15,510 bases of DNA, taken from the IMG/VR virus record IMGVR_UViG_2585427727_000013; one strand, 5' to 3'. Numbering within the stretch: position 1 is the first letter of the stretch; the number at the start of each line of letters is the position of its first letter. A program made the position numbers and the translations under genes. Source of the stretch: a virus. Its lineage: Duplodnaviria > Heunggongvirae > Uroviricota > Caudoviricetes. Under the pieces are notes generated by a model. It was not told the DNA's origin. It saw only the letters and a list, made by a program, of their open reading frames with translations, and did no database searches. Positions 1-15,510 of the stretch are shown one piece after another.

Positions 1-1089
1 AATGAGAAAATCAGCCAGCAGCGCCGGGATTTGTGGAAGGCGGAGAGTCAGTTCGCGGTACTGGAGGAGGCGGCGCAACGTCGCCAGCTGTCTGCACAGG
101 AGAAATCCCTGCTGGCGCATAAAGATGAGACGCTGGAGTACAAACGCCAGCTGGCTGCACTTGGCGACAAGGTTACGTATCAGGAGCGCCTGAACGCGCT
201 GGCGCAGCAGGCGGATAAATTCGCACAGCAGCAACGGGCAAAACGGGCCGCTATTGATGCGAAAAGCCGGGGGCTGACTGACCGGCAGGCAGAACGGGAA
301 GCCACGGAACAGCGCCTGAAGGAACAGTATGGCGATAATCCTCTGGCGCTGAATAACGTCATGTCAGAGCAGAAAAAGACCTGGGCGGCTGAAGACCTGC
401 TTCGCGGGAACTGGATGGCAGGCCTCAGGTCCGGCTGGAGCGAGTGGAAAGAGAGTGCCACGGACAGTATGTCGCAGGTTAAAAGTGCTGCCACGCAGAC
501 CTTTGATGGTATTGCACAGAATATGGCGGCGATGCTGACCGGCAGTGAACAGAACTGGCGCAGCTTCACCCGTTCCGTGCTGTCCATGATGACAGAAATG
601 CTGCTTAAGCAGGCAATGGTGGGGATTGTCGGGAGTATCGGCAGCGCCATTGGCGGGGCTGTTGGTGGCGGCGCATCCGCGTCAGGCGGTACAGCCATTC
701 AGGCCGCTGCGGCGAAATTCCATTTTGCAACCGGAGGATTTACGGGAACCGGCGGCAAATATGAGCCAGCGGGGATTGTTCACCGTGGTGAATTTGTCTT
801 CACGAAGGAGGCAACCAGCCGGATTGGCGTGGGGAATCTTTACCGGCTGATGCGCGGCTATGCCACCGGCGGTTATGTCGGTACACCGGGCAGCATGGCG
901 GACAGTCGGTCGCAGGCGTCCGGGACGTTTGAGCAGAATAACCATGTGGTGATTAACAACGACGGCACGAACGGGCAGATAGGTCCGCATGCTCTGAAGG
1001 CGGTGTATGACATGGCCCGCAAGGGTGCCCGTGATGTAATTCAGACACAGATGCGTGATGGTGGCCTGTTCTCCGGAGGTGGACGATGA
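1..1089 (+). CDS. H: Tail tape measure protein, C-terminal part (lambda gpH-like); 5' end truncated by the window
   Basis: Frame 1 is open from position 1 (the track's 31..1089 ORF merely starts at an in-frame TTG). Gly-rich C-terminus (GGAVGGGASASGG...GGLFSGGGR) and position immediately upstream of M/L fit lambda H. Stop TGA overlaps the M start (ATGA). Confidence 0.85.
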   Translation, partial: NEKISQQRRDLWKAESQFAVLEEAAQRRQLSAQEKSLLAHKDETLEYKRQLAALGDKVTYQERLNALAQQADKFAQQQRAKRAAIDAKSRGLTDRQAEREATEQRLKEQYGDNPLALNNVMSEQKKTWAAEDLLRGNWMAGLRSGWSEWKESATDSMSQVKSAATQTFDGIAQNMAAMLTGSEQNWRSFTRSVLSMMTEMLLKQAMVGIVGSIGSAIGGAVGGGASASGGTAIQAAAAKFHFATGGFTGTGGKYEPAGIVHRGEFVFTKEATSRIGVGNLYRLMRGYATGGYVGTPGSMADSRSQASGTFEQNNHVVINNDGTNGQIGPHALKAVYDMARKGARDVIQTQMRDGGLFSGGGR

Positions 1090-1415
1090 AGACCTTCCGC
1101 TGGAAAGTGAAACCCGGTATGGATGTGGCTTCGGTCCCTTCTGTAAGAAAGGTGCGCTTTGGTGATGGCTATTCTCAGCGAGCGCCTGCCGGGCTGAATG
1201 CCAACCTGAAAACGTACAGCGTGACGCTTTCTGTCCCCCGTGAGGAGGCCACGGTACTGGAGTCGTTTCTGGCTGAGCACGGGGGCTGGAAATCCTTTCT
1301 GTGGACGCCGCCTTATGAGTGGCGGCAGATAAAGGTGACCTGCGCAAAATGGTCGTCGCGGGTCAGTATGCTGCGTGTTGAGTTCAGCGCAGAGTTTGAA
1401 CAGGTGGTGAACTGA
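1086..1415 (+). CDS. M: Minor tail protein M (lambda gpM-like, 109 aa)
   Basis: 109-aa ORF whose sequence (MKTFRWKVKPGMDVASVPSVRKVRFGDGYSQRAP...) matches lambda gpM as recalled from memory. Translationally coupled to H (ATGA overlap) and to L. Confidence 0.93.
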   Translation: MKTFRWKVKPGMDVASVPSVRKVRFGDGYSQRAPAGLNANLKTYSVTLSVPREEATVLESFLAEHGGWKSFLWTPPYEWRQIKVTCAKWSSRVSMLRVEFSAEFEQVVN

Positions 1416-2113
1416 TGCAGGATATCCGGCAGGAAACACTGAATGAATGCACCCGTGCGGAGCAGTCGGCCAGCGTGGTGCTCTGGGAAATCGATCTGAC
1501 AGAGGTCGGTGGAGAACGTTATTTTTTCTGTAATGAGCAGAACGAAAAAGGTGAGCCGGTCACCTGGCAGGGGCGACAGTATCAGCCGTATCCCATTCAG
1601 GGGAGTGGTTTTGAACTGAATGGCAAAGGCACCAGTACGCGCCCCACGCTGACGGTTTCTAACCTGTACGGTATGGTCACCGGGATGGCGGAAGATCTGC
1701 AGAGTCTGGTCGGCGGAACGGTGGTCCGGCGTAAGGTTTACGCCCGTTTTCTGGATGCGGTGAACTTCGTCAACGGAAACAGAGACGCCGATCCGGAGCA
1801 GGAGGTGATCAGCCGCTGGCGCATTGAGCAGTGCAGCGAACTGAGCGCGGTGAGTGCCTCCTTTGTACTGTCCACGCCGACGGAAACGGATGGCGCTGTT
1901 TTTCCGGGACGTATCATGCTGGCCAACACCTGCACCTGGACCTATCGCGGCGATGAGTGCGGTTATAGCGGTCCGGCTGTCGCGGATGAATATGACCAGC
2001 CAACGTCCGATATCACGAAGGATAAATGCAGCAAATGCCTGAGCGGTTGTAAGTTCCGCAATAACGTCGGCAACTTTGGCGGCTTCCTTTCCATTAACAA
2101 ACTTTCGCAGTAA
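1415..2113 (+). CDS. L: Minor tail protein L (lambda gpL-like, 232 aa)
   Basis: 232 aa, same length as lambda gpL. Conserved Cys cluster near the C-terminus (CTWTYRGDECGYSGP...CSKCLSGC) typical of the gpL Fe-S site. Start overlaps the M stop. Confidence 0.93.
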   Translation: MQDIRQETLNECTRAEQSASVVLWEIDLTEVGGERYFFCNEQNEKGEPVTWQGRQYQPYPIQGSGFELNGKGTSTRPTLTVSNLYGMVTGMAEDLQSLVGGTVVRRKVYARFLDAVNFVNGNRDADPEQEVISRWRIEQCSELSAVSASFVLSTPTETDGAVFPGRIMLANTCTWTYRGDECGYSGPAVADEYDQPTSDITKDKCSKCLSGCKFRNNVGNFGGFLSINKLSQ

Positions 2114-2118
2114 ATCCC

Positions 2119-2862
2119 ATGACACAGACAGAATCAGCGATTCTGGCGCACGCCCGGCGATGTGCGCCAGCGGAGTCGTGCGGCTTCGTGGTAAGCACGC
2201 CGGAGGGGGAAAGATATTTCCCCTGCGTGAATATCTCCGGTGAGCCGGAGGATTATTTCCGGATGGCTCCGGAGGACTGGCTGCAGGCAGAAATGCAGGG
2301 TGAGATTGTGGCGCTGGTCCACAGCCACCCCGGTGGTCTGCCCTGGCTGAGTGAGGCTGACCGGCGGCTGCAGGTGCAGAGTGATTTGCCGTGGTGGCTG
2401 GTCTGCCGGGGTGAGATTCATAAGTTCCGCTGTGTGCCGCATCTCACCGGGCGGCGCTTTGAGCACGGGGTGACGGACTGTTACACGCTGTTCCGGGATG
2501 CTTATCATCTGGCGGGGATTGAGATGCCGGATTTTCATCGCGAGGATGACTGGTGGCGTCACGGTCAGAATCTCTATCTGGATAATCTGGAGGCCACAGG
2601 GCTGTATCAGGTGCCGTTGTCAGCGGCGCAGCCGGGCGATGTGCTGCTGTGCTGTTTTGGTTCATCTGTGCCGAATCATGCCGCCATTTACTGTGGTGAC
2701 GGCGAGCTGCTGCACCATATTCCTGAACAACTGAGCAAACGAGAGAGGTATACCGACAAATGGCAGCGACGCACACACTCCCTCTGGCGTCACCGGGCAT
2801 GGCACGCATCTGCCTTTACGGGGATTTACAACGATTTGGCCGCCGCATCGACCTTCGTGTGA
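2119..2862 (+). CDS. K: Tail tip assembly protein K (MPN/JAMM-like N-terminal part plus NlpC/P60-like C-terminal part)
   Basis: 247-aa ORF starting 5 nt after L. Contains a JAMM-type HSHPGG motif and an NlpC/P60-like Cys/His region (GVTDCYTLF...NHAAIYCGDGELLHH). The historical lambda K annotation of 199 aa would correspond to the internal ATG at 2263. The 3' end overlaps I by 103 nt in another frame, as in lambda. Confidence 0.88.
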   Translation: MTQTESAILAHARRCAPAESCGFVVSTPEGERYFPCVNISGEPEDYFRMAPEDWLQAEMQGEIVALVHSHPGGLPWLSEADRRLQVQSDLPWWLVCRGEIHKFRCVPHLTGRRFEHGVTDCYTLFRDAYHLAGIEMPDFHREDDWWRHGQNLYLDNLEATGLYQVPLSAAQPGDVLLCCFGSSVPNHAAIYCGDGELLHHIPEQLSKRERYTDKWQRRTHSLWRHRAWHASAFTGIYNDLAAASTFV

Positions 2863-3431
2863 AAACGGGGGCTGAAGCCATCCGGGCGCTGGCCACACAG
2901 CTCCCTTCGTTTCGTCAGAAACTGAGCGACGGCTGGTATCAGGTACGTATTGCCGGGCAAGATGTCAGCACGTCCGGATTAACGGCGCAGTTACATGAGG
3001 CTCTGCCTGACGGCGCTGTGATTCATATCGTTCCCAGAGTCGCCGGGGCCAAGTCAGGTGGCGTATTCCAGATTGTCCTGGGGGCAGCCGCCATTGCCGG
3101 ATCATTCTTTACTGCCGGAGCCACCCTTGCAGCATGGGGGGCAGCCATTGGGGCCGGTGGTATGACCGGCATTCTGTTTTCTCTCGGTGCCAGTATGGTG
3201 CTCGGCGGTGTGGCGCAGATGCTGGCACCGAAAGCCAGAACTCCCCGCACACAGACAACGGATAACGGTAAGCAGAACACCTATTTCTCCTCACTGGATA
3301 ACATGGTTGCCCAGGGCAATGTTTTGCCTGTTCTGTACGGTGAAATGCGTGTGGGGTCGCGGGTGGTTTCTCAGGAGATCAGCACGGCAGACGAAGGGGA
3401 CGGTGGTCAGGTTGTGGTGATTGGTCGCTGA
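2760..3431 (+). CDS. I: Tail tip assembly protein I (lambda gpI-like, 223 aa)
   Basis: 223 aa with N-terminus MAATHTLPLASPGMARICLYGDLQRF and Gly/Ala-rich hydrophobic middle, matching lambda gpI from memory. Overlaps the 3' end of K. Confidence 0.9.
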   Translation: MAATHTLPLASPGMARICLYGDLQRFGRRIDLRVKTGAEAIRALATQLPSFRQKLSDGWYQVRIAGQDVSTSGLTAQLHEALPDGAVIHIVPRVAGAKSGGVFQIVLGAAAIAGSFFTAGATLAAWGAAIGAGGMTGILFSLGASMVLGGVAQMLAPKARTPRTQTTDNGKQNTYFSSLDNMVAQGNVLPVLYGEMRVGSRVVSQEISTADEGDGGQVVVIGR

Positions 3432-3450
3432 TGCAAAATGTTTTATGTGA

Positions 3451-3473
3451 AACCGCCTGCGGGCGGTTTTGTC
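3451..3473 (+). terminator. GC-rich hairpin plus T-run between I and J; possible attenuator or weak intrinsic terminator
   Basis: aaccgcc-tgcg-ggcggtt followed by tttt, seen directly in the I-J gap. Confidence 0.4.
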
Positions 3474-3491
3474 ATTTATGGAGCGTGAGGA

Positions 3492-6400
3492 ATGGGTAAA
3501 GGAAGCAGTAAGGGGCATACCCCGCGCGAAGCGAAGGACAACCTGAAGTCCACGCAGTTGCTGAGTGTGATCGATGCCATCAGCGAAGGGCCGGTTGAAG
3601 GTCCGGTGGATGGATTAAAAAGCGTGCTGCTGAACAGTACGCCGGTGCTGGACACTGAGGGGAATACCAACATCTCCGGTGTCACGGTGGTGTTCCGTGC
3701 CGGTGAGCAGGAGCAGACACCGCCGGAGGGGTTTGAATCCTCCGGCTCCGAGACGGTGCTGGGTACGGAAGTGAAATATGACACGCCGATCACCCGCACC
3801 ATTACGTCTGCAAACATCGACCGTCTGCGCTTTACCTTCGGTGTACAGGCACTGGTGGAAACCACCTCAAAGGGTGACAGGAATCCGTCGGAAGTCCGTC
3901 TGCTGGTTCAGATACAACGTAACGGTGGCTGGGTGACGGAAAAAGACATCACCATTAAGGGCAAAACCACCTCGCAGTATCTGGCCTCGGTGGTGGTGGG
4001 TAGCCTGCCGCCGCGCCCGTTTAATATCCGGATGCGCAGGATGACGCCGGACAGCACCACAGACCAGCTGCAGAACAAAACGCTCTGGTCGTCATACACC
4101 GAAATCATCGATGTGAAACAGGGCTACCCGAACACGGCACTGGTCGGCGTGCAGGTGGATTCGGAGCAGTTCGGCAGCCAGCAGGTGAGCCGTAATTATC
4201 ATCTGCGCGGGCGCATTCTGCAGGTGCCGTCGAACTATAACCCGCAGACGCGGCAATACAGCGGTATCTGGGACGGAACGTTTAAACCGGCATACAGCAA
4301 CAACATGGCCTGGTGTCTGTGGGATATGCTGACCCATCCGCGCTACGGCATGGGGAAACGTCTTGGTGCGGCGGATGTGGACAAATGGGCGCTGTATGTC
4401 ATCGGCCAGTATTGCGATCAGTCAGTGCCGGATGGCTTTGGTGGCACGGAGCCGCGCATCACCTGTAATGCCTGGCTGACCACACAGCGTAAGGCGTGGG
4501 ATGTTCTCAGTGATTTCTGCTCGGCGATGCGCTGTATGCCGGTATGGAACGGGCAGACGCTGACGTTCGTGCAGGACCGGCCGTCGGATAAGGTGTGGAC
4601 CTATAACCGCAGTAATGTGGTGATGCCGGATGATGGCGCGCCGTTCCGCTACAGTTTCAGCGCCCTGAAGGACCGCCATAATGCCGTTGAGGTGAACTGG
4701 ACTGACCCGGATAACGGCTGGGAAACGGCAACAGAGCTTGTGGAGGACACGCAGGCCATTGCCCGTTATGGTCGTAATGTCACGAAGATGGATGCCTTTG
4801 GCTGTACCAGCCGGGGGCAGGCACACCGCGCCGGGCTGTGGCTGATTAAAACGGAGCTGCTGGAAACGCAGACCGTGGACTTCAGCGTGGGCGCAGAAGG
4901 GCTTCGCCATGTACCGGGCGATGTTATTGAAATCTGTGATGATGACTATGCCGGTATCAGCACCGGTGGTCGTGTGCTGGCGGTGAGCAGCCAGACCCGG
5001 ACGCTGACGCTCGACCGTGAAATCACGCTGCCATCCTCTGGCACCACGCTGATAAGCCTGGTTGACGGAAGTGGCAATCCGGTCAGCGTGCAGGTCCAGT
5101 CCGTCACCGACGGCGTGAAGGTGAAAGTGAGCCGGGTTCCTGACGGCGTTGCAGAATACAGCGTGTGGGGGCTGAAGTTGCCGACGTTGCGCCAGCGCCT
5201 GTTCCGCTGTGTGAGTATCCGTGAGAACGACGACGGCACGTATGCCATCACCGCCGTGCAGCATGTACCGGAAAAAGAAGCCATCGTGGATAACGGGGCG
5301 CACTTTGACGGCGACCAGAGTGGCACGGTGAATGGTGTCACGCCGCCAGCGGTGCAGCACCTGGCCGCAGAAGTCACTGCAGACAGCGGGGAATATCAGG
5401 TGCTGGCGCGATGGGACACACCGAAGGTGGTGAAGGGCGTGAGCTTCCTGCTCCGTCTGACCGTAACAGCGGACGACGGCAGTGAGCTGCTGGTCAGCAC
5501 GGCCCGGACGACGGAAACCACATACCGCTTCAGGCAACTGGCGCTGGGGCGTTACACGCTGACGGTCCGGGCGGTAAATGCGTGGGGGCAGCAGGGCGAT
5601 CCGGCATCGGTATCGTTCCGGATTGCGGCACCGGCAGCGCCTGTCACTATTGAACTGATACCAGGGTATTTTCAGATAACAGCGGTCCCGAAACTGGCTG
5701 TATATGACCCGACGGTGCAGTTTGAGTTCTGGTTCTCGGAAAAGCGGATTATCGATATCAGGCAGGTTGAAACCAGCGCGCGTTATCTTGGTACGGCGCT
5801 GTACTGGATAGCCGCCAGTAGCAATATTAAGCCGGGTTATGATTATTACTTTTATATCCGCAGCGTGAACACCGTTGGTAAATCGGCATTTGTGGAGGCC
5901 GTTGGTCGGGCGAGCGATGATGCGGAAGGTTATCTGAATTTTTATAAAGGGTTGATCAATAAAACGCATCTCGGCAAGGAACTGCTGGAAAACTTTGAGC
6001 TGACGGAAGATAACGCCAGCAAACTGGAGGAGTTTTCGAAAGAGTGGAAGGACGCCAACGATAAATGGAATGCCATGTGGGGCGTCAAAATTGAGCAGAC
6101 CAAAGACGGCAAACATTATGTCGCGGGGCTTGGCCTCAGCATGGAGGATACGGAGGAAGGCAAACTGAGCCAGTTCCTGGTTGCCGCTAACCGTATCGCG
6201 TTTATTGACCCGGCAAACGGGAATGAAACGCCGATGTTTGTGGCGCAGGGCAACCAGATATTCATGAACGACGTGTTCCTGAAGCGCCTGACGGCCCCCA
6301 CCATTACCAGCGGCGGTAATCCTCCGGCATTTTCCCTGACACCGGACGGGCGGCTGACGGCGAAAAATGCCGATATCAGCGGTAACGTGAATGCGAACTC

Positions 6401-6887
6401 CGGGACGCTCAACAACGTCACGATTAACGAGAACTGCCGGGTTCTGGGAAAACTGTCCGCGAACCAGATTGAAGGCGATCTCGTTAAAACAGTGGGCAAA
6501 GCTTTCCCCCGTGACTCCCGGGCACCGGAGCGGTGGCCATCAGGGACCATTACCGTCAGGGTTTATGACGATCAGCCGTTTGACCGGCAAATTGTTATTC
6601 CGGCTGTGGCATTCAGTGGCGCTAAGCATGAGAGAGAGCATACTGATATTTACTCCTCATGCCGTCTGATAGTGCGGAAAAACGGTGCTGAAATTTATAA
6701 CCGTACCGCGCTGGATAATACGCTGATTTACAGTGGCGTTATTGATATGCCTGCCGGTCACGGTCACATGACACTGGAGTTTTCGGTGTCAGCATGGCTG
6801 GTAAATGGCTGGTATCCCACAGCAAGTATCAGCGATTTGCTGGTTGTTGTGATGAAGAAAGCCACTGCAGGCATCACGATTAGCTGA
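3492..6887 (+). CDS. J: Tail tip central fibre / host specificity protein J (lambda gpJ-like, 1131 aa)
   Basis: 1131-aa ORF (lambda J is 1132 aa) in the conserved position after I. Good SD (tgaggaatg). N-terminus [34 protein letters not shown] is lambda-J-like. Confidence 0.95.
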
Positions 6888-6905
6888 ATTTTATAACCCA
6901 GATAC

Positions 6906-6932
6906 GGGCACCAGAAATGGTGCCTTTTTTAT
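6906..6932 (+). terminator. Rho-independent terminator after J
   Basis: Perfect hairpin ggcacca-gaaa-tggtgcc followed by tttttt. Confidence 0.7.
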
Positions 6933-6954
6933 TGCAGAAAAGCGAGAGGTAATT

Positions 6955-7554
6955 ATGCGTAAATTATGTGCTGTTATTCTGTCCGCAGTAGTCTGGCTGG
7001 TTGCCGCTGGTACGCCAGCGAGCGCAGCAGAGCATCAGTCCACACTAAGCGCCGGGTATCTTCAGACTCATACTGATATGCCAGGCAGTGATGACCTGAA
7101 GGGCATTAACGTGAAATACCGTTATGAATTTACGGACACGCTGGGGCTGGTGACGTCATTCAGTTATGCCAATGCCAAAGATGAGCAAAAAACGCATTAC
7201 AGCGATACCCGCTGGCATGAAGATTCAGTGCGTAACCGCTGGTTCAGCATGATGGCGGGGCCATCTGTACGCGTGAATGAATGGTTCAGTGCTTATGCGA
7301 TGGCAGGTGTGGCTTACAGCCGTGTTTCGACGTTCTCCGGGGATTATCTCCGCGTAACTGACAACAAGGGGAAAACGCACGATGTGCTGACCGGAAGTGA
7401 TGACGATCGCCACAGCAACACGTCTCTGGCGTGGGGAGCTGGCGTGCAGTTTAACCCGACCGAATCCGTGGCCATTGATATTGCTTATGAAGGCTCCGGC
7501 AGTGGCGACTGGCGCACTGACGGTTTCATCGTGGGTGTCGGTTATAAGTTCTGA
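6955..7554 (+). CDS. lom: Lom-like outer-membrane beta-barrel protein (Ail/Lom/PagC family)
   Basis: 199 aa with signal peptide (MRKLCAVILSAVVWLVAAGTPASAAEH), alternating amphipathic beta-strand pattern and C-terminal GVGYKF. Lambda moron position between J and stf, bracketed by terminators. Confidence 0.9.
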   Translation: MRKLCAVILSAVVWLVAAGTPASAAEHQSTLSAGYLQTHTDMPGSDDLKGINVKYRYEFTDTLGLVTSFSYANAKDEQKTHYSDTRWHEDSVRNRWFSMMAGPSVRVNEWFSAYAMAGVAYSRVSTFSGDYLRVTDNKGKTHDVLTGSDDDRHSNTSLAWGAGVQFNPTESVAIDIAYEGSGSGDWRTDGFIVGVGYKF

Positions 7555-7580
7555 TTAGCCAGGTAACACAGTGTTATGAC

Positions 7581-7608
7581 AGCCCGCCGGTTCAGGCGGG
7601 CTTTTTTG
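7581..7608 (+). terminator. Rho-independent terminator after lom
   Basis: Hairpin gcccgcc-ggttca-ggcgggc followed by tttttt. Confidence 0.7.
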
Positions 7609-7618
7609 TGGAGTGGAT

Positions 7619-9997
7619 ATGGCAGCAGTAAAAATCTCAGGTGTGCTGAAAGATGGTGCGGGAAAACCAATACAGAACTGCACTATTCAACTGAAGGCAA
7701 AGCGTAACAGCACCACGGTACTGGTGAACACGGTGGCCTCTGAAAATCCGGATGAAGCCGGGCGTTACAGCATGGACGTTGAGTATGGTCAGTACAGCGT
7801 CATCCTGTGGATTGAGGGTTCTCAGCCATCACATGTTGGGACCATTACCGTCTATGAAGGTTCCAGTCCGGGGACGCTGAATGATTTTCTCGGTGCCATG
7901 ACGGAAGATGATGTCATGCCGGAGGCATTGCGCCGTTTTCAGGCAATGGTGGAAGAAGCGGCACGCAACGCCGAAGCCGCCTCTCAGAGCGCAGCGGCGG
8001 CAAAGAAATCCGAAACTGCAGCGGCATCATCGAAGAACGCGGCGAAAACCTCAGAAACGAATGCAGCTAATAGTGCACAGGCGGCAGCGACCTCAAAGAC
8101 TGCATCGGCAAACTCCGCGACAGCAGCCAAAAAATCAGAAACCAACGCGAAAAATAGCGAGACAGCCGCAAAGACGAGCGAAACCAACGCAAAGTCCAGC
8201 CAGACGGCAGCGAAAACCAGCGAAACGAATACCAAAGCCAGTGAAACTGCGGCGAAAAACAGCCAGGATGCAGCGGCCCAAAGCGAGAGTGCCGCAGCTG
8301 GTTCTGCAAGTGCGGCGGCTTCTTCTGCCACTGCATCAGCCAACAGTCAAAAAGCTGCAAAAACCAGCGAAACTAACGCAAAGTCCAGCCAGACGGCAGC
8401 GAAGACCAGCGAAACGAATGCCAAAGCCAGCGAAACTGCGGCGAAAAACAGTCAGGATGCAGCAGCCCAAAGCGAGAGTGCTGCAGCTGGTTCTGCAAGC
8501 GCGGCGGCTGCTTCTGCCACTGCATCAGCCAACAGTCAAAAAGCAGCAAAAACCAGTGAAACCAATGCAAAGACAAGCGAGACTGCAGCGGCGAACTCGG
8601 CGAAAGCATCGGCAGCAAGCCAGACAGCAGCTAAAGCAAGTGAAGACGCAGCCAGAGAGTATGCAAGTCAGGCAGCAGAGCCGTATAAATATGTCTTACA
8701 GCCACTGCCTGATGTGTGGATACCATTTAACGATTCACTGGATATGATTACGGGCTTTTCGCCATCTTATAAAAAGATTGTTATTGGTGACGACGAAATA
8801 ACGATGCCTGGTGACAAGGTGGTTAAGTTTAAACGCGCATCAAAAGCAACTTACATTAATAAATCTGGTGTGCTGACAGAGGCTACCATTGACGAGCCAC
8901 GATTTGAACGTGATGGCCTGCTTATTGAGGGGCAAAGAACGAACTTCTTCCCGAACAGTACAGACCCTTCGAAGTGGAATAAGTCAACTTCACTGGACGT
9001 TACAGAAACAGGCACAGATAGTTTCGGTTTTAATTATGGCCGGTTTGTCGTACAGGATTCGATTGTTGGTACAAGTAAAGCGCATACCATTATCGGACTG
9101 TATTCGAGTACCGGAGGGGTTGATACTTCAGGGGACGAAAAGTATGTAACTATATCCTGTCGGGTAAAAAGTGAAGTTGATAATATCGACGTTCGTATTT
9201 TATTTGAACATTATGATGGGGAGGTAAGGACATCAATAGGAACAGCAAGCCTGAACCTTACCACCCGCATAATTAGCAAGACAGGTCAGACAAGCCGTGT
9301 TACAGCAAGGTCTGTTAAGGATGATGCAACTGGCTGGATATTTTTTGAGGCTACATTAAAAGCAGATACAACAGAAAATACGGTTGGTGGTTTCGTCCAG
9401 TATTCTCCGGATACAGGTCAGATGGTGGCATCAGGGGATTGTCTCGATGTAACCACTCCCCAGATTGAGGCTGGTACAGGCGCATCATCTTTTATTGTTA
9501 CGGGGGCTGCACCGGTAACGCGGGCAAGCGATATAGTTACAGTCCCAATTAAGAATAATCTTTATAATCTACCTTTTACGGTTCTTTGTGAGGTACATAA
9601 GAACTGGTATAAAACGCCAAATGCAGCACCGCGTGTTTTTGATACCGGCGGTCATCAAACCGGAGCGGCTATTATTCTTGGCTTCGGTTCTTCAGCAGAT
9701 TACGACGGATTTCCTTATTGCGATATTGGTGGGGCTAACAGGCGGATAAACGAAAATGCATCGCTTGAAAAAATGGTTATGGGGATGCGTGTAAAGTCAG
9801 ATCAGTCTACATGCGCAGTAAGTAACGGGCGTATATCCAGCGAAACAAAAACCACATGGTCCTGTATTCAGAACTCCGCAATTATCCGTATTGGAGGCCA
9901 GACTACAGCCGGTTTACGCCATTTATTTGGTCATGTCAGGAATTTCAGAATATGGCACAAGGCATTGACTGATGCTCAGGTGGGGGAGTTAATCTAA
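7619..9997 (+). CDS. stf: Side tail fibre protein, mosaic: lambda-Stf-like N-terminus, Ala/Ser/Thr/Lys-rich repeat shaft, and a non-lambda AT-rich C-terminal module ending in a LamG/concanavalin-like motif
   Basis: The track ORF starts at GTG 7613, but the ATG at 7619 has an SD (ggag, 5-nt spacer) and gives MAAVKISGVLKDG..., matching the lambda Stf N-terminus. Shaft carries SETNAK-type short repeats and a 63-aa tandem duplication. C-terminus ...RIGGQTTAGLRHLFGHVRNFRIWHKALTDAQVGELI resembles the end of LamG-type domains. Confidence 0.85.
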   Translation: MAAVKISGVLKDGAGKPIQNCTIQLKAKRNSTTVLVNTVASENPDEAGRYSMDVEYGQYSVILWIEGSQPSHVGTITVYEGSSPGTLNDFLGAMTEDDVMPEALRRFQAMVEEAARNAEAASQSAAAAKKSETAAASSKNAAKTSETNAANSAQAAATSKTASANSATAAKKSETNAKNSETAAKTSETNAKSSQTAAKTSETNTKASETAAKNSQDAAAQSESAAAGSASAAASSATASANSQKAAKTSETNAKSSQTAAKTSETNAKASETAAKNSQDAAAQSESAAAGSASAAAASATASANSQKAAKTSETNAKTSETAAANSAKASAASQTAAKASEDAAREYASQAAEPYKYVLQPLPDVWIPFNDSLDMITGFSPSYKKIVIGDDEITMPGDKVVKFKRASKATYINKSGVLTEATIDEPRFERDGLLIEGQRTNFFPNSTDPSKWNKSTSLDVTETGTDSFGFNYGRFVVQDSIVGTSKAHTIIGLYSSTGGVDTSGDEKYVTISCRVKSEVDNIDVRILFEHYDGEVRTSIGTASLNLTTRIISKTGQTSRVTARSVKDDATGWIFFEATLKADTTENTVGGFVQYSPDTGQMVASGDCLDVTTPQIEAGTGASSFIVTGAAPVTRASDIVTVPIKNNLYNLPFTVLCEVHKNWYKTPNAAPRVFDTGGHQTGAAIILGFGSSADYDGFPYCDIGGANRRINENASLEKMVMGMRVKSDQSTCAVSNGRISSETKTTWSCIQNSAIIRIGGQTTAGLRHLFGHVRNFRIWHKALTDAQVGELI
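8189..8566 (+). repeat. In-frame tandem duplication inside stf: 2 x 189 bp (63 aa), near-identical
   Basis: Unit starting gcaaagtccagccagacggcagcg occurs at 8189 and again at 8378 with only a few substitutions. It explains the spurious Arg/Lys/Gln-rich ORFs in other frames. Confidence 0.9.
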
Positions 9998-10278
9998 TGA
10001 AAGATTTAACACTCAAATTTGTCGACAGGGCCGACTTTTCGGCCTTTATGGAGAGCATTGGCTATTATGATGACGAGTCGATGCAGGATGATATTCTTAT
10101 TGACGTGATAGGTAATGTGTACAAAGAAACCGGAGAACTTACTGAAGATGGCGAGCCGGTATGTGTTAAGGAGGACGGATATTTTGTAAGCGTGCGCATC
10201 ATTAATGATGCAAAAAAATCGTCAATATTCGATAAATACGCGATTGTTGTTGAGCATCAACTTCGTGGCTGGATGTGA
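9997..10278 (+). CDS. Hypothetical acidic 93-aa protein, translationally coupled to stf
   Basis: Start ATG overlaps the stf stop (TAATG). AT-rich. No motif I can recognise. Confidence 0.5.
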   Translation: MKDLTLKFVDRADFSAFMESIGYYDDESMQDDILIDVIGNVYKETGELTEDGEPVCVKEDGYFVSVRIINDAKKSSIFDKYAIVVEHQLRGWM

Positions 10279-10287
10279 GGGAGACAA

Positions 10288-10992
10288 ATGGCTACATCGA
10301 CAGTAATTCCTGATGACATCAAAACGCTAAAGGGAGATGTCAGTAAAGCCAAGGAAGATATTTCCTCAATTAACGGAAAAGTATCAACGCTTCAGACTGA
10401 TATGACCAGTGCAAAGCAGGATATCAGCTCCAGATACACAAAAACTGAAGTTGATAATAAGCTGAAAAACAAACTGGAAGTGAACGCTCTGGAAAGCGGT
10501 CGTTATGGTGGAGATTTTTACCCGCTGACTGGCCGTGAAGCGTTTTATTTGTGGGGATTGGGCACGACTACAGCGGCGGCAAACCTTTATCTTAATCCTG
10601 ACTCCGCAATTTCGTCTGTACTGCGGTCAACATCGTCTATCCGCTATAAAGATTCAGTAGAGACAATAGATTCAGAGCACGCCGATCTCATTTTCAGGAT
10701 GCGCCCTGTGTGGTACAGGTCGCAATGCGAAAATGACAGGCGTGACTGGGGATTCTACGGATTGATTGCCGAGGAAGTAGGAGAAATTGCCCCTCAGTTT
10801 GTACACTGGCGACCAGCTAACGAGAATGATGCTCCTGAAGCTATTTCCAGCAATGGCCTTGTTGCCGAAGGTGTAATGTACGAACGTCTGGTTGTTCCAC
10901 TGATTCACCATATCCAGAAACTGACTGAAAGAGTTGATGAACTTGAGTCAGAATTAAAGCTGTTATCAACTTCCCGAAGCGATATCGGATAA
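10288..10992 (+). CDS. Short fibre-like protein with a C-terminal peptidase-S74 intramolecular chaperone domain (234 aa)
   Basis: SD gagggag upstream. N-terminal heptad-like repeats (DIKTLKGDVSKAKEDISSINGKVSTLQTDMTSAKQDISS). C-terminal half matches the S74 pattern as I recall it: S-S-I-R-Y-K at the expected autocleavage site, then RPVWYR, GLIAEEVGEIAPQFV, and a terminal coiled coil (IQKLTERVDELESELKLL). Confidence 0.6.
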   Translation: MATSTVIPDDIKTLKGDVSKAKEDISSINGKVSTLQTDMTSAKQDISSRYTKTEVDNKLKNKLEVNALESGRYGGDFYPLTGREAFYLWGLGTTTAAANLYLNPDSAISSVLRSTSSIRYKDSVETIDSEHADLIFRMRPVWYRSQCENDRRDWGFYGLIAEEVGEIAPQFVHWRPANENDAPEAISSNGLVAEGVMYERLVVPLIHHIQKLTERVDELESELKLLSTSRSDIG

Positions 10993-11002
10993 AGGAGGAG
11001 TA

Positions 11003-11296
11003 ATGGATATAAGCCCCTTACTTCATGCACTTTGTGCTGTGGCTGCGCAGACACTGGTTGGTCTTTTTACCGGAAACTGGGCTTACGGAGCGATAGCCGG
11101 TTGTGCGTTCTTCATTGCGCGTGAACACACCCAGGCAGAATATCGCTGGATTGAAATGTTCGGGCATGGCAAGCGAATGAATATGCCGTGGTGGGGCGGT
11201 TTTGATCCGCGCGCGTGGGATGTGGCAAGCCTGATGGATTTTGCTGTGCCGGTGGTGGCGTGTCTGCTGGTCTGGCTGTTGGTTAATCGTGGGTGA
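11003..11296 (+). CDS. Hypothetical small membrane protein (97 aa, hydrophobic N- and C-terminal segments)
   Basis: Strong SD (aggagg). Hydrophobic stretches LLHALCAVAAQTLVGLFTGNWAYGAIAGCAFFIA and FAVPVVACLLVWLLV. Third gene of the compact cassette after stf. Confidence 0.5.
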   Translation: MDISPLLHALCAVAAQTLVGLFTGNWAYGAIAGCAFFIAREHTQAEYRWIEMFGHGKRMNMPWWGGFDPRAWDVASLMDFAVPVVACLLVWLLVNRG

Positions 11297-11306
11297 AAAA
11301 AGGTGA

Positions 11307-11435
11307 GCTGTATATGCAACGGAGGAAGAAACCTCGTTGCGGGAAGCCTGGAAGAAGTATCGGGTGTTGCTGAACCGTGTTGATACATCAACTGCACCTG
11401 ATATTGAGCGGCCTGTGAACCCTGTCAGGGAGTAA
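11307..11435 (+). pseudogene. tfa: 3' remnant of a tail fibre assembly gene (tfa): last ~40 codons only, no start
   Basis: Frame translates ...[39 protein letters not shown], matching the lambda Tfa C-terminus (...[24 protein letters not shown]...) from memory. An in-frame stop lies immediately upstream at 11304-11306. Confidence 0.6.
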
Positions 11436-11486
11436 TCATTGGGATTATGCCGCAGCACGTCTTAAGCAAGAACGTGCTGCGGTTGG
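11316..11486 (+). repeat. Direct repeat copy 1 (~170 bp): tfa 3' end plus downstream hairpin
   Basis: About 90% identical to 12365-12536 by eye. Confidence 0.85.
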
Positions 11487-11498
11487 ATGCTATTTTTT
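11450..11498 (+). terminator. Perfect 11-bp-stem hairpin with downstream T-run after the tfa remnant; possible terminator for the stf operon
   Basis: ccgcagcacgt-cttaagcaaga-acgtgctgcgg (11450-11482), then tttttt at 11493-11498. A degenerate copy lies inside repeat 2 near 12507-12536. Confidence 0.45.
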
Positions 11499-12158
11499 CC
11501 CTGAAGCGGAAAACATTACTACAGTACCTTGAACCTTGGTTTTAACATTCTCGAAATGCTCTGAGAGTATATGTGTTAAGCCTTCTTCGGAATCTTTTGT
11601 GTTTGAAAAGATGCCTTTCTGATTGTAAATGCGCATCAGTTTTTGACCGAAGCTATTGTGCACAACTCCATCGCCAAGAATTGTGGCTCCGTATAGAGTT
11701 CCATCGTCAGTTAAGGCCTGCGCCGCATTGCGTATTACACAGCTTTTTGTAGATATATTTCCAGGCAGGCAGTGAAGAAGGTAAAACATGGAAATGGAAT
11801 CAAATTGACCATGTAACGTCGCGGGATAAGGTTCAAAAACATCATGGCTAATTTTATGTTTAATTTTTGATTCCCCAGCCCTTGTAGATGCCGCGTTCAG
11901 GCTAGCTTCGTTCAAATCCATTAAAGATATCAGACTACTCTCAGGTACGTGAGTAAGGTAAAACCCAGTTCCAACACCAATATCCAGATGGTTGTTACCT
12001 AAATGTTCCAGAAAGTGTGGAAGAAGGTGTTCCTTTGTAGGACATCCCCATGCAAGCCGATTTGATACTCCCAAAACCCACCAGTCATAAAGCTTTAGGG
12101 TAAGTGGTGTGTAAATTTTAGCCCCATCATCTGTGTTTTTTTTCATTAATTTCACCAT
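11490..12158 (-). CDS. Class I SAM-dependent methyltransferase (moron), substrate unknown
   Basis: 222-aa ORF on the minus strand with SAM-binding motif I (LDIGVGTGFY) and an acidic post-motif region. Low GC relative to tail genes. An SD-supported alternative start is the fifth codon (ATG at 12146). Confidence 0.7.
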   Translation of the reverse strand: MVKLMKKNTDDGAKIYTPLTLKLYDWWVLGVSNRLAWGCPTKEHLLPHFLEHLGNNHLDIGVGTGFYLTHVPESSLISLMDLNEASLNAASTRAGESKIKHKISHDVFEPYPATLHGQFDSISMFYLLHCLPGNISTKSCVIRNAAQALTDDGTLYGATILGDGVVHNSFGQKLMRIYNQKGIFSNTKDSEEGLTHILSEHFENVKTKVQGTVVMFSASGKK

Positions 12159-12214
12159 GTTATAGTTTTATTTGTGAATTAAATCAATTACGGCGATGAA
12201 TTACAAGGGGTTAA

Positions 12215-12484
12215 ATGCTGCCGCAGCATAGCGATATTGAAATAGCCTGGTATGCTTCGATACAGCAGGAGCCGAATGGCTGGAAGACCGTCACCACACA
12301 GTTCTACATCCAGGAATTCAGTGAGCATATTGTGCCACTTCAGGATGCTGTAGATCTGGAGATCGCAACGGAGGAAGAAAACTCGTTGCTGGAAGCCTAG
12401 AGGAAGTATCGGGTGTTGCTGAACCGTGTTGATACATCAACTGCACCTGATATTGAGTGGCCTGCAAATCCTGTCAGGGAGTAA
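12215..12484 (+). pseudogene. tfa: 5'-truncated tfa fragment with an in-frame TAG (TGG to TAG) at 12398-12400
   Basis: Track ORF 12215..12400 ends ...SEHIVPLQDAVDLEIATEEENSLLEA*. The same frame continues [27 protein letters not shown] to 12484, matching the lambda Tfa C-terminus with W replaced by a stop. No Tfa N-terminal region is present. Confidence 0.65.
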
Positions 12485-12536
12485 TCATTGGGATTATGCC
12501 GCAGACACGTCGTATGCAGGAACGTGCTGCGGTTAG
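12365..12536 (+). repeat. Direct repeat copy 2 (~170 bp): tfa 3' end plus downstream imperfect hairpin
   Basis: Aligns with 11316-11486 base for base with scattered substitutions. Confidence 0.85.
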
Positions 12537-12600
12537 TTTGTGAGCTTTCGATAGTGCGAGTATTGAATGATTTCCAGCCGTTACCGATTTTACGTGCTAA

Positions 12601-12849
12601 TTAGTGAACAAACCACTCGTCAGCAGACTCCCAGGTATCTTTCAGAGTTTCCTGAACAAAAGTTTTAGCTGAATCTTTATCGGCGGTGCGCGTAACAGAA
12701 AGGCCATCGTTGCTGGTGGCTTTTACGATCACCTCTACATCGTCATAACGTTTACTGATGCGTCGGGTTAATTCTTCCTTTAACGCATCCACAGCACCGG
12801 TTGGCATTTTAGTCATTTTTTCTTTGGCTATGCAGATTTCAATACGCAT
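12601..12849 (-). CDS. dinI: DinI-like DNA-damage-inducible protein (82 aa)
   Basis: [11 protein letters not shown]...[11 protein letters not shown] has the DinI-family pattern (MRIE..IAK...GA.DAL..EL.RRI...TWESAD.WFV) as I recall it for E. coli DinI. SD agaggga. Two LexA boxes immediately upstream. Confidence 0.8.
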
Positions 12850-12862
12850 AAAAGTCCCTCTA

Positions 12863-12910
12863 TACTGTGTTTGTATACAGTGTTATTTTTAACTGTATGG
12901 ATAAACAGTG
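12863..12910. promoter_or_regulatory. Two tandem LexA (SOS) boxes in the dinI promoter region
   Basis: Box 1 at 12863-12882: taCTGTgtttgtatACAGtg. Box 2 at 12891-12910: aaCTGTatggataaACAGtg. Both fit CTGT-N8-ACAG. They lie 14-61 bp upstream of the dinI start codon and directly abut the integrase stop. Confidence 0.7.
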
Positions 12911-14008
12911 TCAAGAGGTCTTATTTCTGCTCTTTTGGAGCTCTTCAAAACGATTATGTAAAGATTTCGGATACAGTTCGGTATATACCTGCCATAGCAC
13001 GTTTAATGAACGATGTCCTGTAACTTGGGCGACTTCCTCAATACTAAAACCAGCCTCAAATAAGCGACTTGCCCCTTCTCTACGCAAATCATGGTATCGC
13101 AGATCTTTAATACCTAATTTGCTTCTTACCCTCTGAAATCCCGCAGTAACAGAAGTGCTGTTATATGGAAAAATGAATTCCGATTTTTGGGGCTGTCGTT
13201 GGACGATATCCCAGGCTTCCCCAAGCAAGGCTACTTTCATGTGGTTGCCTTCCTTTTTGCGTGGATCTTTCCTGTCTCTTACGAGTATAGATTTTTGTTC
13301 CTGGTCGAGATCTTCCCATCGTAACCGGCATACTTCTCCGATTCGCATACAGGACCACACAGAAAATTTGAGGATATCAACGAACGGAATTTTTGAGCAT
13401 TTATGAGTAGATCGTTGTTGAAGGCCTTCAATGAGCATGTCCAGTTCATCAGATGCTGGTCTACGATTACGACGGTTTGATTTACCAATCAAACCAAGTT
13501 TAAGTAGATATGGACGAGCGCTTTTCGCCGGGTTTGATGTGTAATTAATTCCGTATACAGGTTTAGCCGCATCCAGAACACTGCCAAGATAACTAACATC
13601 GTGGCTGACTGTTGCTGGACCTGCACCAGCGTTGTTTCTTAGCCTACAATGTTCAATTACGTCATTTTCTGTCAGTTCGGATAGTTTGATCGCGGAGATG
13701 TCACTATCCATAAGCAGTTCCAGCACATATCTTTTAGTACGACCTGCTTTACCTCCGGCATTTGAGTCATTTAAATATTTGTGTAGTAAGTCACGGACTG
13801 TAAGTCCGTCAACTGCATTTGATGATGGAATGCCATATAGATCTAATTCCATTACTTTCTGTGTACCCCATGTTTTGGCATGGGCATGTTTAGGGAATGT
13901 TTTGCTTTCCCTGTAAGTGATAACACCTTTTTCTTTGATAATCACATTACAGCGATAGCGTGGTGTGCCATCGGATTTTAGTCGTTTCTCTATGTTATAG
14001 TACGCCAT
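12911..14008 (-). CDS. int: Tyrosine-type site-specific integrase (dusA-associated integrase type)
   Basis: 365 aa with a C-terminal catalytic region carrying an HxxR box (RYHDLRREGASRLF) and ...VTGHRSLNVLWQVYTELY with the candidate nucleophile Tyr. 5' end is 88 bp from the dusA start, divergently oriented. Confidence 0.9.
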   Translation of the reverse strand: MAYYNIEKRLKSDGTPRYRCNVIIKEKGVITYRESKTFPKHAHAKTWGTQKVMELDLYGIPSSNAVDGLTVRDLLHKYLNDSNAGGKAGRTKRYVLELLMDSDISAIKLSELTENDVIEHCRLRNNAGAGPATVSHDVSYLGSVLDAAKPVYGINYTSNPAKSARPYLLKLGLIGKSNRRNRRPASDELDMLIEGLQQRSTHKCSKIPFVDILKFSVWSCMRIGEVCRLRWEDLDQEQKSILVRDRKDPRKKEGNHMKVALLGEAWDIVQRQPQKSEFIFPYNSTSVTAGFQRVRSKLGIKDLRYHDLRREGASRLFEAGFSIEEVAQVTGHRSLNVLWQVYTELYPKSLHNRFEELQKSRNKTS

Positions 14009-14028
14009 TACACGACCTCGTTATTTCG

Positions 14029-14063
14029 GGTTCCCATAAATCGTGGGAACCTGTGCGGGAACC
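14029..14063. promoter_or_regulatory. Inverted repeat ggttccca-N7-tgggaacc plus a third gggaacc half-site in the int-dusA intergenic region; candidate operator or recombinase-binding site
   Basis: Perfect 8-bp inverted repeat at 14029-14036 and 14044-14051; direct gggaacc repeat at 14057-14063. Lies in the divergent promoter region upstream of int and dusA. Confidence 0.35.
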
Positions 14064-14096
14064 TAACGCGAGAAAAATAGCCTGAAATGTTCAAAA

Positions 14097-15134
14097 ATGC
14101 ACGATAATCCTGAAACACAGAAAACTAATCAAACCAGCGTGATGCCTGAGAAAACTGACGCTTACGGGAGCTCTCGGTTTAGCATTGCTCCTATGCTCGA
14201 CTGGACGGACAGACATTGCCGCTATTTCTTGCGTCTGCTTTCCCGCAATACGTTGCTGTATACCGAAATGGTGACCACAGGGGCGATTATTCACGGTAAA
14301 GGTGATTATCTGGCGTACAGTGAAGAAGAACATCCGGTAGCGTTGCAACTCGGCGGTAGCGATCCGGCGGCGCTGGCGCAGTGTGCGAAGCTGGCAGAAG
14401 CGCGCGGATATGATGAGATCAACCTGAATGTCGGCTGCCCGTCTGACCGGGTGCAGAACGGCATGTTTGGGGCGTGTCTGATGGGTAATGCGCAGCTGGT
14501 TGCCGACTGCGTGAAAGCGATGCGCGATGTGGTGTCGATTCCGGTGACGGTGAAAACGCGTATTGGAATCGATGACCAGGACAGCTATGAATTTCTCTGC
14601 GATTTCATCAACACCGTTTCCGGCAAAGGCGAGTGTGAGATGTTCATCATCCACGCACGTAAAGCCTGGCTTTCTGGGTTAAGCCCGAAAGAAAACCGTG
14701 AAATCCCGCCGCTCGATTATCCGCGTGTGTATCAACTGAAGCGTGACTTTCCGCATCTGACGATGTCGATTAACGGTGGCATCAAGTCGCTGGAAGAGGC
14801 TAAAGCGCATTTGCAACATATGGATGGCGTGATGGTCGGGCGCGAAGCGTATCAGAATCCAGGCATTCTGGCGGCGGTAGACCGAGAGATCTTTGGTTCT
14901 TCGGATACCGATGCCGATCCGGTGGCGGTGGTGCGTGCCATGTATCCGTACATTGAGCGTGAACTCAGCCAGGGGACGTATCTCGGCCATATTACCCGGC
15001 ATATGCTGGGCTTGTTCCAGGGTATTCCTGGCGCGCGGCAGTGGCGGCGTTATTTAAGTGAAAATGCCCATAAAGCGGGTGCTGACATTAACGTGCTGGA
15101 ACACGCGCTCAAACTGGTGGCAGATAAGCGTTAA
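14097..15134 (+). CDS. dusA: tRNA-dihydrouridine synthase A
   Basis: 345-aa Dus-family protein with the catalytic-Cys motif ([21 protein letters not shown]). Followed by pspG, as in the E. coli chromosome. Confidence 0.9.
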
Positions 15135-15163
15135 CTTTTCACCAAAAAGTAGTCAAATTCACC

Positions 15164-15192
15164 ACGCCCTGCGCACCGTCGCGGGGCGTTTT
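15164..15192 (+). terminator. Possible intrinsic terminator after dusA
   Basis: acgccc...gggcgt stem with inner cgc/gcg pairing, followed by tttt. The T-tract is short. Confidence 0.35.
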
Positions 15193-15216
15193 GCTGTTAA
15201 ATCAATAGATTATTTT

Positions 15217-15233
15217 TGGCATGATTCTTGTAA
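15217..15233 (+). promoter_or_regulatory. Sigma54 (-24/-12) promoter of pspG
   Basis: TGGCATG-attc-TTGTA fits the TGGCACG-N4-TTGCA consensus about 35 bp upstream of the pspG ATG. Consistent with the known sigma54/PspF dependence of pspG. Confidence 0.55.
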
Positions 15234-15267
15234 TGCCAGCAAGAGATTTCATATTTGGGAGAGCATC

Positions 15268-15510
15268 ATGCTGGAACTACTTTTTGTGATTGGCTTTTTT
15301 GTCATGCTGATGGTCACCGGCGTTTCGTTGCTGGGTATTATCGCTGCGCTGGTTGTGGCGACGGCCATTATGTTCCTCGGCGGTATGCTGGCATTGATGA
15401 TTAAGTTGCTGCCGTGGTTACTACTGGCGATTGCGGTGGTGTGGGTTATTAAGGCGATTAAAGCACCAAAAGTGCCTAAATATCAGCGTTATGACCGCTG
15501 GCGTTACTAA
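15268..15510 (+). CDS. pspG: Phage shock protein G (80 aa, small inner-membrane protein)
   Basis: MLELLFVIGFFVMLMVTGVSLLGIIAALVVATAIMFLGGMLALMIKLLPWLLLAIAVVWVIKAIKAPK...: two hydrophobic helices, located downstream of dusA. The track's 150-aa ORF from 15058 is an unsupported 5' extension; the ATG at 15268 follows the sigma54 promoter. Confidence 0.85.
   Translation: MLELLFVIGFFVMLMVTGVSLLGIIAALVVATAIMFLGGMLALMIKLLPWLLLAIAVVWVIKAIKAPKVPKYQRYDRWRY

Follow-up and report, generated by a model that had tools for sequence, protein, structure and literature searches.

We find that Stf and the products of the two genes downstream of it, orf93 and orf234, probably make up a two-part side tail fibre with a proximal and a distal component, and that the third gene, orf97, is cargo separate from it. 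This reading draws on homology, synteny, distribution and domain content. The window, i.e. the whole stretch of 15,510 nucleotides analysed, comes from an E. coli lambdoid prophage integrated at dusA, of which it forms the right arm. The original prediction had regarded orf93, orf234 and orf97 as a compact AT-rich three-gene cassette replacing tfa, and as a candidate novel accessory system. The three genes are neither one system nor novel as a unit. Features are listed in Table 1.

Table 1. Position and basis of assignment of the features discussed (window coordinates).
Feature	Position	Strand	Basis
stf, proximal side tail fibre, 794 aa	7613..9997	+	PF08400, phrog_1419 and PDB 9e7m matches
Stf C-terminal module, ~430 aa	8708..9994	+	low GC; NF048003; lateral-fibre homology
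orf93, 93 aa	9997-10278	+	small acidic gene in the Tfa slot
orf234, probable short distal fibre subunit, 234 aa	10288-10992	+	PF13884, phrog_3299 and LtfA matches
orf234 putative N-terminal docking peptide, residues 1-32, MATSTVIPDDIKTLK...	10288..10383	+	conserved across alleles
orf234 S74 intramolecular chaperone domain, residues 116-234	10633..10992	+	Pfam profile start at residue 116
orf97, three-helix inner-membrane protein, 97 aa	11003-11296	+	phrog_1443, AF2 model
Tfa C-terminal remnant, pseudogene	11316-11435	+	translation; RefSeq annotation
Strong hairpin, then U-rich tract	11449..11483	+	folding energy

Setting and extent of the low-GC block

Much of the original description of the trio was confirmed. 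The same three CDS are called in the NCBI annotation of a 100% identical genome, the first product is acidic (pI 4.31, with 20 D+E against 10 K+R), orf234 carries an S74 domain, orf97 is a membrane protein, and none of the three resembles Tfa. The packing is indeed tight: the stf stop codon overlaps the orf93 start in the sequence TAATG, and gaps of 9 nt between orf93 and orf234 (GGGAGACAA) and of 10 nt between orf234 and orf97 (AGGAGGAGTA) each carry a Shine-Dalgarno sequence. The cassette is no rarity: of 5426 complete E. coli genomes, 664 contain at least 80% of positions 9700-11500; taken singly, orf93 is carried by 985 of the 5426, orf234 by 740 and orf97 by 1868 (34%).

The AT-rich label suits orf93 (GC 0.41) and orf234 (0.45), but not orf97 (0.544), and it left out the C-terminal half of stf (8711-9997), which has a GC of 0.44 compared with 0.54 for the N-terminal half. 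GC falls within stf, at ~8710, and rises again at orf97, whose value resembles that of the tail block. Based on these values, the low-GC unit ends at 10992 and consists of the C-terminal 430 aa of Stf, orf93 and orf234, without orf97. It would be a horizontally exchanged module that took the place of the lambda-type Stf tip and of most of tfa. That tfa was replaced is confirmed by a feature overlooked in the original prediction: a Tfa C-terminal remnant of 39 codons adjoins orf97 downstream, and the identical RefSeq record labels it 'tail fiber assembly protein, incomplete, missing N-terminus'. The hairpin beyond it (−28.3 kcal/mol, z −5.2 relative to shuffles), missed by a consensus terminator scan, is the probable terminator of the late/fibre transcript. 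A consensus scan for + strand promoters between 9500 and 12700 found none.

Stf and orf93 in virulent and temperate phages

In Stf, a virion-attachment domain at the N terminus is followed by a shaft of Ala/Ser-rich repeats and by a C-terminal module that can be exchanged. The attachment domain is recognised by PF08400 (phage_tail_N, residues 5-134, E 9e-64) and by the 'Tail fiber protein' of PDB 9e7m (residues 5-97, E 1.5e-46), while phrog_1419 matches the full length; positions 8164-8590 contain a 189-nt tandem repeat. In the C-terminal module, a GTA-head-spike-fibre-like domain (NF048003, residues 437-638, E 6e-19) is followed by a terminal ConA/galectin-like domain; Laminin_G_3 matches the module weakly (E 0.0018, below cut-off). 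The N-terminal domain would hold Stf on the tail, with the lectin-like domain at the far end. Compared to the lambda Stf-Tfa system, the attachment domain (PF08400; PDB 9e7m) and the genomic slot after lom are shared, and the Tfa position is again filled by a small gene that is coupled to the stop of the fibre gene, but the C-terminal tip is unrelated and orf93 has no similarity to Tfa.

Lateral fibres in 205 phage records, from T1-like, Dhillonvirus, Queuovirinae, T5-like, rV5-like and lambdoid phages, have a C-terminal end related to the Stf C-terminal module (37-86% identity). An orf93-type gene is present in 179 records, always adjacent to this module. The order Stf-C then small ORF was found in the virulent phages PeterMerian, KarlBarth, EC100, IrisVonRoten and EmilHeitz (rV5-like), and in the lambdoid 2G7b, PhiR49_1 and phage 21, with a distal fibre gene next in all except phage 21 and EmilHeitz. 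The full order, distal gene included, occurs in virulent T1-like, Dhillonvirus, Queuovirinae and T5-like phages. As phage 21 and EmilHeitz have Stf-C and the small ORF without a distal fibre, orf93 belongs with Stf rather than with the distal fibre. In the rV5-type locus, rV5 gp41 ends in an S74 chaperone instead, with no small ORF, and therefore the small ORF alternates with a known chaperone solution. No similarity of orf93 to Tfa, or to a chaperone of solved structure, was detected. orf93 is probably a dedicated partner of the Stf C-terminal domain, a chaperone or a cap in the Tfa slot; translationally coupled to stf, it would most likely help that domain to fold or assemble, or cover it, in the role Tfa plays for lambda-type tips.

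The closest parallels are in virulent phages. In PeterMerian (Bas05, T1-like Drexlerviridae, genes 0031-0029; PMC8594841), the C-terminal 530 aa of the lateral tail fibre are 54% identical to Stf, the 92-aa ORF is 46% identical to orf93 and a 231-aa S74 protein, shared by virulent T1-like phages, is 57% identical to orf234, with the order and couplings of the window. The T1-like Drexlerviridae differ in being virulent, in their N-terminal anchor and in having no orf97-type gene downstream. In the T5-like IrisVonRoten (Bas32), Gp22-Gp23-Gp24 are the matching genes in the same order: identity is 53% for Stf-C (52.6% between Gp22 and Stf residues 133-794) and 36% between Gp23 and orf93, and Gp24 has an N-terminal peptide and a C-terminal S74 IMC as in orf234. 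PMC11990801 describes Gp24 as a T-shaped distal fibre and presents an AlphaFold-Multimer model of it, with its IMC, on a proximal fibre with a terminal galectin-like domain; that partner is Gp22 in the legend and Gp23 in the text. These passages do not take up the small Gp23-type protein. The window phage differs in being a temperate lambdoid, so that its N-terminal attachment domain is of the lambda type, and its orf234 is only 234 aa long (115 aa in the predicted mature form), without Gp12-like or T5-like dual binding domains. AKFV33 is more distant than the other relatives. Its ltpA product (ORF137), detected in virions by mass spectrometry (PMC3326045), is homologous to the Stf C-terminal module (36.7% identity), and the numbering leaves one ORF (136) before the second fibre protein, ltpB (ORF135), but no orf93 homologue was found there above the tblastn threshold used.

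In sum, the idea of a receptor-binding accessory set holds for orf93 and orf234, which are conserved lateral fibre parts of virulent and temperate phages, and fails for orf97, which lies outside the fibre unit. Novelty was not borne out either: a known phage genus has orf93 and orf234 among its core structural genes, their order being conserved in Drexlerviridae, Tequintavirus and others.

orf234 as a candidate distal fibre

Peptidase_S74 (PF13884) matches orf234 residues 116-172 with 27.1 bits, for a Pfam cut-off of 22. The protein also aligns to C-terminal positions 1147-1384 of phrog_3299 and to several tail-fibre PHROGs, and it matches the shaft repeat (orf234 residues 20-65) and the C-terminal domain of DT57C LtfA (PDB 8hqz_d). 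We propose that it comprises a putative docking peptide, shaft repeats, a small tip and a presumably self-cleaving S74 chaperone domain. The cut is predicted, from sequence, before Ser116, with Lys121 as partner: SSIRYK aligns with SGIEYK in DT57C LtfA, SDRDLK in the 2G7b allele and SSSRYK in the PeterMerian allele. Like the S74 domains of T5 pb1, DT57C LtfA/LtfB and K1F endosialidase (PMC4728585; PDB 8hqz), that of orf234 scores above the PF13884 cut-off, has the Ser...Lys motif at its start and is C-terminal to a repeat shaft. It differs in belonging to a very short stand-alone protein, compared with fibres of more than 1000 aa, and in that its cleavage is a prediction.

The first 32 residues are conserved between otherwise unrelated distal genes and would serve as a joint. 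The 345-aa allele of 2G7b, otherwise unrelated to orf234, shares with it only residues 1-32 (72% over 32 aa) and the S74 end, between flanking genes that are 83% (Stf), 88% (orf93) and 95% (orf97) identical to those of the window. The same motif opens the distal fibres of PeterMerian, EC100, KarlBarth and IrisVonRoten, the match to Gp24 of the last being weak (39% over 28 aa, E 0.007). According to our model, orf234 would trimerise by means of its own S74 chaperone, which would then cut itself off before Ser116; the resulting 115-residue short fibre would dock on the end of Stf by the conserved N-terminal peptide and supply a second, exchangeable binding specificity. A mature product of 115 residues is small for a receptor-binding fibre.

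Could orf234 rather be a chaperone acting in trans on Stf, or a helper that does not remain part of the virion? The names given to its homologues, 'putative lateral tail fiber chaperone' (used by the BASEL annotators for the T1-like one) or 'chaperone of endosialidase', speak for it, as do the S74 domain filling half of the protein and the shortness of the mature part. Nevertheless we consider this unlikely. S74 domains are intramolecular chaperones of their own polypeptide (PMC4728585), and residues 20-65 resemble LtfA fibre shaft repeats. Phage 21 and EmilHeitz have Stf-C fibres and no orf234-type gene, which means that Stf does not need it. Finally, the unrelated 345-aa allele takes its place next to an unchanged Stf, as expected of a specificity module and not of a cognate chaperone.

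orf97 and the remaining alternatives

orf97 has an AF2 model of pLDDT 92 with three long hydrophobic helices (4-23, 26-53 and 74-96), matches phrog_1443 (function unknown), and has an invariant core, AREHTQAEYRWI...MPWWGGFD. It is a moron, the member of a stand-alone bacterial membrane protein family often found on temperate phages, and lies outside the fibre module. Chromosomal, non-phage relatives occur in several proteobacterial genera, in housekeeping neighbourhoods in Aeromonas and sphingomonads. Small membrane-protein morons are known in temperate phages, an example being HK97 gp15, which acts in superinfection exclusion. The resemblance is that orf97, too, is a small inner-membrane protein in or at the end of tail genes, and in temperate phages only; orf97 differs in its chromosomal relatives. 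Tight coupling of orf97 to fibre genes is seen in several phages. As separate cargo, orf97 is a copy, carried by the phage, of a three-helix inner-membrane protein conserved in bacteria. It would be transcribed last in the fibre operon and probably modifies host envelope physiology or phage susceptibility; a role in lysogen benefit or exclusion may apply to orf97 alone.

It is very improbable that orf97 has a function within the fibre system, e.g. as a membrane-anchored assembly factor or an S74-linked factor. Its start 10 nt after orf234, behind a strong Shine-Dalgarno, would fit, as would the P2/HP1-like prophages of Leclercia and Aeromonas, where a homologue and the tail fibre gene before it overlap at the fibre stop codon, the Leclercia fibre having an S74 end. 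However, orf97 was absent from all the virulent carriers of Stf-C, orf93 and an S74 tip examined, its GC is unlike that of the fibre module, and it also follows unrelated fibres and tailspikes, such as a pectate-lyase-type tailspike without S74 in phiv142-3. Among 35 upstream neighbours of its relatives in other species, just 3 had S74 and 1 was a tailspike; the remainder include ligA, DAHP synthase, pirin and PNPase. In phage 21, CPT_21_22/23/24 (side tail fibre, hypothetical protein, putative membrane protein) are 44% identical to Stf, 51% (a 92-aa ORF) to orf93 and 98% to orf97, the last directly after the 92-aa gene with no distal S74 gene between them. Therefore orf97 and the distal fibre are add-ons that do not depend on each other.

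We give hardly any credence to orf234 being a functionless, decaying fragment left by recombination with a ~1385-aa fibre gene. The whole protein does align within the phrog_3299 profile, to the C-terminal 240 of its 1385 positions, but its ORF is intact, with its own Shine-Dalgarno and start codon, its dN/dS is 0.14 (compared with PhiR49_1), and 47 phage records, most of them virulent T1-like genomes, retain the stand-alone size of ~231 aa, in addition to the E. coli genomes counted above.

The further suggestion of a prophage superinfection-exclusion or anti-phage defence cassette at a fibre/att hotspot is scarcely tenable: the trio does lie between tail fibre genes and the integration junction, near other cargo (a ybcY-like methyltransferase and dinI), and 2 of its 3 proteins have no annotated function, but none matched in PADLOC, strictly virulent phages carry orf93 and orf234 in lateral fibre loci in unchanged order, and neither composition nor distribution among the E. 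coli genomes is common to the three genes.

Organisation and history of the fibre locus

The three small genes that follow stf, the gene of the side tail fibre, lie where the original prediction had placed them, and NCBI calls the same three on an E. coli chromosome that is 100% identical. orf93 begins inside the stf stop codon (TAATG), and gaps of 9 nt (GGGAGACAA) and 10 nt (AGGAGGAGTA) separate orf93 from orf234 and orf234 from orf97. The S74 domain of the 234-aa product, the acidic character of the 93-aa product and the helical character of the 97-aa product were recovered as well. What did not hold is the description of these genes as an AT-rich three-gene cassette. The low-GC block starts at ~8710, inside stf, and runs to orf234 (GC of 0.44 in the C-terminal half of stf, 0.41 in orf93 and 0.45 in orf234), whereas orf97, at 0.544, has the GC of tail genes. 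We conclude that the true module is made of the Stf C-terminus, orf93 and orf234, and that this unit is a two-part lateral tail fibre of an already known kind.

Features of the prophage right arm
Feature	Position	Remarks
J	3492-6887	
lom	6955-7554	
stf	7613-9997	
orf93	9997-10278	93 aa
orf234	10288-10992	234 aa
orf97	11003-11296	97 aa
tfa remnant	11316-11435	39 C-terminal codons, directly downstream of orf97
Terminator hairpin	11449-11483	15 bp, -28.3 kcal/mol, z -5.2, followed by a U-rich tract
ybcY-like class I SAM methyltransferase	11490-12158	minus strand, then second tfa remnant
dinI	12601-12849	
Integrase	12911-14008	then dusA and pspG

The window corresponds to the right arm of a lambdoid prophage whose insertion site is dusA. 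That the small genes replace tfa, which encodes the lambda-type fibre assembly chaperone, was correctly predicted, and the tfa remnant, overlooked at the time, confirms it. The low-GC module and orf97 took the place of a lambda-type Stf tip and of the N-terminal portion of tfa, whose tail was left behind. At least 80% of the 9700-11500 segment is present in 664 of the 5426 complete E. coli genomes.

A strong hairpin and the U-rich tract behind it close the fibre transcript; a consensus terminator scan missed them. The hairpin stands in the interval that separates the tfa remnant from the methyltransferase gene, which is convergent, and it probably terminates transcription in both directions. 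A direct repeat of ~170 nt, 94% identical (11316-11484 and 12365-12534), consists of the tfa 3′ end and the terminator hairpin, so that the methyltransferase gene is flanked by two copies of this segment. The tfaD-ybcY-tfaX segment of the DLP12 prophage in E. coli K-12 is arranged in this way. In the lambdoid phage 21 (L011, 5386-8835), the position behind the orf97 homologue is taken by a sitABCD iron/manganese transporter and not by the methyltransferase, which illustrates a turnover of cargo immediately 3′ of orf97. On the other side of dinI, 88 nt separate the tyrosine integrase gene from the 5′ end of dusA (12911-15134). Transcription of the integrase gene runs away from dusA, and the prophage attachment site is therefore the dusA 5′ end.

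Upstream of the low-GC block, stf contains a 189-nt tandem repeat (8164-8590, 2.3 copies, 91% match) encoding an Ala/Ser/Thr/Lys-rich shaft (AAKTSETNAK...). A strong AT skew, of up to 0.6, goes with the repeat, which also yields long spurious ORFs in the other frames and on the opposite strand.

The Stf C-terminal module and its small neighbour

The last 430 residues of Stf (Stf-C) have counterparts, at 37-86% identity, at the C-termini of lateral or side tail fibres from 205 phage records. These records belong to virulent T1-like phages (Drexlerviridae), Dhillonvirus, Queuovirinae, T5-like and rV5-like phages, and also to lambdoid phages. Stf-C holds a GTA-head-spike-fibre-like domain (NF048003). 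A close layout to compare with is that of the T5-like phage IrisVonRoten, whose proximal fibre Gp22 is 52.6% identical to Stf and ends in a homologous module of ~430 aa; it is followed by Gp23, a small ORF overlapping the proximal-fibre stop codon, 36% identical to orf93. The C-terminal domain of this proximal fibre is called 'galectin-like' in the passages of PMC11990801 that describe it, and the weak ConA/Laminin_G_3-type signal detected at the end of Stf agrees with this.

Homologues of the acidic orf93 product (pI 4.31) were found in 179 phage records from six groups: T1-like, Dhillonvirus, Queuovirinae, T5-like, rV5-like and lambdoid. In every record inspected, the homologue starts at, or overlaps, the stop codon of a Stf-C-type fibre gene. 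Such coupling of a small gene to a fibre gene, here by the TAATG overlap, is shared with tfa as a feature of position only: the protein has neither sequence nor fold similarity to Tfa/gpU-type chaperones. Its identity tracks that of Stf-C across the four phages compared.

Identity of Stf (BLASTP against the window) paired with that of the orf93 homologue
Phage	Stf	orf93 homologue
2G7b	83%	88%
PeterMerian	54%	46%
IrisVonRoten	53%	36%
EC100	40%	36%

Phage 21 and the rV5-like phage EmilHeitz both possess Stf-C and the small ORF while lacking a distal fibre gene, which means that orf93 belongs to the Stf end and not to the distal fibre. A comparison within the rV5-type locus is also informative. 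In rV5 itself (L089, gp41-gp40), the last part of gp41 is an S74 intramolecular chaperone, with no small ORF behind it. EmilHeitz (L013, bas49_0026-0028) has in this place a Stf-type C-terminal domain together with a 110-aa orf93 homologue. These two loci represent a natural swap of chaperone solutions. In lambda-type fibres, it is tfa that occupies the slot taken here by orf93. Because the small ORF alternates with both known chaperone solutions, S74 and Tfa, we read orf93 as most likely a dedicated chaperone, or a small cap, of Stf-C.

The fold predicted for orf93 is a small alpha/beta sandwich (pLDDT 79), for which no informative structural neighbour was found; PDB sequence searches gave only chance-level matches for orf93, as for orf97. 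Virion proteomics of rV5 was considered as a test of a structural role of orf93 and set aside, as rV5 has no orf93 homologue, its gp41 ending in an S74 domain. In the proteomic study of phage AKFV33, four gel bands only were analysed (PMC3326045), and our literature search found no paper dealing with the small ORFs.

orf234 as a probable short distal fibre

The orf234 product matches PF13884 (Peptidase_S74) with 27.1 bits, for a cut-off of 22, over residues 116-172 (profile positions 1-57 of 58). The Ser/Lys dyad is present: S116-S-I-R-Y-K121 covers profile positions 1-6, with Lys121 five residues after Ser116. This motif aligns with SGIEYK of LtfA from phage DT57C, and its equivalents are SDRDLK in 2G7b and SSSRYK in the virulent T1-like phage PeterMerian. 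The S74 domain is C-terminal in orf234, and several tail-fibre PHROGs match the protein. The similarity to LtfA extends further, as residues 20-65 match its shaft repeat and residues 105-221 its C-terminal chaperone domain (PDB 8hqz).

Between the window and the lambdoid phage 2G7b, Stf, orf93 and orf97 (the latter at 95%) are conserved on both sides of a middle gene that differs, encoding 234 aa in the window versus 345 aa in 2G7b. Only the first 32 residues (72% identity) and the S74 end are common to the two products. The N-terminal part carries a motif, M[AV]TxTxIPxDIxxLK, present at the start of orf234 and 2G7b_345 and of the distal fibres of PeterMerian (PM_231), EC100 (EC100_576), KarlBarth (KB_98) and IrisVonRoten (Gp24), the pairwise match between orf234 and Gp24 being weak (E of 0.007). 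Both marks of the distal half of a two-part fibre, the putative docking peptide and the intramolecular chaperone end, are thus found in orf234. In the part of PMC11990801 concerned with IrisVonRoten, a multimer model (AlphaFold-Multimer) has the distal Gp24 attached to the proximal fibre.

The simplest reading is that orf234 is a short, exchangeable distal fibre. It would dock through its conserved N-terminal peptide, fold with its own intramolecular S74 chaperone, and then release that domain by a predicted cleavage. Some homologue annotations name genes of this type a chaperone, which would make orf234 a chaperone acting in trans. This fits less well, because Stf-type fibres exist without orf234, and because orf234 is swapped while Stf stays unchanged. 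In 47 phage records, mostly from virulent T1-like phages, and in 740 E. coli genomes, the gene persists as a stand-alone form of 231 aa, and the dN/dS of orf234 is 0.14.

On this reading, the layout of one of the commonest types of E. coli prophage side tail fibre is settled: the proximal part ends in a lectin-like domain, a small protein is dedicated to it, and a short distal fibre, which can be swapped or missing, would complete it. Host-range engineering and the annotation of prophages could use position ~8710 in stf, the 32-residue docking peptide and the predicted S74 cut site as cut points.

orf97, a separate cargo gene

The genes had also been proposed to be a receptor-binding accessory set, or else a defence or novel system. 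The first proposal stands for orf93 and orf234, but orf97 is separate cargo. The second fell: no match to orf93, orf234 or orf97 was found in PADLOC-DB (E <= 0.01), NCBIfam returned nothing for the three, and the cassette adds no new defence system. Overall, the initial observation was largely correct and its interpretation partly supported. Both orf93 (about 180 phage genomes) and orf97 (1868 of 5426 complete E. coli genomes, or 34%, a single genome matching in as many as 7 places) are very common 'hypothetical proteins'.

Three long hydrophobic helices are predicted in orf97 with high confidence. Its central segment, AREHTQAEYRWI...MPWWGGFD, is nearly invariant and would be cytoplasmic by the positive-inside rule. 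None of the virulent phages with the fibre module has the gene. Copies of ~80-98% identity are found in temperate settings that are lambdoid, epsilon15-like or P22-like. In lambdoid phages orf97 is present irrespective of the distal fibre (98% identity in phage 21), in an epsilon15-like phage it follows a pectate-lyase-type tailspike gene, and in a P22-like phage it lies beside an O-acetylase gene and the integrase gene. A more distant relative (63-68%) follows the tail fibre gene of P2/HP1-like prophages in Leclercia and Aeromonas. In the broadest view of the family, it has been captured time and again by temperate phages from four lineages (lambdoid, P2/HP1-like, P22-like and epsilon15-like), each time immediately 3′ of the host-recognition gene.

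A profile search of 1.84 billion representative proteins with the orf97 family gave 444 relatives. The 150 among the matches listed were all stand-alone proteins of 58-146 aa, with no fusion to a known domain. In one-genome-per-species data, relatives occur in gamma-, beta- and alphaproteobacteria and in Desulfovibrio, and they are chromosomal in Aeromonas, Comamonas and sphingomonads. When 35 upstream neighbours were scanned, 3 had an S74 domain and 1 was a tailspike, the others including ligA, DAHP synthase, pirin and PNPase. Pirin adjoins the gene in several Aeromonas species (L024, L031, L033), and ligA, DAHP synthase and PNPase lie upstream in other genera. These conserved non-phage neighbourhoods suggest a cellular origin of the family. 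Given its absence in virulent carriers, its varied temperate settings and the housekeeping neighbours of its relatives, we treat orf97 as a moron, that is, a small membrane protein of cellular origin which temperate phages have repeatedly picked up at the ends of host-recognition operons.

As to its role, orf97 receives no functional annotation from PHROG, Pfam or NCBIfam, and no fold or family match provides a function: Pfam had no match at E <= 0.01 (a sub-threshold PhoR match only at E <= 1), and Foldseek against BFVD none at E <= 0.001. Our best guess, made with low confidence, is a benefit to the lysogen by envelope modification or exclusion. It seems rather unlikely to us that orf97 stands for an uncharacterised family of three-helix inner-membrane proteins that target a conserved process of the envelope and bring about lysogenic conversion or superinfection exclusion in a new way, with orf93 as a third class of fibre chaperone besides the Tfa-type and S74 ones. 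The gene is translationally coupled to the late genes. A promoter scan of 9500-12700 found no sigma-70 site on the + strand, hence none upstream of orf97, so that independent expression is unsupported. A link of orf97 to the S74 domain, raised by a P2-like prophage of Leclercia, was dropped after phage 21, phiv142-3 and the 35 neighbourhoods had been considered. A holin was rejected as well, as the window contains no lysis genes and relatives are often beside housekeeping genes; in phiv142-3, a separate annotated holin gene lies downstream.

Sequences near-identical to the E. coli-type fibre module or to orf97 also occur in the records OR847733, OR848352, OR849447 ('Listeria phage') and MG0656xx ('Campylobacter phage'), and in a Collinsella MAG contig (L022). 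These Listeria and Campylobacter phage records and the Collinsella contig are probably mislabelled or contaminated.

What the first reader, a model, noticed from the sequence alone, without database searches (positions are those of the whole stretch)
7619..9997. Mosaic side tail fibre with an abrupt GC break near 8650 and a swapped C-terminal receptor-binding module
The 5' third of stf is GC-rich and lambda-like at the protein level. From about 8650 to the stop the DNA is markedly AT-rich by eye, and the protein ends in a LamG/concanavalin-like motif that does not resemble the lambda Stf distal region that needs Tfa. This fits a horizontally exchanged distal module and predicts altered receptor specificity and independence from Tfa, consistent with the decayed tfa copies downstream.
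Basis: partly seen in the sequence, partly recalled or inferred. Interest (0 to 1): 0.6.

Follow-up and report, generated by a model that had tools for sequence, protein, structure and literature searches.

The report
Mosaic prophage side tail fibre
This lambda-like E. coli prophage has swapped the outer half of its side tail fibre for a sugar-binding-type module and two partner genes shared with many unrelated coliphages, which is a real but ordinary case of tail-fibre module exchange.

Summary
The maximum-likelihood GC change point of stf, and of the whole window, is at nt 8684 (0.545 to 0.438; 0 of 200 shuffles match). It lies 15 nt before codon Q361 (nt 8699).

- Residues 1-342 are lambda Stf-like: PF08400, 57% identity to lambda orf-401.
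- Residues 361-792 show no similarity to lambda's distal Stf (orf-314).
- DNA similarity to virulent phages ESCO3 and SIA3lw begins exactly at 8699.
- Two fragments of the tfa 3' end lie downstream.

- The AT-rich imported unit runs from 8699 to about 10992. It includes a 93-aa gene that accompanies this module in 181 phage records, and a 234-aa second fibre with a self-cleaving S74 chaperone domain.
- The module is itself internally mosaic.
- Tfa is probably replaced by other partners rather than simply dispensed with.

The family is common: PHROG 1419, 2114 clusters at 50% identity, and DNA matches in 1504 of 5426 complete E. coli genomes. The receptor is untested and is probably a surface glycan. 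I rate this a new member of a known kind, of low interest.

The parts
7619..9997 (+). stf, side tail fibre gene (792 aa), downstream of J (3492-6887) and lom (6955-7554)
   Evidence: ORF list. RefSeq CDS WP_032341414.1 in the identical record. Full-length match to phrog_1419 'tail protein', 1415 bits.
7619..8014 (+). N-terminal tail-attachment domain, residues 1-132
   Evidence: PF08400 phage_tail_N, E 9e-64, residues 3-132. Part of the alignment to lambda orf-401 (57% over residues 3-329). GC 0.533.
8015..8698 (+). Ala/Ser/Thr/Lys-rich repetitive shaft, residues 133-360, lambda Stf-like; contains a 189-bp tandem repeat (2.3 copies) at 8164-8590
   Evidence: 35% Ala, 19% Ser. Aligns to lambda orf-401 up to residue 329. 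Tandem Repeats Finder: period 189, 91% matches. GC 0.542.
8699..9994 (+). Distal module, residues 361-792: beta-strand-rich model with concanavalin-like lectin/LamG-type fold matches, 'GTA head spike fibre' family; begins with the conserved junction motif QPLPDVWIPFNDSL
9997..10278 (+). orf93, small partner protein of the module; its start overlaps the stf stop (ATGA)
   Evidence: phrog_1361. tblastn finds it in 181 phage records; in all 40 rows listed it lies directly after the module-bearing fibre gene. No Pfam or NCBIfam match. AF2 model unusable, pLDDT 49.
10288..10992 (+). Second, short fibre protein (234 aa): conserved N-terminal peptide MATSTVIPDDIKTLK, short spacer (weak coiled-coil family matches), C-terminal S74 intramolecular chaperone domain with Ser116/Lys121
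   Evidence: PF13884 Peptidase_S74, 27.1 bits vs cut-off 22, residues 116-172. PDB sequence hit to the C-terminus of DT57C LtfA, 8hqz, E 8.5e-6. N-terminal motif conserved in swan01, SelmaRatti, SIA3lw, phiG7, ESCO3 and 2G7b. The motif lies directly after orf93 in every coliphage record where both positions were listed. Motif position.
11003..11296 (+). orf97, small hydrophobic protein that follows the cassette in lambdoid relatives; function unknown
   Evidence: phrog_1443. 92-97% identical in IdasGreatGrand, PhiR49_2, 2G7b and ev207, with or without the second fibre. Hydrophobic segments at about 1-38 and 75-95. GC 0.544.
11315..11484 (+). Remnant 1 of the 3' end of a lambda-type tfa gene
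   Evidence: 87.3% identity to lambda 22437-22608. PGAP partial tfa pseudogene. One copy of a 140-nt direct repeat.
12308..12541 (+). Remnant 2 of the 3' end of a lambda-type tfa gene
   Evidence: 86.9% identity to lambda 22381-22615. PGAP partial tfa pseudogene with an internal stop. Second copy of the 140-nt direct repeat, 94% identical.

Best explanation
stf is a chimera made by recombination.

Shown:
- A lambda-type proximal half (PF08400 domain and Ala-rich repetitive shaft, residues 1-360) is joined at Q361 (nt 8699) to a distal module with concanavalin-like lectin fold matches.
- The module belongs to the family named after the RcGTA head spike fibre.
- The AT-rich block also holds two downstream genes. 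These are orf93, a small protein that accompanies this module in coliphages of several families, and a 234-aa second fibre. That fibre carries a conserved N-terminal peptide and a C-terminal S74 intramolecular chaperone domain.
- Lambda's distal Stf region is absent, and only two 3' fragments of tfa remain downstream.

Inferred:
- The cassette replaced a lambda-type distal Stf and most of tfa.
- The fibre is anchored on the tail tip by the PF08400 domain, and the shaft holds the lectin-like heads outwards.
- The heads mediate reversible primary adsorption to a surface polysaccharide (O-antigen, capsule or LPS core) before J binds its terminal receptor.
- Specificity lies in the variable bodies of the module (residues about 452-612 and 644-763).
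- Folding and assembly do not need Tfa.
- orf93 is either an assembly helper or an adaptor. The second fibre folds with its own chaperone domain, which then cleaves off, and probably docks by its N-terminal peptide to give a composite or branched fibre.
For: GC break and boundary:
- Change point at 8684; 0 of 200 shuffles match.
- The low-GC island covers the module, orf93 and fibre2 (0.41-0.45). Its flanks are at 0.52-0.54.
- Loci of virulent phages carrying the cassette have GC 0.39-0.46.
- blastn to ESCO3 and SIA3lw starts at exactly 8699.
- The QPLPDVWIPFNDSL junction follows an Ala-rich stretch in lambdoid, T5-like, Drexlerviridae and Queuovirinae fibres.

The two halves:
- Proximal half.
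- Absence of lambda's distal Stf.
- Module identity.

Spread and linkage:
- The module always lies at the C-terminus of proteins whose N-terminal parts vary from about 0 to 1000 aa. It occurs in 2114 clusters at 50% identity.
- tblastn finds it in 225 phage records.
- orf93 occurs in 181 phage records; in the 40 rows listed it always adjoins the fibre gene.
- The fibre2 N-terminal motif lies directly after orf93 wherever both positions were listed.

Other support:
- tfa remnants.
- Glycan binding by analogy. The RcGTA head spike fibre binds capsule-bearing cells (PMC10218006). Lateral and side fibres of coliphages generally target O-antigen or other glycans (PMC8594841; PMC11990801).
- In T5-like SIA3lw, the module-bearing fibre ORF42 and the S74 fibre ORF44 were both detected by mass spectrometry of the phage preparation (PMC12752171; locus).
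Against: - No receptor or binding assay exists for this protein or any close relative that I could find.
- The lectin assignment rests on fold similarity at 8-19% identity and a monomer AF2 model, whereas fibres are usually trimers.
- No Pfam LamG or lectin family matched.
- Only residues 2-10 of Rcc01080 are resolved experimentally (PMC10218006). That homology therefore gives no structure.
- The function of orf93 is unknown. Its model failed.
- orf93 identity tracks the neighbouring fibre2 N-terminus rather than the module. Simple linkage could produce this.
- The second fibre here would be only about 115 aa after cleavage. That leaves little room for a receptor-binding domain.
- Part of the GC contrast is due to the Ala-rich shaft. 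Lambda itself shows a milder GC decline along stf-tfa: 0.59, then 0.52, then 0.49.
Confidence: 0.8

Rival explanations
1. The GC break is not a sign of exchange. It reflects amino-acid composition (Ala-rich shaft versus ordinary globular domain) plus the general GC decline from the lambdoid structural arm into the accessory region.
For: - Second-position GC is 0.62-0.72 in the shaft and 0.34-0.52 afterwards.
- The whole right part of the prophage up to int is AT-rich.
- Lambda also declines from 0.59 to 0.49 across stf-tfa.
Against: - Third-position GC also falls, from 0.46-0.55 to 0.37.
- GC rebounds to 0.52-0.54 in orf97 and the first tfa remnant, just after the cassette.
- Nucleotide identity to unrelated virulent phages begins exactly at 8699.
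- The protein beyond Q361 has no similarity to lambda Stf.
Confidence: 0.05
2. The lectin-like module is mainly a docking hub, not the receptor binder. The true receptor-binding protein is the downstream S74-chaperoned fibre, attached through orf93, as in branched T5-like fibres (LtfA/LtfB).
For: - The three-gene order is conserved across phage families.
- The fibre2 N-terminal peptide is conserved and always lies after orf93 in the records compared.
- orf93 identity rises and falls with the fibre2 N-terminus across relatives.
- The fibre2 homologue was detected in the SIA3lw phage preparation.
- Fibre2 bodies are swapped independently: 96% to IdasGreatGrand but 26-28% to 2G7b and ESCO3.
- Two-protein lateral fibres are documented (PMC4728585 and PMC10713586; PMC11990801).
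Against: - The module and orf93 occur without any second fibre in PhiR49_2, ev207 and pangalan.
- The module's own beta-sandwich bodies are the most variable parts. They recombine independently, as expected of a specificity determinant.
- Mature fibre2 here would be only about 115 aa.
- The two roles are not exclusive.
Confidence: 0.3
3. The locus is a decaying remnant in a defective prophage, and the fibre genes are no longer functional.
For: - tfa pseudogene fragments and other partial genes lie downstream.
- Many E. coli prophages are defective (general knowledge).
Against: - stf, orf93, fibre2 and orf97 are all intact ORFs.
- The 3.8-kb block is identical or nearly so in four genomes and 96-98% identical in others.
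- The same gene set is carried by isolated, plaque-forming phages such as IdasGreatGrand, 2G7b and PhiR49_1.
- The upstream tail genes M, L, K, I, J and lom are intact.
Confidence: 0.07

Closest known systems
Side tail fibre Stf with assembly protein Tfa of phage Ur-lambda
   Same: - Same genomic slot (J, lom, stf).
- Same PF08400 N-terminal domain and Ala-rich shaft, 57% identity over 327 residues.
- Presumably the same role as an accessory fibre for reversible primary adsorption.
   Different: - From Q361 on, the protein is unrelated to lambda's distal Stf.
- tfa is reduced to two 3' fragments.
- A different set of partner genes (orf93 and an S74 fibre) follows.
RcGTA head spike fibre Rcc01080 (NCBIfam NF048003 GTA_spike_fiber)
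   Same: - Sequence homology over about 250 residues, E 9.3e-6.
- HMM score above the curated cut-off.
- A beta-rich, lectin-like two-domain prediction is reported for Rcc01080, and it binds capsule-bearing cells (PMC10218006).
   Different: - Rcc01080 is a 325-aa stand-alone protein anchored on a capsid spike base by its N-terminal 10 residues.
- Here the domain is fused to a lambda tail-fibre shaft and carries a second C-terminal beta-sandwich.
- The ligand here is unknown.
Lateral tail fibres of virulent coliphages (T5-like SIA3lw and SelmaRatti, Drexlerviridae swan01, Queuovirinae ESCO3 and phiG7, rV5-like pangalan)
   Same: - Same distal module at 36-74% amino-acid identity.
- Same junction motif, same small downstream gene and, in most, the same kind of second fibre.
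- Up to 93% nucleotide identity with ESCO3 over 9484-10347.
   Different: - Different N-terminal attachment domains and virion types.
- The second fibre is 224-586 aa and has different bodies.
Branched L-shaped tail fibres LtfA/LtfB of T5-like phage DT57C
   Same: - A proximal fibre plus a separately encoded second fibre.
- The C-terminal chaperone domain of the 234-aa protein matches that of DT57C LtfA.
- The concept of a composite fibre (PMC10713586).
   Different: - In DT57C the proximal LtfA itself ends in the chaperone domain.
- No lectin-type terminal module or orf93-like gene is described there.
- Attachment of the second fibre is not shown for the present system.

Membership tests
Lambda-type side tail fibre (Stf) | N-terminal 'prophage tail fibre N-terminal' domain (PF08400) | tested here: met
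   E 9e-64, 213.9 bits vs cut-off 26.6, residues 3-132.
Lambda-type side tail fibre (Stf) | Gene position directly after J and lom in a lambda-like tail gene cluster | tested here: met
   J 3492-6887, lom 6955-7554 (PF06316, E 1.7e-127), stf 7619-9997.
Lambda-type side tail fibre (Stf) | Distal region homologous to lambda orf-314 / T4 gp37-type tip | tested here: not met
   BLASTP against lambda orf-314 gives a best E of 2. No such Pfam family at E <= 0.1.
Lambda-type side tail fibre (Stf) | Intact cognate tfa gene immediately downstream | tested here: not met
   Only two fragments of the tfa 3' end, at 11315-11484 and 12308-12541.
GTA head spike fibre domain (NCBIfam NF048003) | HMM score above the curated cut-off | tested here: met
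   69.2 bits vs 36; residues 435-636 cover profile positions 1-181 of 182. phmmer to Rcc01080, E 9.3e-6.
GTA head spike fibre domain (NCBIfam NF048003) | Binding to capsular or surface polysaccharide | not testable with these tools
   Known only for Rcc01080 (PMC10218006).
Concanavalin A-like lectin / LamG fold | Jelly-roll beta-sandwich fold similar to solved lectin, LamG or CBM domains | tested here: met
Concanavalin A-like lectin / LamG fold | Sequence-level match to a Pfam LamG or lectin family | tested here: not met
   Only PF08400 and PF13620 were reported at E <= 0.1 for the whole protein.
Concanavalin A-like lectin / LamG fold | Identifiable sugar- or Ca2+-binding site | not tested
   No ligand-site analysis was done. 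The variable regions 452-612 and 644-763 are candidates only.
S74 intramolecular-chaperone tail fibres (endosialidase / T5 pb1 type), for the 234-aa protein | Peptidase_S74 domain at the C-terminus, with a Ser and a Lys five residues on | tested here: met
   PF13884, 27.1 bits vs cut-off 22, residues 116-172. SSIRYK at 116-121. Match to the C-terminus of DT57C LtfA. That this spacing is the catalytic dyad rests on my knowledge of the endosialidase family.
S74 intramolecular-chaperone tail fibres (endosialidase / T5 pb1 type), for the 234-aa protein | Autoproteolytic release of the chaperone domain | not testable with these tools
   Needs protein expression and mass analysis.
Composite (branched) lateral tail fibre, LtfA/LtfB type | Second fibre protein physically attached to the first | not testable with these tools
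   Supported only by conserved gene order and the conserved N-terminal peptide, and by detection of the homologue in the SIA3lw phage preparation.

The most novel reading that the evidence does not exclude
The module, orf93 and the S74 fibre may form one portable, Tfa-independent fibre-tip system shared by at least five coliphage lineages. In it, orf93 would be an undescribed adaptor or assembly factor that couples a lectin-type terminal module to a second fibre through that fibre's conserved N-terminal peptide (MATxTVIPxDIxxLK). The virion would then carry two exchangeable receptor-binding units on one side fibre.
Probability: 0.3. Interest if true: 0.5.

Novelty: new member of a known kind. 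Interest (0 to 1): 0.25.

Why it matters
Side and lateral fibres set the first contact between a phage and the glycan coat of its host. Knowing the exact junction (Q361, motif QPLPDVW) and the full extent of the exchangeable cassette gives a practical splice point for retargeting lambda-derived particles. The 93-aa gene is uncharacterised yet accompanies this module in 181 phage records. For prophage biology itself the locus is a textbook case of tail-fibre mosaicism, not a surprise.

Tried and rejected
- Structure of orf93. AF2 with a shallow alignment (78-92% identity) gave pLDDT 49, so no fold search was run on it.
- A profile search with alignment A4, meant to widen orf93 diversity, listed only the same close E. 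coli homologues. That search was effectively wasted.
- Pfam and NCBIfam gave nothing for orf93 or orf97.
- Literature searches found no paper describing this cassette or the receptor of any module-bearing fibre. PMC9659904 and the bioRxiv preprint 10.1101/2022.09.30.509847 concern lambda/T4-type or P2-type tips and were not informative.
- Promoter and terminator scans across 7400-12700 found no more sites than shuffles give. The exception is a strong hairpin after lom.
- 'Decaying remnant' and 'composition-only GC break' were considered and rejected on the evidence given under the rival explanations.
- The third-position GC values printed for minus-strand genes (MTase, dinI, int) were computed in the wrong frame and are not used.
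Full report
**Context.** The window is identical to part of the chromosome of E. coli O166:H15 strain JNE070796. It covers the right end of a lambda-like prophage:
- tail genes up to J (3492-6887), then lom (6955-7554) and stf (7619-9997);
- three small ORFs after stf;
- a minus-strand SAM methyltransferase, then dinI, then an integrase (12911-14008, minus strand);
- the host gene dusA (14097-15134).

**The observation.** GC in 300-nt windows falls from about 0.54-0.57 to 0.44 between 8400 and 8850.
- A maximum-likelihood single change point lies at nt 8684 for the stf CDS (0.545 vs 0.438). The same position is best for 7000-11400 and for the entire window (0.564 vs 0.456).
- None of 200 shuffles of the CDS reached the observed gain.
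- Part of the contrast is compositional. The shaft is 35% Ala, so its second-position GC is 0.62-0.72.
- Third-position GC also drops: 0.545 in the N-terminal domain, 0.456 in the shaft, 0.374 in the distal part.
- The AT-rich block is not confined to stf. It continues through orf93 (0.411) and the 234-aa gene (0.451).
- GC then rebounds to 0.54 and 0.52 in orf97 and the first tfa remnant.
- Lambda shows only a mild decline along stf-tfa: 0.59, 0.52, 0.49.

**Anatomy of the protein.**
- Residues 3-132 match PF08400 (E 9e-64).
- Residues 3-329 align with lambda orf-401, the N-terminal Stf fragment of lambda PaPa, at 57% identity.
- The shaft contains a 189-bp tandem repeat in 2.3 copies at 8164-8590. 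This accounts for 792 aa here against 687-731 aa in some relatives.
- From Q361 onward there is no similarity to lambda orf-314.
- Residues 435-636 match NCBIfam NF048003 'GTA_spike_fiber' (69.2 bits, cut-off 36).
- The region aligns with the RcGTA head spike fibre Rcc01080 (E 9.3e-6).

**Structure of the distal part.** An AlphaFold2 model of residues 356-792, built on 66 diverse homologues, has mean pLDDT 93 and pTM 0.89. It is almost entirely beta-strand.
- Foldseek against PDB and BFVD agrees. BFVD also returns many phage proteins labelled concanavalin A-like.
- I read the model as two such domains, because each match covers less than half of it.
No Pfam lectin family matches the sequence.
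- Conservation across the 66 homologues is high in a frame (361-450, 614-643, 764-788). It is low in the bodies (452-612, 644-763).

**Evidence for exchange.** The module is always C-terminal, on proteins whose N-terminal parts range from about 0 to more than 1000 residues.
- It occurs in 2114 clusters at 50% identity, 424 of them at E <= 1e-10.
- tblastn finds it in 225 phage records. These include lambdoid, Drexlerviridae, Dhillonvirus, Queuovirinae, T5-like and rV5-like coliphages.
- In all but the rV5-like fibre it follows an Ala-rich stretch and begins with QPLPDVWIPFNDSL.
- blastn similarity to the virulent Nonagvirus ESCO3 and the T5-like SIA3lw begins exactly at nt 8699, the Q361 codon, 15 nt after the GC change point.

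**The module is itself a patchwork.**
- The middle part is 95% identical in amino acids to PhiR49_2 but about 50% to 2G7b and ESCO3.
- The last 150 aa, orf93 and the first 15-20 codons of the next gene are 93-94% identical in nucleotides to 2G7b and ESCO3.
- The body of the 234-aa protein is 96% identical to IdasGreatGrand but 26-28% to 2G7b and ESCO3.
- Among 5426 complete E. coli genomes, 1504 have nucleotide matches to some part of module plus orf93. Only 24 carry at least 80% of this particular combination.

**Remnants of the replaced genes.** Nt 11315-11484 and 12308-12541 are each 87% identical to the last 120-177 nt of lambda tfa plus about 50 nt beyond it.
- PGAP calls both partial tfa pseudogenes.
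- They form a 140-nt direct repeat that flanks the methyltransferase gene.
- The simplest reading (inference) is that a lambda-type distal stf-tfa was replaced by a cassette. Its left junction would lie at the shaft/module boundary and its right junction inside tfa.

**The partners.** orf93 starts on the stf stop codon (ATGA).
- tblastn finds homologues in 181 phage records. In the 40 rows listed, each lies immediately after the module-bearing fibre gene.
- It has no Pfam or NCBIfam match, and its AF2 model was unusable.

The 234-aa protein has three parts:
- an N-terminal peptide, MATSTVIPDDIKTLK, conserved in the corresponding proteins of swan01, SelmaRatti, SIA3lw, phiG7, ESCO3 and 2G7b;
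- a spacer with only weak coiled-coil-type family matches;
- a C-terminal Peptidase_S74 intramolecular chaperone domain (27.1 bits vs 22) with SSIRYK at 116-121. This domain also matches the C-terminus of DT57C LtfA.

In the coliphage records where both positions were listed, this N-terminal peptide lies directly after orf93. In T5-like SIA3lw, the module-bearing fibre (ORF42) and the S74 protein (ORF44) were both detected by mass spectrometry of the phage preparation (PMC12752171; locus).

Some relatives (PhiR49_2, ev207, pangalan) have module plus orf93 but no second fibre. The module can therefore stand alone.

**Mechanism.**
- Shown: the chimeric architecture, the boundaries, the linkage of the partner genes, and the loss of tfa.
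- Inferred: the PF08400 domain anchors the fibre to the tail tip and the shaft projects the lectin-like heads.
- Inferred: the heads bind a surface polysaccharide for reversible primary adsorption. This follows the RcGTA head spike fibre (PMC10218006) and the general behaviour of lateral and side fibres, including Ur-lambda Stf on O16 O-antigen (PMC8594841; PMC11990801).
- Inferred: the second fibre folds with its own chaperone domain and probably docks by its N-terminal peptide. orf93 would serve as adaptor or assembly factor.
- The receptor, the oligomeric state of the module and the role of orf93 are unknown.

**Comparison and novelty.** The protein passes the proximal tests for lambda Stf and fails the distal ones (no lambda-type tip, no intact tfa). 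It passes the sequence test for the GTA spike fibre domain and the fold test for concanavalin-like lectins.
- Mosaic tail fibres and two-protein lateral fibres are well documented (PMC8594841; PMC4728585; PMC10713586; PMC11990801).
- This exact protein is in RefSeq (WP_032341414.1).
- The family has a PHROG (1419) and an NCBIfam domain.
- I therefore rate it a new member of a known kind, with low interest.
- The only open point with some novelty is the function of the widely linked 93-aa protein, and whether the three genes build a composite fibre.

Noticed in passing
window 11316-11455 and 12365-12504, flanking 11490-12158 (minus strand): A 140-nt direct repeat (94% identical), made of two remnants of the tfa 3' end, brackets the SAM-dependent methyltransferase gene. 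This looks as if the gene was inserted with duplication of the tfa end. 2G7b has the same arrangement.
   Followed up: partly
window 8164-8590: A 189-bp (63-aa) tandem repeat, 2.3 copies at 91% match, lies in the Ala-rich stf shaft. It makes this allele about 60-105 aa longer than some relatives, so shaft length is polymorphic.
   Followed up: partly
window 11003-11296: orf97 (phrog_1443) is a small, strongly hydrophobic protein with GC 0.54. It is 92-97% conserved after the fibre cassette in lambdoid relatives, whether or not the second fibre is present. Its function is unknown; it is probably a membrane protein.
   Followed up: partly
window 5700-6150 and 6600-6900 (inside J): GC dips to 0.47-0.49 inside the otherwise 0.57-0.63 J gene. 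This suggests the tail-tip protein J may also be mosaic in its C-terminal, receptor-binding part.
   Followed up: no
window 12911-15134: The tyrosine integrase (minus strand) lies 88 nt from the start of dusA, so the prophage sits at the 5' end of dusA.
   Followed up: no
L011 (phage ev207) 5487-8311: In lambdoid phage ev207 the same stf, orf93 and orf97 arrangement is followed directly by sitABCD iron/manganese transporter genes. This is a cargo block in the slot that holds the methyltransferase here.
   Followed up: no
window 7581-7602: A strong terminator-like hairpin (8-bp stem with 7 G-C pairs, followed by a T run) lies between lom and stf, 17 nt before the stf start codon.
   Followed up: no

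Follow-up and report, generated by a model that had tools for sequence, protein, structure and literature searches.

The window analysed here is a stretch of 15,510 nucleotides of a tailed virus (Caudoviricetes; IMG/VR record IMGVR_UViG_2585427727_000013). Its plus strand carries a fibre locus in which a proximal side tail fibre gene (stf), a 93-aa gene, and a gene for a protein with a peptidase S74 domain (the S74 gene) follow one another in the same orientation, with gaps of -1 and 9 nt. No terminator-like site was found between stf and the S74 gene. The preliminary description of this DNA had placed the S74 gene just downstream of stf, but the conserved 93-aa gene lies between the two. The features of the locus are listed below.

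7619-9997, plus strand: stf, encoding the proximal side tail fibre, with 792 aa if the annotated ATG is taken as start (Pfam PF08400, E=9e-64; RefSeq CDS; full-length match to phrog_1419)
8699-9994, plus strand: C-terminal module of Stf, referred to as StfC (NCBIfam NF048003, E=6e-19; PDB 6tb9, Rcc01080, E=8e-6)
9997-10278, plus strand: 93-aa gene (phrog_1361, E=7e-45), whose start overlaps the stf stop (ATGA)
10288-10992, plus strand: S74 gene, 234 aa
10288-10344, plus strand: N-terminal anchor, residues 1-19 (MATSTVIPDDIKTLKGDVS), common to the 294-, 343-351-, 388-, and 574-576-aa alleles (column conservation 0.87)
10312-10467, plus strand: coiled-coil stalk, residues about 9-60 (AF2 helices, a/d residues, indel lengths)
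10501-10635, plus strand: distal tip, residues about 72-116, non-helical (homology to the segment immediately before the cleavage site in long S74 fibres; AF2)
10633-10635 to 10648-10650, plus strand: predicted autocleavage site and dyad, Ser116 to Lys121 (alignment to MyRF ICA and DT57C LtfA, invariance, motif census)
10636-10989, plus strand: intramolecular chaperone (peptidase S74) domain, residues 117-234 (PF13884, AF2, Foldseek)
11003-11296, plus strand: 97-aa predicted two-TM membrane protein (PHROG match, phrog_1443; the homologue in phage 21 carries an annotation of 2 TMDs)

The proximal fibre and its companion genes

Stf has a phage_tail_N N-terminus followed by a shaft of Ala/Ser/Thr-rich repeats; the list of open reading frames puts the start of the gene at a GTG at 7613. 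As had been noticed from the sequence, Stf (7619-9997) carries no S74 domain detectable by Pfam. Its C-terminal module, StfC, is comprised, in order, of a highly conserved junction (QPLPDVWIPFNDSLDMITGF...), a GTA head-spike-fibre-like domain, and a galectin/LamG-like end (...HLFGHVRNFRIWHK). StfC is conserved across lambdoid, Nonagvirus, Drexlerviridae, and T5-like phages as well as phage 21, and is presumed to be the docking partner of a distal subunit.

The 93-aa gene is a constant companion of the StfC module. Homologues of its product were detected by tblastn in 179 phage records, adjoining an annotated tail-fibre gene in nearly all of the 60 matches listed. The protein has no sequence match in Pfam, NCBIfam, or the PDB, and its AF2 model (pLDDT 57.6, with a shallow input alignment whose sequences are over 80% identical) gave nothing below E=1 in Foldseek. 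The order stf, 93-aa gene, S74 gene recurs in 11 phage or prophage loci belonging to four phage groups. On the 3′ side, the gene for the 97-aa membrane protein closes the operon in the lambdoid versions and stands behind both allele types in IMG/VR loci; it is taken as context only and need not belong to the fibre. A tfa-like sequence at 11316-11435 is a separate pseudogene fragment, and such tfa fragments in the neighbourhood point to past recombination.

A short protein ending in an S74 intramolecular chaperone domain

The open reading frame at 10288-10992 (plus strand) begins with ATG, ends with a stop codon at 10990-10992, and encodes 234 aa. A Shine-Dalgarno sequence, GAGGGAG, can be read at 10277-10283 (plus strand), with a 4-nt spacer to the ATG at 10288, which agrees with the earlier view of a gene driven by its own ribosome-binding site. 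In the source genome, RefSeq annotates an identical CDS, WP_032239070.1, as a "tail fiber domain-containing protein".

The 234-aa protein ends in a bona fide S74 intramolecular chaperone (IMC) domain with a Ser116/Lys121 dyad. Residues 116-172 align with positions 1-57 of the 58 in the profile PF13884 (Peptidase_S74) at E=5.2e-6, and the 27.1 bits of this match exceed the gathering score of 22. When the protein was compared with PDB sequences by phmmer, the best match was the IMC end of DT57C LtfA (8hqz_d, E=8.5e-6), and the ICA domain of MyRF (7dc3) was also found (E=0.011). In the AF2 monomer, residues 125-232 are modelled at pLDDT about 75-90 and include a C-terminal helix (198-232). A Foldseek search of the PDB with this model returned MyRF ICA 7dc3 at the top (E=3e-5, prob 1.0), and then the IMCs of GA-1 gp12 (3gud, prob 0.89) and endoNF (3gw6). 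These approaches agree with one another and bear out the C-terminal S74 domain of the preliminary description. S74 was the sole domain found in the Pfam and NCBIfam scans, which yielded no match to a tail-fibre-assembly family (Tfa/gp38-type).

With regard to the cleavage site, the phmmer alignment to MyRF ICA and DT57C LtfA puts Ser116 at the position of the nucleophile and Lys121 at that of the general base. The Ser of SSIRYK, already named as the predicted nucleophile, is therefore the residue that aligns with the MyRF/LtfA site; Ser116, Ser117, and Lys121 are invariant among 26 homologues whose identity goes down to 30%. The motif R-S-T-S-S-x-R-Y-K is kept in 36 of 37 distinct anchor-bearing open reading frames of 215-270 aa, the sole exception being a truncated 346-type allele. 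By homology, the chain is expected to be cut after Ser116, and the calculated products per chain would be a part of 116 aa (12.5 kDa) and a chaperone of 118 aa (13.6 kDa), in keeping with the very small product that had been foreseen. On the other hand, the rarity implied for such an arrangement does not hold, as short proteins with an S74 domain at the C-terminal end are common.

The part upstream of the cleavage site is more varied than the stretch of about 115 residues of heptad repeat described before. Its first ~19 residues, beginning with MATSTVIPDDIKTLK..., form the anchor. The a/d register is unbroken only between I11 and I46 (I,L,V,A,I,I,V,L,M,A,I), AF2 predicts helices at residues 9-47 and 52-60, and residues about 61-116 are non-helical in the model. 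Length differences in the stalk among relatives are mostly multiples of 7, arising from indels of 7, 14, and 21 aa, which suggests that the stalk is under structural selection. The mature part has no recognisable receptor-binding head and only about 45 non-helical residues, and the AF2 monomer falls below pLDDT 50 between residues 55 and 115.

The sequence from about residue 50 on has its homologue in long fibres, namely their distal end ahead of the cleavage site. In a lambdoid Stf of 958 aa, the same tip and chaperone cassette stands in cis at the end, with 58% identity to residues 50-234; this may point to the origin of the cassette. The tip is presumed to be the substrate of the chaperone domain. 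Its column conservation is 0.84 and it is unusually conserved between the lambdoid and Drexlerviridae versions; since this is far above what is usual for receptor-binding tips, a structural role fits as well as an adhesin.

Distribution, alleles, and proposed role

The gene is intact, under selection, and widely conserved in prophages. An identical or near-identical intact open reading frame occurs in 720 of 5426 complete Escherichia coli genomes (about 13%), where a genome was counted if the match extended over at least 80% of a 1.5-kb region. It is also intact in the Qin remnant of BL21. Among isolated lambdoid phages, IdasGreatGrand (PP925829), PhiR49_1 (PV340568), and PhiR55_1 carry the gene, and a homologue of about 57% identity is present in about 40 lytic Drexlerviridae. 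PeterMerian (MZ501101) is another phage with the allele. The dN/dS ratio was 0.17-0.40, covering both halves of the gene, and ratios of 0.2-0.3 indicate purifying selection at the sequence level. Truncated short alleles are found once among about 60 in IMG/VR.

The same anchor is present on alleles of 227-269, 294, 343-351, 388, and 574-576 aa. The larger ones that occupy the same slot include those of HannyBb (343 aa), ESCO3 (351 aa), JenP2 (348 aa), PhiR47_1 (294 aa), VogelGryff (388 aa), EC100 (576 aa), and IrisVonRoten (Gp24, 574 aa), and an S74 end is present in all seven. Matches to the anchor pattern in IMG/VR lie downstream of an StfC match in 119 of 120 cases, the exception being a contig end, and an open reading frame of 89-93 aa ends just upstream of 130 of the 131 anchor-bearing frames examined (named phage loci included). 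The variant of the anchor (MATST vs MVTKT) is perfectly associated with the type of the upstream small frame and not with the body of the protein; with the genes about 10 nt apart, this association could be mere physical linkage.

The slot can also be empty: phage 21 and many lambda-like isolates possess the Stf module and the 93-aa gene and lack the S74 gene. In addition, the short allele pairs with StfC variants that are 34-96% identical to the StfC of the window, and the 346-aa allele pairs with variants over the same range, which argues against cognate pairing.

Taken together, the gene probably represents the smallest allele for a second, distal subunit that is optional in a multi-part side or lateral tail fibre, and its product is most likely the shortest known version of this optional piece. 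The subunit would be built from the anchor, a five-heptad coiled coil, a tip of ~45 aa, and a self-cleaving chaperone domain. Between a separate fibre tip and an orphaned fibre end, left side by side in the preliminary description, the former is favoured, for the anchor is shared with larger distal-fibre alleles and always stands behind the same StfC and small gene.

Trimerisation, cleavage, docking, and incorporation into the virion are all postulated in this scheme. Briefly, three chains would be joined both by the C-terminal chaperone domain and by the five-heptad coiled coil, and the chaperone domain would template the ~45-residue beta-rich tip (residues 72-116). Ser116/Lys121 would then cut after Ser116, freeing the 13.6-kDa chaperone fragment and leaving a trimer of 12.5-kDa chains. 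Through its N-terminal anchor, this stub may dock where the Stf trimer ends, probably at the highly conserved junction of StfC and possibly with the 93-aa protein. Once docked, the stub would prolong the fibre axis by ~10 nm (a rough estimate), past the laterally protruding galectin-like domains, and its well-conserved tip may touch a conserved surface structure or merely end the fibre.

It is also conceivable, although unlikely, that the protein stays outside the virion as a trans-acting chaperone or transient cap that helps to fold, or caps, the upstream Stf. The mature part is tiny and without an obvious receptor-binding head, homologues in Drexlerviridae and Seuratvirus are labelled "putative lateral tail fiber chaperone" in BASEL and another homologue annotation reads "chaperone of endosialidase", and stand-alone IMC-like chaperones are encoded after the fibre gene in the Alteromonas phages V22 and A5 (PMC10579305). 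However, these labels appear to come from the name of the Pfam domain, and the 388-aa allele is labelled likewise. A trans chaperone needs neither its own cleavage dyad nor its own pre-cleavage fibre segment, whereas the 234-aa protein keeps both, and Stf ends in a globular galectin/LamG-like domain rather than in an IMC-templated triple beta-helix. Because viable phages (phage 21 and many lambda-like isolates) keep StfC and the 93-aa gene without the S74 gene, and because both alleles reassort freely with Stf variants across the 34-96% range, a chaperone dedicated to Stf was down-weighted.

A non-adhesive allele that is processed and attached without binding a receptor, and that fills or stabilises the docking site at the Stf end, has a similarly small chance of being correct, and it is equally doubtful that Stf's galectin-like domain and J are thereby left with host recognition. 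Neither Pfam nor AF2 reveals a recognisable receptor-binding domain, the tip is unusually conserved between lambdoid and Drexlerviridae versions, and a slot that can be empty or hold large receptor-binding alleles makes a minimal filler conceivable. Yet homologues of the tip form the outermost distal end of full-length Stf proteins, the place where binding is expected, the N-terminal half is under purifying selection, and the gene is kept in compact lytic genomes; none of these points is decisive. There is likewise little probability that the short allele is a terminator or cap whose IMC assembly and self-cleavage open or seal the docking site, or that Stf is acted on in trans, either by the released IMC fragment of 13.6 kDa or by the uncleaved protein. 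If true, a cap or trans role would mean a regulatory or chaperoning use of S74 outside classic cis fibre maturation.

A functionless, decaying 3′ end of a longer fibre gene, left by a frameshift, deletion, or recombination scar, is very improbable: the 58% identity to the 958-aa Stf C-terminus, the tfa pseudogene fragments nearby, and a best PHROG match that falls at the end of a fibre profile with 1385 columns speak for it, but the protein has its own Shine-Dalgarno sequence, conserved ATG start, and conserved N-terminal anchor, occurs intact in hundreds of genomes as well as in free phages from at least two families, with a dN/dS of 0.2-0.3, keeps its dyad invariant, and has stalk indels that preserve the heptad register. 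A frameshift or pseudogene origin, which the preliminary description had named as the finding that would count against a gene in its own right, is effectively refuted by the stand-alone form in many independent prophages and free phages. Of the capture of an orphaned C-terminus by recombination, also suggested there, the evolutionary history stands, whereas the functionless relic does not.

If the gene does encode the optional distal subunit, the side fibres of many lambdoid prophages and the lateral fibres of T1-like, 9g-like, and T5-like phages would draw on one set of parts: a proximal fibre whose end is galectin-like, a small protein of 89-93 aa, and an optional distal subunit plugged in via the ~19-residue anchor. 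The gene would then be the minimal plug-in, with one coiled coil, one tip, and one chaperone in 26 kDa, and a handy scaffold to study or engineer the docking interface and IMC-assisted folding. This reading also corrects the frequent annotations "chaperone of endosialidase" and "lateral tail fiber chaperone", probably borrowed from the Pfam domain name. About one in eight complete E. coli genomes carries the module, as does BL21. S74 chaperones, branched or multi-part fibres, and exchangeable receptor-binding modules are all already known and no new kind of biology is involved; what is unusual about this otherwise ordinary phage part is its small size.

Comparison with known systems

The 234-aa protein shares the Pfam family, the Ser-x4-Lys dyad, and the C-terminal position of the domain with the endosialidase of K1F (endoNF), T5 pb1, GA-1 gp12, and MyRF ICA. 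In classic S74/IMC proteins, the mature part ranges from several hundred residues to over a thousand, whereas here it has 116. The residue after the nucleophile also differs, being Ser rather than the usual Asp (SSIRYK vs SDxRxK). A literature search found nothing on a lateral tail fiber chaperone, a stand-alone peptidase S74, or S74 side tail fibres. The 559-aa S74 fibre in a virion proteomics paper on the T1-like phage SH6 belongs to a different family.

In the Alteromonas phages, V22 gp27 and A5 gp9 resemble the 234-aa protein in being separate proteins of IMC-like fold encoded downstream of a fibre gene (PMC10579305). However, they act on another polypeptide and no fibre segment of their own is described, while the 234-aa protein combines a cleavage site with a fibre segment of its own and varies independently of the upstream fibre.

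Docking through a short peptide is known from KP32, K11, and KP34, podophages of Klebsiella, in which, according to PMC13352976, a short conserved N-terminal peptide docks a second receptor-binding protein on the branching domain of the first, with exchangeable bodies. These proteins are podovirus tailspike depolymerases. The likeness is functional only.

A second fibre protein that is encoded after the first and attaches through it is also found in the branched L-shaped fibres of DT57C and DT571/2, where LtfA and LtfB both carry C-terminal PF13884 autocleaving chaperone domains (PMC4728585, PMC10713586). On the other hand, the anchor of LtfB is phiEco32 gp15-like, the proximal LtfA has its own IMC, and no 93-aa gene is described. 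LtfB was rejected as a homologue of the anchor, given that the match between DT571/2 and the EC100 fibre does not begin until residue 27, past the anchor.

The T5-like phage IrisVonRoten (Bas32) has the same gene order with homologous parts, Gp22, Gp23, and Gp24 corresponding to stf, the 93-aa gene, and the S74 gene. Gp22 and Stf have the C-terminal module in common (54% identity across 756 aligned columns), Gp23 has 93 aa and is homologous to the 93-aa protein (36% identity), and Gp24 has the same anchor at its start (MVTKTVIPTDITKLK) and an S74 chaperone domain at its end. The C-terminal domain of Gp22 was described as galectin-like, and the distal T-shaped Gp24 was modelled by AlphaFold-Multimer as attached to the proximal Gp22 in a study that does not discuss short alleles (PMC11990801). 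Gp24 differs in its length of 574 aa and in its two receptor-binding domains, one Gp12-like and one T5-like, a body that the 234-aa protein lacks. By analogy with this homologous locus and its attached distal fibre, the 234-aa protein may be attached to Stf in the same manner.

Gene order around the S74 gene

The window corresponds to the right arm of a lambdoid E. coli prophage inserted beside dusA and is 100% identical in strain 10035776-3. Insertion took place at the 5′ end of dusA, which is a known integration hotspot.

Features of the window, in order
3492-6887, +: J, last of the tail genes
6955-7554, +: lom
7619-9997, +: stf
9997-10278, +: 93-aa gene (phrog_1361), overlapping the stf stop
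10288-10992, +: S74 gene, 234 aa
11003-11296, +: 97-aa membrane-protein gene (phrog_1443), two transmembrane segments predicted
11316-11435, +: tfa pseudogene fragment 1 (annotation of the identical RefSeq record)
11490-12158, −: class I SAM methyltransferase
12308-12484, +: tfa pseudogene fragment 2 (annotation of the identical RefSeq record)
12601-12849, −: DinI-like gene (dinI), adjoining the integrase
12911-14008, −: tyrosine integrase, immediately upstream of dusA
14097-15134, +: dusA, followed by pspG (+)

The preliminary description had placed the S74 gene just downstream of stf, which needs amending, as the 93-aa gene lies in between. Terminator-like hairpins are found 3′ of J and of lom, and lambda likewise has terminators after these two genes. 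Since no terminator-like site was found between stf and the 97-aa gene, and the spacing between the stf, 93-aa, S74, and 97-aa genes is −1, 9, and 10 nt, these four genes look co-transcribed. The 97-aa gene closes the stf operon in lambdoid versions, comes after short (227-269-aa) as well as 346-aa alleles of the S74 gene, lies directly 3′ of the 93-aa homologue in phage 21, and is lacking in the loci inspected from Drexlerviridae, Nonagvirus, and T5-like phages; its product could have a moron or exclusion function. The two tfa fragments lie on either side of the reverse-strand methyltransferase gene, and tfa genes matching the first are present in most E. coli genomes; both fragments are probably left over from an earlier module of the stf-tfa type that was replaced through recombination.

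Homologues of the 93-aa gene were detected by tblastn in 179 phage records from lambdoid, Drexlerviridae, Dhillonvirus, Queuovirinae, T5-like, and rV5-like (myovirus) phages, and abut an annotated tail-fibre gene in nearly all matches listed. Its product had no match in Pfam, NCBIfam, or PDB sequences, its AF2 model was of low confidence, and a Foldseek search gave no fold assignment; adaptor, chaperone, and structural cap are candidate roles.

The C-terminal module of Stf (StfC; window 8699-9994, +; ~430 residues), the presumed docking partner of a distal subunit, resembles the RcGTA head-spike fibre (NF048003, E = 6e-19; Rhodobacter GTA head-spike fibre Rcc01080, PDB 6tb9, E = 8e-6) and ends in a LamG/galectin-like motif. 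It starts with an almost invariant junction, QPLPDVWIPFNDSLDMITGF...EGQRTN, common to the fibres of lambdoid phages, phage 21, Nonagvirus ESCO3, Drexlerviridae PeterMerian, and T5-like EC100; the first ~85 residues are almost invariant across phage families and the remainder varies. Stf residues about 105-350 (window 7900-8700, +) form an Ala/Ser/Thr-rich shaft with internal duplications (AAKTSETNAKSSQTAAKTSETNAKASETAAKNSQDAAAQSESAAAGSA... is present twice), which creates spurious long ORFs, out of frame as well as on the complementary strand. In the alignment, the shafts of relatives differ by whole-block insertions and deletions.

Architecture and origin of the S74 protein

The S74 gene has a Shine-Dalgarno sequence (GAGGGAG) 4 nt 5′ of its ATG. 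The S74 domain first proposed from inspection is correct: PF13884 (Peptidase_S74) significantly matched residues 116-172 (E = 5.2e-6), its 27.1 bits exceeding the curated cut-off of 22. Among PDB sequences, the best matches were LtfA, the lateral fibre of DT57C, at its chaperone end (8hqz_d, E = 8.5e-6), and the ICA domain of MyRF (7dc3); in these alignments, Ser116 coincides with the nucleophile and Lys121 with the general base. Ser116, Ser117, and Lys121 never vary among 26 homologues with identity down to 30%, and the motif is kept in 36 of 37 distinct 215-270-aa ORFs from viral contigs that bear the anchor (the first ~19 residues of the protein), the sole exception being a truncated 346-type allele. 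Residues 125-232 of the AF2 monomer are confidently modelled (pLDDT about 75-90), with a predicted fold like those of MyRF ICA (top Foldseek match, E = 3e-5, prob 1.0) and the GA-1 gp12 (3gud) and endoNF (3gw6) chaperones. The ~115 residues of heptad repeat described initially have to be shortened: the register is continuous only over I11-I46, AF2 places helices at residues 9-47 and 52-60, and residues about 61-116 are non-helical, residues 55-115 being poorly modelled in the monomer.

Over residues 50-234, the protein shares 58% identity with the end of a lambdoid Stf of 958 aa (phage_tail_N, fibre repeat, and S74), the last ~45 residues being almost identical. An exhaustive HMMER search yielded 3677 cluster representatives matching roughly residues 85-226 (1625 at E ≤ 1e-10); the matched part forms the C-terminus of these proteins, whose lengths range from about 180 to about 1280 aa. 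To judge from these representatives and the Stf end, the tip and chaperone unit is a mobile cassette; its short carriers are not rare, contrary to what had been implied, as many of the matched proteins are just 200-300 aa long. The S74 gene occurs widely, and existing annotation already covers its domain.

Alleles in the slot after the 93-aa gene

This slot is empty in phage 21, and a comparison of tblastn lists revealed that the S74 gene is missing from many lambda-like isolates carrying the 93-aa gene. Otherwise, it may hold the 227-269-aa family, a 294-351-aa family (HannyBb, ESCO3, JenP2, PhiR46_1, PhiR47_1, and PhiR11_1), an allele of 388 aa (VogelGryff), or one of 574-576 aa (T5-like EC100 and IrisVonRoten). 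The anchor, M-(A/V)-T-x-T-(V/I)-I-P-x-D-I-x-x-L-K, is common to all of these, and each complete allele that was inspected has an S74-type domain at its end (PF13884 was confirmed in three); the 294-aa allele of PhiR47_1 stops inside this domain.

A degenerate DNA pattern for the anchor retrieved at least 120 loci from IMG/VR. A StfC match lies upstream in 119 of the 120 anchor matches listed (the exception is at a contig end), and an 89-93-aa ORF ends just upstream of 130 of the 131 anchor ORFs examined, which comprise IMG/VR and named phage loci. Among the matches listed, the dominant bodies (the exchangeable remainder of the allele) are the short family (about 60 loci) and the 346-aa family (about 54). 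Five listed alleles are truncated (L031, L038, L049, L106, and L121, with 90, 90, 194, 157, and 189 aa); one belongs to the short type and the other four to the 346-aa type, indicating that occasional decay of the slot does occur. The StfC partners of the short allele are 34-96% identical to that of the window, and the same range applies to the 346-aa allele; thus, there is no cognate pairing with the fibre end.

Anchor residues 2-5 (window 10288-10302) co-vary with the type of upstream ORF, whichever body follows (IMG/VR L014-L133). The MATST variant accompanies the 93-aa type (105/105) and MVTKT an 89-aa or another type (24/24), the 89-aa type being only 34% identical to the 93-aa type. Since the anchor variant tracks the upstream small gene, not the body, recombination falls between anchor and body. 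Such co-variation fits a docking interface, and could also be simple linkage with a recombination breakpoint after the anchor.

Proposed role and related fibre systems

The best interpretation of the S74 gene is as a minimal representative of an already known class, namely distal subunits of multi-part tail fibres that undergo maturation by an S74 chaperone. In the mechanism that we consider reasonably probable, three chains would associate via the C-terminal chaperone domain and the coiled coil, the ~45-residue tip would be folded by the chaperone, Ser116/Lys121 would cut after Ser116 to free a 13.6-kDa fragment from the remaining 12.5-kDa chains, and the anchor would dock this stub onto the end of the Stf trimer. 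Action as a chaperone or cap in trans has a precedent in Alteromonas phages (PMC10579305), but is unlikely here because the gene is dispensable, its alleles reassort, and the protein retains a cleavage site and a fibre segment. The unusually conserved tip is compatible with a non-adhesive terminator of the fibre, a role to which we likewise assign a low probability.

Of 5426 complete E. coli genomes, 720 cover at least 80% of the 1.5-kb region with the 93-aa, S74, and 97-aa genes; they include that of BL21(DE3), in whose Qin remnant the S74 ORF is intact despite IS3 cutting the upstream fibre gene. The same 234-aa ORF occurs in the isolated lambdoid phages IdasGreatGrand, PhiR49_1, and PhiR55_1, and about 40 lytic Drexlerviridae genomes carry 221-269-aa homologues (about 57% identical). 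Pairwise dN/dS among three lambdoid alleles is 0.17-0.40, both in the N-terminal 116 residues and in the chaperone half, and stalk lengths differ mostly by 7, 14, or 21 residues, so that the heptad register is maintained. Given these intact ORFs, dN/dS values, and register-preserving indels, the ORF does not owe its existence to a frameshift missing from relatives, as had been considered; it is a genuine gene rather than a disrupted fibre end, and a functionless relic is highly improbable. In BL21 Star(DE3) (NZ_CM137359.1, 4170-7397), all three genes are intact, with 94% DNA identity to the window.

A literature search found no paper discussing the short alleles. Their database labels, "chaperone of endosialidase" and "putative lateral tail fiber chaperone", appear to be derived from the Pfam domain name, as the 388-aa allele bears the same label. 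The same locus as in the window is present in IrisVonRoten (Bas32), whose Gp22 shares 54% identity with Stf across the aligned region and whose Gp23 is 36% identical to the 93-aa protein, while Gp24, like the S74 protein, combines the anchor with an S74 end. In the model published by the BASEL authors, Gp24 forms a T-shaped distal fibre joined to Gp22; the latter is the proximal fibre, from which a galectin-like domain projects at the C-terminus (PMC11990801). In DT57C, branched fibres with two S74-bearing subunits, LtfA and LtfB, have been established genetically (PMC4728585, PMC10713586).

Follow-up and report, generated by a model that had tools for sequence, protein, structure and literature searches.

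Direct repeats around the ybcY methyltransferase gene of an Escherichia coli prophage are probably recombination scars made of two tfa alleles

The two direct repeats that bracket a methyltransferase gene in this prophage are probably the non-functional 3' ends of two different tail-fibre-assembly (tfa) alleles, left as recombination scars around a cassette that is common in E. coli prophages. Each appears to comprise the sequence for the conserved C-terminal helical domain of Tfa followed by a terminator-type hairpin. The window (the whole 15,510-nt stretch of DNA that was analysed) carries, as judged by sequence comparison, part of a lambdoid prophage of E. coli at dusA, and the locus corresponds to the tfaD-ybcY-tfaX segment of DLP12 in K-12. 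The arrangement is thus already known, being named in K-12 and present as a common cassette in E. coli, and the repeat is an ordinary recombination scar. Both tfa fragments are also already called tfa pseudogenes by PGAP in a 100% identical record (NZ_CP159170.1), where the upstream one is labelled a pseudogene ‘missing N-terminus’. A literature search found no paper uniting tail fiber assembly, moron, methyltransferase and lambdoid phage, and the literature on ybcY and tfaX consisted of promoter catalogues or lists only. The features of the locus are collected in Table 1.

Table 1. Features of the tfa-ybcY-tfaX locus and its flanks (window coordinates; R1 and R2, upstream and downstream repeat copies)
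Feature	Position	Strand	Basis
Side tail fibre gene, 794 aa	7613..9997	+	Pfam PF08400 phage_tail_N, E 9e-64; PHROG 1419, full length
234-aa tail-fibre protein with C-terminal intramolecular-chaperone (Peptidase_S74) domain	10288..10992	+	PF13884, E 5.2e-06
97-aa ORF, last gene of the replacement fibre module	11003..11296	+	PHROG 1443, E 4e-57
R1 coding part, tfa 3' stub, 42 in-frame codons + TAA	11307..11435	+	tblastn, E 4e-16; PF02413
R1 hairpin, tfa terminator-type stem-loop, DLP12 allele, 35 nt	11449..11483	.	Folding, conservation
Left joint of cassette, 6-bp microhomology TGGATG	11484..11489	.	Empty sites vs ybcY loci
ybcY-type class I SAM-dependent methyltransferase, 222 codons	11490..12158	-	Pfam, PHROG 2132
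Predicted sigma-70 promoter of ybcY, TTGATT-17-TATAAC	12159..12187	-	Direct reading of sequence
tfaX 5' part, 35 codons, from 5' end of unrelated small phage gene (PHROG 3893)	12215..12319	+	Citrobacter comparison; PHROG
Right (fusion) joint, PHROG-3893 codon ~35 to tfa codon ~141	12316..12320	.	Three-way comparison
tfaX 3' part, tfa fragment = lambda Tfa residues ~141-194	12320..12484	+	tblastn, E 8e-26; RF02111
Amber codon TGG>TAG	12398..12400	+	Comparison with intact homologues (Trp there)
R2 hairpin, lambda-type allele of tfa terminator stem-loop	12498..12532	.	Folding, allele comparison
dinI-like gene, right neighbour of cassette	12601..12849	-	PF06183, E 1.1e-19
Tyrosine integrase at prophage end, beside dusA	12911..14008	-	PF00589; PGAP of NZ_CP159170.1
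dusA	14097-15134		PGAP of NZ_CP159170.1

A repeat search and pairwise alignment bore out the ~170-bp direct repeats proposed in the first-pass annotation, at 11316-11484 and 12365-12534. The copies align in two blocks, 11316-11455 with 12365-12504 (140 nt, 94% identity, 8 mismatches) and 11456-11484 with 12506-12534 (29 nt, 90%, 3 mismatches), and their spacing of 1049-1050 nt reflects one 1-nt indel between them. The two longest stretches without a mismatch measure 55 and 35 nt; the longest exact repeat in 20 shuffles of the window was 12-15 nt, compared to the 55 nt observed. That both copies encode the C-terminus of Tfa, as the same annotation had it, was confirmed by tblastn with lambda Tfa, which matched 12293-12481 (residues 132-194) and 11316-11432 (residues 156-194), and found neither further Tfa homology nor a full-length tfa elsewhere in the window. 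The Pfam family PF02413 (Caudo_TAP) was matched by the copy 1 peptide (E 9.4e-14) and by copy 2 up to its stop codon (E 1.7e-06), the latter improving to 3.9e-25 with the Trp residue restored.

The fragments align, at 76-85% identity, with the C-terminal 39 and 55-63 residues of lambda Tfa. Unlike lambda Tfa, neither fragment has a complete reading frame of ~175-195 aa, and both lack the variable N-terminal domain that binds the fibre; nor does either come after a fibre gene that needs a Tfa. A passage of PMC9608196, citing North et al. 2019, assigns trimerisation to the conserved C-terminal helical domain and fibre binding to the variable N-terminal domain. The repeats would do no more than offer matching sequence for recombination with other phages and, in rare cases, for deletion.

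Copy 1 is the last ~40 codons of tfa, as first described. Its frame, which lacks a start codon, opens at 11307 directly behind a TGA (11304-11306) and closes with the TAA at 11433-11435. The stub is abutted by the stop of the 97-aa ORF. This ORF follows a fibre protein whose match to PF13884 (27.1 bits, against a cutoff of 22) is accompanied by matches to the C-terminal ends of tail-fibre PHROGs; the larger fibre gene upstream is named ‘prophage tail fiber N-terminal domain-containing protein’ by PGAP. The junction between the 97-aa ORF and the stub is common to loci L002, L003, L016, L045, L046 and L047, and in the five of these that were sampled as lacking the cassette (L002, L016, L045, L046, L047) it is identical; phage PhiR55_1 combines this fibre module with a complete absence of tfa sequence. 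Since the same stub junction exists without the cassette, the truncation of copy 1 appears to be an event separate from the arrival of the cassette. A fibre module that does not depend on Tfa would have taken the place of the tfa body, leaving copy 1 as a stub.

The R1 hairpin sits between the convergent tfa stub and ybcY, where it may act as a terminator. The 76-nt segment that contains it (11430-11505, + strand) has a minimum free energy (MFE) of -28.6 kcal/mol, and the reverse complement of 11425-11500 one of -25.1 kcal/mol. The hairpin is 96-100% identical across five other contexts. It adjoins the 3' end of ybcY, on whose strand no U-tract follows it. The hexamer at the left joint of the cassette is common to the native flank after the hairpin, as seen at the empty sites (ggttggatgGTGAAC), and to the native 3' flank of ybcY, as seen after the stop codon at Citrobacter and Salmonella ybcY loci (TAGCATCCA).

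Copy 2 had been described as a 5'-truncated tfa with a TGG to TAG change. The stop codon is there, and the tfa fragment is in addition fused to a 5' part derived from an unrelated gene. It lies within an 89-codon ORF, tfaX, with its own ATG at 12215. The coding part of R2 proper is 12365-12484, and Tfa homology begins ~45 nt further upstream, near 12320; the copy covers only positions 75-130 of the PF02413 profile. In Citrobacter freundii, an 80-aa ORF divergent from a ybcY that is 90% identical to that of the window shares its residues 1-37 with tfaX (76% amino-acid identity) and then diverges. This ORF is a full-length member of PHROG 3893 (E 7.6e-38), and residues 3-37 of TfaX match positions 2-36 of the same PHROG. 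A comparison of the window with the Citrobacter ORF and with the tfa genes of PhiR26_1, K-12 and lambda located the fusion joint, with blastn homology to Citrobacter extending up to 12301 and homology to tfa starting from 12308-12319. By these matches tfaX is a chimera of 35 codons from the PHROG 3893 gene and tfa codons ~141-194.

The amber codon arose as a change of CCTGG to CCTAG at 12396-12400, a Dcm site, which copy 1 retains as CCTGG at 11347-11351. Dcm sites are mutation hotspots. The same codon is TGA in the tfaX of K-12, and the R1 stub of another locus (L011) carries CCTAG. The R2 hairpin, within an 82-nt segment (12479-12560) with an MFE of -26.7 kcal/mol, has an extra base and loop variants that it shares with the hairpin after lambda tfa and with the R2 of L008, L011 and L020. 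The R1 hairpin thus appears to be of the DLP12 tfaD type and the R2 hairpin of the lambda type, that is, to derive from different tfa alleles. Because the hairpins belong to different alleles, much of the 7% divergence between the repeats would be allelic rather than due to decay, and the repeat looks like the product of an illegitimate crossover between phages. A tfa remnant beside gpD at locus L007 would point to a repeat boundary that is fixed, or to a site-specific process, if it began at the same base as R2; alignment showed that it reaches further upstream, and this idea was rejected.

Between the repeats, the reverse-strand methyltransferase moron that had been proposed was supported by Pfam matches, base composition, presence and absence in relatives and polymerase binding at the K-12 spacer. 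The ORF exceeded the gathering thresholds of PF08242 (Methyltransf_12; 37.6 bits against 30), PF13489 (27.8 against 27) and PF13649 (27.6 against 27), and its residues 5-222 matched positions 1-218 of the 218 in PHROG 2132. Translation probably begins with the ATG at 12146, which gives a protein of 218 aa. It is the only intact gene of the cassette, and is 99.1-99.9% identical in five other contexts. The closest solved structures found by a PDB sequence search were UbiG and a juvenile-hormone acid methyltransferase, only at E ~1e-3. Searches for a substrate class or named subfamily gave NCBIfam hits far below cutoff only and nothing meaningful from PADLOC, and the names of 120 YbcY homologues were all generic. 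Enterobacter homologues (61-64% amino-acid identity) adjoin a peptidase M3 gene and, where examined for association with tfa, showed none.

The GC content of ybcY is 0.407, compared to 0.517 for R1, 0.544 for the 97-aa ORF and 0.498 for R2. Its predicted promoter, the sequence of which is conserved, lies inside the 56-nt divergent spacer at 12159-12214. The same hexamers are listed for the ybcY-tfaX spacer of K-12, which bound RpoD holoenzyme and H-NS in genomic SELEX (PMC3946193). A consensus promoter and terminator scan of 10900-13000 called no ybcY or tfaX promoter and the R2 hairpin only in part, so the promoter assignment comes from direct reading of the sequence together with the published K-12 data; activity of the promoter and of the hairpins as terminators is likewise suggested by the sequence and by the in vitro binding in K-12. 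With a predicted promoter, ybcY would be an independently transcribed moron. Filled sites, in which it is present between the same flanking genes, were found in the window, PhiR49_1 and 2G7b, and empty ones in PhiR49_2 and strains 3059, UPEC 26-1, DETEC-P829 and ZH063.

Morons are reportedly extra transcription units between conserved phage genes. Like them, ybcY is a single gene of lower GC content and opposite orientation, with a candidate promoter and hairpin, that some related phages have, and others lack, between the same genes. Unlike a clean moron, the ybcY cassette is bracketed by homology, and brings along part of another gene as well as a further copy of the 3' end of the neighbouring gene.

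The closest named counterpart, tfaD-ybcY-tfaX of DLP12 in K-12 (b0561, b0562 and b0563), is 96.7% identical to the window over 11316-12461 (98% in the R1 hairpin, 99.1% in ybcY, 96.4% in the spacer and 99.0% in the 5' part of tfaX) and has the same joints. The two loci agree in gene order, orientation, left joint, chimeric tfaX and a stop at the same Trp codon, TGA in K-12 and TAG in the window. They differ in that K-12 retains most of tfaD, has a disrupted ybcY (a pseudogene) and has the 3' end of tfaX replaced by a different right flank on the appY-ompT side, whereas the window has a tfa stub of 39-42 codons upstream, an intact ybcY and a right flank of dinI and int at dusA. The dinI-like gene is 93% identical in locus L008, and it accompanies the cassette in a P2-like prophage. 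A full-length tfa and its hairpin are followed by the same cassette in PhiR26_1, E. albertii and a P2-like prophage, as is a nearly full-length tfa in DLP12. Since tfa and its terminator hairpin precede the cassette in these relatives, the cassette lies downstream of tfa and not inside it. Phage Ayreon has a tfa stub, the R1 hairpin, the 3' end of ybcY and an unfused 5' part of the PHROG 3893 gene, with no R2.

Conservation is unevenly distributed over the locus. The core (R1 hairpin at 11436-11486, ybcY, spacer and tfaX 5' part to 12319) is 93-100% identical across five unrelated contexts, and about 98-100% identical in the four other than the P2-like prophage. Identity in the arms is lower (82-95% in the R1 coding part, 71-90% in the R2 coding part), and the right-hand breakpoints vary. 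The contrast between a core of 98-100% and arms of 71-95% identity across unrelated prophage types points to the arms as homologous-recombination joints. The core was found in 14 phage records and in 3798 of 5426 complete E. coli genomes (~70%), at up to 4 places per genome. In other phages, Gin/Pin/Cin-type switching systems are found beside this cassette.

Tail-fibre and tfa modules are reported to move horizontally among unrelated phages such as lambda, P2, Mu, P1 and the T-even phages. The locus resembles that exchange in that DNA of the tfa 3' end is common to siphovirus-type and myovirus-type prophages and marks mosaic joints, but here a cargo cassette downstream of tfa moves, rather than host-range determinants.

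These comparisons suggest a history in five steps. First, ybcY and the divergent PHROG 3893 gene would have become linked, through the TGGATG of the left joint, to the base of a tfa terminator hairpin. Second, in an illegitimate crossover with another phage, the small gene may have been fused in frame, at its codon ~35, to a lambda-type tfa at codon ~141, which created the chimeric ORF tfaX and, thereby, the direct repeat. Third, the fused cassette would have spread through lambdoid, P2-like and invertible-fibre prophages by homologous recombination in the conserved tfa 3' ends. Fourth, in the dusA lineage, the body of the upstream tfa appears to have been replaced by a fibre module with its own intramolecular chaperone, leaving the stub. 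Fifth, tfaX would have gained its amber codon at the Dcm methylation site. Steps three to five are read directly from comparisons, while steps one and two are reconstructed from extant intermediates, and their order depends on a few genomes (Ayreon and Citrobacter) that could be secondary derivatives.

A wider reading, taken as a whole, seems to us rather unlikely: that the tfa 3' end and hairpin serve as a universal homology ‘dock’ by which the ybcY cassette, and perhaps other cargo, passes between unrelated prophages of siphovirus-type, P2-like and invertible-fibre kinds, that positive selection for the methyltransferase function lies behind the near-identity of ybcY across these backgrounds and its occurrence in ~70% of E. 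coli genomes, and that the in-frame chimera TfaX possibly gained a role of its own.

Could TfaX instead be a working mini-chaperone or decoy that forms a two-gene module with ybcY, with the repeat a by-product of paralogy and the allele in the window recently inactivated? TfaX may have a function, given that it constitutes a separate PHROG (2341). The reading frame is kept across the fusion, and intact 89-codon ORFs occur at several loci (L007-L014, L020, L022-L024); they are spread over lambdoid, P2-like and invertible-fibre backgrounds and include E. albertii. RNA polymerase also binds the divergent spacer in K-12 (PMC3946193). However, when loci were found via ybcY and not via an intact tfaX, only ~4 of 13 were intact, and the others show lesions of four independent kinds across lineages (TAG, TGA, loss of 7 bp and substitution of the 3' end). 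PhiR68_2, PhiR26_1 and Turner have broken forms. The product moreover lacks the fibre-binding domain. Substitution patterns give a pN/pS of 0.25-0.28, with about 0.25 for the tfa part. We rejected the latter value as proof of function, as it is inseparable from recombination with functional tfa alleles: the C-terminal signal is importable from such genes, although selection acting on tfaX could also account for it. In the N-terminal part only 7 differences were seen, 2 of them synonymous and 5 non-synonymous (pN/pS 0.57), which is too small a number for constraint to be judged. We therefore consider a functional TfaX quite improbable as the explanation of the locus.

The first-pass annotation had suggested that an ancestral tfa underwent a duplication or an insertion and then decayed. 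On this account a single tfa at this site had either been copied or been interrupted by the incoming methyltransferase gene, and both halves decayed in place, which would suit two tfa 3' ends in direct orientation, both disabled in the window, that bracket a foreign gene of lower GC content. It was not borne out. Relatives carry the cassette after a full-length tfa, the stub junction is found independently of the cassette, an unrelated gene supplied the 5' end to which copy 2 is joined, and the two hairpins are distinct alleles. Nor did the arrangement form in this genome, because it is common to thousands of genomes at 96-99% identity. A split or duplicated tfa is thus very unlikely.

The same annotation proposed that RecA-dependent deletion between the repeats could remove the moron. 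As a mechanistic possibility this stands, given the direct orientation, the 1049-nt spacing and the perfect blocks of 55 and 35 nt, but no footprint of a deletion was found. A working switch, in which RecA- or Red-mediated crossing-over removes the moron at appreciable frequency and makes the population heterogeneous, might also be read from the shared module context of the filled forms (37 genomes) and the single-copy forms. A mismatch of 7% should depress recombination. A search with a synthetic junction of R1 and the right flank retrieved ~90 single-copy genomes, none of them more than 97% identical, and no recent deletion derivative; the nearest were only 96-97% identical. The cassette was kept in 8 of 8 genomes essentially identical to the window over 10900-12950 (≤1 mismatch, by bit score). 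In a small sample of single-copy loci, all five had one haplotype, with an R1-type hairpin through to the last base, and none of the copy-2 markers sought in them was found. These hairpins count against deletion because crossovers in the long identical blocks would leave an R2-type hairpin. We regard a deletion switch as highly improbable. An invertible segment of the Gin/Pin/Cin type was rejected, as the repeats are direct and no invertase is present among the ORFs of the window.

Finally, we give almost no credence to the region being an RNA gene, with copy 2 as the sRNA IS009 (Rfam RF02111) and the hairpins as sRNA terminators: although copy 2 scored above the gathering threshold in cmscan (12238-12441, 120.4 bits against 117; copy 1, 68.4 bits) and the R1 hairpin is identical to the one at the 3' end of the CssrB model in a partial, sub-threshold hit, the RF02111 consensus reads as tfa codons and is matched mostly in unpaired columns, so that conservation of tfa coding sequence explains the hit.

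The preferred reading thus remains that of two tfa 3' ends left as scars around a mobile cassette. The locus is of little importance on its own, being named in K-12, present in most E. coli genomes and already flagged by pipelines as two tfa pseudogenes. It does offer an example, worked out to within a few bases, of how one illegitimate crossover between phages may create both a chimeric ORF, tfaX, and a direct repeat, and of the most conserved tail-fibre DNA serving as a recombination handle that would take a cargo gene into unrelated types of prophage. It is also a warning that calls of IS009 or ‘tail fiber assembly protein’ at such loci mark relic coding sequence and not working genes. The question of real interest that it raises is the role of the very widespread YbcY methyltransferase.

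The window covers the right-hand end of a lambdoid prophage of E. coli, integrated next to dusA (gene order tabulated below), and is 100% identical to NZ_CP159170.1 across 10900-12950. In the annotation of that record the integrase gene abuts dusA; in the window, 88 nt lie between int and the dusA start at 14097, and the dusA region extends to 15134.

Gene order and main features at the right end of the prophage
Feature	Coordinates	Strand	Family
J	3492-6887	+	
lom	6955-7554	+	
Side tail fibre gene	7613-9997	+	
93-aa ORF	9997-10278	+	PHROG 1361
234-aa fibre protein with Peptidase_S74 intramolecular-chaperone domain	10288-10992	+	
97-aa ORF, hydrophobic-looking	11003-11296	+	PHROG 1443
Region flagged by the first-pass annotation (repeats and methyltransferase)	11307-12536		
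ybcY, class I SAM-dependent methyltransferase	11490-12158	-	PHROG 2132
tfaX, 89-codon ORF containing copy 2	12215-12484		PHROG 2341 (88-89 aa)
dinI	12601-12849	-	
int, tyrosine integrase	12911-14008	-	

The direct repeats reported to bracket the methyltransferase were confirmed by pairwise comparison, in which 11316-11455 aligned with 12365-12504 (140 nt, 8 mismatches) and, after one 1-nt indel, 11456-11484 aligned with 12506-12534 (29 nt, 3 mismatches). The longest perfect blocks were 55 and 35 nt, far above the maximum of 15 nt reached in shuffled windows. Both copies encode the Tfa C-terminus, as had been proposed: in a tblastn search with lambda Tfa (from NC_001416), residues 156-194 matched copy 1 at 11316-11432 (E 4e-16) and residues 132-194 matched copy 2 at 12293-12481 (E 8e-26), nothing else in the window was hit, and Pfam Caudo_TAP agreed for both copies. 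Copy 1 is a short tfa 3' end: its frame is open no further upstream than 11307, closes with the TAA at 11433-11435 and has no start codon. Copy 2 carries the described TGG to TAG change as an internal stop at 12398-12400. The reverse-strand methyltransferase gene lies between them. Each copy is terminated by a strong stem-loop (MFE -28.6 and -26.7 kcal/mol for enclosing stretches of 76 nt and 82 nt). The observation in the first-pass annotation is thus borne out, and its interpretation is supported in part.

Rfam matches at the repeats were also recorded using cmscan. IS009 (RF02111) scored 120.4 bits at 12238-12441, against a gathering score of 117, and fell below threshold on copy 1 (11294-11392). 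We set aside an IS009 RNA gene at copy 2: the IS009 consensus reads essentially as tfa coding sequence, and the match was treated as a consequence of tfa conservation. CssrB matched the copy 1 hairpin in part (11419-11481); this Shigella sRNA model has a 3' hairpin identical to it.

The arrangement corresponds to tfaD-ybcY-tfaX of the K-12 prophage DLP12, with the same order and orientation and 96.7% identity across 11316-12461. In the PGAP annotation both window fragments are pseudogenes of a 'tail fiber assembly protein', the first 'missing N-terminus' and the second with an 'internal stop'.

Insertion or duplication within an ancestral tfa, as first suggested, was not upheld by comparison with relatives that have an intact tfa. 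Full-length tfa and its hairpin lie directly 5' of the cassette in PhiR26_1, in E. albertii and in a prophage with P2-like baseplate/fibre genes, and K-12 tfaD keeps most of the gene. These comparisons place the cassette downstream of tfa and not within it. To the left of ~11305 the window carries a different fibre module. The identical junction between the 97-aa ORF and the tfa stub occurs with the cassette in PhiR49_1, and without it in PhiR49_2 and strains 3059, UPEC 26-1, DETEC-P829 and ZH063; PhiR55_1 shares the fibre module and entirely lacks tfa sequence. The side-fibre module (9997-11296; Stf, the 93-aa ORF, the 234-aa S74 protein and the 97-aa ORF) looks like a Tfa-independent replacement for stf-tfa. 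With its own chaperone domain in the 234-aa protein, the fibre would need no Tfa, and copy 1 would be a residue of the module replacement. In a prophage at the smpB site (~3010-3270 of that locus), gpU-gpX-gpD tail genes stand in place of the tfa body, and the gpD ORF appears to continue into a ~260-bp tfa remnant, another independent junction within tfa.

Copy 2 has a different history. The first 35 codons of tfaX lack Tfa homology. Citrobacter freundii carries a ybcY of 90% protein and 91.6% DNA identity, with homology to the window confined to 11478-12301, and divergent from it a full 80-aa gene that has residues 1-37 in common with TfaX and then differs. Over its full length this gene matches PHROG 3893 (E 7.6e-38), a family common at the same region of lambdoid phages (e.g. 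HK225_029, adjoining dinI). Since PHROG 3893 codons 1-35 meet tfa codons ~141-194 at 12316-12320, we read TfaX as an in-frame chimera. Phage Ayreon (2239-2640 of its locus) has an un-fused form: a tfa stub, the copy 1 hairpin and the final 36 nt of ybcY are followed, past an internal deletion of nearly all ybcY and its promoter (window-equivalent 11526-12184), by the spacer and a PHROG 3893 5' part that runs beyond codon 35. This remnant contains a stop codon, and Ayreon has no second tfa copy.

At the left joint there is a 6-bp microhomology, TGGATG (11484-11489), between the native post-hairpin flank of empty sites, ggttggatgGTGAAC, and the native ybcY 3' flank of Citrobacter and Salmonella, TAGCATCCA. 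Judged by sequence, the two hairpins are different alleles: that of copy 1 matches DLP12 tfaD and empty sites, and that of copy 2 has an extra base and loop variants common to the lambda post-tfa hairpin and to copy 2 elsewhere. In the simplest reading, a ybcY/PHROG 3893 moron would first have been located downstream of a tfa terminator. A single illegitimate crossover, involving a second phage, would then have fused the small gene to a central part of the tfa of the second phage, yielding both the chimeric tfaX and the direct repeat; we infer this order of events. In the C. freundii locus (2700-4000), ybcY has the full-length PHROG 3893 gene on one side and, on the other, a dinI-like gene with the ybcY orientation, and a CdiI-type immunity gene is near; this arrangement is unlike any E. 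coli context seen. Phage vB_EcoS-716R3 (94-3569) has a PHROG 3893 homologue in a cargo region, next to an annotated retron-type reverse transcriptase and an invertase fragment.

Across five contexts (a P2-like prophage near smpB, an invertible-fibre prophage near trpA, PhiR26_1, PhiR49_1 and K-12 DLP12), identity to the window was 96-100% for the copy 1 hairpin, 99.1-99.9% for ybcY, 96-98% for the spacer and 93-100% for the tfaX 5' part; it was 82-95% for copy 1 coding sequence and 71-90% for copy 2 coding sequence. The right breakpoint fell at ~12439 in the DLP12 type and ~12556 in the trpA type, and the P2-like type had none through dinI. In PhiR68_2 and Turner the cassette begins at the hairpin, without copy 1 coding sequence. 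Such a pattern would be expected if a recently spread core had repeatedly been rejoined to whichever tfa allele was resident, through homologous recombination in the conserved 3' ends. According to the part of PMC9608196 that cites North et al. 2019, Tfa has a conserved C-terminal helical domain for trimerisation and a variable N-terminal domain for fibre binding, a division that fits tfa 3' DNA serving as a shared handle.

RecA-dependent deletion between the copies, also proposed, is possible in principle, but no trace of it was found among the genomes compared. The cassette was retained in all eight genomes essentially identical across 10900-12950 (at most 1 mismatch, by bit score). A search with a synthetic deletion junction returned ~90 single-copy genomes, whose identity was no higher than 96-97%. 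All five single-copy loci sampled had one haplotype, with the copy 1-type hairpin to its last base and then the right flank. A crossover in the long identical blocks would leave the copy 2-type hairpin, so these loci count against deletion; they look like never-filled sites. There is no sign of the repeats acting as a switch.

The ybcY gene has traits of a moron: its GC content is 0.407 versus 0.50-0.54 in its flanks, its orientation is opposite to that of the late operon, and related phages either have or lack it between the same neighbouring genes. A candidate promoter, TTGATT-17-TATAAC, lies at 12159-12187 on the ybcY strand; a stricter consensus scan did not call it. In K-12, the spacer between ybcY and tfaX is listed with these hexamers and was bound by RpoD holoenzyme and H-NS in genomic SELEX (PMC3946193). 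Because the first annotated ATG (12146-12158 region, 222-codon ORF) directly adjoins the predicted -10 element, and PHROG 2132 and 218-aa homologues from other genera begin at residue 5, the real start is probably four codons later, at 12146. Homologues with 55-90% identity occur widely in Enterobacterales as free-standing genes with generic names only, and none of these has tfa nearby. NCBIfam, PADLOC and PDB sequence searches gave no assignable YbcY substrate.

The amber codon of copy 2 arises from CCTGG to CCTAG at 12396-12400. CCWGG is the Dcm site, where deamination of 5-methylcytosine on the complementary strand would give exactly such a G-to-A change, and such sites are reportedly a classical amber hotspot (Coulondre et al. 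1978; Lieb 1991). The same Trp codon is TGA in tfaX of K-12 (6876-7061 of the compared locus) and PhiR68_2, and the copy 1 stub of the trpA-type locus (~3128-3140) reads CCTAG, like copy 2. In other lineages tfaX carries a 7-bp deletion or has had its 3' end replaced, and in strain A33 tfaX is deleted. The ORF is intact in ~4 of ~13 loci that were found via ybcY and not via intact TfaX. Given these varied lesions and the few intact copies, tfaX is dispensable; where intact, it may still have a function.

Of 5426 complete E. coli genomes, 3798 contain the cassette core (11436-12330, at least 95% identity), in up to 4 places each; 14 phage records contain it as well. Short contigs of three MAGs labelled Bacillus sp., Planococcaceae and Segatella copri carry a 97-100% identical E. 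coli ybcY cassette, probably through binning contamination. New, if minor, are the origin of tfaX as a chimera, the microhomology at the two joints and the location of the amber codon in a Dcm site. The repeat did not originate in this genome, nor did it arise by the splitting of a tfa; in this very common prophage cassette it is an ordinary mosaic scar that had been annotated before.

Follow-up and report, generated by a model that had tools for sequence, protein, structure and literature searches.

What does a lone methyltransferase gene, read against the late operon and lodged between two fragments of a tail fiber assembly (tfa) gene, represent in a lambdoid prophage? The question is raised by positions 11490-12158 of the window, by which we mean the whole stretch of DNA analyzed here (15,510 nucleotides; IMG/VR record IMGVR_UViG_2585427727_000013). 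A genome search found the window to be 100% identical to E. coli chromosomes of O166:H15 type, in which a complete lambdoid prophage of 47.7 kb is integrated at dusA; the window covers the right arm of this prophage. The arm runs from the end of the tape measure gene through the tail tip genes, J, lom, and the side tail fiber gene, continues with two small ORFs, a tail-fiber-domain ORF, and a 97-aa ORF, and closes with a tfa fragment, the methyltransferase gene, a second tfa fragment, a dinI-like gene, the integrase gene, and dusA. As a first-pass annotation of this DNA had stated, the methyltransferase gene lies on the strand opposite to the late operon; it shares its strand with the neighboring dinI-like and integrase genes. 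The low GC content remarked on in that annotation was likewise found, at 40.7% (GC3 35.9%) as compared to 56.7% for the tail genes at 1-7554. However, the adjacent dinI-like and integrase genes are also AT-rich (42-44% GC), and the distal arm from ~8600 to 14000, including the distal tail fiber region, has 39-48% GC overall, so low GC is not peculiar to the methyltransferase gene. We consider it likely that the gene is an intact allele of ybcY, that it constitutes a self-contained moron at the integrase-proximal end of this dusA lambdoid prophage, and that its product is a methyltransferase of the small-molecule type.

The maximal ORF, 11490-12158 on the minus strand (222 codons), was confirmed in the window, and the sequence comparisons identify it as a real gene under purifying selection, in agreement with the gene call of the first-pass annotation. 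A database search returned 2296 homologues at E≤1e-3, and PHROG 2132, a family of unknown function, gave a full-length match (E 2.9e-156) in which residues 5-222 correspond to profile positions 1-218 of 218. Comparison with alleles from Citrobacter, Enterobacter, and Klebsiella and with that of CFT073 gave dN/dS ratios of 0.09-0.20, the close alleles among these (CFT073, Citrobacter) being at 0.17-0.20; the value of 0.29 against the near-identical O157 allele rests on two substitutions. The homologues, nearly all of ~218 aa, begin at residue 5 of the maximal ORF, as does the PHROG 2132 profile. The first ATG is not conserved, being ACG in CFT073, whose coding sequence is annotated from the second ATG, and a Shine-Dalgarno-like GGTGA (12156-12152) lies 5 nt upstream of the second ATG. 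Judged from these observations, the real start is probably this second ATG, the fifth codon, at 12146, which would give a coding sequence of 11490-12146 on the minus strand (218 aa plus stop). The four additional codons (MVKL; 12147-12158, minus strand) read from the sequence at the head of the maximal ORF and of the RefSeq model are probably 5′ leader.

On the sequence evidence, the gene is an intact allele of ybcY, a pseudogene in the DLP12 prophage of K-12 (RefSeq protein WP_000239886.1; family PHROG 2132). The K-12 (DHB4) locus has 99.1% DNA identity and the same tfaD′-ybcY′-tfaX′ flanks; there, too, ybcY sits between two tfa remnants (tfaD′ and tfaX′), and its promoter hexamers are identical to those of the window. 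The two loci differ in their prophages and in the state of the gene. While the window's copy is intact and belongs to a complete prophage at dusA, the K-12 copy lies in the DLP12 remnant at argU and has suffered a 2-nt deletion, which costs it the conserved ATG and throws the sequence out of frame. This deletion explains the pseudogene status of K-12 ybcY, which is annotated as a pseudogene, ‘putative SAM-dependent methyltransferase’. The second ATG, lost in K-12, is kept in all five intact loci compared. An anonymous ‘class I SAM-dependent methyltransferase’ is in this way tied to ybcY, with its likely start codon corrected; the first-pass annotation had given neither the name nor the start four codons inward.

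The allele is widely distributed. Of 5426 complete E. coli genomes, 3832 contain it at ≥95% DNA identity, in as many as four copies per genome, and the gene is carried by 15 lambdoid phage records at ≥98% identity and by 166 IMG/VR viral contigs. Its flanks vary, and include Mn-catalase/ferritin-like cargo in O157, ompT in CFT073 and phage ev243, and a prophage stump by potB; the window's exact 2.1-kb arrangement is common to only 19 genomes. Even in prophage remnants stripped of nearly all else (CFT073, YZMc17-1), the ORF is still intact. The gene itself is therefore already known, being annotated, named, extremely common, and of a familiar type, prophage cargo. A literature search for ybcY and for protein accessions found no functional study.

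How the gene moves can be read from its flanks, both of which translate to C-terminal pieces of Tfa, as expected from the placement between tfa remnants proposed in the first pass. The left remnant (11316-11435, plus strand) encodes the last 39 codons of the tail fiber assembly protein and is a RefSeq pseudogene (‘tail fiber assembly protein, missing N-terminus’). The right, tfaX-like remnant (12215-12484, plus strand) retains ~89 codons of the 3′ end, interrupted by an in-frame TAG (12398-12400). It is also a RefSeq pseudogene, with PHROG 2341 as its stronger profile match and PHROG 105 (tail fiber assembly; E 1e-5) as the weaker one. An Rfam match to RF02111 (IS009) at 12238-12441 overlaps the right remnant. 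Repeat search and pairwise alignment revealed a direct repeat of ~170 bp on the plus strand, the left copy of which (11316-11484) consists of the tfa 3′ end and a hairpin, and the right copy of which occupies 12365-12534. The direct-repeat families (D1 and D3) have 94% and 90% identity and a spacing of 1049-1050 nt. About 5 nt separate the stop codon of the methyltransferase gene from the end of the left repeat, and the unique DNA between the repeat homologies, ~727 bp, amounts to the ORF plus ~55 bp upstream; in an alignment, this ~55-bp upstream segment was invariant across six unrelated genomic contexts.

A synthetic junction, in which 11003-11455 was joined directly to 12505-12900, was searched in E. 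coli genomes. Among the matches listed, six records (e.g., NZ_CP103559.1) contained the junction as one uninterrupted 848-bp match at ~96% identity, and nine genomes matched it in two pieces, as does the window's own arrangement. The junction was covered to at least 80% in 60 genomes, and the number of empty sites in E. coli genomes is estimated at about 50. The empty-site match delimits a present/absent unit of 1,050 bp (11485-12534), with the direct repeats at its borders, that holds, besides the second tfa fragment, the methyltransferase gene and the putative promoter region belonging to it. Because an exact empty site exists in related prophages, gain and loss of the unit occur through homologous recombination in tfa sequence, and exchange of this kind explains its spread among lambdoid prophages. 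The mode of movement, a 1,050-bp unit passing between tfa repeats, is thereby shown. These results support the designation of the gene as a moron, as the first-pass annotation had it, and they do so in the strict sense of the term. The unit is absent from related prophages, where the uninterrupted empty site places it between genes that are adjacent in those phages; it has a putative promoter region of its own, the K-12 counterpart of which binds sigma-70 holoenzyme in vitro; and its base composition is foreign, differing from that of neighboring phage genes when the tail genes are taken as the reference.

Two promoter candidates precede the gene on the minus strand. The sigma-70 candidate (12159-12187) consists of TTGATT (12187-12182), a 17-nt spacer, and TATAAC (12164-12159), and was identified from the sequence and from hexamers given for K-12. 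The alternative candidate (12178-12206), seen in the sequence and conserved in the alignment, consists of TTGTAA (12206-12201), a 17-nt spacer, and TTTAAT (12183-12178), and would yield a leader of ~25 nt that includes the Shine-Dalgarno sequence. The candidate hexamers are invariant across six different genomic contexts. Genomic SELEX with K-12 DNA mapped, in vitro, two sites to the ybcY-tfaX spacer, one for RpoD holoenzyme and one for H-NS (PMC3946193), and the same study assigned TTGATT/TATAAC to ybcY, the hexamers being computational assignments (PMC3946193). A consensus promoter scan of the window found no promoter for the methyltransferase gene; the scan demands a T at the last −10 position and so missed TTGATT/TATAAC, which were found by eye and from the literature. 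Since the hexamers are identical to those of K-12, where sigma-70 holoenzyme binding and an H-NS site are reported, the lysogen probably transcribes the gene as an independent unit, at a low level damped by H-NS. Two LexA-box palindromes precede the dinI-like gene, which is located upstream of the methyltransferase gene on the same strand, and SOS-controlled read-through from there could possibly add transcription. At the other end, an inverted repeat with an 11-bp stem (11450-11482), the terminator hairpin of the left tfa remnant, lies 7 nt past the methyltransferase stop codon. The minus-strand RNA folds here at −25.1 kcal/mol (z = −5.1), and no U-tract follows the hairpin on the minus strand. 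The hairpin is probably shared by both strands; given the lack of a U-tract on the gene's strand, it is a candidate terminator at most of methyltransferase transcription.

The encoded protein is a single-domain, stand-alone class I SAM-dependent methyltransferase. Four Pfam models (Methyltransf_12, _23, _25, and _11) all score above their cut-offs, and the class I SAM-binding motif noted in the first pass is LDIGVGTG at residues 58-65, with G61, G63, and G65 near-invariant among 106 family representatives. The usual ribose- and adenine-binding positions are occupied by D81, strictly invariant in the family, and by D106 (in HDVF), invariant among close homologues. The AlphaFold2 model (mean pLDDT 89.6) shows a Rossmann-like seven-strand fold with two N-terminal helices (18-36 and 41-52) ahead of strand 1, and in our reading of the model these helices would cap the active site. 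Only D81, H129, G157, and D189 are strictly invariant across the 106 representatives (31-56% identity), while Y16, Y24, D25, W37, C39, H57, C130, K138, and N186 are nearly so. The family is basic, with a median pI of 8.9, a property compatible not only with a small molecule but equally with RNA or an anionic membrane as the substrate. An isolated ‘ENV’ occurs at residue 203, without a PCQ partner.

The nearest relatives with solved structures point toward an enzyme of the small-molecule type. The best PDB sequence matches are juvenile hormone acid methyltransferase (JHAMT; E 1.4e-5 with profile) and UbiG, and the best 50 Foldseek matches consist entirely of methyltransferases for small molecules, lipids, or natural products; PmtA 8ys9 (E 5.8e-12) heads them, followed by JHAMT, SgvM, and PfPMT. 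By sequence and fold, the protein groups with JHAMT, UbiG, CysG/BelI, and PmtA, at ≤21% identity and with no specific match; nothing in NCBIfam comes near a cut-off. RquA, of rhodoquinone biosynthesis, was rejected as a candidate (NF038261, 17 bits against a cut-off of 175). CysG and BelI, the 3-isopropylmalate and 3-sec-butylmalate carboxyl O-methyltransferases, share the fold and are similar in size, as is insect JHAMT, the best of the PDB sequence matches. The cysG and belI sequences were taken from the supplement of PMC11408123 and compared by hhalign (97.6% probability), which placed H129-C130 on the His-His pair. H129 thus falls opposite the first His in the metal-binding His-His-Asp motif of CysG/BelI (H122, H123, D191), and also opposite the His of JHAMT ‘LHW’, whereas the second His of CysG/BelI is a Cys here (C130). 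D189 is family-invariant, but its alignment to CysG D191 falls in the unreliable C-terminal part of the alignment. Identity to CysG, BelI, and JHAMT does not exceed 21%, and the gene has no biosynthetic cluster context. Taken with the fold, the comparisons lead us to infer that the enzyme methylates a small molecule and not DNA. Our best guess is that a small acidic or amphipathic molecule is methylated, possibly with the assistance of a metal; the likeliest reaction would be one in which such a metabolite or xenobiotic is O-methylated. The Tyr/Trp-rich helices at the N-terminus probably build the substrate pocket together with H129 and D189, with near-invariant C130, C39, and H57.

Other substrates, and no substrate at all, have to be weighed against this small-molecule reading. 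An enzyme that methylates RNA (tRNA or rRNA) or protein, and so modifies the translation apparatus or another macromolecule of the lysogen, seems fairly unlikely to us. The closest sequence matches are JHAMT and UbiG, the leading structural neighbors are the small-molecule, lipid, and natural-product enzymes named above, NCBIfam returned no match to a named RNA or protein methyltransferase family, and the AlphaFold2 model is of a minimal 218-aa single domain with no additional RNA-binding domain. A phospholipid N-methyltransferase like PmtA, converting phosphatidylethanolamine toward phosphatidylcholine in the lysogen membrane, is very unlikely. It is suggested by the top Foldseek match, the R-type PmtA of Rubellimicrobium thermophilum (8ys9; TM 0.61), which is of similar length, by a weak NCBIfam match to Legionella-type PmtA, by an Erwinia-plasmid homologue that adjoins a choline transporter gene, and by the basic character of the family and its Tyr/Trp-rich N-terminal helix, as seen also in PmtA, in which the catalytic Tyr10 lies with His117, Ser120, and His147 around the head-group pocket (PMC11446283). 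The PmtA family model, however, is failed by a wide gap (NF045882, 16 bits against a cut-off of 390), and sequence comparison yielded no confident alignment to 8ys9. Least probable, and in our judgment close to dismissible, is a DNA methyltransferase that acts as an orphan or else forms one half of a restriction-modification or anti-restriction system that has escaped notice. The gene is phage-borne and its product SAM-dependent, as are orphan Dam-like phage methyltransferases, which also lack a restriction partner, and PADLOC gave a marginal match to mad2 (E 0.0033, 14 bits). Beyond this mad2 match, PADLOC returned nothing meaningful for the gene and nothing for its neighbors. A regex search found neither a (D/N/S)PP(Y/F/W/H) motif nor PCQ in the protein, in agreement with the absence of DPPY/NPPY- and PCQ-type motifs reported in the first pass, and no DNA-methyltransferase family matched in Pfam or NCBIfam. 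Unlike the Dam-like enzymes, which the protein does not resemble, it has no DPPY-type motif; no DNA methyltransferase is among its top structural neighbors; and its chromosomal homologues stand alone. The earlier annotation saw no restriction or toxin partner next to the gene, and annotation of the neighbors and PADLOC revealed none there; nor is any restriction or toxin gene annotated across the entire 47.7-kb prophage, which encodes a separate, Dam-like N6-adenine methyltransferase elsewhere. As far as sequence allows, DNA methylation, restriction-modification, and known defence systems are excluded, and the preference for a substrate other than DNA expressed in the first pass is upheld, with nearest neighbors that are mostly small-molecule or lipid methyltransferases.

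The gene might also have no function, persisting as a hitch-hiking relic in widely fixed prophage remnants such as DLP12, which we regard as improbable. K-12 has a pseudogene made by the 2-nt deletion of its start codon, truncated alleles circulate (a 161-aa cluster of 445 members and a 130-aa cluster of 30), an H-NS site lies in the promoter region (PMC3946193), and deletion of K-12 ybcY was equivalent to wild type in one reported assay, that allele being already dead (PMC2408971). The dead K-12 copy and the truncated alleles do indicate that the gene is dispensable in the laboratory. Against a relic stand the 6589 member sequences of the full-length cluster, the dN/dS ratio of 0.17-0.20 even against the close CFT073 and Citrobacter alleles, the intact ORF in the heavily eroded prophage remnants of CFT073 and YZMc17-1, and the conservation of the family, at ≥50% identity, from Enterobacterales to Pseudomonas and Dyella.

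Returning to the small-molecule methyltransferase, the wider family was surveyed for clues to its pathway. In a collection of species-representative genomes, relatives at 50-65% identity account for 527 matching stretches. They occur as stand-alone genes on the chromosomes of, among others, Salmonella, Enterobacter, Yersinia, Proteus, Erwinia, Pantoea, the Pseudomonas syringae group, and Dyella. ORF clustering across ~70 loci from other species found no conserved gene neighbor beyond lineage-specific synteny, in which the partners are an SDR/ydfG-like gene, an amidotransferase, a crotonase, and CorA. Likewise, no Pfam domain was found in the N-terminal extensions of 10 longer relatives, apart from one eukaryotic RCC1 gene-model fusion. 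With no conserved neighbor and uninformative domain fusions, the family offers no pathway context, and the names of its clusters are uninformative on function. The family extends to fungi and Planctomycetes and, in a 50%-identity protein library, makes up 419 clusters at E≤1e-30. That the family is mostly chromosomal, and is also found on plasmids and pathogenicity islands, goes beyond what the first pass had noticed.

Of the 761 plasmids that carry the family, 603 are from Klebsiella, 38 from Prescottella equi, and 34 from Erwinia. In the two Klebsiella plasmids inspected, both of hypervirulence type, a 65%-identical gene is divergent from rmpA. Its product, WP_011251259.1 (BAH65943.1), aligns over the full length and keeps every motif. 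Like the window's gene, it is stand-alone mobile-element cargo oriented divergently from its neighbor, but it differs in being located on IncFIB/HI1B virulence plasmids, by rmpA-rmpD-rmpC and peg-344. This homologue is known only as a statistical marker of liver-abscess strains (PMC5126061); M. tuberculosis Rv1405c is mentioned by a Klebsiella paper as an analogy only. Further copies were located on a plasmid-like contig of Salmonella; in E. coli and Salmonella, others have PerC-family genes, an Afa/Dr adhesin, or an autotransporter as neighbors. The YbcY family could be a recurrent host-adaptation factor that unrelated mobile elements of animal and plant pathogens carry and that has one shared chemistry, although we think this unlikely. 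The carriers would be E. coli lambdoid prophages, Klebsiella hypervirulence plasmids, the R. equi vap island, Erwinia pEA29-type plasmids, and the PerC, adhesin, and autotransporter contexts. One possible chemistry would be a metal-assisted His-Cys-Asp site that methylates, and so neutralizes or modifies, a host-derived or envelope small molecule.

Discovery of the substrate would raise the importance of the gene, which is intact in about 70% of complete E. coli genomes and, on mobile elements of Klebsiella and Rhodococcus, has close relatives adjoining key virulence regulators. K-12, on which most E. coli biochemistry is based, has a dead copy, and any activity would therefore have been missed there. 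The dead K-12 allele and the repeated siting of relatives by virulence regulators elsewhere make the substrate question the worthier of pursuit. One such relative comes from Prescottella equi, where the one plasmid inspected, pVAPA2287, carries a 32%-identical, full-length homologue (E 4e-33) in the vap island. This gene, pVAPA_0470, to which no function is assigned (PMC5434932), is mobile-element cargo too and lies beside the regulator gene virR, from which it is divergent. Its SAM motif I is degenerate (GARSAW as compared to GVGTG), and the acidic residues at the D81 and D106 positions are lost; to judge from these changes, pVAPA_0470 may no longer bind SAM.

The conserved start ATG of the methyltransferase is absent from ybcY of E. 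coli K-12 DHB4, where a 2-nt deletion (about position 6620-6630 of locus L002) aligns to window positions 12144-12146. Because the deletion takes out this codon, ybcY is a pseudogene in K-12. In CFT073, ACG replaces the upstream ATG of the 222-aa RefSeq model.

Family members also occur well beyond this prophage. On Salmonella and E. coli contigs (L096-L099), a methyltransferase of the family (61-79% identical) forms a repeated trio with an 80-aa ORF and a gene for a PerC-family regulator; a search for domain matches to the 80-aa ORF of these trios returned none. The contexts of the trio resemble mobile elements, with transposase fragments, and also carry autotransporter or Afa/Dr adhesin genes. 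Klebsiella hypervirulence plasmids hold two paralogues about 9 kb apart (family genes at L100 6995-7648 and at L104 5272-5979 and 14410-15063), one of which, 65% identical to the window's protein, lies right beside the rmpA-rmpD-rmpC mucoidy locus in divergent orientation. A homologue in the vap pathogenicity island of Prescottella equi pVAPA2287, pVAPA_0470 (L102 7001-7726), no longer has the GxGxG motif or the acidic residues for SAM binding, and may be a catalytically dead relative. On pEA29-type Erwinia plasmids, the homologue (L105 5001-5660, from an Erwinia pyrifoliae plasmid) adjoins a choline (BCCT) transporter gene, with thiOSGF and methionine ABC transporter genes close by.

Two perfect LexA-box palindromes (CTGT-N8-ACAG) lie at 12865-12880 and 12893-12908, in the gap that separates the dinI-like gene from the integrase, and the whole window contains three matches to this pattern as compared to 0.21 expected. 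The paired palindromes imply that the dinI-like gene would be under SOS control. This gene is located upstream of the methyltransferase and on the same strand. The integrase occupies the tail-fibre end of the prophage instead of lying beside the early genes. It adjoins an intact dusA (14097-15134), and a dusA 5′ fragment is found at the far prophage end (2039-2143 of locus L103). This arrangement fits a prophage that integrated within dusA, at its 5′ end.

An Rfam match to RF02111 'IS009', a candidate E. coli small RNA, covers 12238-12441 on the plus strand and scores barely over the gathering cut-off (120.4 versus 117 bits). It overlaps the pseudogene fragment of the tail fibre assembly gene (tfa) on the right-hand side and points away from the methyltransferase promoter, and the Rfam family may be nothing more than the tfaX remnant. 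Immediately 3′ of the tail-fibre-domain gene, at the place expected for the N-terminal part of tfa, is a 97-aa plus-strand ORF (11003-11296; PHROG 1443, unknown function). Its product appears hydrophobic by eye and is possibly a membrane protein; it may act as a chaperone substitute or an exclusion protein, or be a further moron. The gene for the N-terminal side tail fibre protein (7613-9997, plus strand) encodes a long 'SETNAK...' repeat tract rich in Ala, Ser, Thr and Lys, especially at 7900-8750. This tract gives the composition profile its strong peak of AT skew, which reaches 0.6.

Follow-up and report, generated by a model that had tools for sequence, protein, structure and literature searches.

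Gene content of the prophage end

The analysed DNA, a stretch of 15,510 nucleotides referred to here as the window, belongs to a lambdoid prophage of the mEp460 type that is integrated into dusA of Escherichia coli, and covers its right end; an earlier note on this sequence had likewise placed it in a prophage. Tail genes, J, lom and remnants of the side tail fibre and tail-fibre-assembly (tfa) genes are followed by dinI and int on the minus strand, with dusA and pspG beyond (Table 1). The segment from 12400 to 14100 is 96.7% identical to phage mEp460 and 99.9% identical to E. coli WP8-S18-ESBL-07. The att core GCTCCTATGCTCGACTGGA agrees with the motif given for the dusA attB of a related phage, phi-stx2dact (PMC6328086), and the first 100 nt or so of dusA are supplied by the prophage (window 14097-14200), dusA being reconstituted as in phi-stx2dact. 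Phages of this family have int on the tail-fibre side of attP, which places it next to dinI. Repressors of the S24 peptidase type are encoded by mEp460 and by the prophage of the best-matching genome; judged from that near-identical genome, the repressor of the window prophage would also be of the S24 cleavable type. The prophage of the best-matching genome carries an IS21-family insertion in the replication-gene region (L194 22414-24380) and several frameshifted genes, so that particular copy may be defective.

A class I SAM-dependent methyltransferase gene (ybcY-like, phrog_2132; 11490..12158, minus strand) lies within window positions 11316-12534, flanked by direct repeats of about 170 nt with 94% identity (11316-11484 and 12365-12534), each of which carries a tfa 3' end and a hairpin. 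This cassette is absent from mEp460 and present in 3798 of 5426 E. coli genomes. Scanning detected neither a promoter nor a gene-strand terminator between dinI and the same-strand methyltransferase gene. Co-transcription of the two from the LexA promoter as a general operon was considered and dropped, because the cassette mostly occurs without an adjacent dinI. The only structured RNA returned by an Rfam search of the region was IS009 (RF02111; window 12238-12441, plus strand; 120.4 bits against a gathering score of 117), which lies over a tail-fibre-assembly pseudogene fragment. The dinI 3' region folds no better than shuffled sequence (z = -0.59).

Table 1. Features of the dinI-like unit and its immediate surroundings (window coordinates; sequences of boxes are given on the gene strand).
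Feature	Position	Strand	Basis or remark
G+C-rich hairpin, 3' boundary of portable unit	12500..12533	.	Fold/terminator scan; homology block ends at about 12498-12507
DinI-like gene, 82 aa	12601..12849 (stop codon included)	-	Pfam, phrog_189, 1GHH, AF2 model
Shine-Dalgarno AGAGGGA, 5 nt before ATG	12855..12861	-	Read from sequence
Proximal LexA box CACTGTATACAAACACAGTA	12863..12882, core 12865-12880	-	HI 4.55 (approximate)
-10 element TAAAAAT	12885..12891	-	Promoter scan and mEp460 record; almost unchanged in close copies
Distal LexA box CACTGTTTATCCATACAGTT	12891..12910, core 12893-12908	-	HI 4.81 (approximate); fills -35/-10 spacer
-35 hexamer TTGACA of dinI promoter	12909..12914	-	Sequence, promoter scan, mEp460 record
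dusA-type tyrosine integrase, context	12911..14008	-	Pfam Phage_integrase 75.1 bits; directly upstream of dinI, outside portable unit
att core GCTCCTATGCTCGACTGGA within dusA, context	14183..14201	+	mEp460 homology stops at 14200

The DinI-like protein

The dinI-like open reading frame is intact and conserved, and its product is named 'DinI-like family protein' in RefSeq. Profile searches bear out the family assignment made in the earlier note: the Pfam DinI profile PF06183 was matched over positions 1-63 of 63 with 70.9 bits (cut-off 24.2), and phrog_189, 'RecA filament binding protein DinI', was matched at E 5.7e-31, the window protein corresponding to the C-terminal half of this 151-position profile. 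The protein also aligned end to end with E. coli DinI (PDB 1GHH, 7YWA) at E 3.7e-13. The AF2 model (pLDDT 74.9) contains strands at residues 2-8, 39-45 and 50-55 and helices at 19-32 and 59-81, a topology that is that of the DinI fold, an alpha/beta arrangement of about 80 aa with a long C-terminal helix as in 1GHH. The sole significant PDB fold matches of the model were 1GHH and 7YWA (TM 0.75-0.78, probability 1.00).

In the cryo-EM structure of the RecA-DinI complex, DinI residues L13, L21, W71, W77 and F78 form a pocket for F203 of RecA loop L2, and E24, E69 and D76 face RecA K232, R243 and K245 (PMC9926225). In the alignment, L13, L21, W71, W77, F78, E24, E69 and D76 correspond to M15, L23, W73, W79, F80, E26, D71 and E78 of the window protein, so that five of the eight contact residues are identical and three are conservative replacements. 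Against NF007893, the NCBIfam equivalog model for chromosomal DinI, the window protein scored 73 bits, below the curated cut-off of 111. By this measure it is a paralogous DinI-like protein and not the orthologue of chromosomal DinI, and since it falls below the equivalog cut-off and shares about 39-49% identity with DinI, its RecA affinity and net effect may differ from those of DinI.

Promoter and predicted LexA operators

On the gene strand, the layout of the 61-bp gap from the integrase stop to the ATG of the dinI-like gene is TTGACA CTGTTTATCCATACAG TTAAAAATAACA CTGTATACAAACACAG TATAGAGGGACTTTT ATG, with the TGA stop codon of the integrase (12913..12911) lying within the -35 hexamer. The gap contains a sigma-70 promoter: a consensus scan paired TTGACA with AAAAAT over an 18-nt spacer, 10 of 12 positions matching; the -10 element may alternatively be read as TAAAAA with a 17-nt spacer. 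The predicted 5' UTR is about 29 nt long and the ribosome-binding site is a good one. The earlier note had reported two well-formed CTGT-N8-ACAG boxes at 14-61 nt upstream of the ATG, abutting the 3' end of the integrase gene, and both the coordinates and the distances proved correct, the distal 20-mer starting on the first base after the integrase stop codon. The proximal box begins 2-3 nt past the -10 element and covers the predicted transcription start (near 12878) together with the early 5' UTR. From these positions, either bound LexA dimer would be expected to exclude RNA polymerase.

The boxes were scored with the heterology index (HI), as the earlier note had proposed, using an approximate matrix rebuilt from 30 E. 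coli operators of the Lewis 1994 and Fernandez de Henestrosa 2000 sets; the dinI site, alone among them, was verified in the K-12 genome. The rebuilt index correlated with a published HI table (PMC11228462) at r = 0.91 over 24 genes after removal of tisB, whose operator had probably been entered wrongly. With this approximate matrix the two boxes were the best LexA-like sites of the window at 4.55 and 4.81, more than 8 units ahead of all others, the next best 20-mer having an approximate HI of 13.2. Converted to the published scale, the approximate values become roughly 5.8 and 6.1 (+/- about 1.1), where recA is listed at 5.0, sulA at 5.4 and uvrA at 6.2, and proven sites range from 1.8 to about 13 (PMC11228462). 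Within the accuracy of the approximate matrix, both boxes thus have the properties of operators of the LexA regulon, being TACTGTATATATATACAGTA-like and within the proven HI range; they appear to score like the recA and sulA operators and far below, that is, better than, the weakest accepted sites.

Exact matches to CTGT-N8-ACAG occur three times in the whole 15.5-kb window, where 0.21 are expected, and none of 200 shuffled sequences reached three. The third match, at 580-595, has a G+C-rich interior and a poor HI score. That the two boxes are chance palindromes in an AT-rich spacer, preceding a gene that is constitutive or dead, is scarcely credible: two such boxes fall within 48 bp against 0.21 matches expected per window, no other window site comes within 8 HI units of them, across genera the half-sites persist and the interiors vary, and the open reading frame is intact. 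Repression of the dinI-like gene by LexA is strongly indicated by these features.

In a full-text literature search, the box sequences were encountered only as primer arms, and the literature searched contained no description of the two boxes of this dinI-like unit. For prophage dinI-like genes of E. coli, the sole expression evidence located was the statement of a microarray study that c0943 falls together with sulA, umuD and recN. The supplements of a ciprofloxacin study of EHEC yielded no expression evidence for prophage dinI-like genes.

Conservation of the operators

Copies of the unit on viral contigs with enough upstream sequence (n = 115) were reduced to 34 distinct upstream sequences. 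Upstream of the -35 hexamer these fall into sequence classes that are unrelated between contexts, and the copies align from TTGACA onwards. All 34 sequences but one retain both half-sites of the proximal box, CTGT and ACAG; nearly all retain the -10 element and the distal half-sites CTG(T/G) and ACAG, and the -35 hexamer is preserved as well. The N8 interior of the proximal box varies by lineage (ATACAAAC, ACATAACT, ACATCTAA). Half-sites that stay fixed while the interiors drift are the pattern expected of functional LexA operators.

In a collection with one genome per species, the order promoter, box, box, ribosome-binding site and ATG is also kept in homologues from Pantoea, Trabulsiella, Mixta and Erwinia, whose proteins are 59-72% identical to the window protein. 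Two boxes below an approximate HI of 9 are present in 12 of the 17 loci of this collection, and one strong box in the remaining loci. These comparisons show a two-box arrangement to be ancestral in this DinI-like subfamily. The box centres are 28 bp apart in the window and about 24 to 29 bp apart among homologues. Because the spacing differs by several bp, a strictly phased, cooperative contact between LexA dimers is disfavoured. The suggestion in the earlier note that dual boxes imply tight or cooperative repression therefore stands in its first half, which fits the positions of the boxes, and lacks support in its second.

In one viral contig (L101), the core of the distal box, 75 nt upstream of the dinI-like gene, is CTGTATAAATAACCAG, identical to the core of the chromosomal E. 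coli dinI box. This shared core in a diverged lineage hints that the phage promoter and operator may have been derived from those of chromosomal dinI.

Portability of the unit

Stx2c phages, phage 2H10 and others are homologous to the window only over 12499-12914 (92-96% identity), the block starting at the -35 hexamer; in five viral contigs it begins at 12915, one base before the hexamer. O157:H7 carries the promoter-dinI unit as the final gene of a prophage, ahead of ssrA, and has no integrase gene near it. At least 80% of the block is present in 1409 of 5426 complete E. coli genomes (about 26%), whether this integrase accompanies it or not, and matches to any part of the query occur in up to nine places per genome. 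The unit thus has its own promoter and occurs as a unit in otherwise unrelated phage contexts, as a moron does.

The distribution of the block bears on whether the operators serve the integrase instead. LexA would then block or end int transcription in the lysogen, so that read-through from int into dinI occurs in SOS only, or it would repress an antisense promoter directed into int. The absence of a terminator-like site between int and dinI and the overlap of the -35 hexamer with the int stop codon would suit such an arrangement. The promoter-operator block, however, starts exactly at the -35 hexamer and is found without an integrase beside ssrA in O157:H7, in Stx phages and in other genera, so the boxes travel with dinI and not with int; and no plus-strand promoter passed the scan, which speaks against an antisense promoter into int. 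This reading is quite improbable.

At its other end, the portable block stops about 100 nt past the dinI stop codon, at a hairpin (Table 1) with a T-rich tail on the plus strand only and no U tract on the dinI strand. The hairpin looks like the terminator of the converging tail-fibre (late) operon, and the terminator scan found no terminator-like site on the dinI strand. The position of this boundary also argues against the gene being the leader of a Gifsy-type LexA-controlled operon (dinI, antirepressor, irsA) in which the boxes really control the antirepressor. No open reading frame of at least 20 aa lies on the dinI strand between 12600 and the tfa remnant, and a downstream antirepressor of the Gifsy type was rejected for that reason. 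In other contexts the dinI-like gene converges on a tail-fibre gene or ends the prophage before ssrA, and the S24 cleavable repressors of mEp460 and of the best-matching prophage would make an antirepressor unnecessary. An operon of this kind is very improbable here.

An unannotated relic some 150 nt long, with 84-86% identity to the dinI 3' end and the sequence downstream of it (window 12507-12658), is found in most E. coli genomes, K-12 among them; in K-12 DH1 it lies between ykgJ and ecpE (L192 2501-2652). Enterobacterial-type dinI-like loci were also found in assemblies labelled Chryseobacterium sp. and Candidatus Saccharibacteria (L199, L203), where they probably represent contamination or mis-binning.

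Proposed role in the SOS response

The sequence anatomy of the unit, its family membership, fold, conservation and portability, as established above, point to an autonomous cargo gene (a 'moron') under SOS control that sits att-proximally in an mEp460-like prophage, and it is likely that this gene is silenced by LexA, induced by DNA damage and active on the RecA filament. The binding of LexA and of RecA, the induction by SOS and whatever influence there is on prophage induction are predicted parts of the mechanism. Two operators would be occupied by dimers of the host LexA in the lysogen, one between the -35 and -10 elements and the other across the transcription start, and the gene would be silent, with RNA polymerase excluded twice over. 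Upon DNA damage, activated RecA would lead LexA to cleave itself, and both operators would have to clear before the 82-aa DinI-like protein could be made from the strong -35 hexamer and the good ribosome-binding site. Insofar as derepression needs both operators to be empty, expression should be tight and relatively late.

The hydrophobic pocket of the DinI-like protein would then hold RecA loop L2 while its acidic C-terminal helix meets the basic patch. The RecA groove used by DinI is also used by LexA, UmuD and lambda CI, and RecA filaments are lengthened and stabilised by DinI (PMC9926225). Bound in this groove, the DinI-like protein would be expected to stabilise the filament and to compete with slow substrates of the groove, among them UmuD and a CI-type S24 repressor. 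The net effect would most likely be a blunted or delayed SOS mutagenesis and RecA-dependent repressor cleavage under sustained damage: given the S24 repressors of mEp460 and of the best-matching prophage and the shared groove, modulation of slow cleavage (of the repressor and of UmuD), probably as damping, appears likeliest. The proposal in the earlier note that a prophage DinI tunes RecA-dependent repressor cleavage is plausible, since relatives of the prophage have S24-type cleavable repressors and DinI and lambda CI share the RecA groove (PMC9926225).

The same regulation could also operate with the opposite sign, the prophage DinI mainly stabilising RecA filaments (an effect that DinI has at near-stoichiometric levels), prolonging SOS and promoting repressor cleavage, and thereby induction under severe damage. 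DinI does lengthen and stabilise RecA filaments (PMC9926225). The RecA-contact residues are all conserved in the window protein (identical or conservative), and two tight operators would limit expression to deep or prolonged SOS, when the phage gains by leaving. Against this, DinI and lambda CI share elements of the groove, and occupancy by DinI should hinder CI. Cleavage of UmuD is also reportedly inhibited by DinI, in the work of Yasuda of 1998 and 2001. A promoting effect is, on balance, rather unlikely.

Two further loci lie in the prophage of the best-matching genome. The first, in the nin region (L194 20098-20424, minus strand), encodes a 108-aa protein that is also present in mEp460 as mEp460_046. 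It contains a LexA DNA-binding domain (PF01726, 68.4 bits; E 2e-15 to 1LEA) without an S24 protease domain, and its recognition helix reads RSVNTAVEHLRAL, compared with RSPNAAEEHLKAL in LexA. Judged by its sequence, this protein might bind LexA boxes without being cleavable; a literature search returned nothing on a 108-aa protein with a LexA DNA-binding domain only. The second locus lies at the other prophage end (L194 35728-35900, NZ_AP022261.1), where three LexA-like boxes (ACCTGTGTATATGTACAGTC, TGCTGGTTATAAACACAGTG, TACTGTTTGCACATTCAGTG; approximate HI 6.4-7.9) come after a promoter close to consensus, TTGACA-16-TATAAT. Downstream are a SocA/Panacea-domain gene and a 182-aa open reading frame, adjoining the dusA 5' remnant, and the whole resembles another cargo unit beside att, putatively under SOS control.

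A more elaborate reading would make these elements parts of a switch shared by host and phage. LexA would keep the dinI-like gene off in the lysogen, and after induction the 108-aa protein would re-occupy its boxes, and possibly host SOS boxes, so that DinI is made in a short pulse that times cleavage of a CI-type repressor; the SocA/Panacea unit would be controlled likewise. The probability of this combined scheme is small.

The unit is present in about a quarter of complete E. coli genomes, and Shiga-toxin phages and O157:H7 prophages are among its carriers. Should the protein truly compete in the groove of RecA, a change in its dosage could alter SOS mutagenesis and the threshold or timing at which prophages (and Stx) are induced in polylysogens. 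The only published deletion test of prophage dinI genes concerns the Gifsy phages, in which removing the dinI homologues by non-polar deletion did not significantly affect induction (PMC3121763). Cleavage through RecA does not act on the Gifsy repressors, antirepressors being used instead, and that test therefore does not bear on CI-type phages, for which the present locus would be a convenient place to ask the question.

Comparison with known systems

One close counterpart is mEp460_021, the gene for a DinI-like protein in phage mEp460 (JQ182728); it is the same locus, with 96.7% DNA identity and the same adjoining integrase. The mEp460 record annotates a promoter TTGACA-N17-TAAAAA at the equivalent position and leaves the LexA boxes unannotated; the nearby methyltransferase cassette distinguishes the window prophage from mEp460.

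Chromosomal dinI of E. coli K-12 (b1061) shares with the window gene the fold, the RecA-contact residues and LexA regulation (predicted for the window), and it likewise lies in a short gap right after a same-strand gene, pyrC in K-12 and int in the window. The proteins differ, with 39-49% identity, as do the operators: K-12 dinI has a single box, ACCTGTATAAATAACCAGTA, over the -10 element of TTGTCA-17-TATAAA, whereas the window gene has one box in the spacer and a second at the start site.

The use of more than one LexA box per promoter is shared with the multi-operator SOS promoters of lexA, recN, ydjM and colicin genes. Repression is tighter and induction later when one promoter has several LexA boxes. 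The boxes of lexA and the colicin genes, however, are adjacent or overlapping, whereas the box centres are 28 bp apart in the window; the spacing of about 24 to 29 bp in the homologues argues against an interaction on a fixed face of the helix.

LexA-controlled phage genes with a DinI-like module are also represented by Tum of phage 186 and by the split tum/dinI of PSP3 and Fels-2 (PMC3121763). Tum fuses an antirepressor domain to a DinI-like half, whereas the window unit has neither such a domain nor a neighbouring gene of this kind. The dinI homologues of the prophages Gifsy-1, -2 and -3 carry a LexA box, and DNA damage induces them 4.6- to 23-fold (PMC3121763, PMC8072944). Like the window gene, for which the regulation is predicted, they are prophage-borne members of the DinI family with their own promoter and a LexA box near the ATG. 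They differ in having one box each, 19 nt from the ATG (PMC8072944), where the window unit has two, and in lying inside the prophage after the replication genes, at the head of an operon with an antirepressor and irsA (PMC3121763). The window gene is instead monocistronic and att-proximal, after the tail-fibre genes, in a phage family with a cleavable S24 repressor. The unit is thus a member of a common and already annotated class of phage cargo genes, with LexA-controlled prophage dinI known from the Gifsy phages of Salmonella, and its particular features are the two operators and the monocistronic, att-proximal layout.

Follow-up and report, generated by a model that had tools for sequence, protein, structure and literature searches.

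Integration at the 5' end of dusA has been described for genomic islands, mobilisable elements and phages. In the founding paper on the dusA-associated integrases (DAIs), the phage hits include mEp460, AH2, BcepMigl and DC1, E. coli lysogens are among the hosts, and PCR and sequencing demonstrated both the excision of these elements and the element origin of the dusA 5' end (Farrugia et al. 2015, PMC4482086). When C. rodentium was lysogenised by phage 1720a-02, the phage integrated 100 bp into dusA at a 7-base core that is perfectly conserved, the dusA' that it carries was joined in frame to the host gene, and attP was regenerated in vivo (Balasubramanian et al. 2019, PMC6328086). Furthermore, dusA-specific elements bring a new promoter and re-establish the reading frame, and their RDF was shown to be RdfN, a PrtN-domain protein encoded across attP from int (Durand et al. 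2021, PMC8409611). Earlier publications already cover the target, the integrase family, the replacement 5' end and the excision factor.

The locus analysed here lies in a window of 15,510 nt, i.e. the whole stretch of viral DNA under analysis. Its arrangement is already known, well described and common, as it consists of a near-identical published phage module at a published site. Indeed, an int-dusA junction (at least 80% of region 12800-14500) was found in 733 of the 5426 complete E. coli genomes (~13%), and the dusA part of this region was matched in every complete E. coli genome. Judged from its sequence, the locus displays every characteristic of DAI and dusA-specific elements that could be tested, the two that concern the far end being tested in close relatives only. 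Positions 1-14192 of the window almost certainly represent the right arm of a lambdoid, mEp460-like prophage, inserted inside the tRNA-modification gene dusA by a DAI, with replacement of the 5' end of the gene, and the E. coli chromosome would extend from position 14193 onward.

Comparison with described phages and elements

In mEp460 and its relatives (mEp460_4F5, PhiR40_1, PhiR47_1, PhiR55_1, phiSTEC1575-Stx2k, Lys8385Vzw and SKA5), the block 12601-14200 is 97.6-99.3% identical to that of the window, and these phages share with it the attP core, the dusA' surrogate and the GGGAACC repeats. In the codons of dusA', mEp460 and the window differ at a few points (e.g. Asp/Gly, Gly/Trp), and the rest of the genome is mosaic in this group. 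The int module of the Stx2d phage 1720a-02 (phi-stx2dact) is 94.6% identical to that of the window over the same block. As in the window, its short conserved core lies inside a 21-bp motif and int adjoins the junction; moreover, window positions 14187-14205 match the published C. rodentium attB (PMC6328086) at 18 of 19 positions. This phage carries stx2d, and its integration and excision are experimental, whereas the window is known from sequence alone. No toxin gene was found in the part of the prophage available in the window.

The dusA islands (PMC4482086) resemble the window in having a divergent integrase at the dusA 5' end, an element-supplied replacement 5' end and semi-conserved direct repeats over the codons for (V/I)-A-P-M-(L/M)-D-W-T. 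Indeed, 21 of the 28 positions in window 14179-14206 match the attR that was defined experimentally for the dusA island of A. baumannii D1279779, over the same codons (PMC4482086). However, the prototype DAIs of A. baumannii and Pseudomonas are only distantly related to the integrase of the window, the nearest listed non-enteric phages being those of Burkholderia (~34%), and the replacement 5' end of the window is clearly homologous to the host's own (79%), whereas in the prototype islands it is an unrelated sequence. IMEVchUSA3 and the other Vibrio dusA-specific elements share with the phage of the window the same target, the supply of a new promoter and frame, and a PrtN-domain RDF across attP, but they are islands mobilised by plasmids, with an RDF controlled by AcaCD (PMC8409611), while the window derives from a lambdoid phage; in the relatives of this phage, the RDF gene lies at the end of the early-left operon, unlike in the AcaCD-controlled Vibrio elements. 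The lambda Int/attP system likewise includes a tyrosine integrase, a short overlap core, repeated words in both attP arms and a separate excision factor. In contrast to lambda, the int gene of the window points away from attP and is on the opposite side of it from the RDF gene, so that integration separates the two; in addition, the phage targets the inside of a coding gene, which it repairs, and its RDF is of the PrtN type and not lambda Xis.

Gene content and integrase of the window

The ORF map and family scans revealed a lambda-like tail region, with homologues of gpM, L, K, I and J, Lom and tail-fibre genes. After this tail region, the window encodes a SAM-dependent methyltransferase (11490-12158, minus strand), a DinI-like protein (12601-12849, minus strand; PF06183, E 1e-19) and, directly upstream of the latter gene, a tyrosine integrase of the dusA-associated (DAI, Rci-like) family (12911-14008, minus strand; 365 aa; PF00589, E 7e-21). 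The DinI-like gene travels with the int-attP module in the block 12601-14200 (dinI-int-attP). The dusA ORF (14097-15134, plus strand) is uninterrupted and encodes 345 aa that score 560.8 bits against NCBIfam NF008774 (cut-off 269) and 581 bits against TIGR00742, with a Pfam Dus match of E 8e-105; it is followed by the chromosomal gene pspG (15268-15510). An earlier note on this DNA had placed the integrase start 88 bp from the dusA start and divergent from it, which was reproduced, as the two start codons are exactly 88 nt apart (spacer 14009-14096), and the DusA N-terminus quoted there agrees with the translation of the 14097-15134 ORF. ARAGORN found zero tRNA or tmRNA genes in the whole window, which therefore offers no alternative tRNA target.

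The PF00589 match covers integrase residues 189-346, in which the candidate catalytic residues R222, H306-x-x-R309, H332 and Y342 are all present, as assigned from motif context and alignment with XerA. The protein shares 98.4% amino acid identity with the Int of mEp460 and 99.5-99.7% with those of mEp460_4F5 and PhiR40_1. The existence of a dusA-associated integrase family, which the earlier note had pointed to, is borne out by the literature (PMC4482086), where mEp460 itself is named. More distant homologs were found in Yersinia phage YeP3 (68% identity), in Salinivibrio phage SMHB1 (55.9%), in Vibrio and Pseudoalteromonas phages (~54-55%) and in Burkholderia phages DC1, BcepMigl and AH2 (33.8-34.5% over 93-96% of the length, E 1e-55 to 1e-58). 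Its tyrosine-recombinase residues, its relatedness to the listed DAIs and its adjacency to the dusA 5' end assign the predicted integrase to the DAI family. In the N-terminal 196 residues, a Pfam search with E up to 10 returned nothing for residues 1-60 and a weak, sub-threshold match to PF24624 (Int_N) for residues 71-165; a single-sequence AlphaFold2 model of the integrase (mean pLDDT 41, pTM 0.24) was unusable as a check for an N-terminal arm-binding domain.

It could be argued that the prophage is a decayed remnant, and that the junction is a fossil at which int and att no longer recombine. The left ~30 kb of the prophage lies outside the window, and the closest complete relative, carried by E. 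coli strain AST240, has an IS66-family insertion in a tail-fibre gene and several pseudogenes. Nevertheless, the int gene of the window is full length, with the candidate catalytic R-H-R-H-Y set present, the core and the arm repeats are preserved, the tail-fibre ORF (7613-9997) runs without the break seen in AST240, and int-attP modules 97.9-99.3% identical to this one are found in the isolated phages PhiR40_1, PhiR47_1, PhiR55_1 and mEp460. A loss of recombination at this junction is thus considered improbable.

Junction, att core and phage-supplied 5' end of dusA

Four sequences were compared at the junction: the window, the empty site of E. coli K-12, the other prophage end in strain AST240 and the free phage attP of mEp460. 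In K-12 MG1655, yjbL and yjbM precede dusA and no integrase is present, so that this genome provides the empty site. Since the window does not reach the other prophage end and differs from every complete genome compared (the best match among complete E. coli genomes being 99.3%, with AST20), attL was taken from AST240, one of several complete E. coli genomes that are 100% identical to the window over 12800-14500.

Between the window and K-12, nucleotides 1-96 of dusA show 20 mismatches (79.2% nucleotide identity; 22 of the 32 amino acids identical), whereas nucleotides 97-1038 (window 14193-15134, core included) show 24 mismatches (97.5% identity), all of them synonymous. The contrast between these first 96 nt and the remaining 942 nt is far beyond chance (Fisher p 9e-11). 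The first difference from K-12 past nucleotide 96 is at nucleotide 255, leaving 158 nt without mismatch after the breakpoint. Upstream of the dusA ATG, similarity to the native K-12 leader holds for ~30-35 nt and then fades. The check proposed in the earlier note, an alignment with dusA of a prophage-free strain, therefore places the beginning of near-identity at window position 14193, with ~79% identity upstream of it in the coding part. The result named there as speaking against integration at this point, an identity to prophage-free dusA that continues unbroken across start codon and promoter, was not seen with K-12, so that the initial interpretation stands.

The AST240 prophage is ~48.5 kb long, and at its far end there is a CDS of 105 nt with the annotation 'tRNA-dihydrouridine synthase, missing C-terminus'. 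This fragment is identical to nucleotides 1-104 of K-12 dusA, ends in ATGCTCGA and then diverges. Thus the duplicated dusA 5' fragment that was to be sought at the other prophage end does exist in a close lysogen, as a displaced native copy of 104 nt. The reciprocal attP is held by the free phages mEp460 and mEp460_4F5, in which the left arm of the window up to 14192 is followed by ATGCTCGA and by the right arm of attL. In three-way and five-way alignments, ATGCTCGA (8 bp; window 14193-14200, plus strand; dusA nucleotides 97-104, codons Met33-Leu34-Asp35) is the sole block identical in attB, attL, attR and attP, and strand exchange must consequently fall within it. The att core had been expected somewhere within 14009-14300, and the prophage boundary is now placed to 8 bp. 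Direct repeats in the dusA 5' coding region, semi-conserved, flank the prophage; the attR copy (14174-14209, plus strand) and the attL copy of AST240 are identical at 29 of 36 positions. In attP of the mEp460 type, the core region also contains a 5-bp inverted repeat with a 7-bp spacer (TCCTA-TGCTCGA-TAGGA), which was rejected as a core-type repeat, its equivalents in YeP3 and C5a being only ~3/6 symmetric.

According to another explanation, the integrase would be a fixed chromosomal neighbour of dusA and the odd 5' end an ordinary allelic variant. The phage-type 5' end does still resemble the native one (79% of nucleotides, 22 of 32 amino acids) and the frame is kept. However, yjbM and no integrase is found upstream of K-12 dusA, the int-dusA arrangement is restricted to 733 of 5426 genomes, the divergence steps sharply at one position, an identical left arm is present in free phage genomes, and in lysogens the displaced native fragment is still found at the other end of the prophage; taken together, these observations leave the allelic explanation with practically no chance of being correct. 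An intergenic junction upstream of the dusA start codon, leaving the whole ORF host-derived, has nothing in its favour except that insertion between genes is frequent among prophages, and is already refuted by the four-way att alignment, in which the attL fragment corresponds to nucleotides 1-104 of K-12 dusA while window nucleotides 1-96 match the phage attP arm.

With the prophage inserted inside dusA, everything from the int start to position 14192 is, as read from these alignments, phage DNA, including the spacer of 88 nt as well as the start codon and the first 32 codons of dusA. The suspicion that the first DusA codons might be element-derived was well founded: codons 1-32 match the attP arm of the free phages and not K-12. 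The phage-borne dusA 5' surrogate (14064-14192, plus strand) comprises codons 1-32 preceded by a leader of ~33 nt, and represents a diverged homologue of the native E. coli 5' end; its left limit at ~14064 is approximate, as it corresponds to the point where similarity to K-12 decays. This surrogate is identical or near-identical in the free phages mEp460, mEp460_4F5 and 1720a-02. The rest of the gene (14201-15134, plus strand) is host-derived according to the K-12 alignment. The hybrid dusA ORF in the ORF list (14097-15134, plus strand) is thus composed of 32 phage, 3 core and 310 host codons, in frame.

Two possible DusA start codons are present, ATG at 14097 and an in-frame ATG at 14142, both in the phage-derived part. 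According to Farrugia et al. (PMC4482086), the affected N-terminal segment of DusA includes strand beta-1 of the TIM barrel and is replaced by island-supplied sequence. The T. thermophilus Dus of known structure aligns with the hybrid protein only from residue 25, which indicates that the replaced segment is mostly a poorly conserved N-terminal extension and that the phage share of the conserved Dus fold is only ~8 residues (RFSIAP, with one Val-to-Ile change). The hybrid DusA is probably active, and published work on related elements suggests that the hybrid gene is expressed. A strict scan of 13800-14300 for sigma-70 promoters of dusA or int gave none, and a relaxed scan gave candidates with 7-8 of 12 matches. 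These relaxed candidates, which were not relied on as promoters, are TTGATT-17-GATTAT at 14132-14104 on the strand of int and, on that of dusA, a -10-like AAAAAT that overlaps the ATG at 14097.

In this strain, and in about one in seven complete E. coli genomes, the annotated N-terminus of DusA should be read as phage-encoded. The placement of the junction is of use for annotation, prophage delimitation and PCR design, and brings no new principle.

Proposed mechanism and possible arm-type sites

In the mechanism proposed here, the dusA-associated tyrosine integrase would recombine attP with a site ~100 nt inside dusA, the exchange taking place within ATGCTCGA. Integration would shift the native dusA promoter, the start codon and the first 32 codons to the far (attL) end of the prophage, and the phage's own diverged copy of this segment, located beside attP, would rebuild an in-frame, full-length dusA at attR. 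For its expression, the hybrid gene would presumably rely on signals that the phage provides within or close to the 88-bp spacer, which it has in common with the divergent int gene. Excision would need a PrtN/RdfN-type factor, which is encoded across attP in relatives; proteins matching PF11112 are indeed found across attP from int in AST240 (L003 13249-13521) and in mEp460 (gp25). In the circular phage, exo, rdf, attP, int and dinI follow one another on one strand, an order such that integration cuts int off from the early-left operon carrying the RDF gene. As a result of this separation, int is presumably transcribed from a promoter of its own, located in the phage-derived segment beside dusA.

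The spacer between int and dusA' also contains a cluster of GGGAACC words (14029-14063), with one inverted copy (14029-14035) and two direct copies (14045-14051 and 14057-14063) at 12-bp spacing. Three of the four GGGAACC copies in the 15.5-kb window are thereby located within 35 bp. On the other attP arm, 44-61 bp past the core, a similar pair is present, GTGGGAGCCTATTGGGAACC, of the form GGGAGCC-N4-GGGAACC (mEp460; attL of AST240). The cluster and the other-arm pair are proposed to be arm-type (P-arm) integrase sites. The words may be read by a putative N-terminal arm-binding domain of the integrase; furthermore, the cluster sits where the divergent int promoter and the phage-supplied dusA promoter must lie, so that occupancy by Int could also set the expression of int and dusA. 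Both proposals are tentative and somewhat doubtful as yet; if they hold true, DusA dosage in the lysogen would be a phage-controlled trait. Arm sites are unmentioned in the founding DAI paper (PMC4482086), as is the term 'arm-type' in the Vibrio paper (PMC8409611), this literature comparison covering these two papers. One modest addition to what has been published thus consists of these possible arm-type sites, which overlap the shared promoter region and are the sole part that might justify a small experiment.

Similar repeats were found in other phages. The GGGAACC cluster is kept in phage 1720a-02. Yersinia phage YeP3 has the same layout, with the conserved ATGCTCGA core and its own dusA' (MHENN...RFSVAPMLD), and its repeated word is GGGGTGCTG. 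Analogous repeats of other words are present in Pseudoalteromonas phage C5a (GGGTGACT) and in Burkholderia phage DC1 (TGGTAC). Across these relatives, the repeated words appear to change with the integrase, which is the pattern expected of arm-type sites co-evolving with an arm-binding domain.

Repeated words around the att core

Both attP arms around the dusA att core (14193-14200) carry repeated words of 7-9 nt, which are located at 14029-14063 in the window, at 3142-3162 in the phage mEp460 stretch (L004) and at about 1245-1480 in that of Yersinia phage YeP3 (L007). The repeated word varies with the integrase lineage, namely GGGAACC in the window, GGGGTGCTG in YeP3, GGGTGACT in Pseudoalteromonas phage C5a and TGGTAC in Burkholderia phage DC1. 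These words look like arm-type sites, a putative assignment; such sites are not described in the founding paper on dusA-associated integrases (DAI) (Farrugia et al. 2015, PMC4482086). A word pair of the YeP3 type, GGGGTGCTG-TAT-GGGGTGCTG, also precedes the integrase of Klebsiella phage Kp4885-1 (L008 1-190), which is 52% identical to the window integrase. No dusA-like 5' segment was found in the 140 nt that remain before the Kp4885-1 record stops; the target of this phage may be other than dusA, or the record may end at the att site.

The integrase module and the DusA start codon

In Escherichia coli AST217 (NZ_AP043630.1), the tail region is 98% identical to the window up to position 12914 and divergent from 12915, a point that adjoins the int stop codon (12911-12913). 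Since identity ends there, the int-attP module seems to be a cassette that can be exchanged, its mosaic boundary lying at the 3' end of int; dinI (12601-12849), however, goes with the tail side in AST217. Furthermore, a search with the block 12601-14200 matched window positions 13367-13888 (query positions 767-1288) in phage cdtI (NC_009514.1 23116-23652). Phage cdtI carries an int fragment that covers amino acids 41-219 with 95.5% identity; it is broken into three pieces, and the annotation calls these hypothetical proteins. This fragment is apparently what is left of a DAI integrase after decay, and cdtI presumably uses a different integrase.

Two in-frame ATG codons, at 14097 (Met1) and 14142 (Met16), are candidate starts for DusA, both within the phage-derived segment. 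The sole -10-like hexamer detected on the dusA strand in a relaxed promoter scan overlaps the first ATG, which would weakly favour a shorter DusA starting at 14142.

Cargo genes and tail-fibre region

At the left prophage end of E. coli AST240, a lysogen relative, the gene for a SocA/Panacea-domain protein (PF13274, E 7e-20; L003 12166-12747) comes directly after attL on the prophage side and separates the att site from the excision factor (RDF) gene; it could possibly be a toxin-antitoxin or defence cargo gene at the prophage edge. The equivalent position in mEp460 is occupied by an unannotated ORF of 177 amino acids. In the window, a class I SAM-dependent methyltransferase (11490-12158, minus strand; PF08242, PF13489, phrog_2132), encoded between the tail-fibre genes and dinI on the opposite strand, is a moron-like cargo gene. 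The tail-fibre ORF (794 amino acids, 7613-9997) is uninterrupted in the window, whereas the AST240 prophage, near-identical in other respects, has this ORF split by the IS66-family element ISEc47 (L001 12271-17198).
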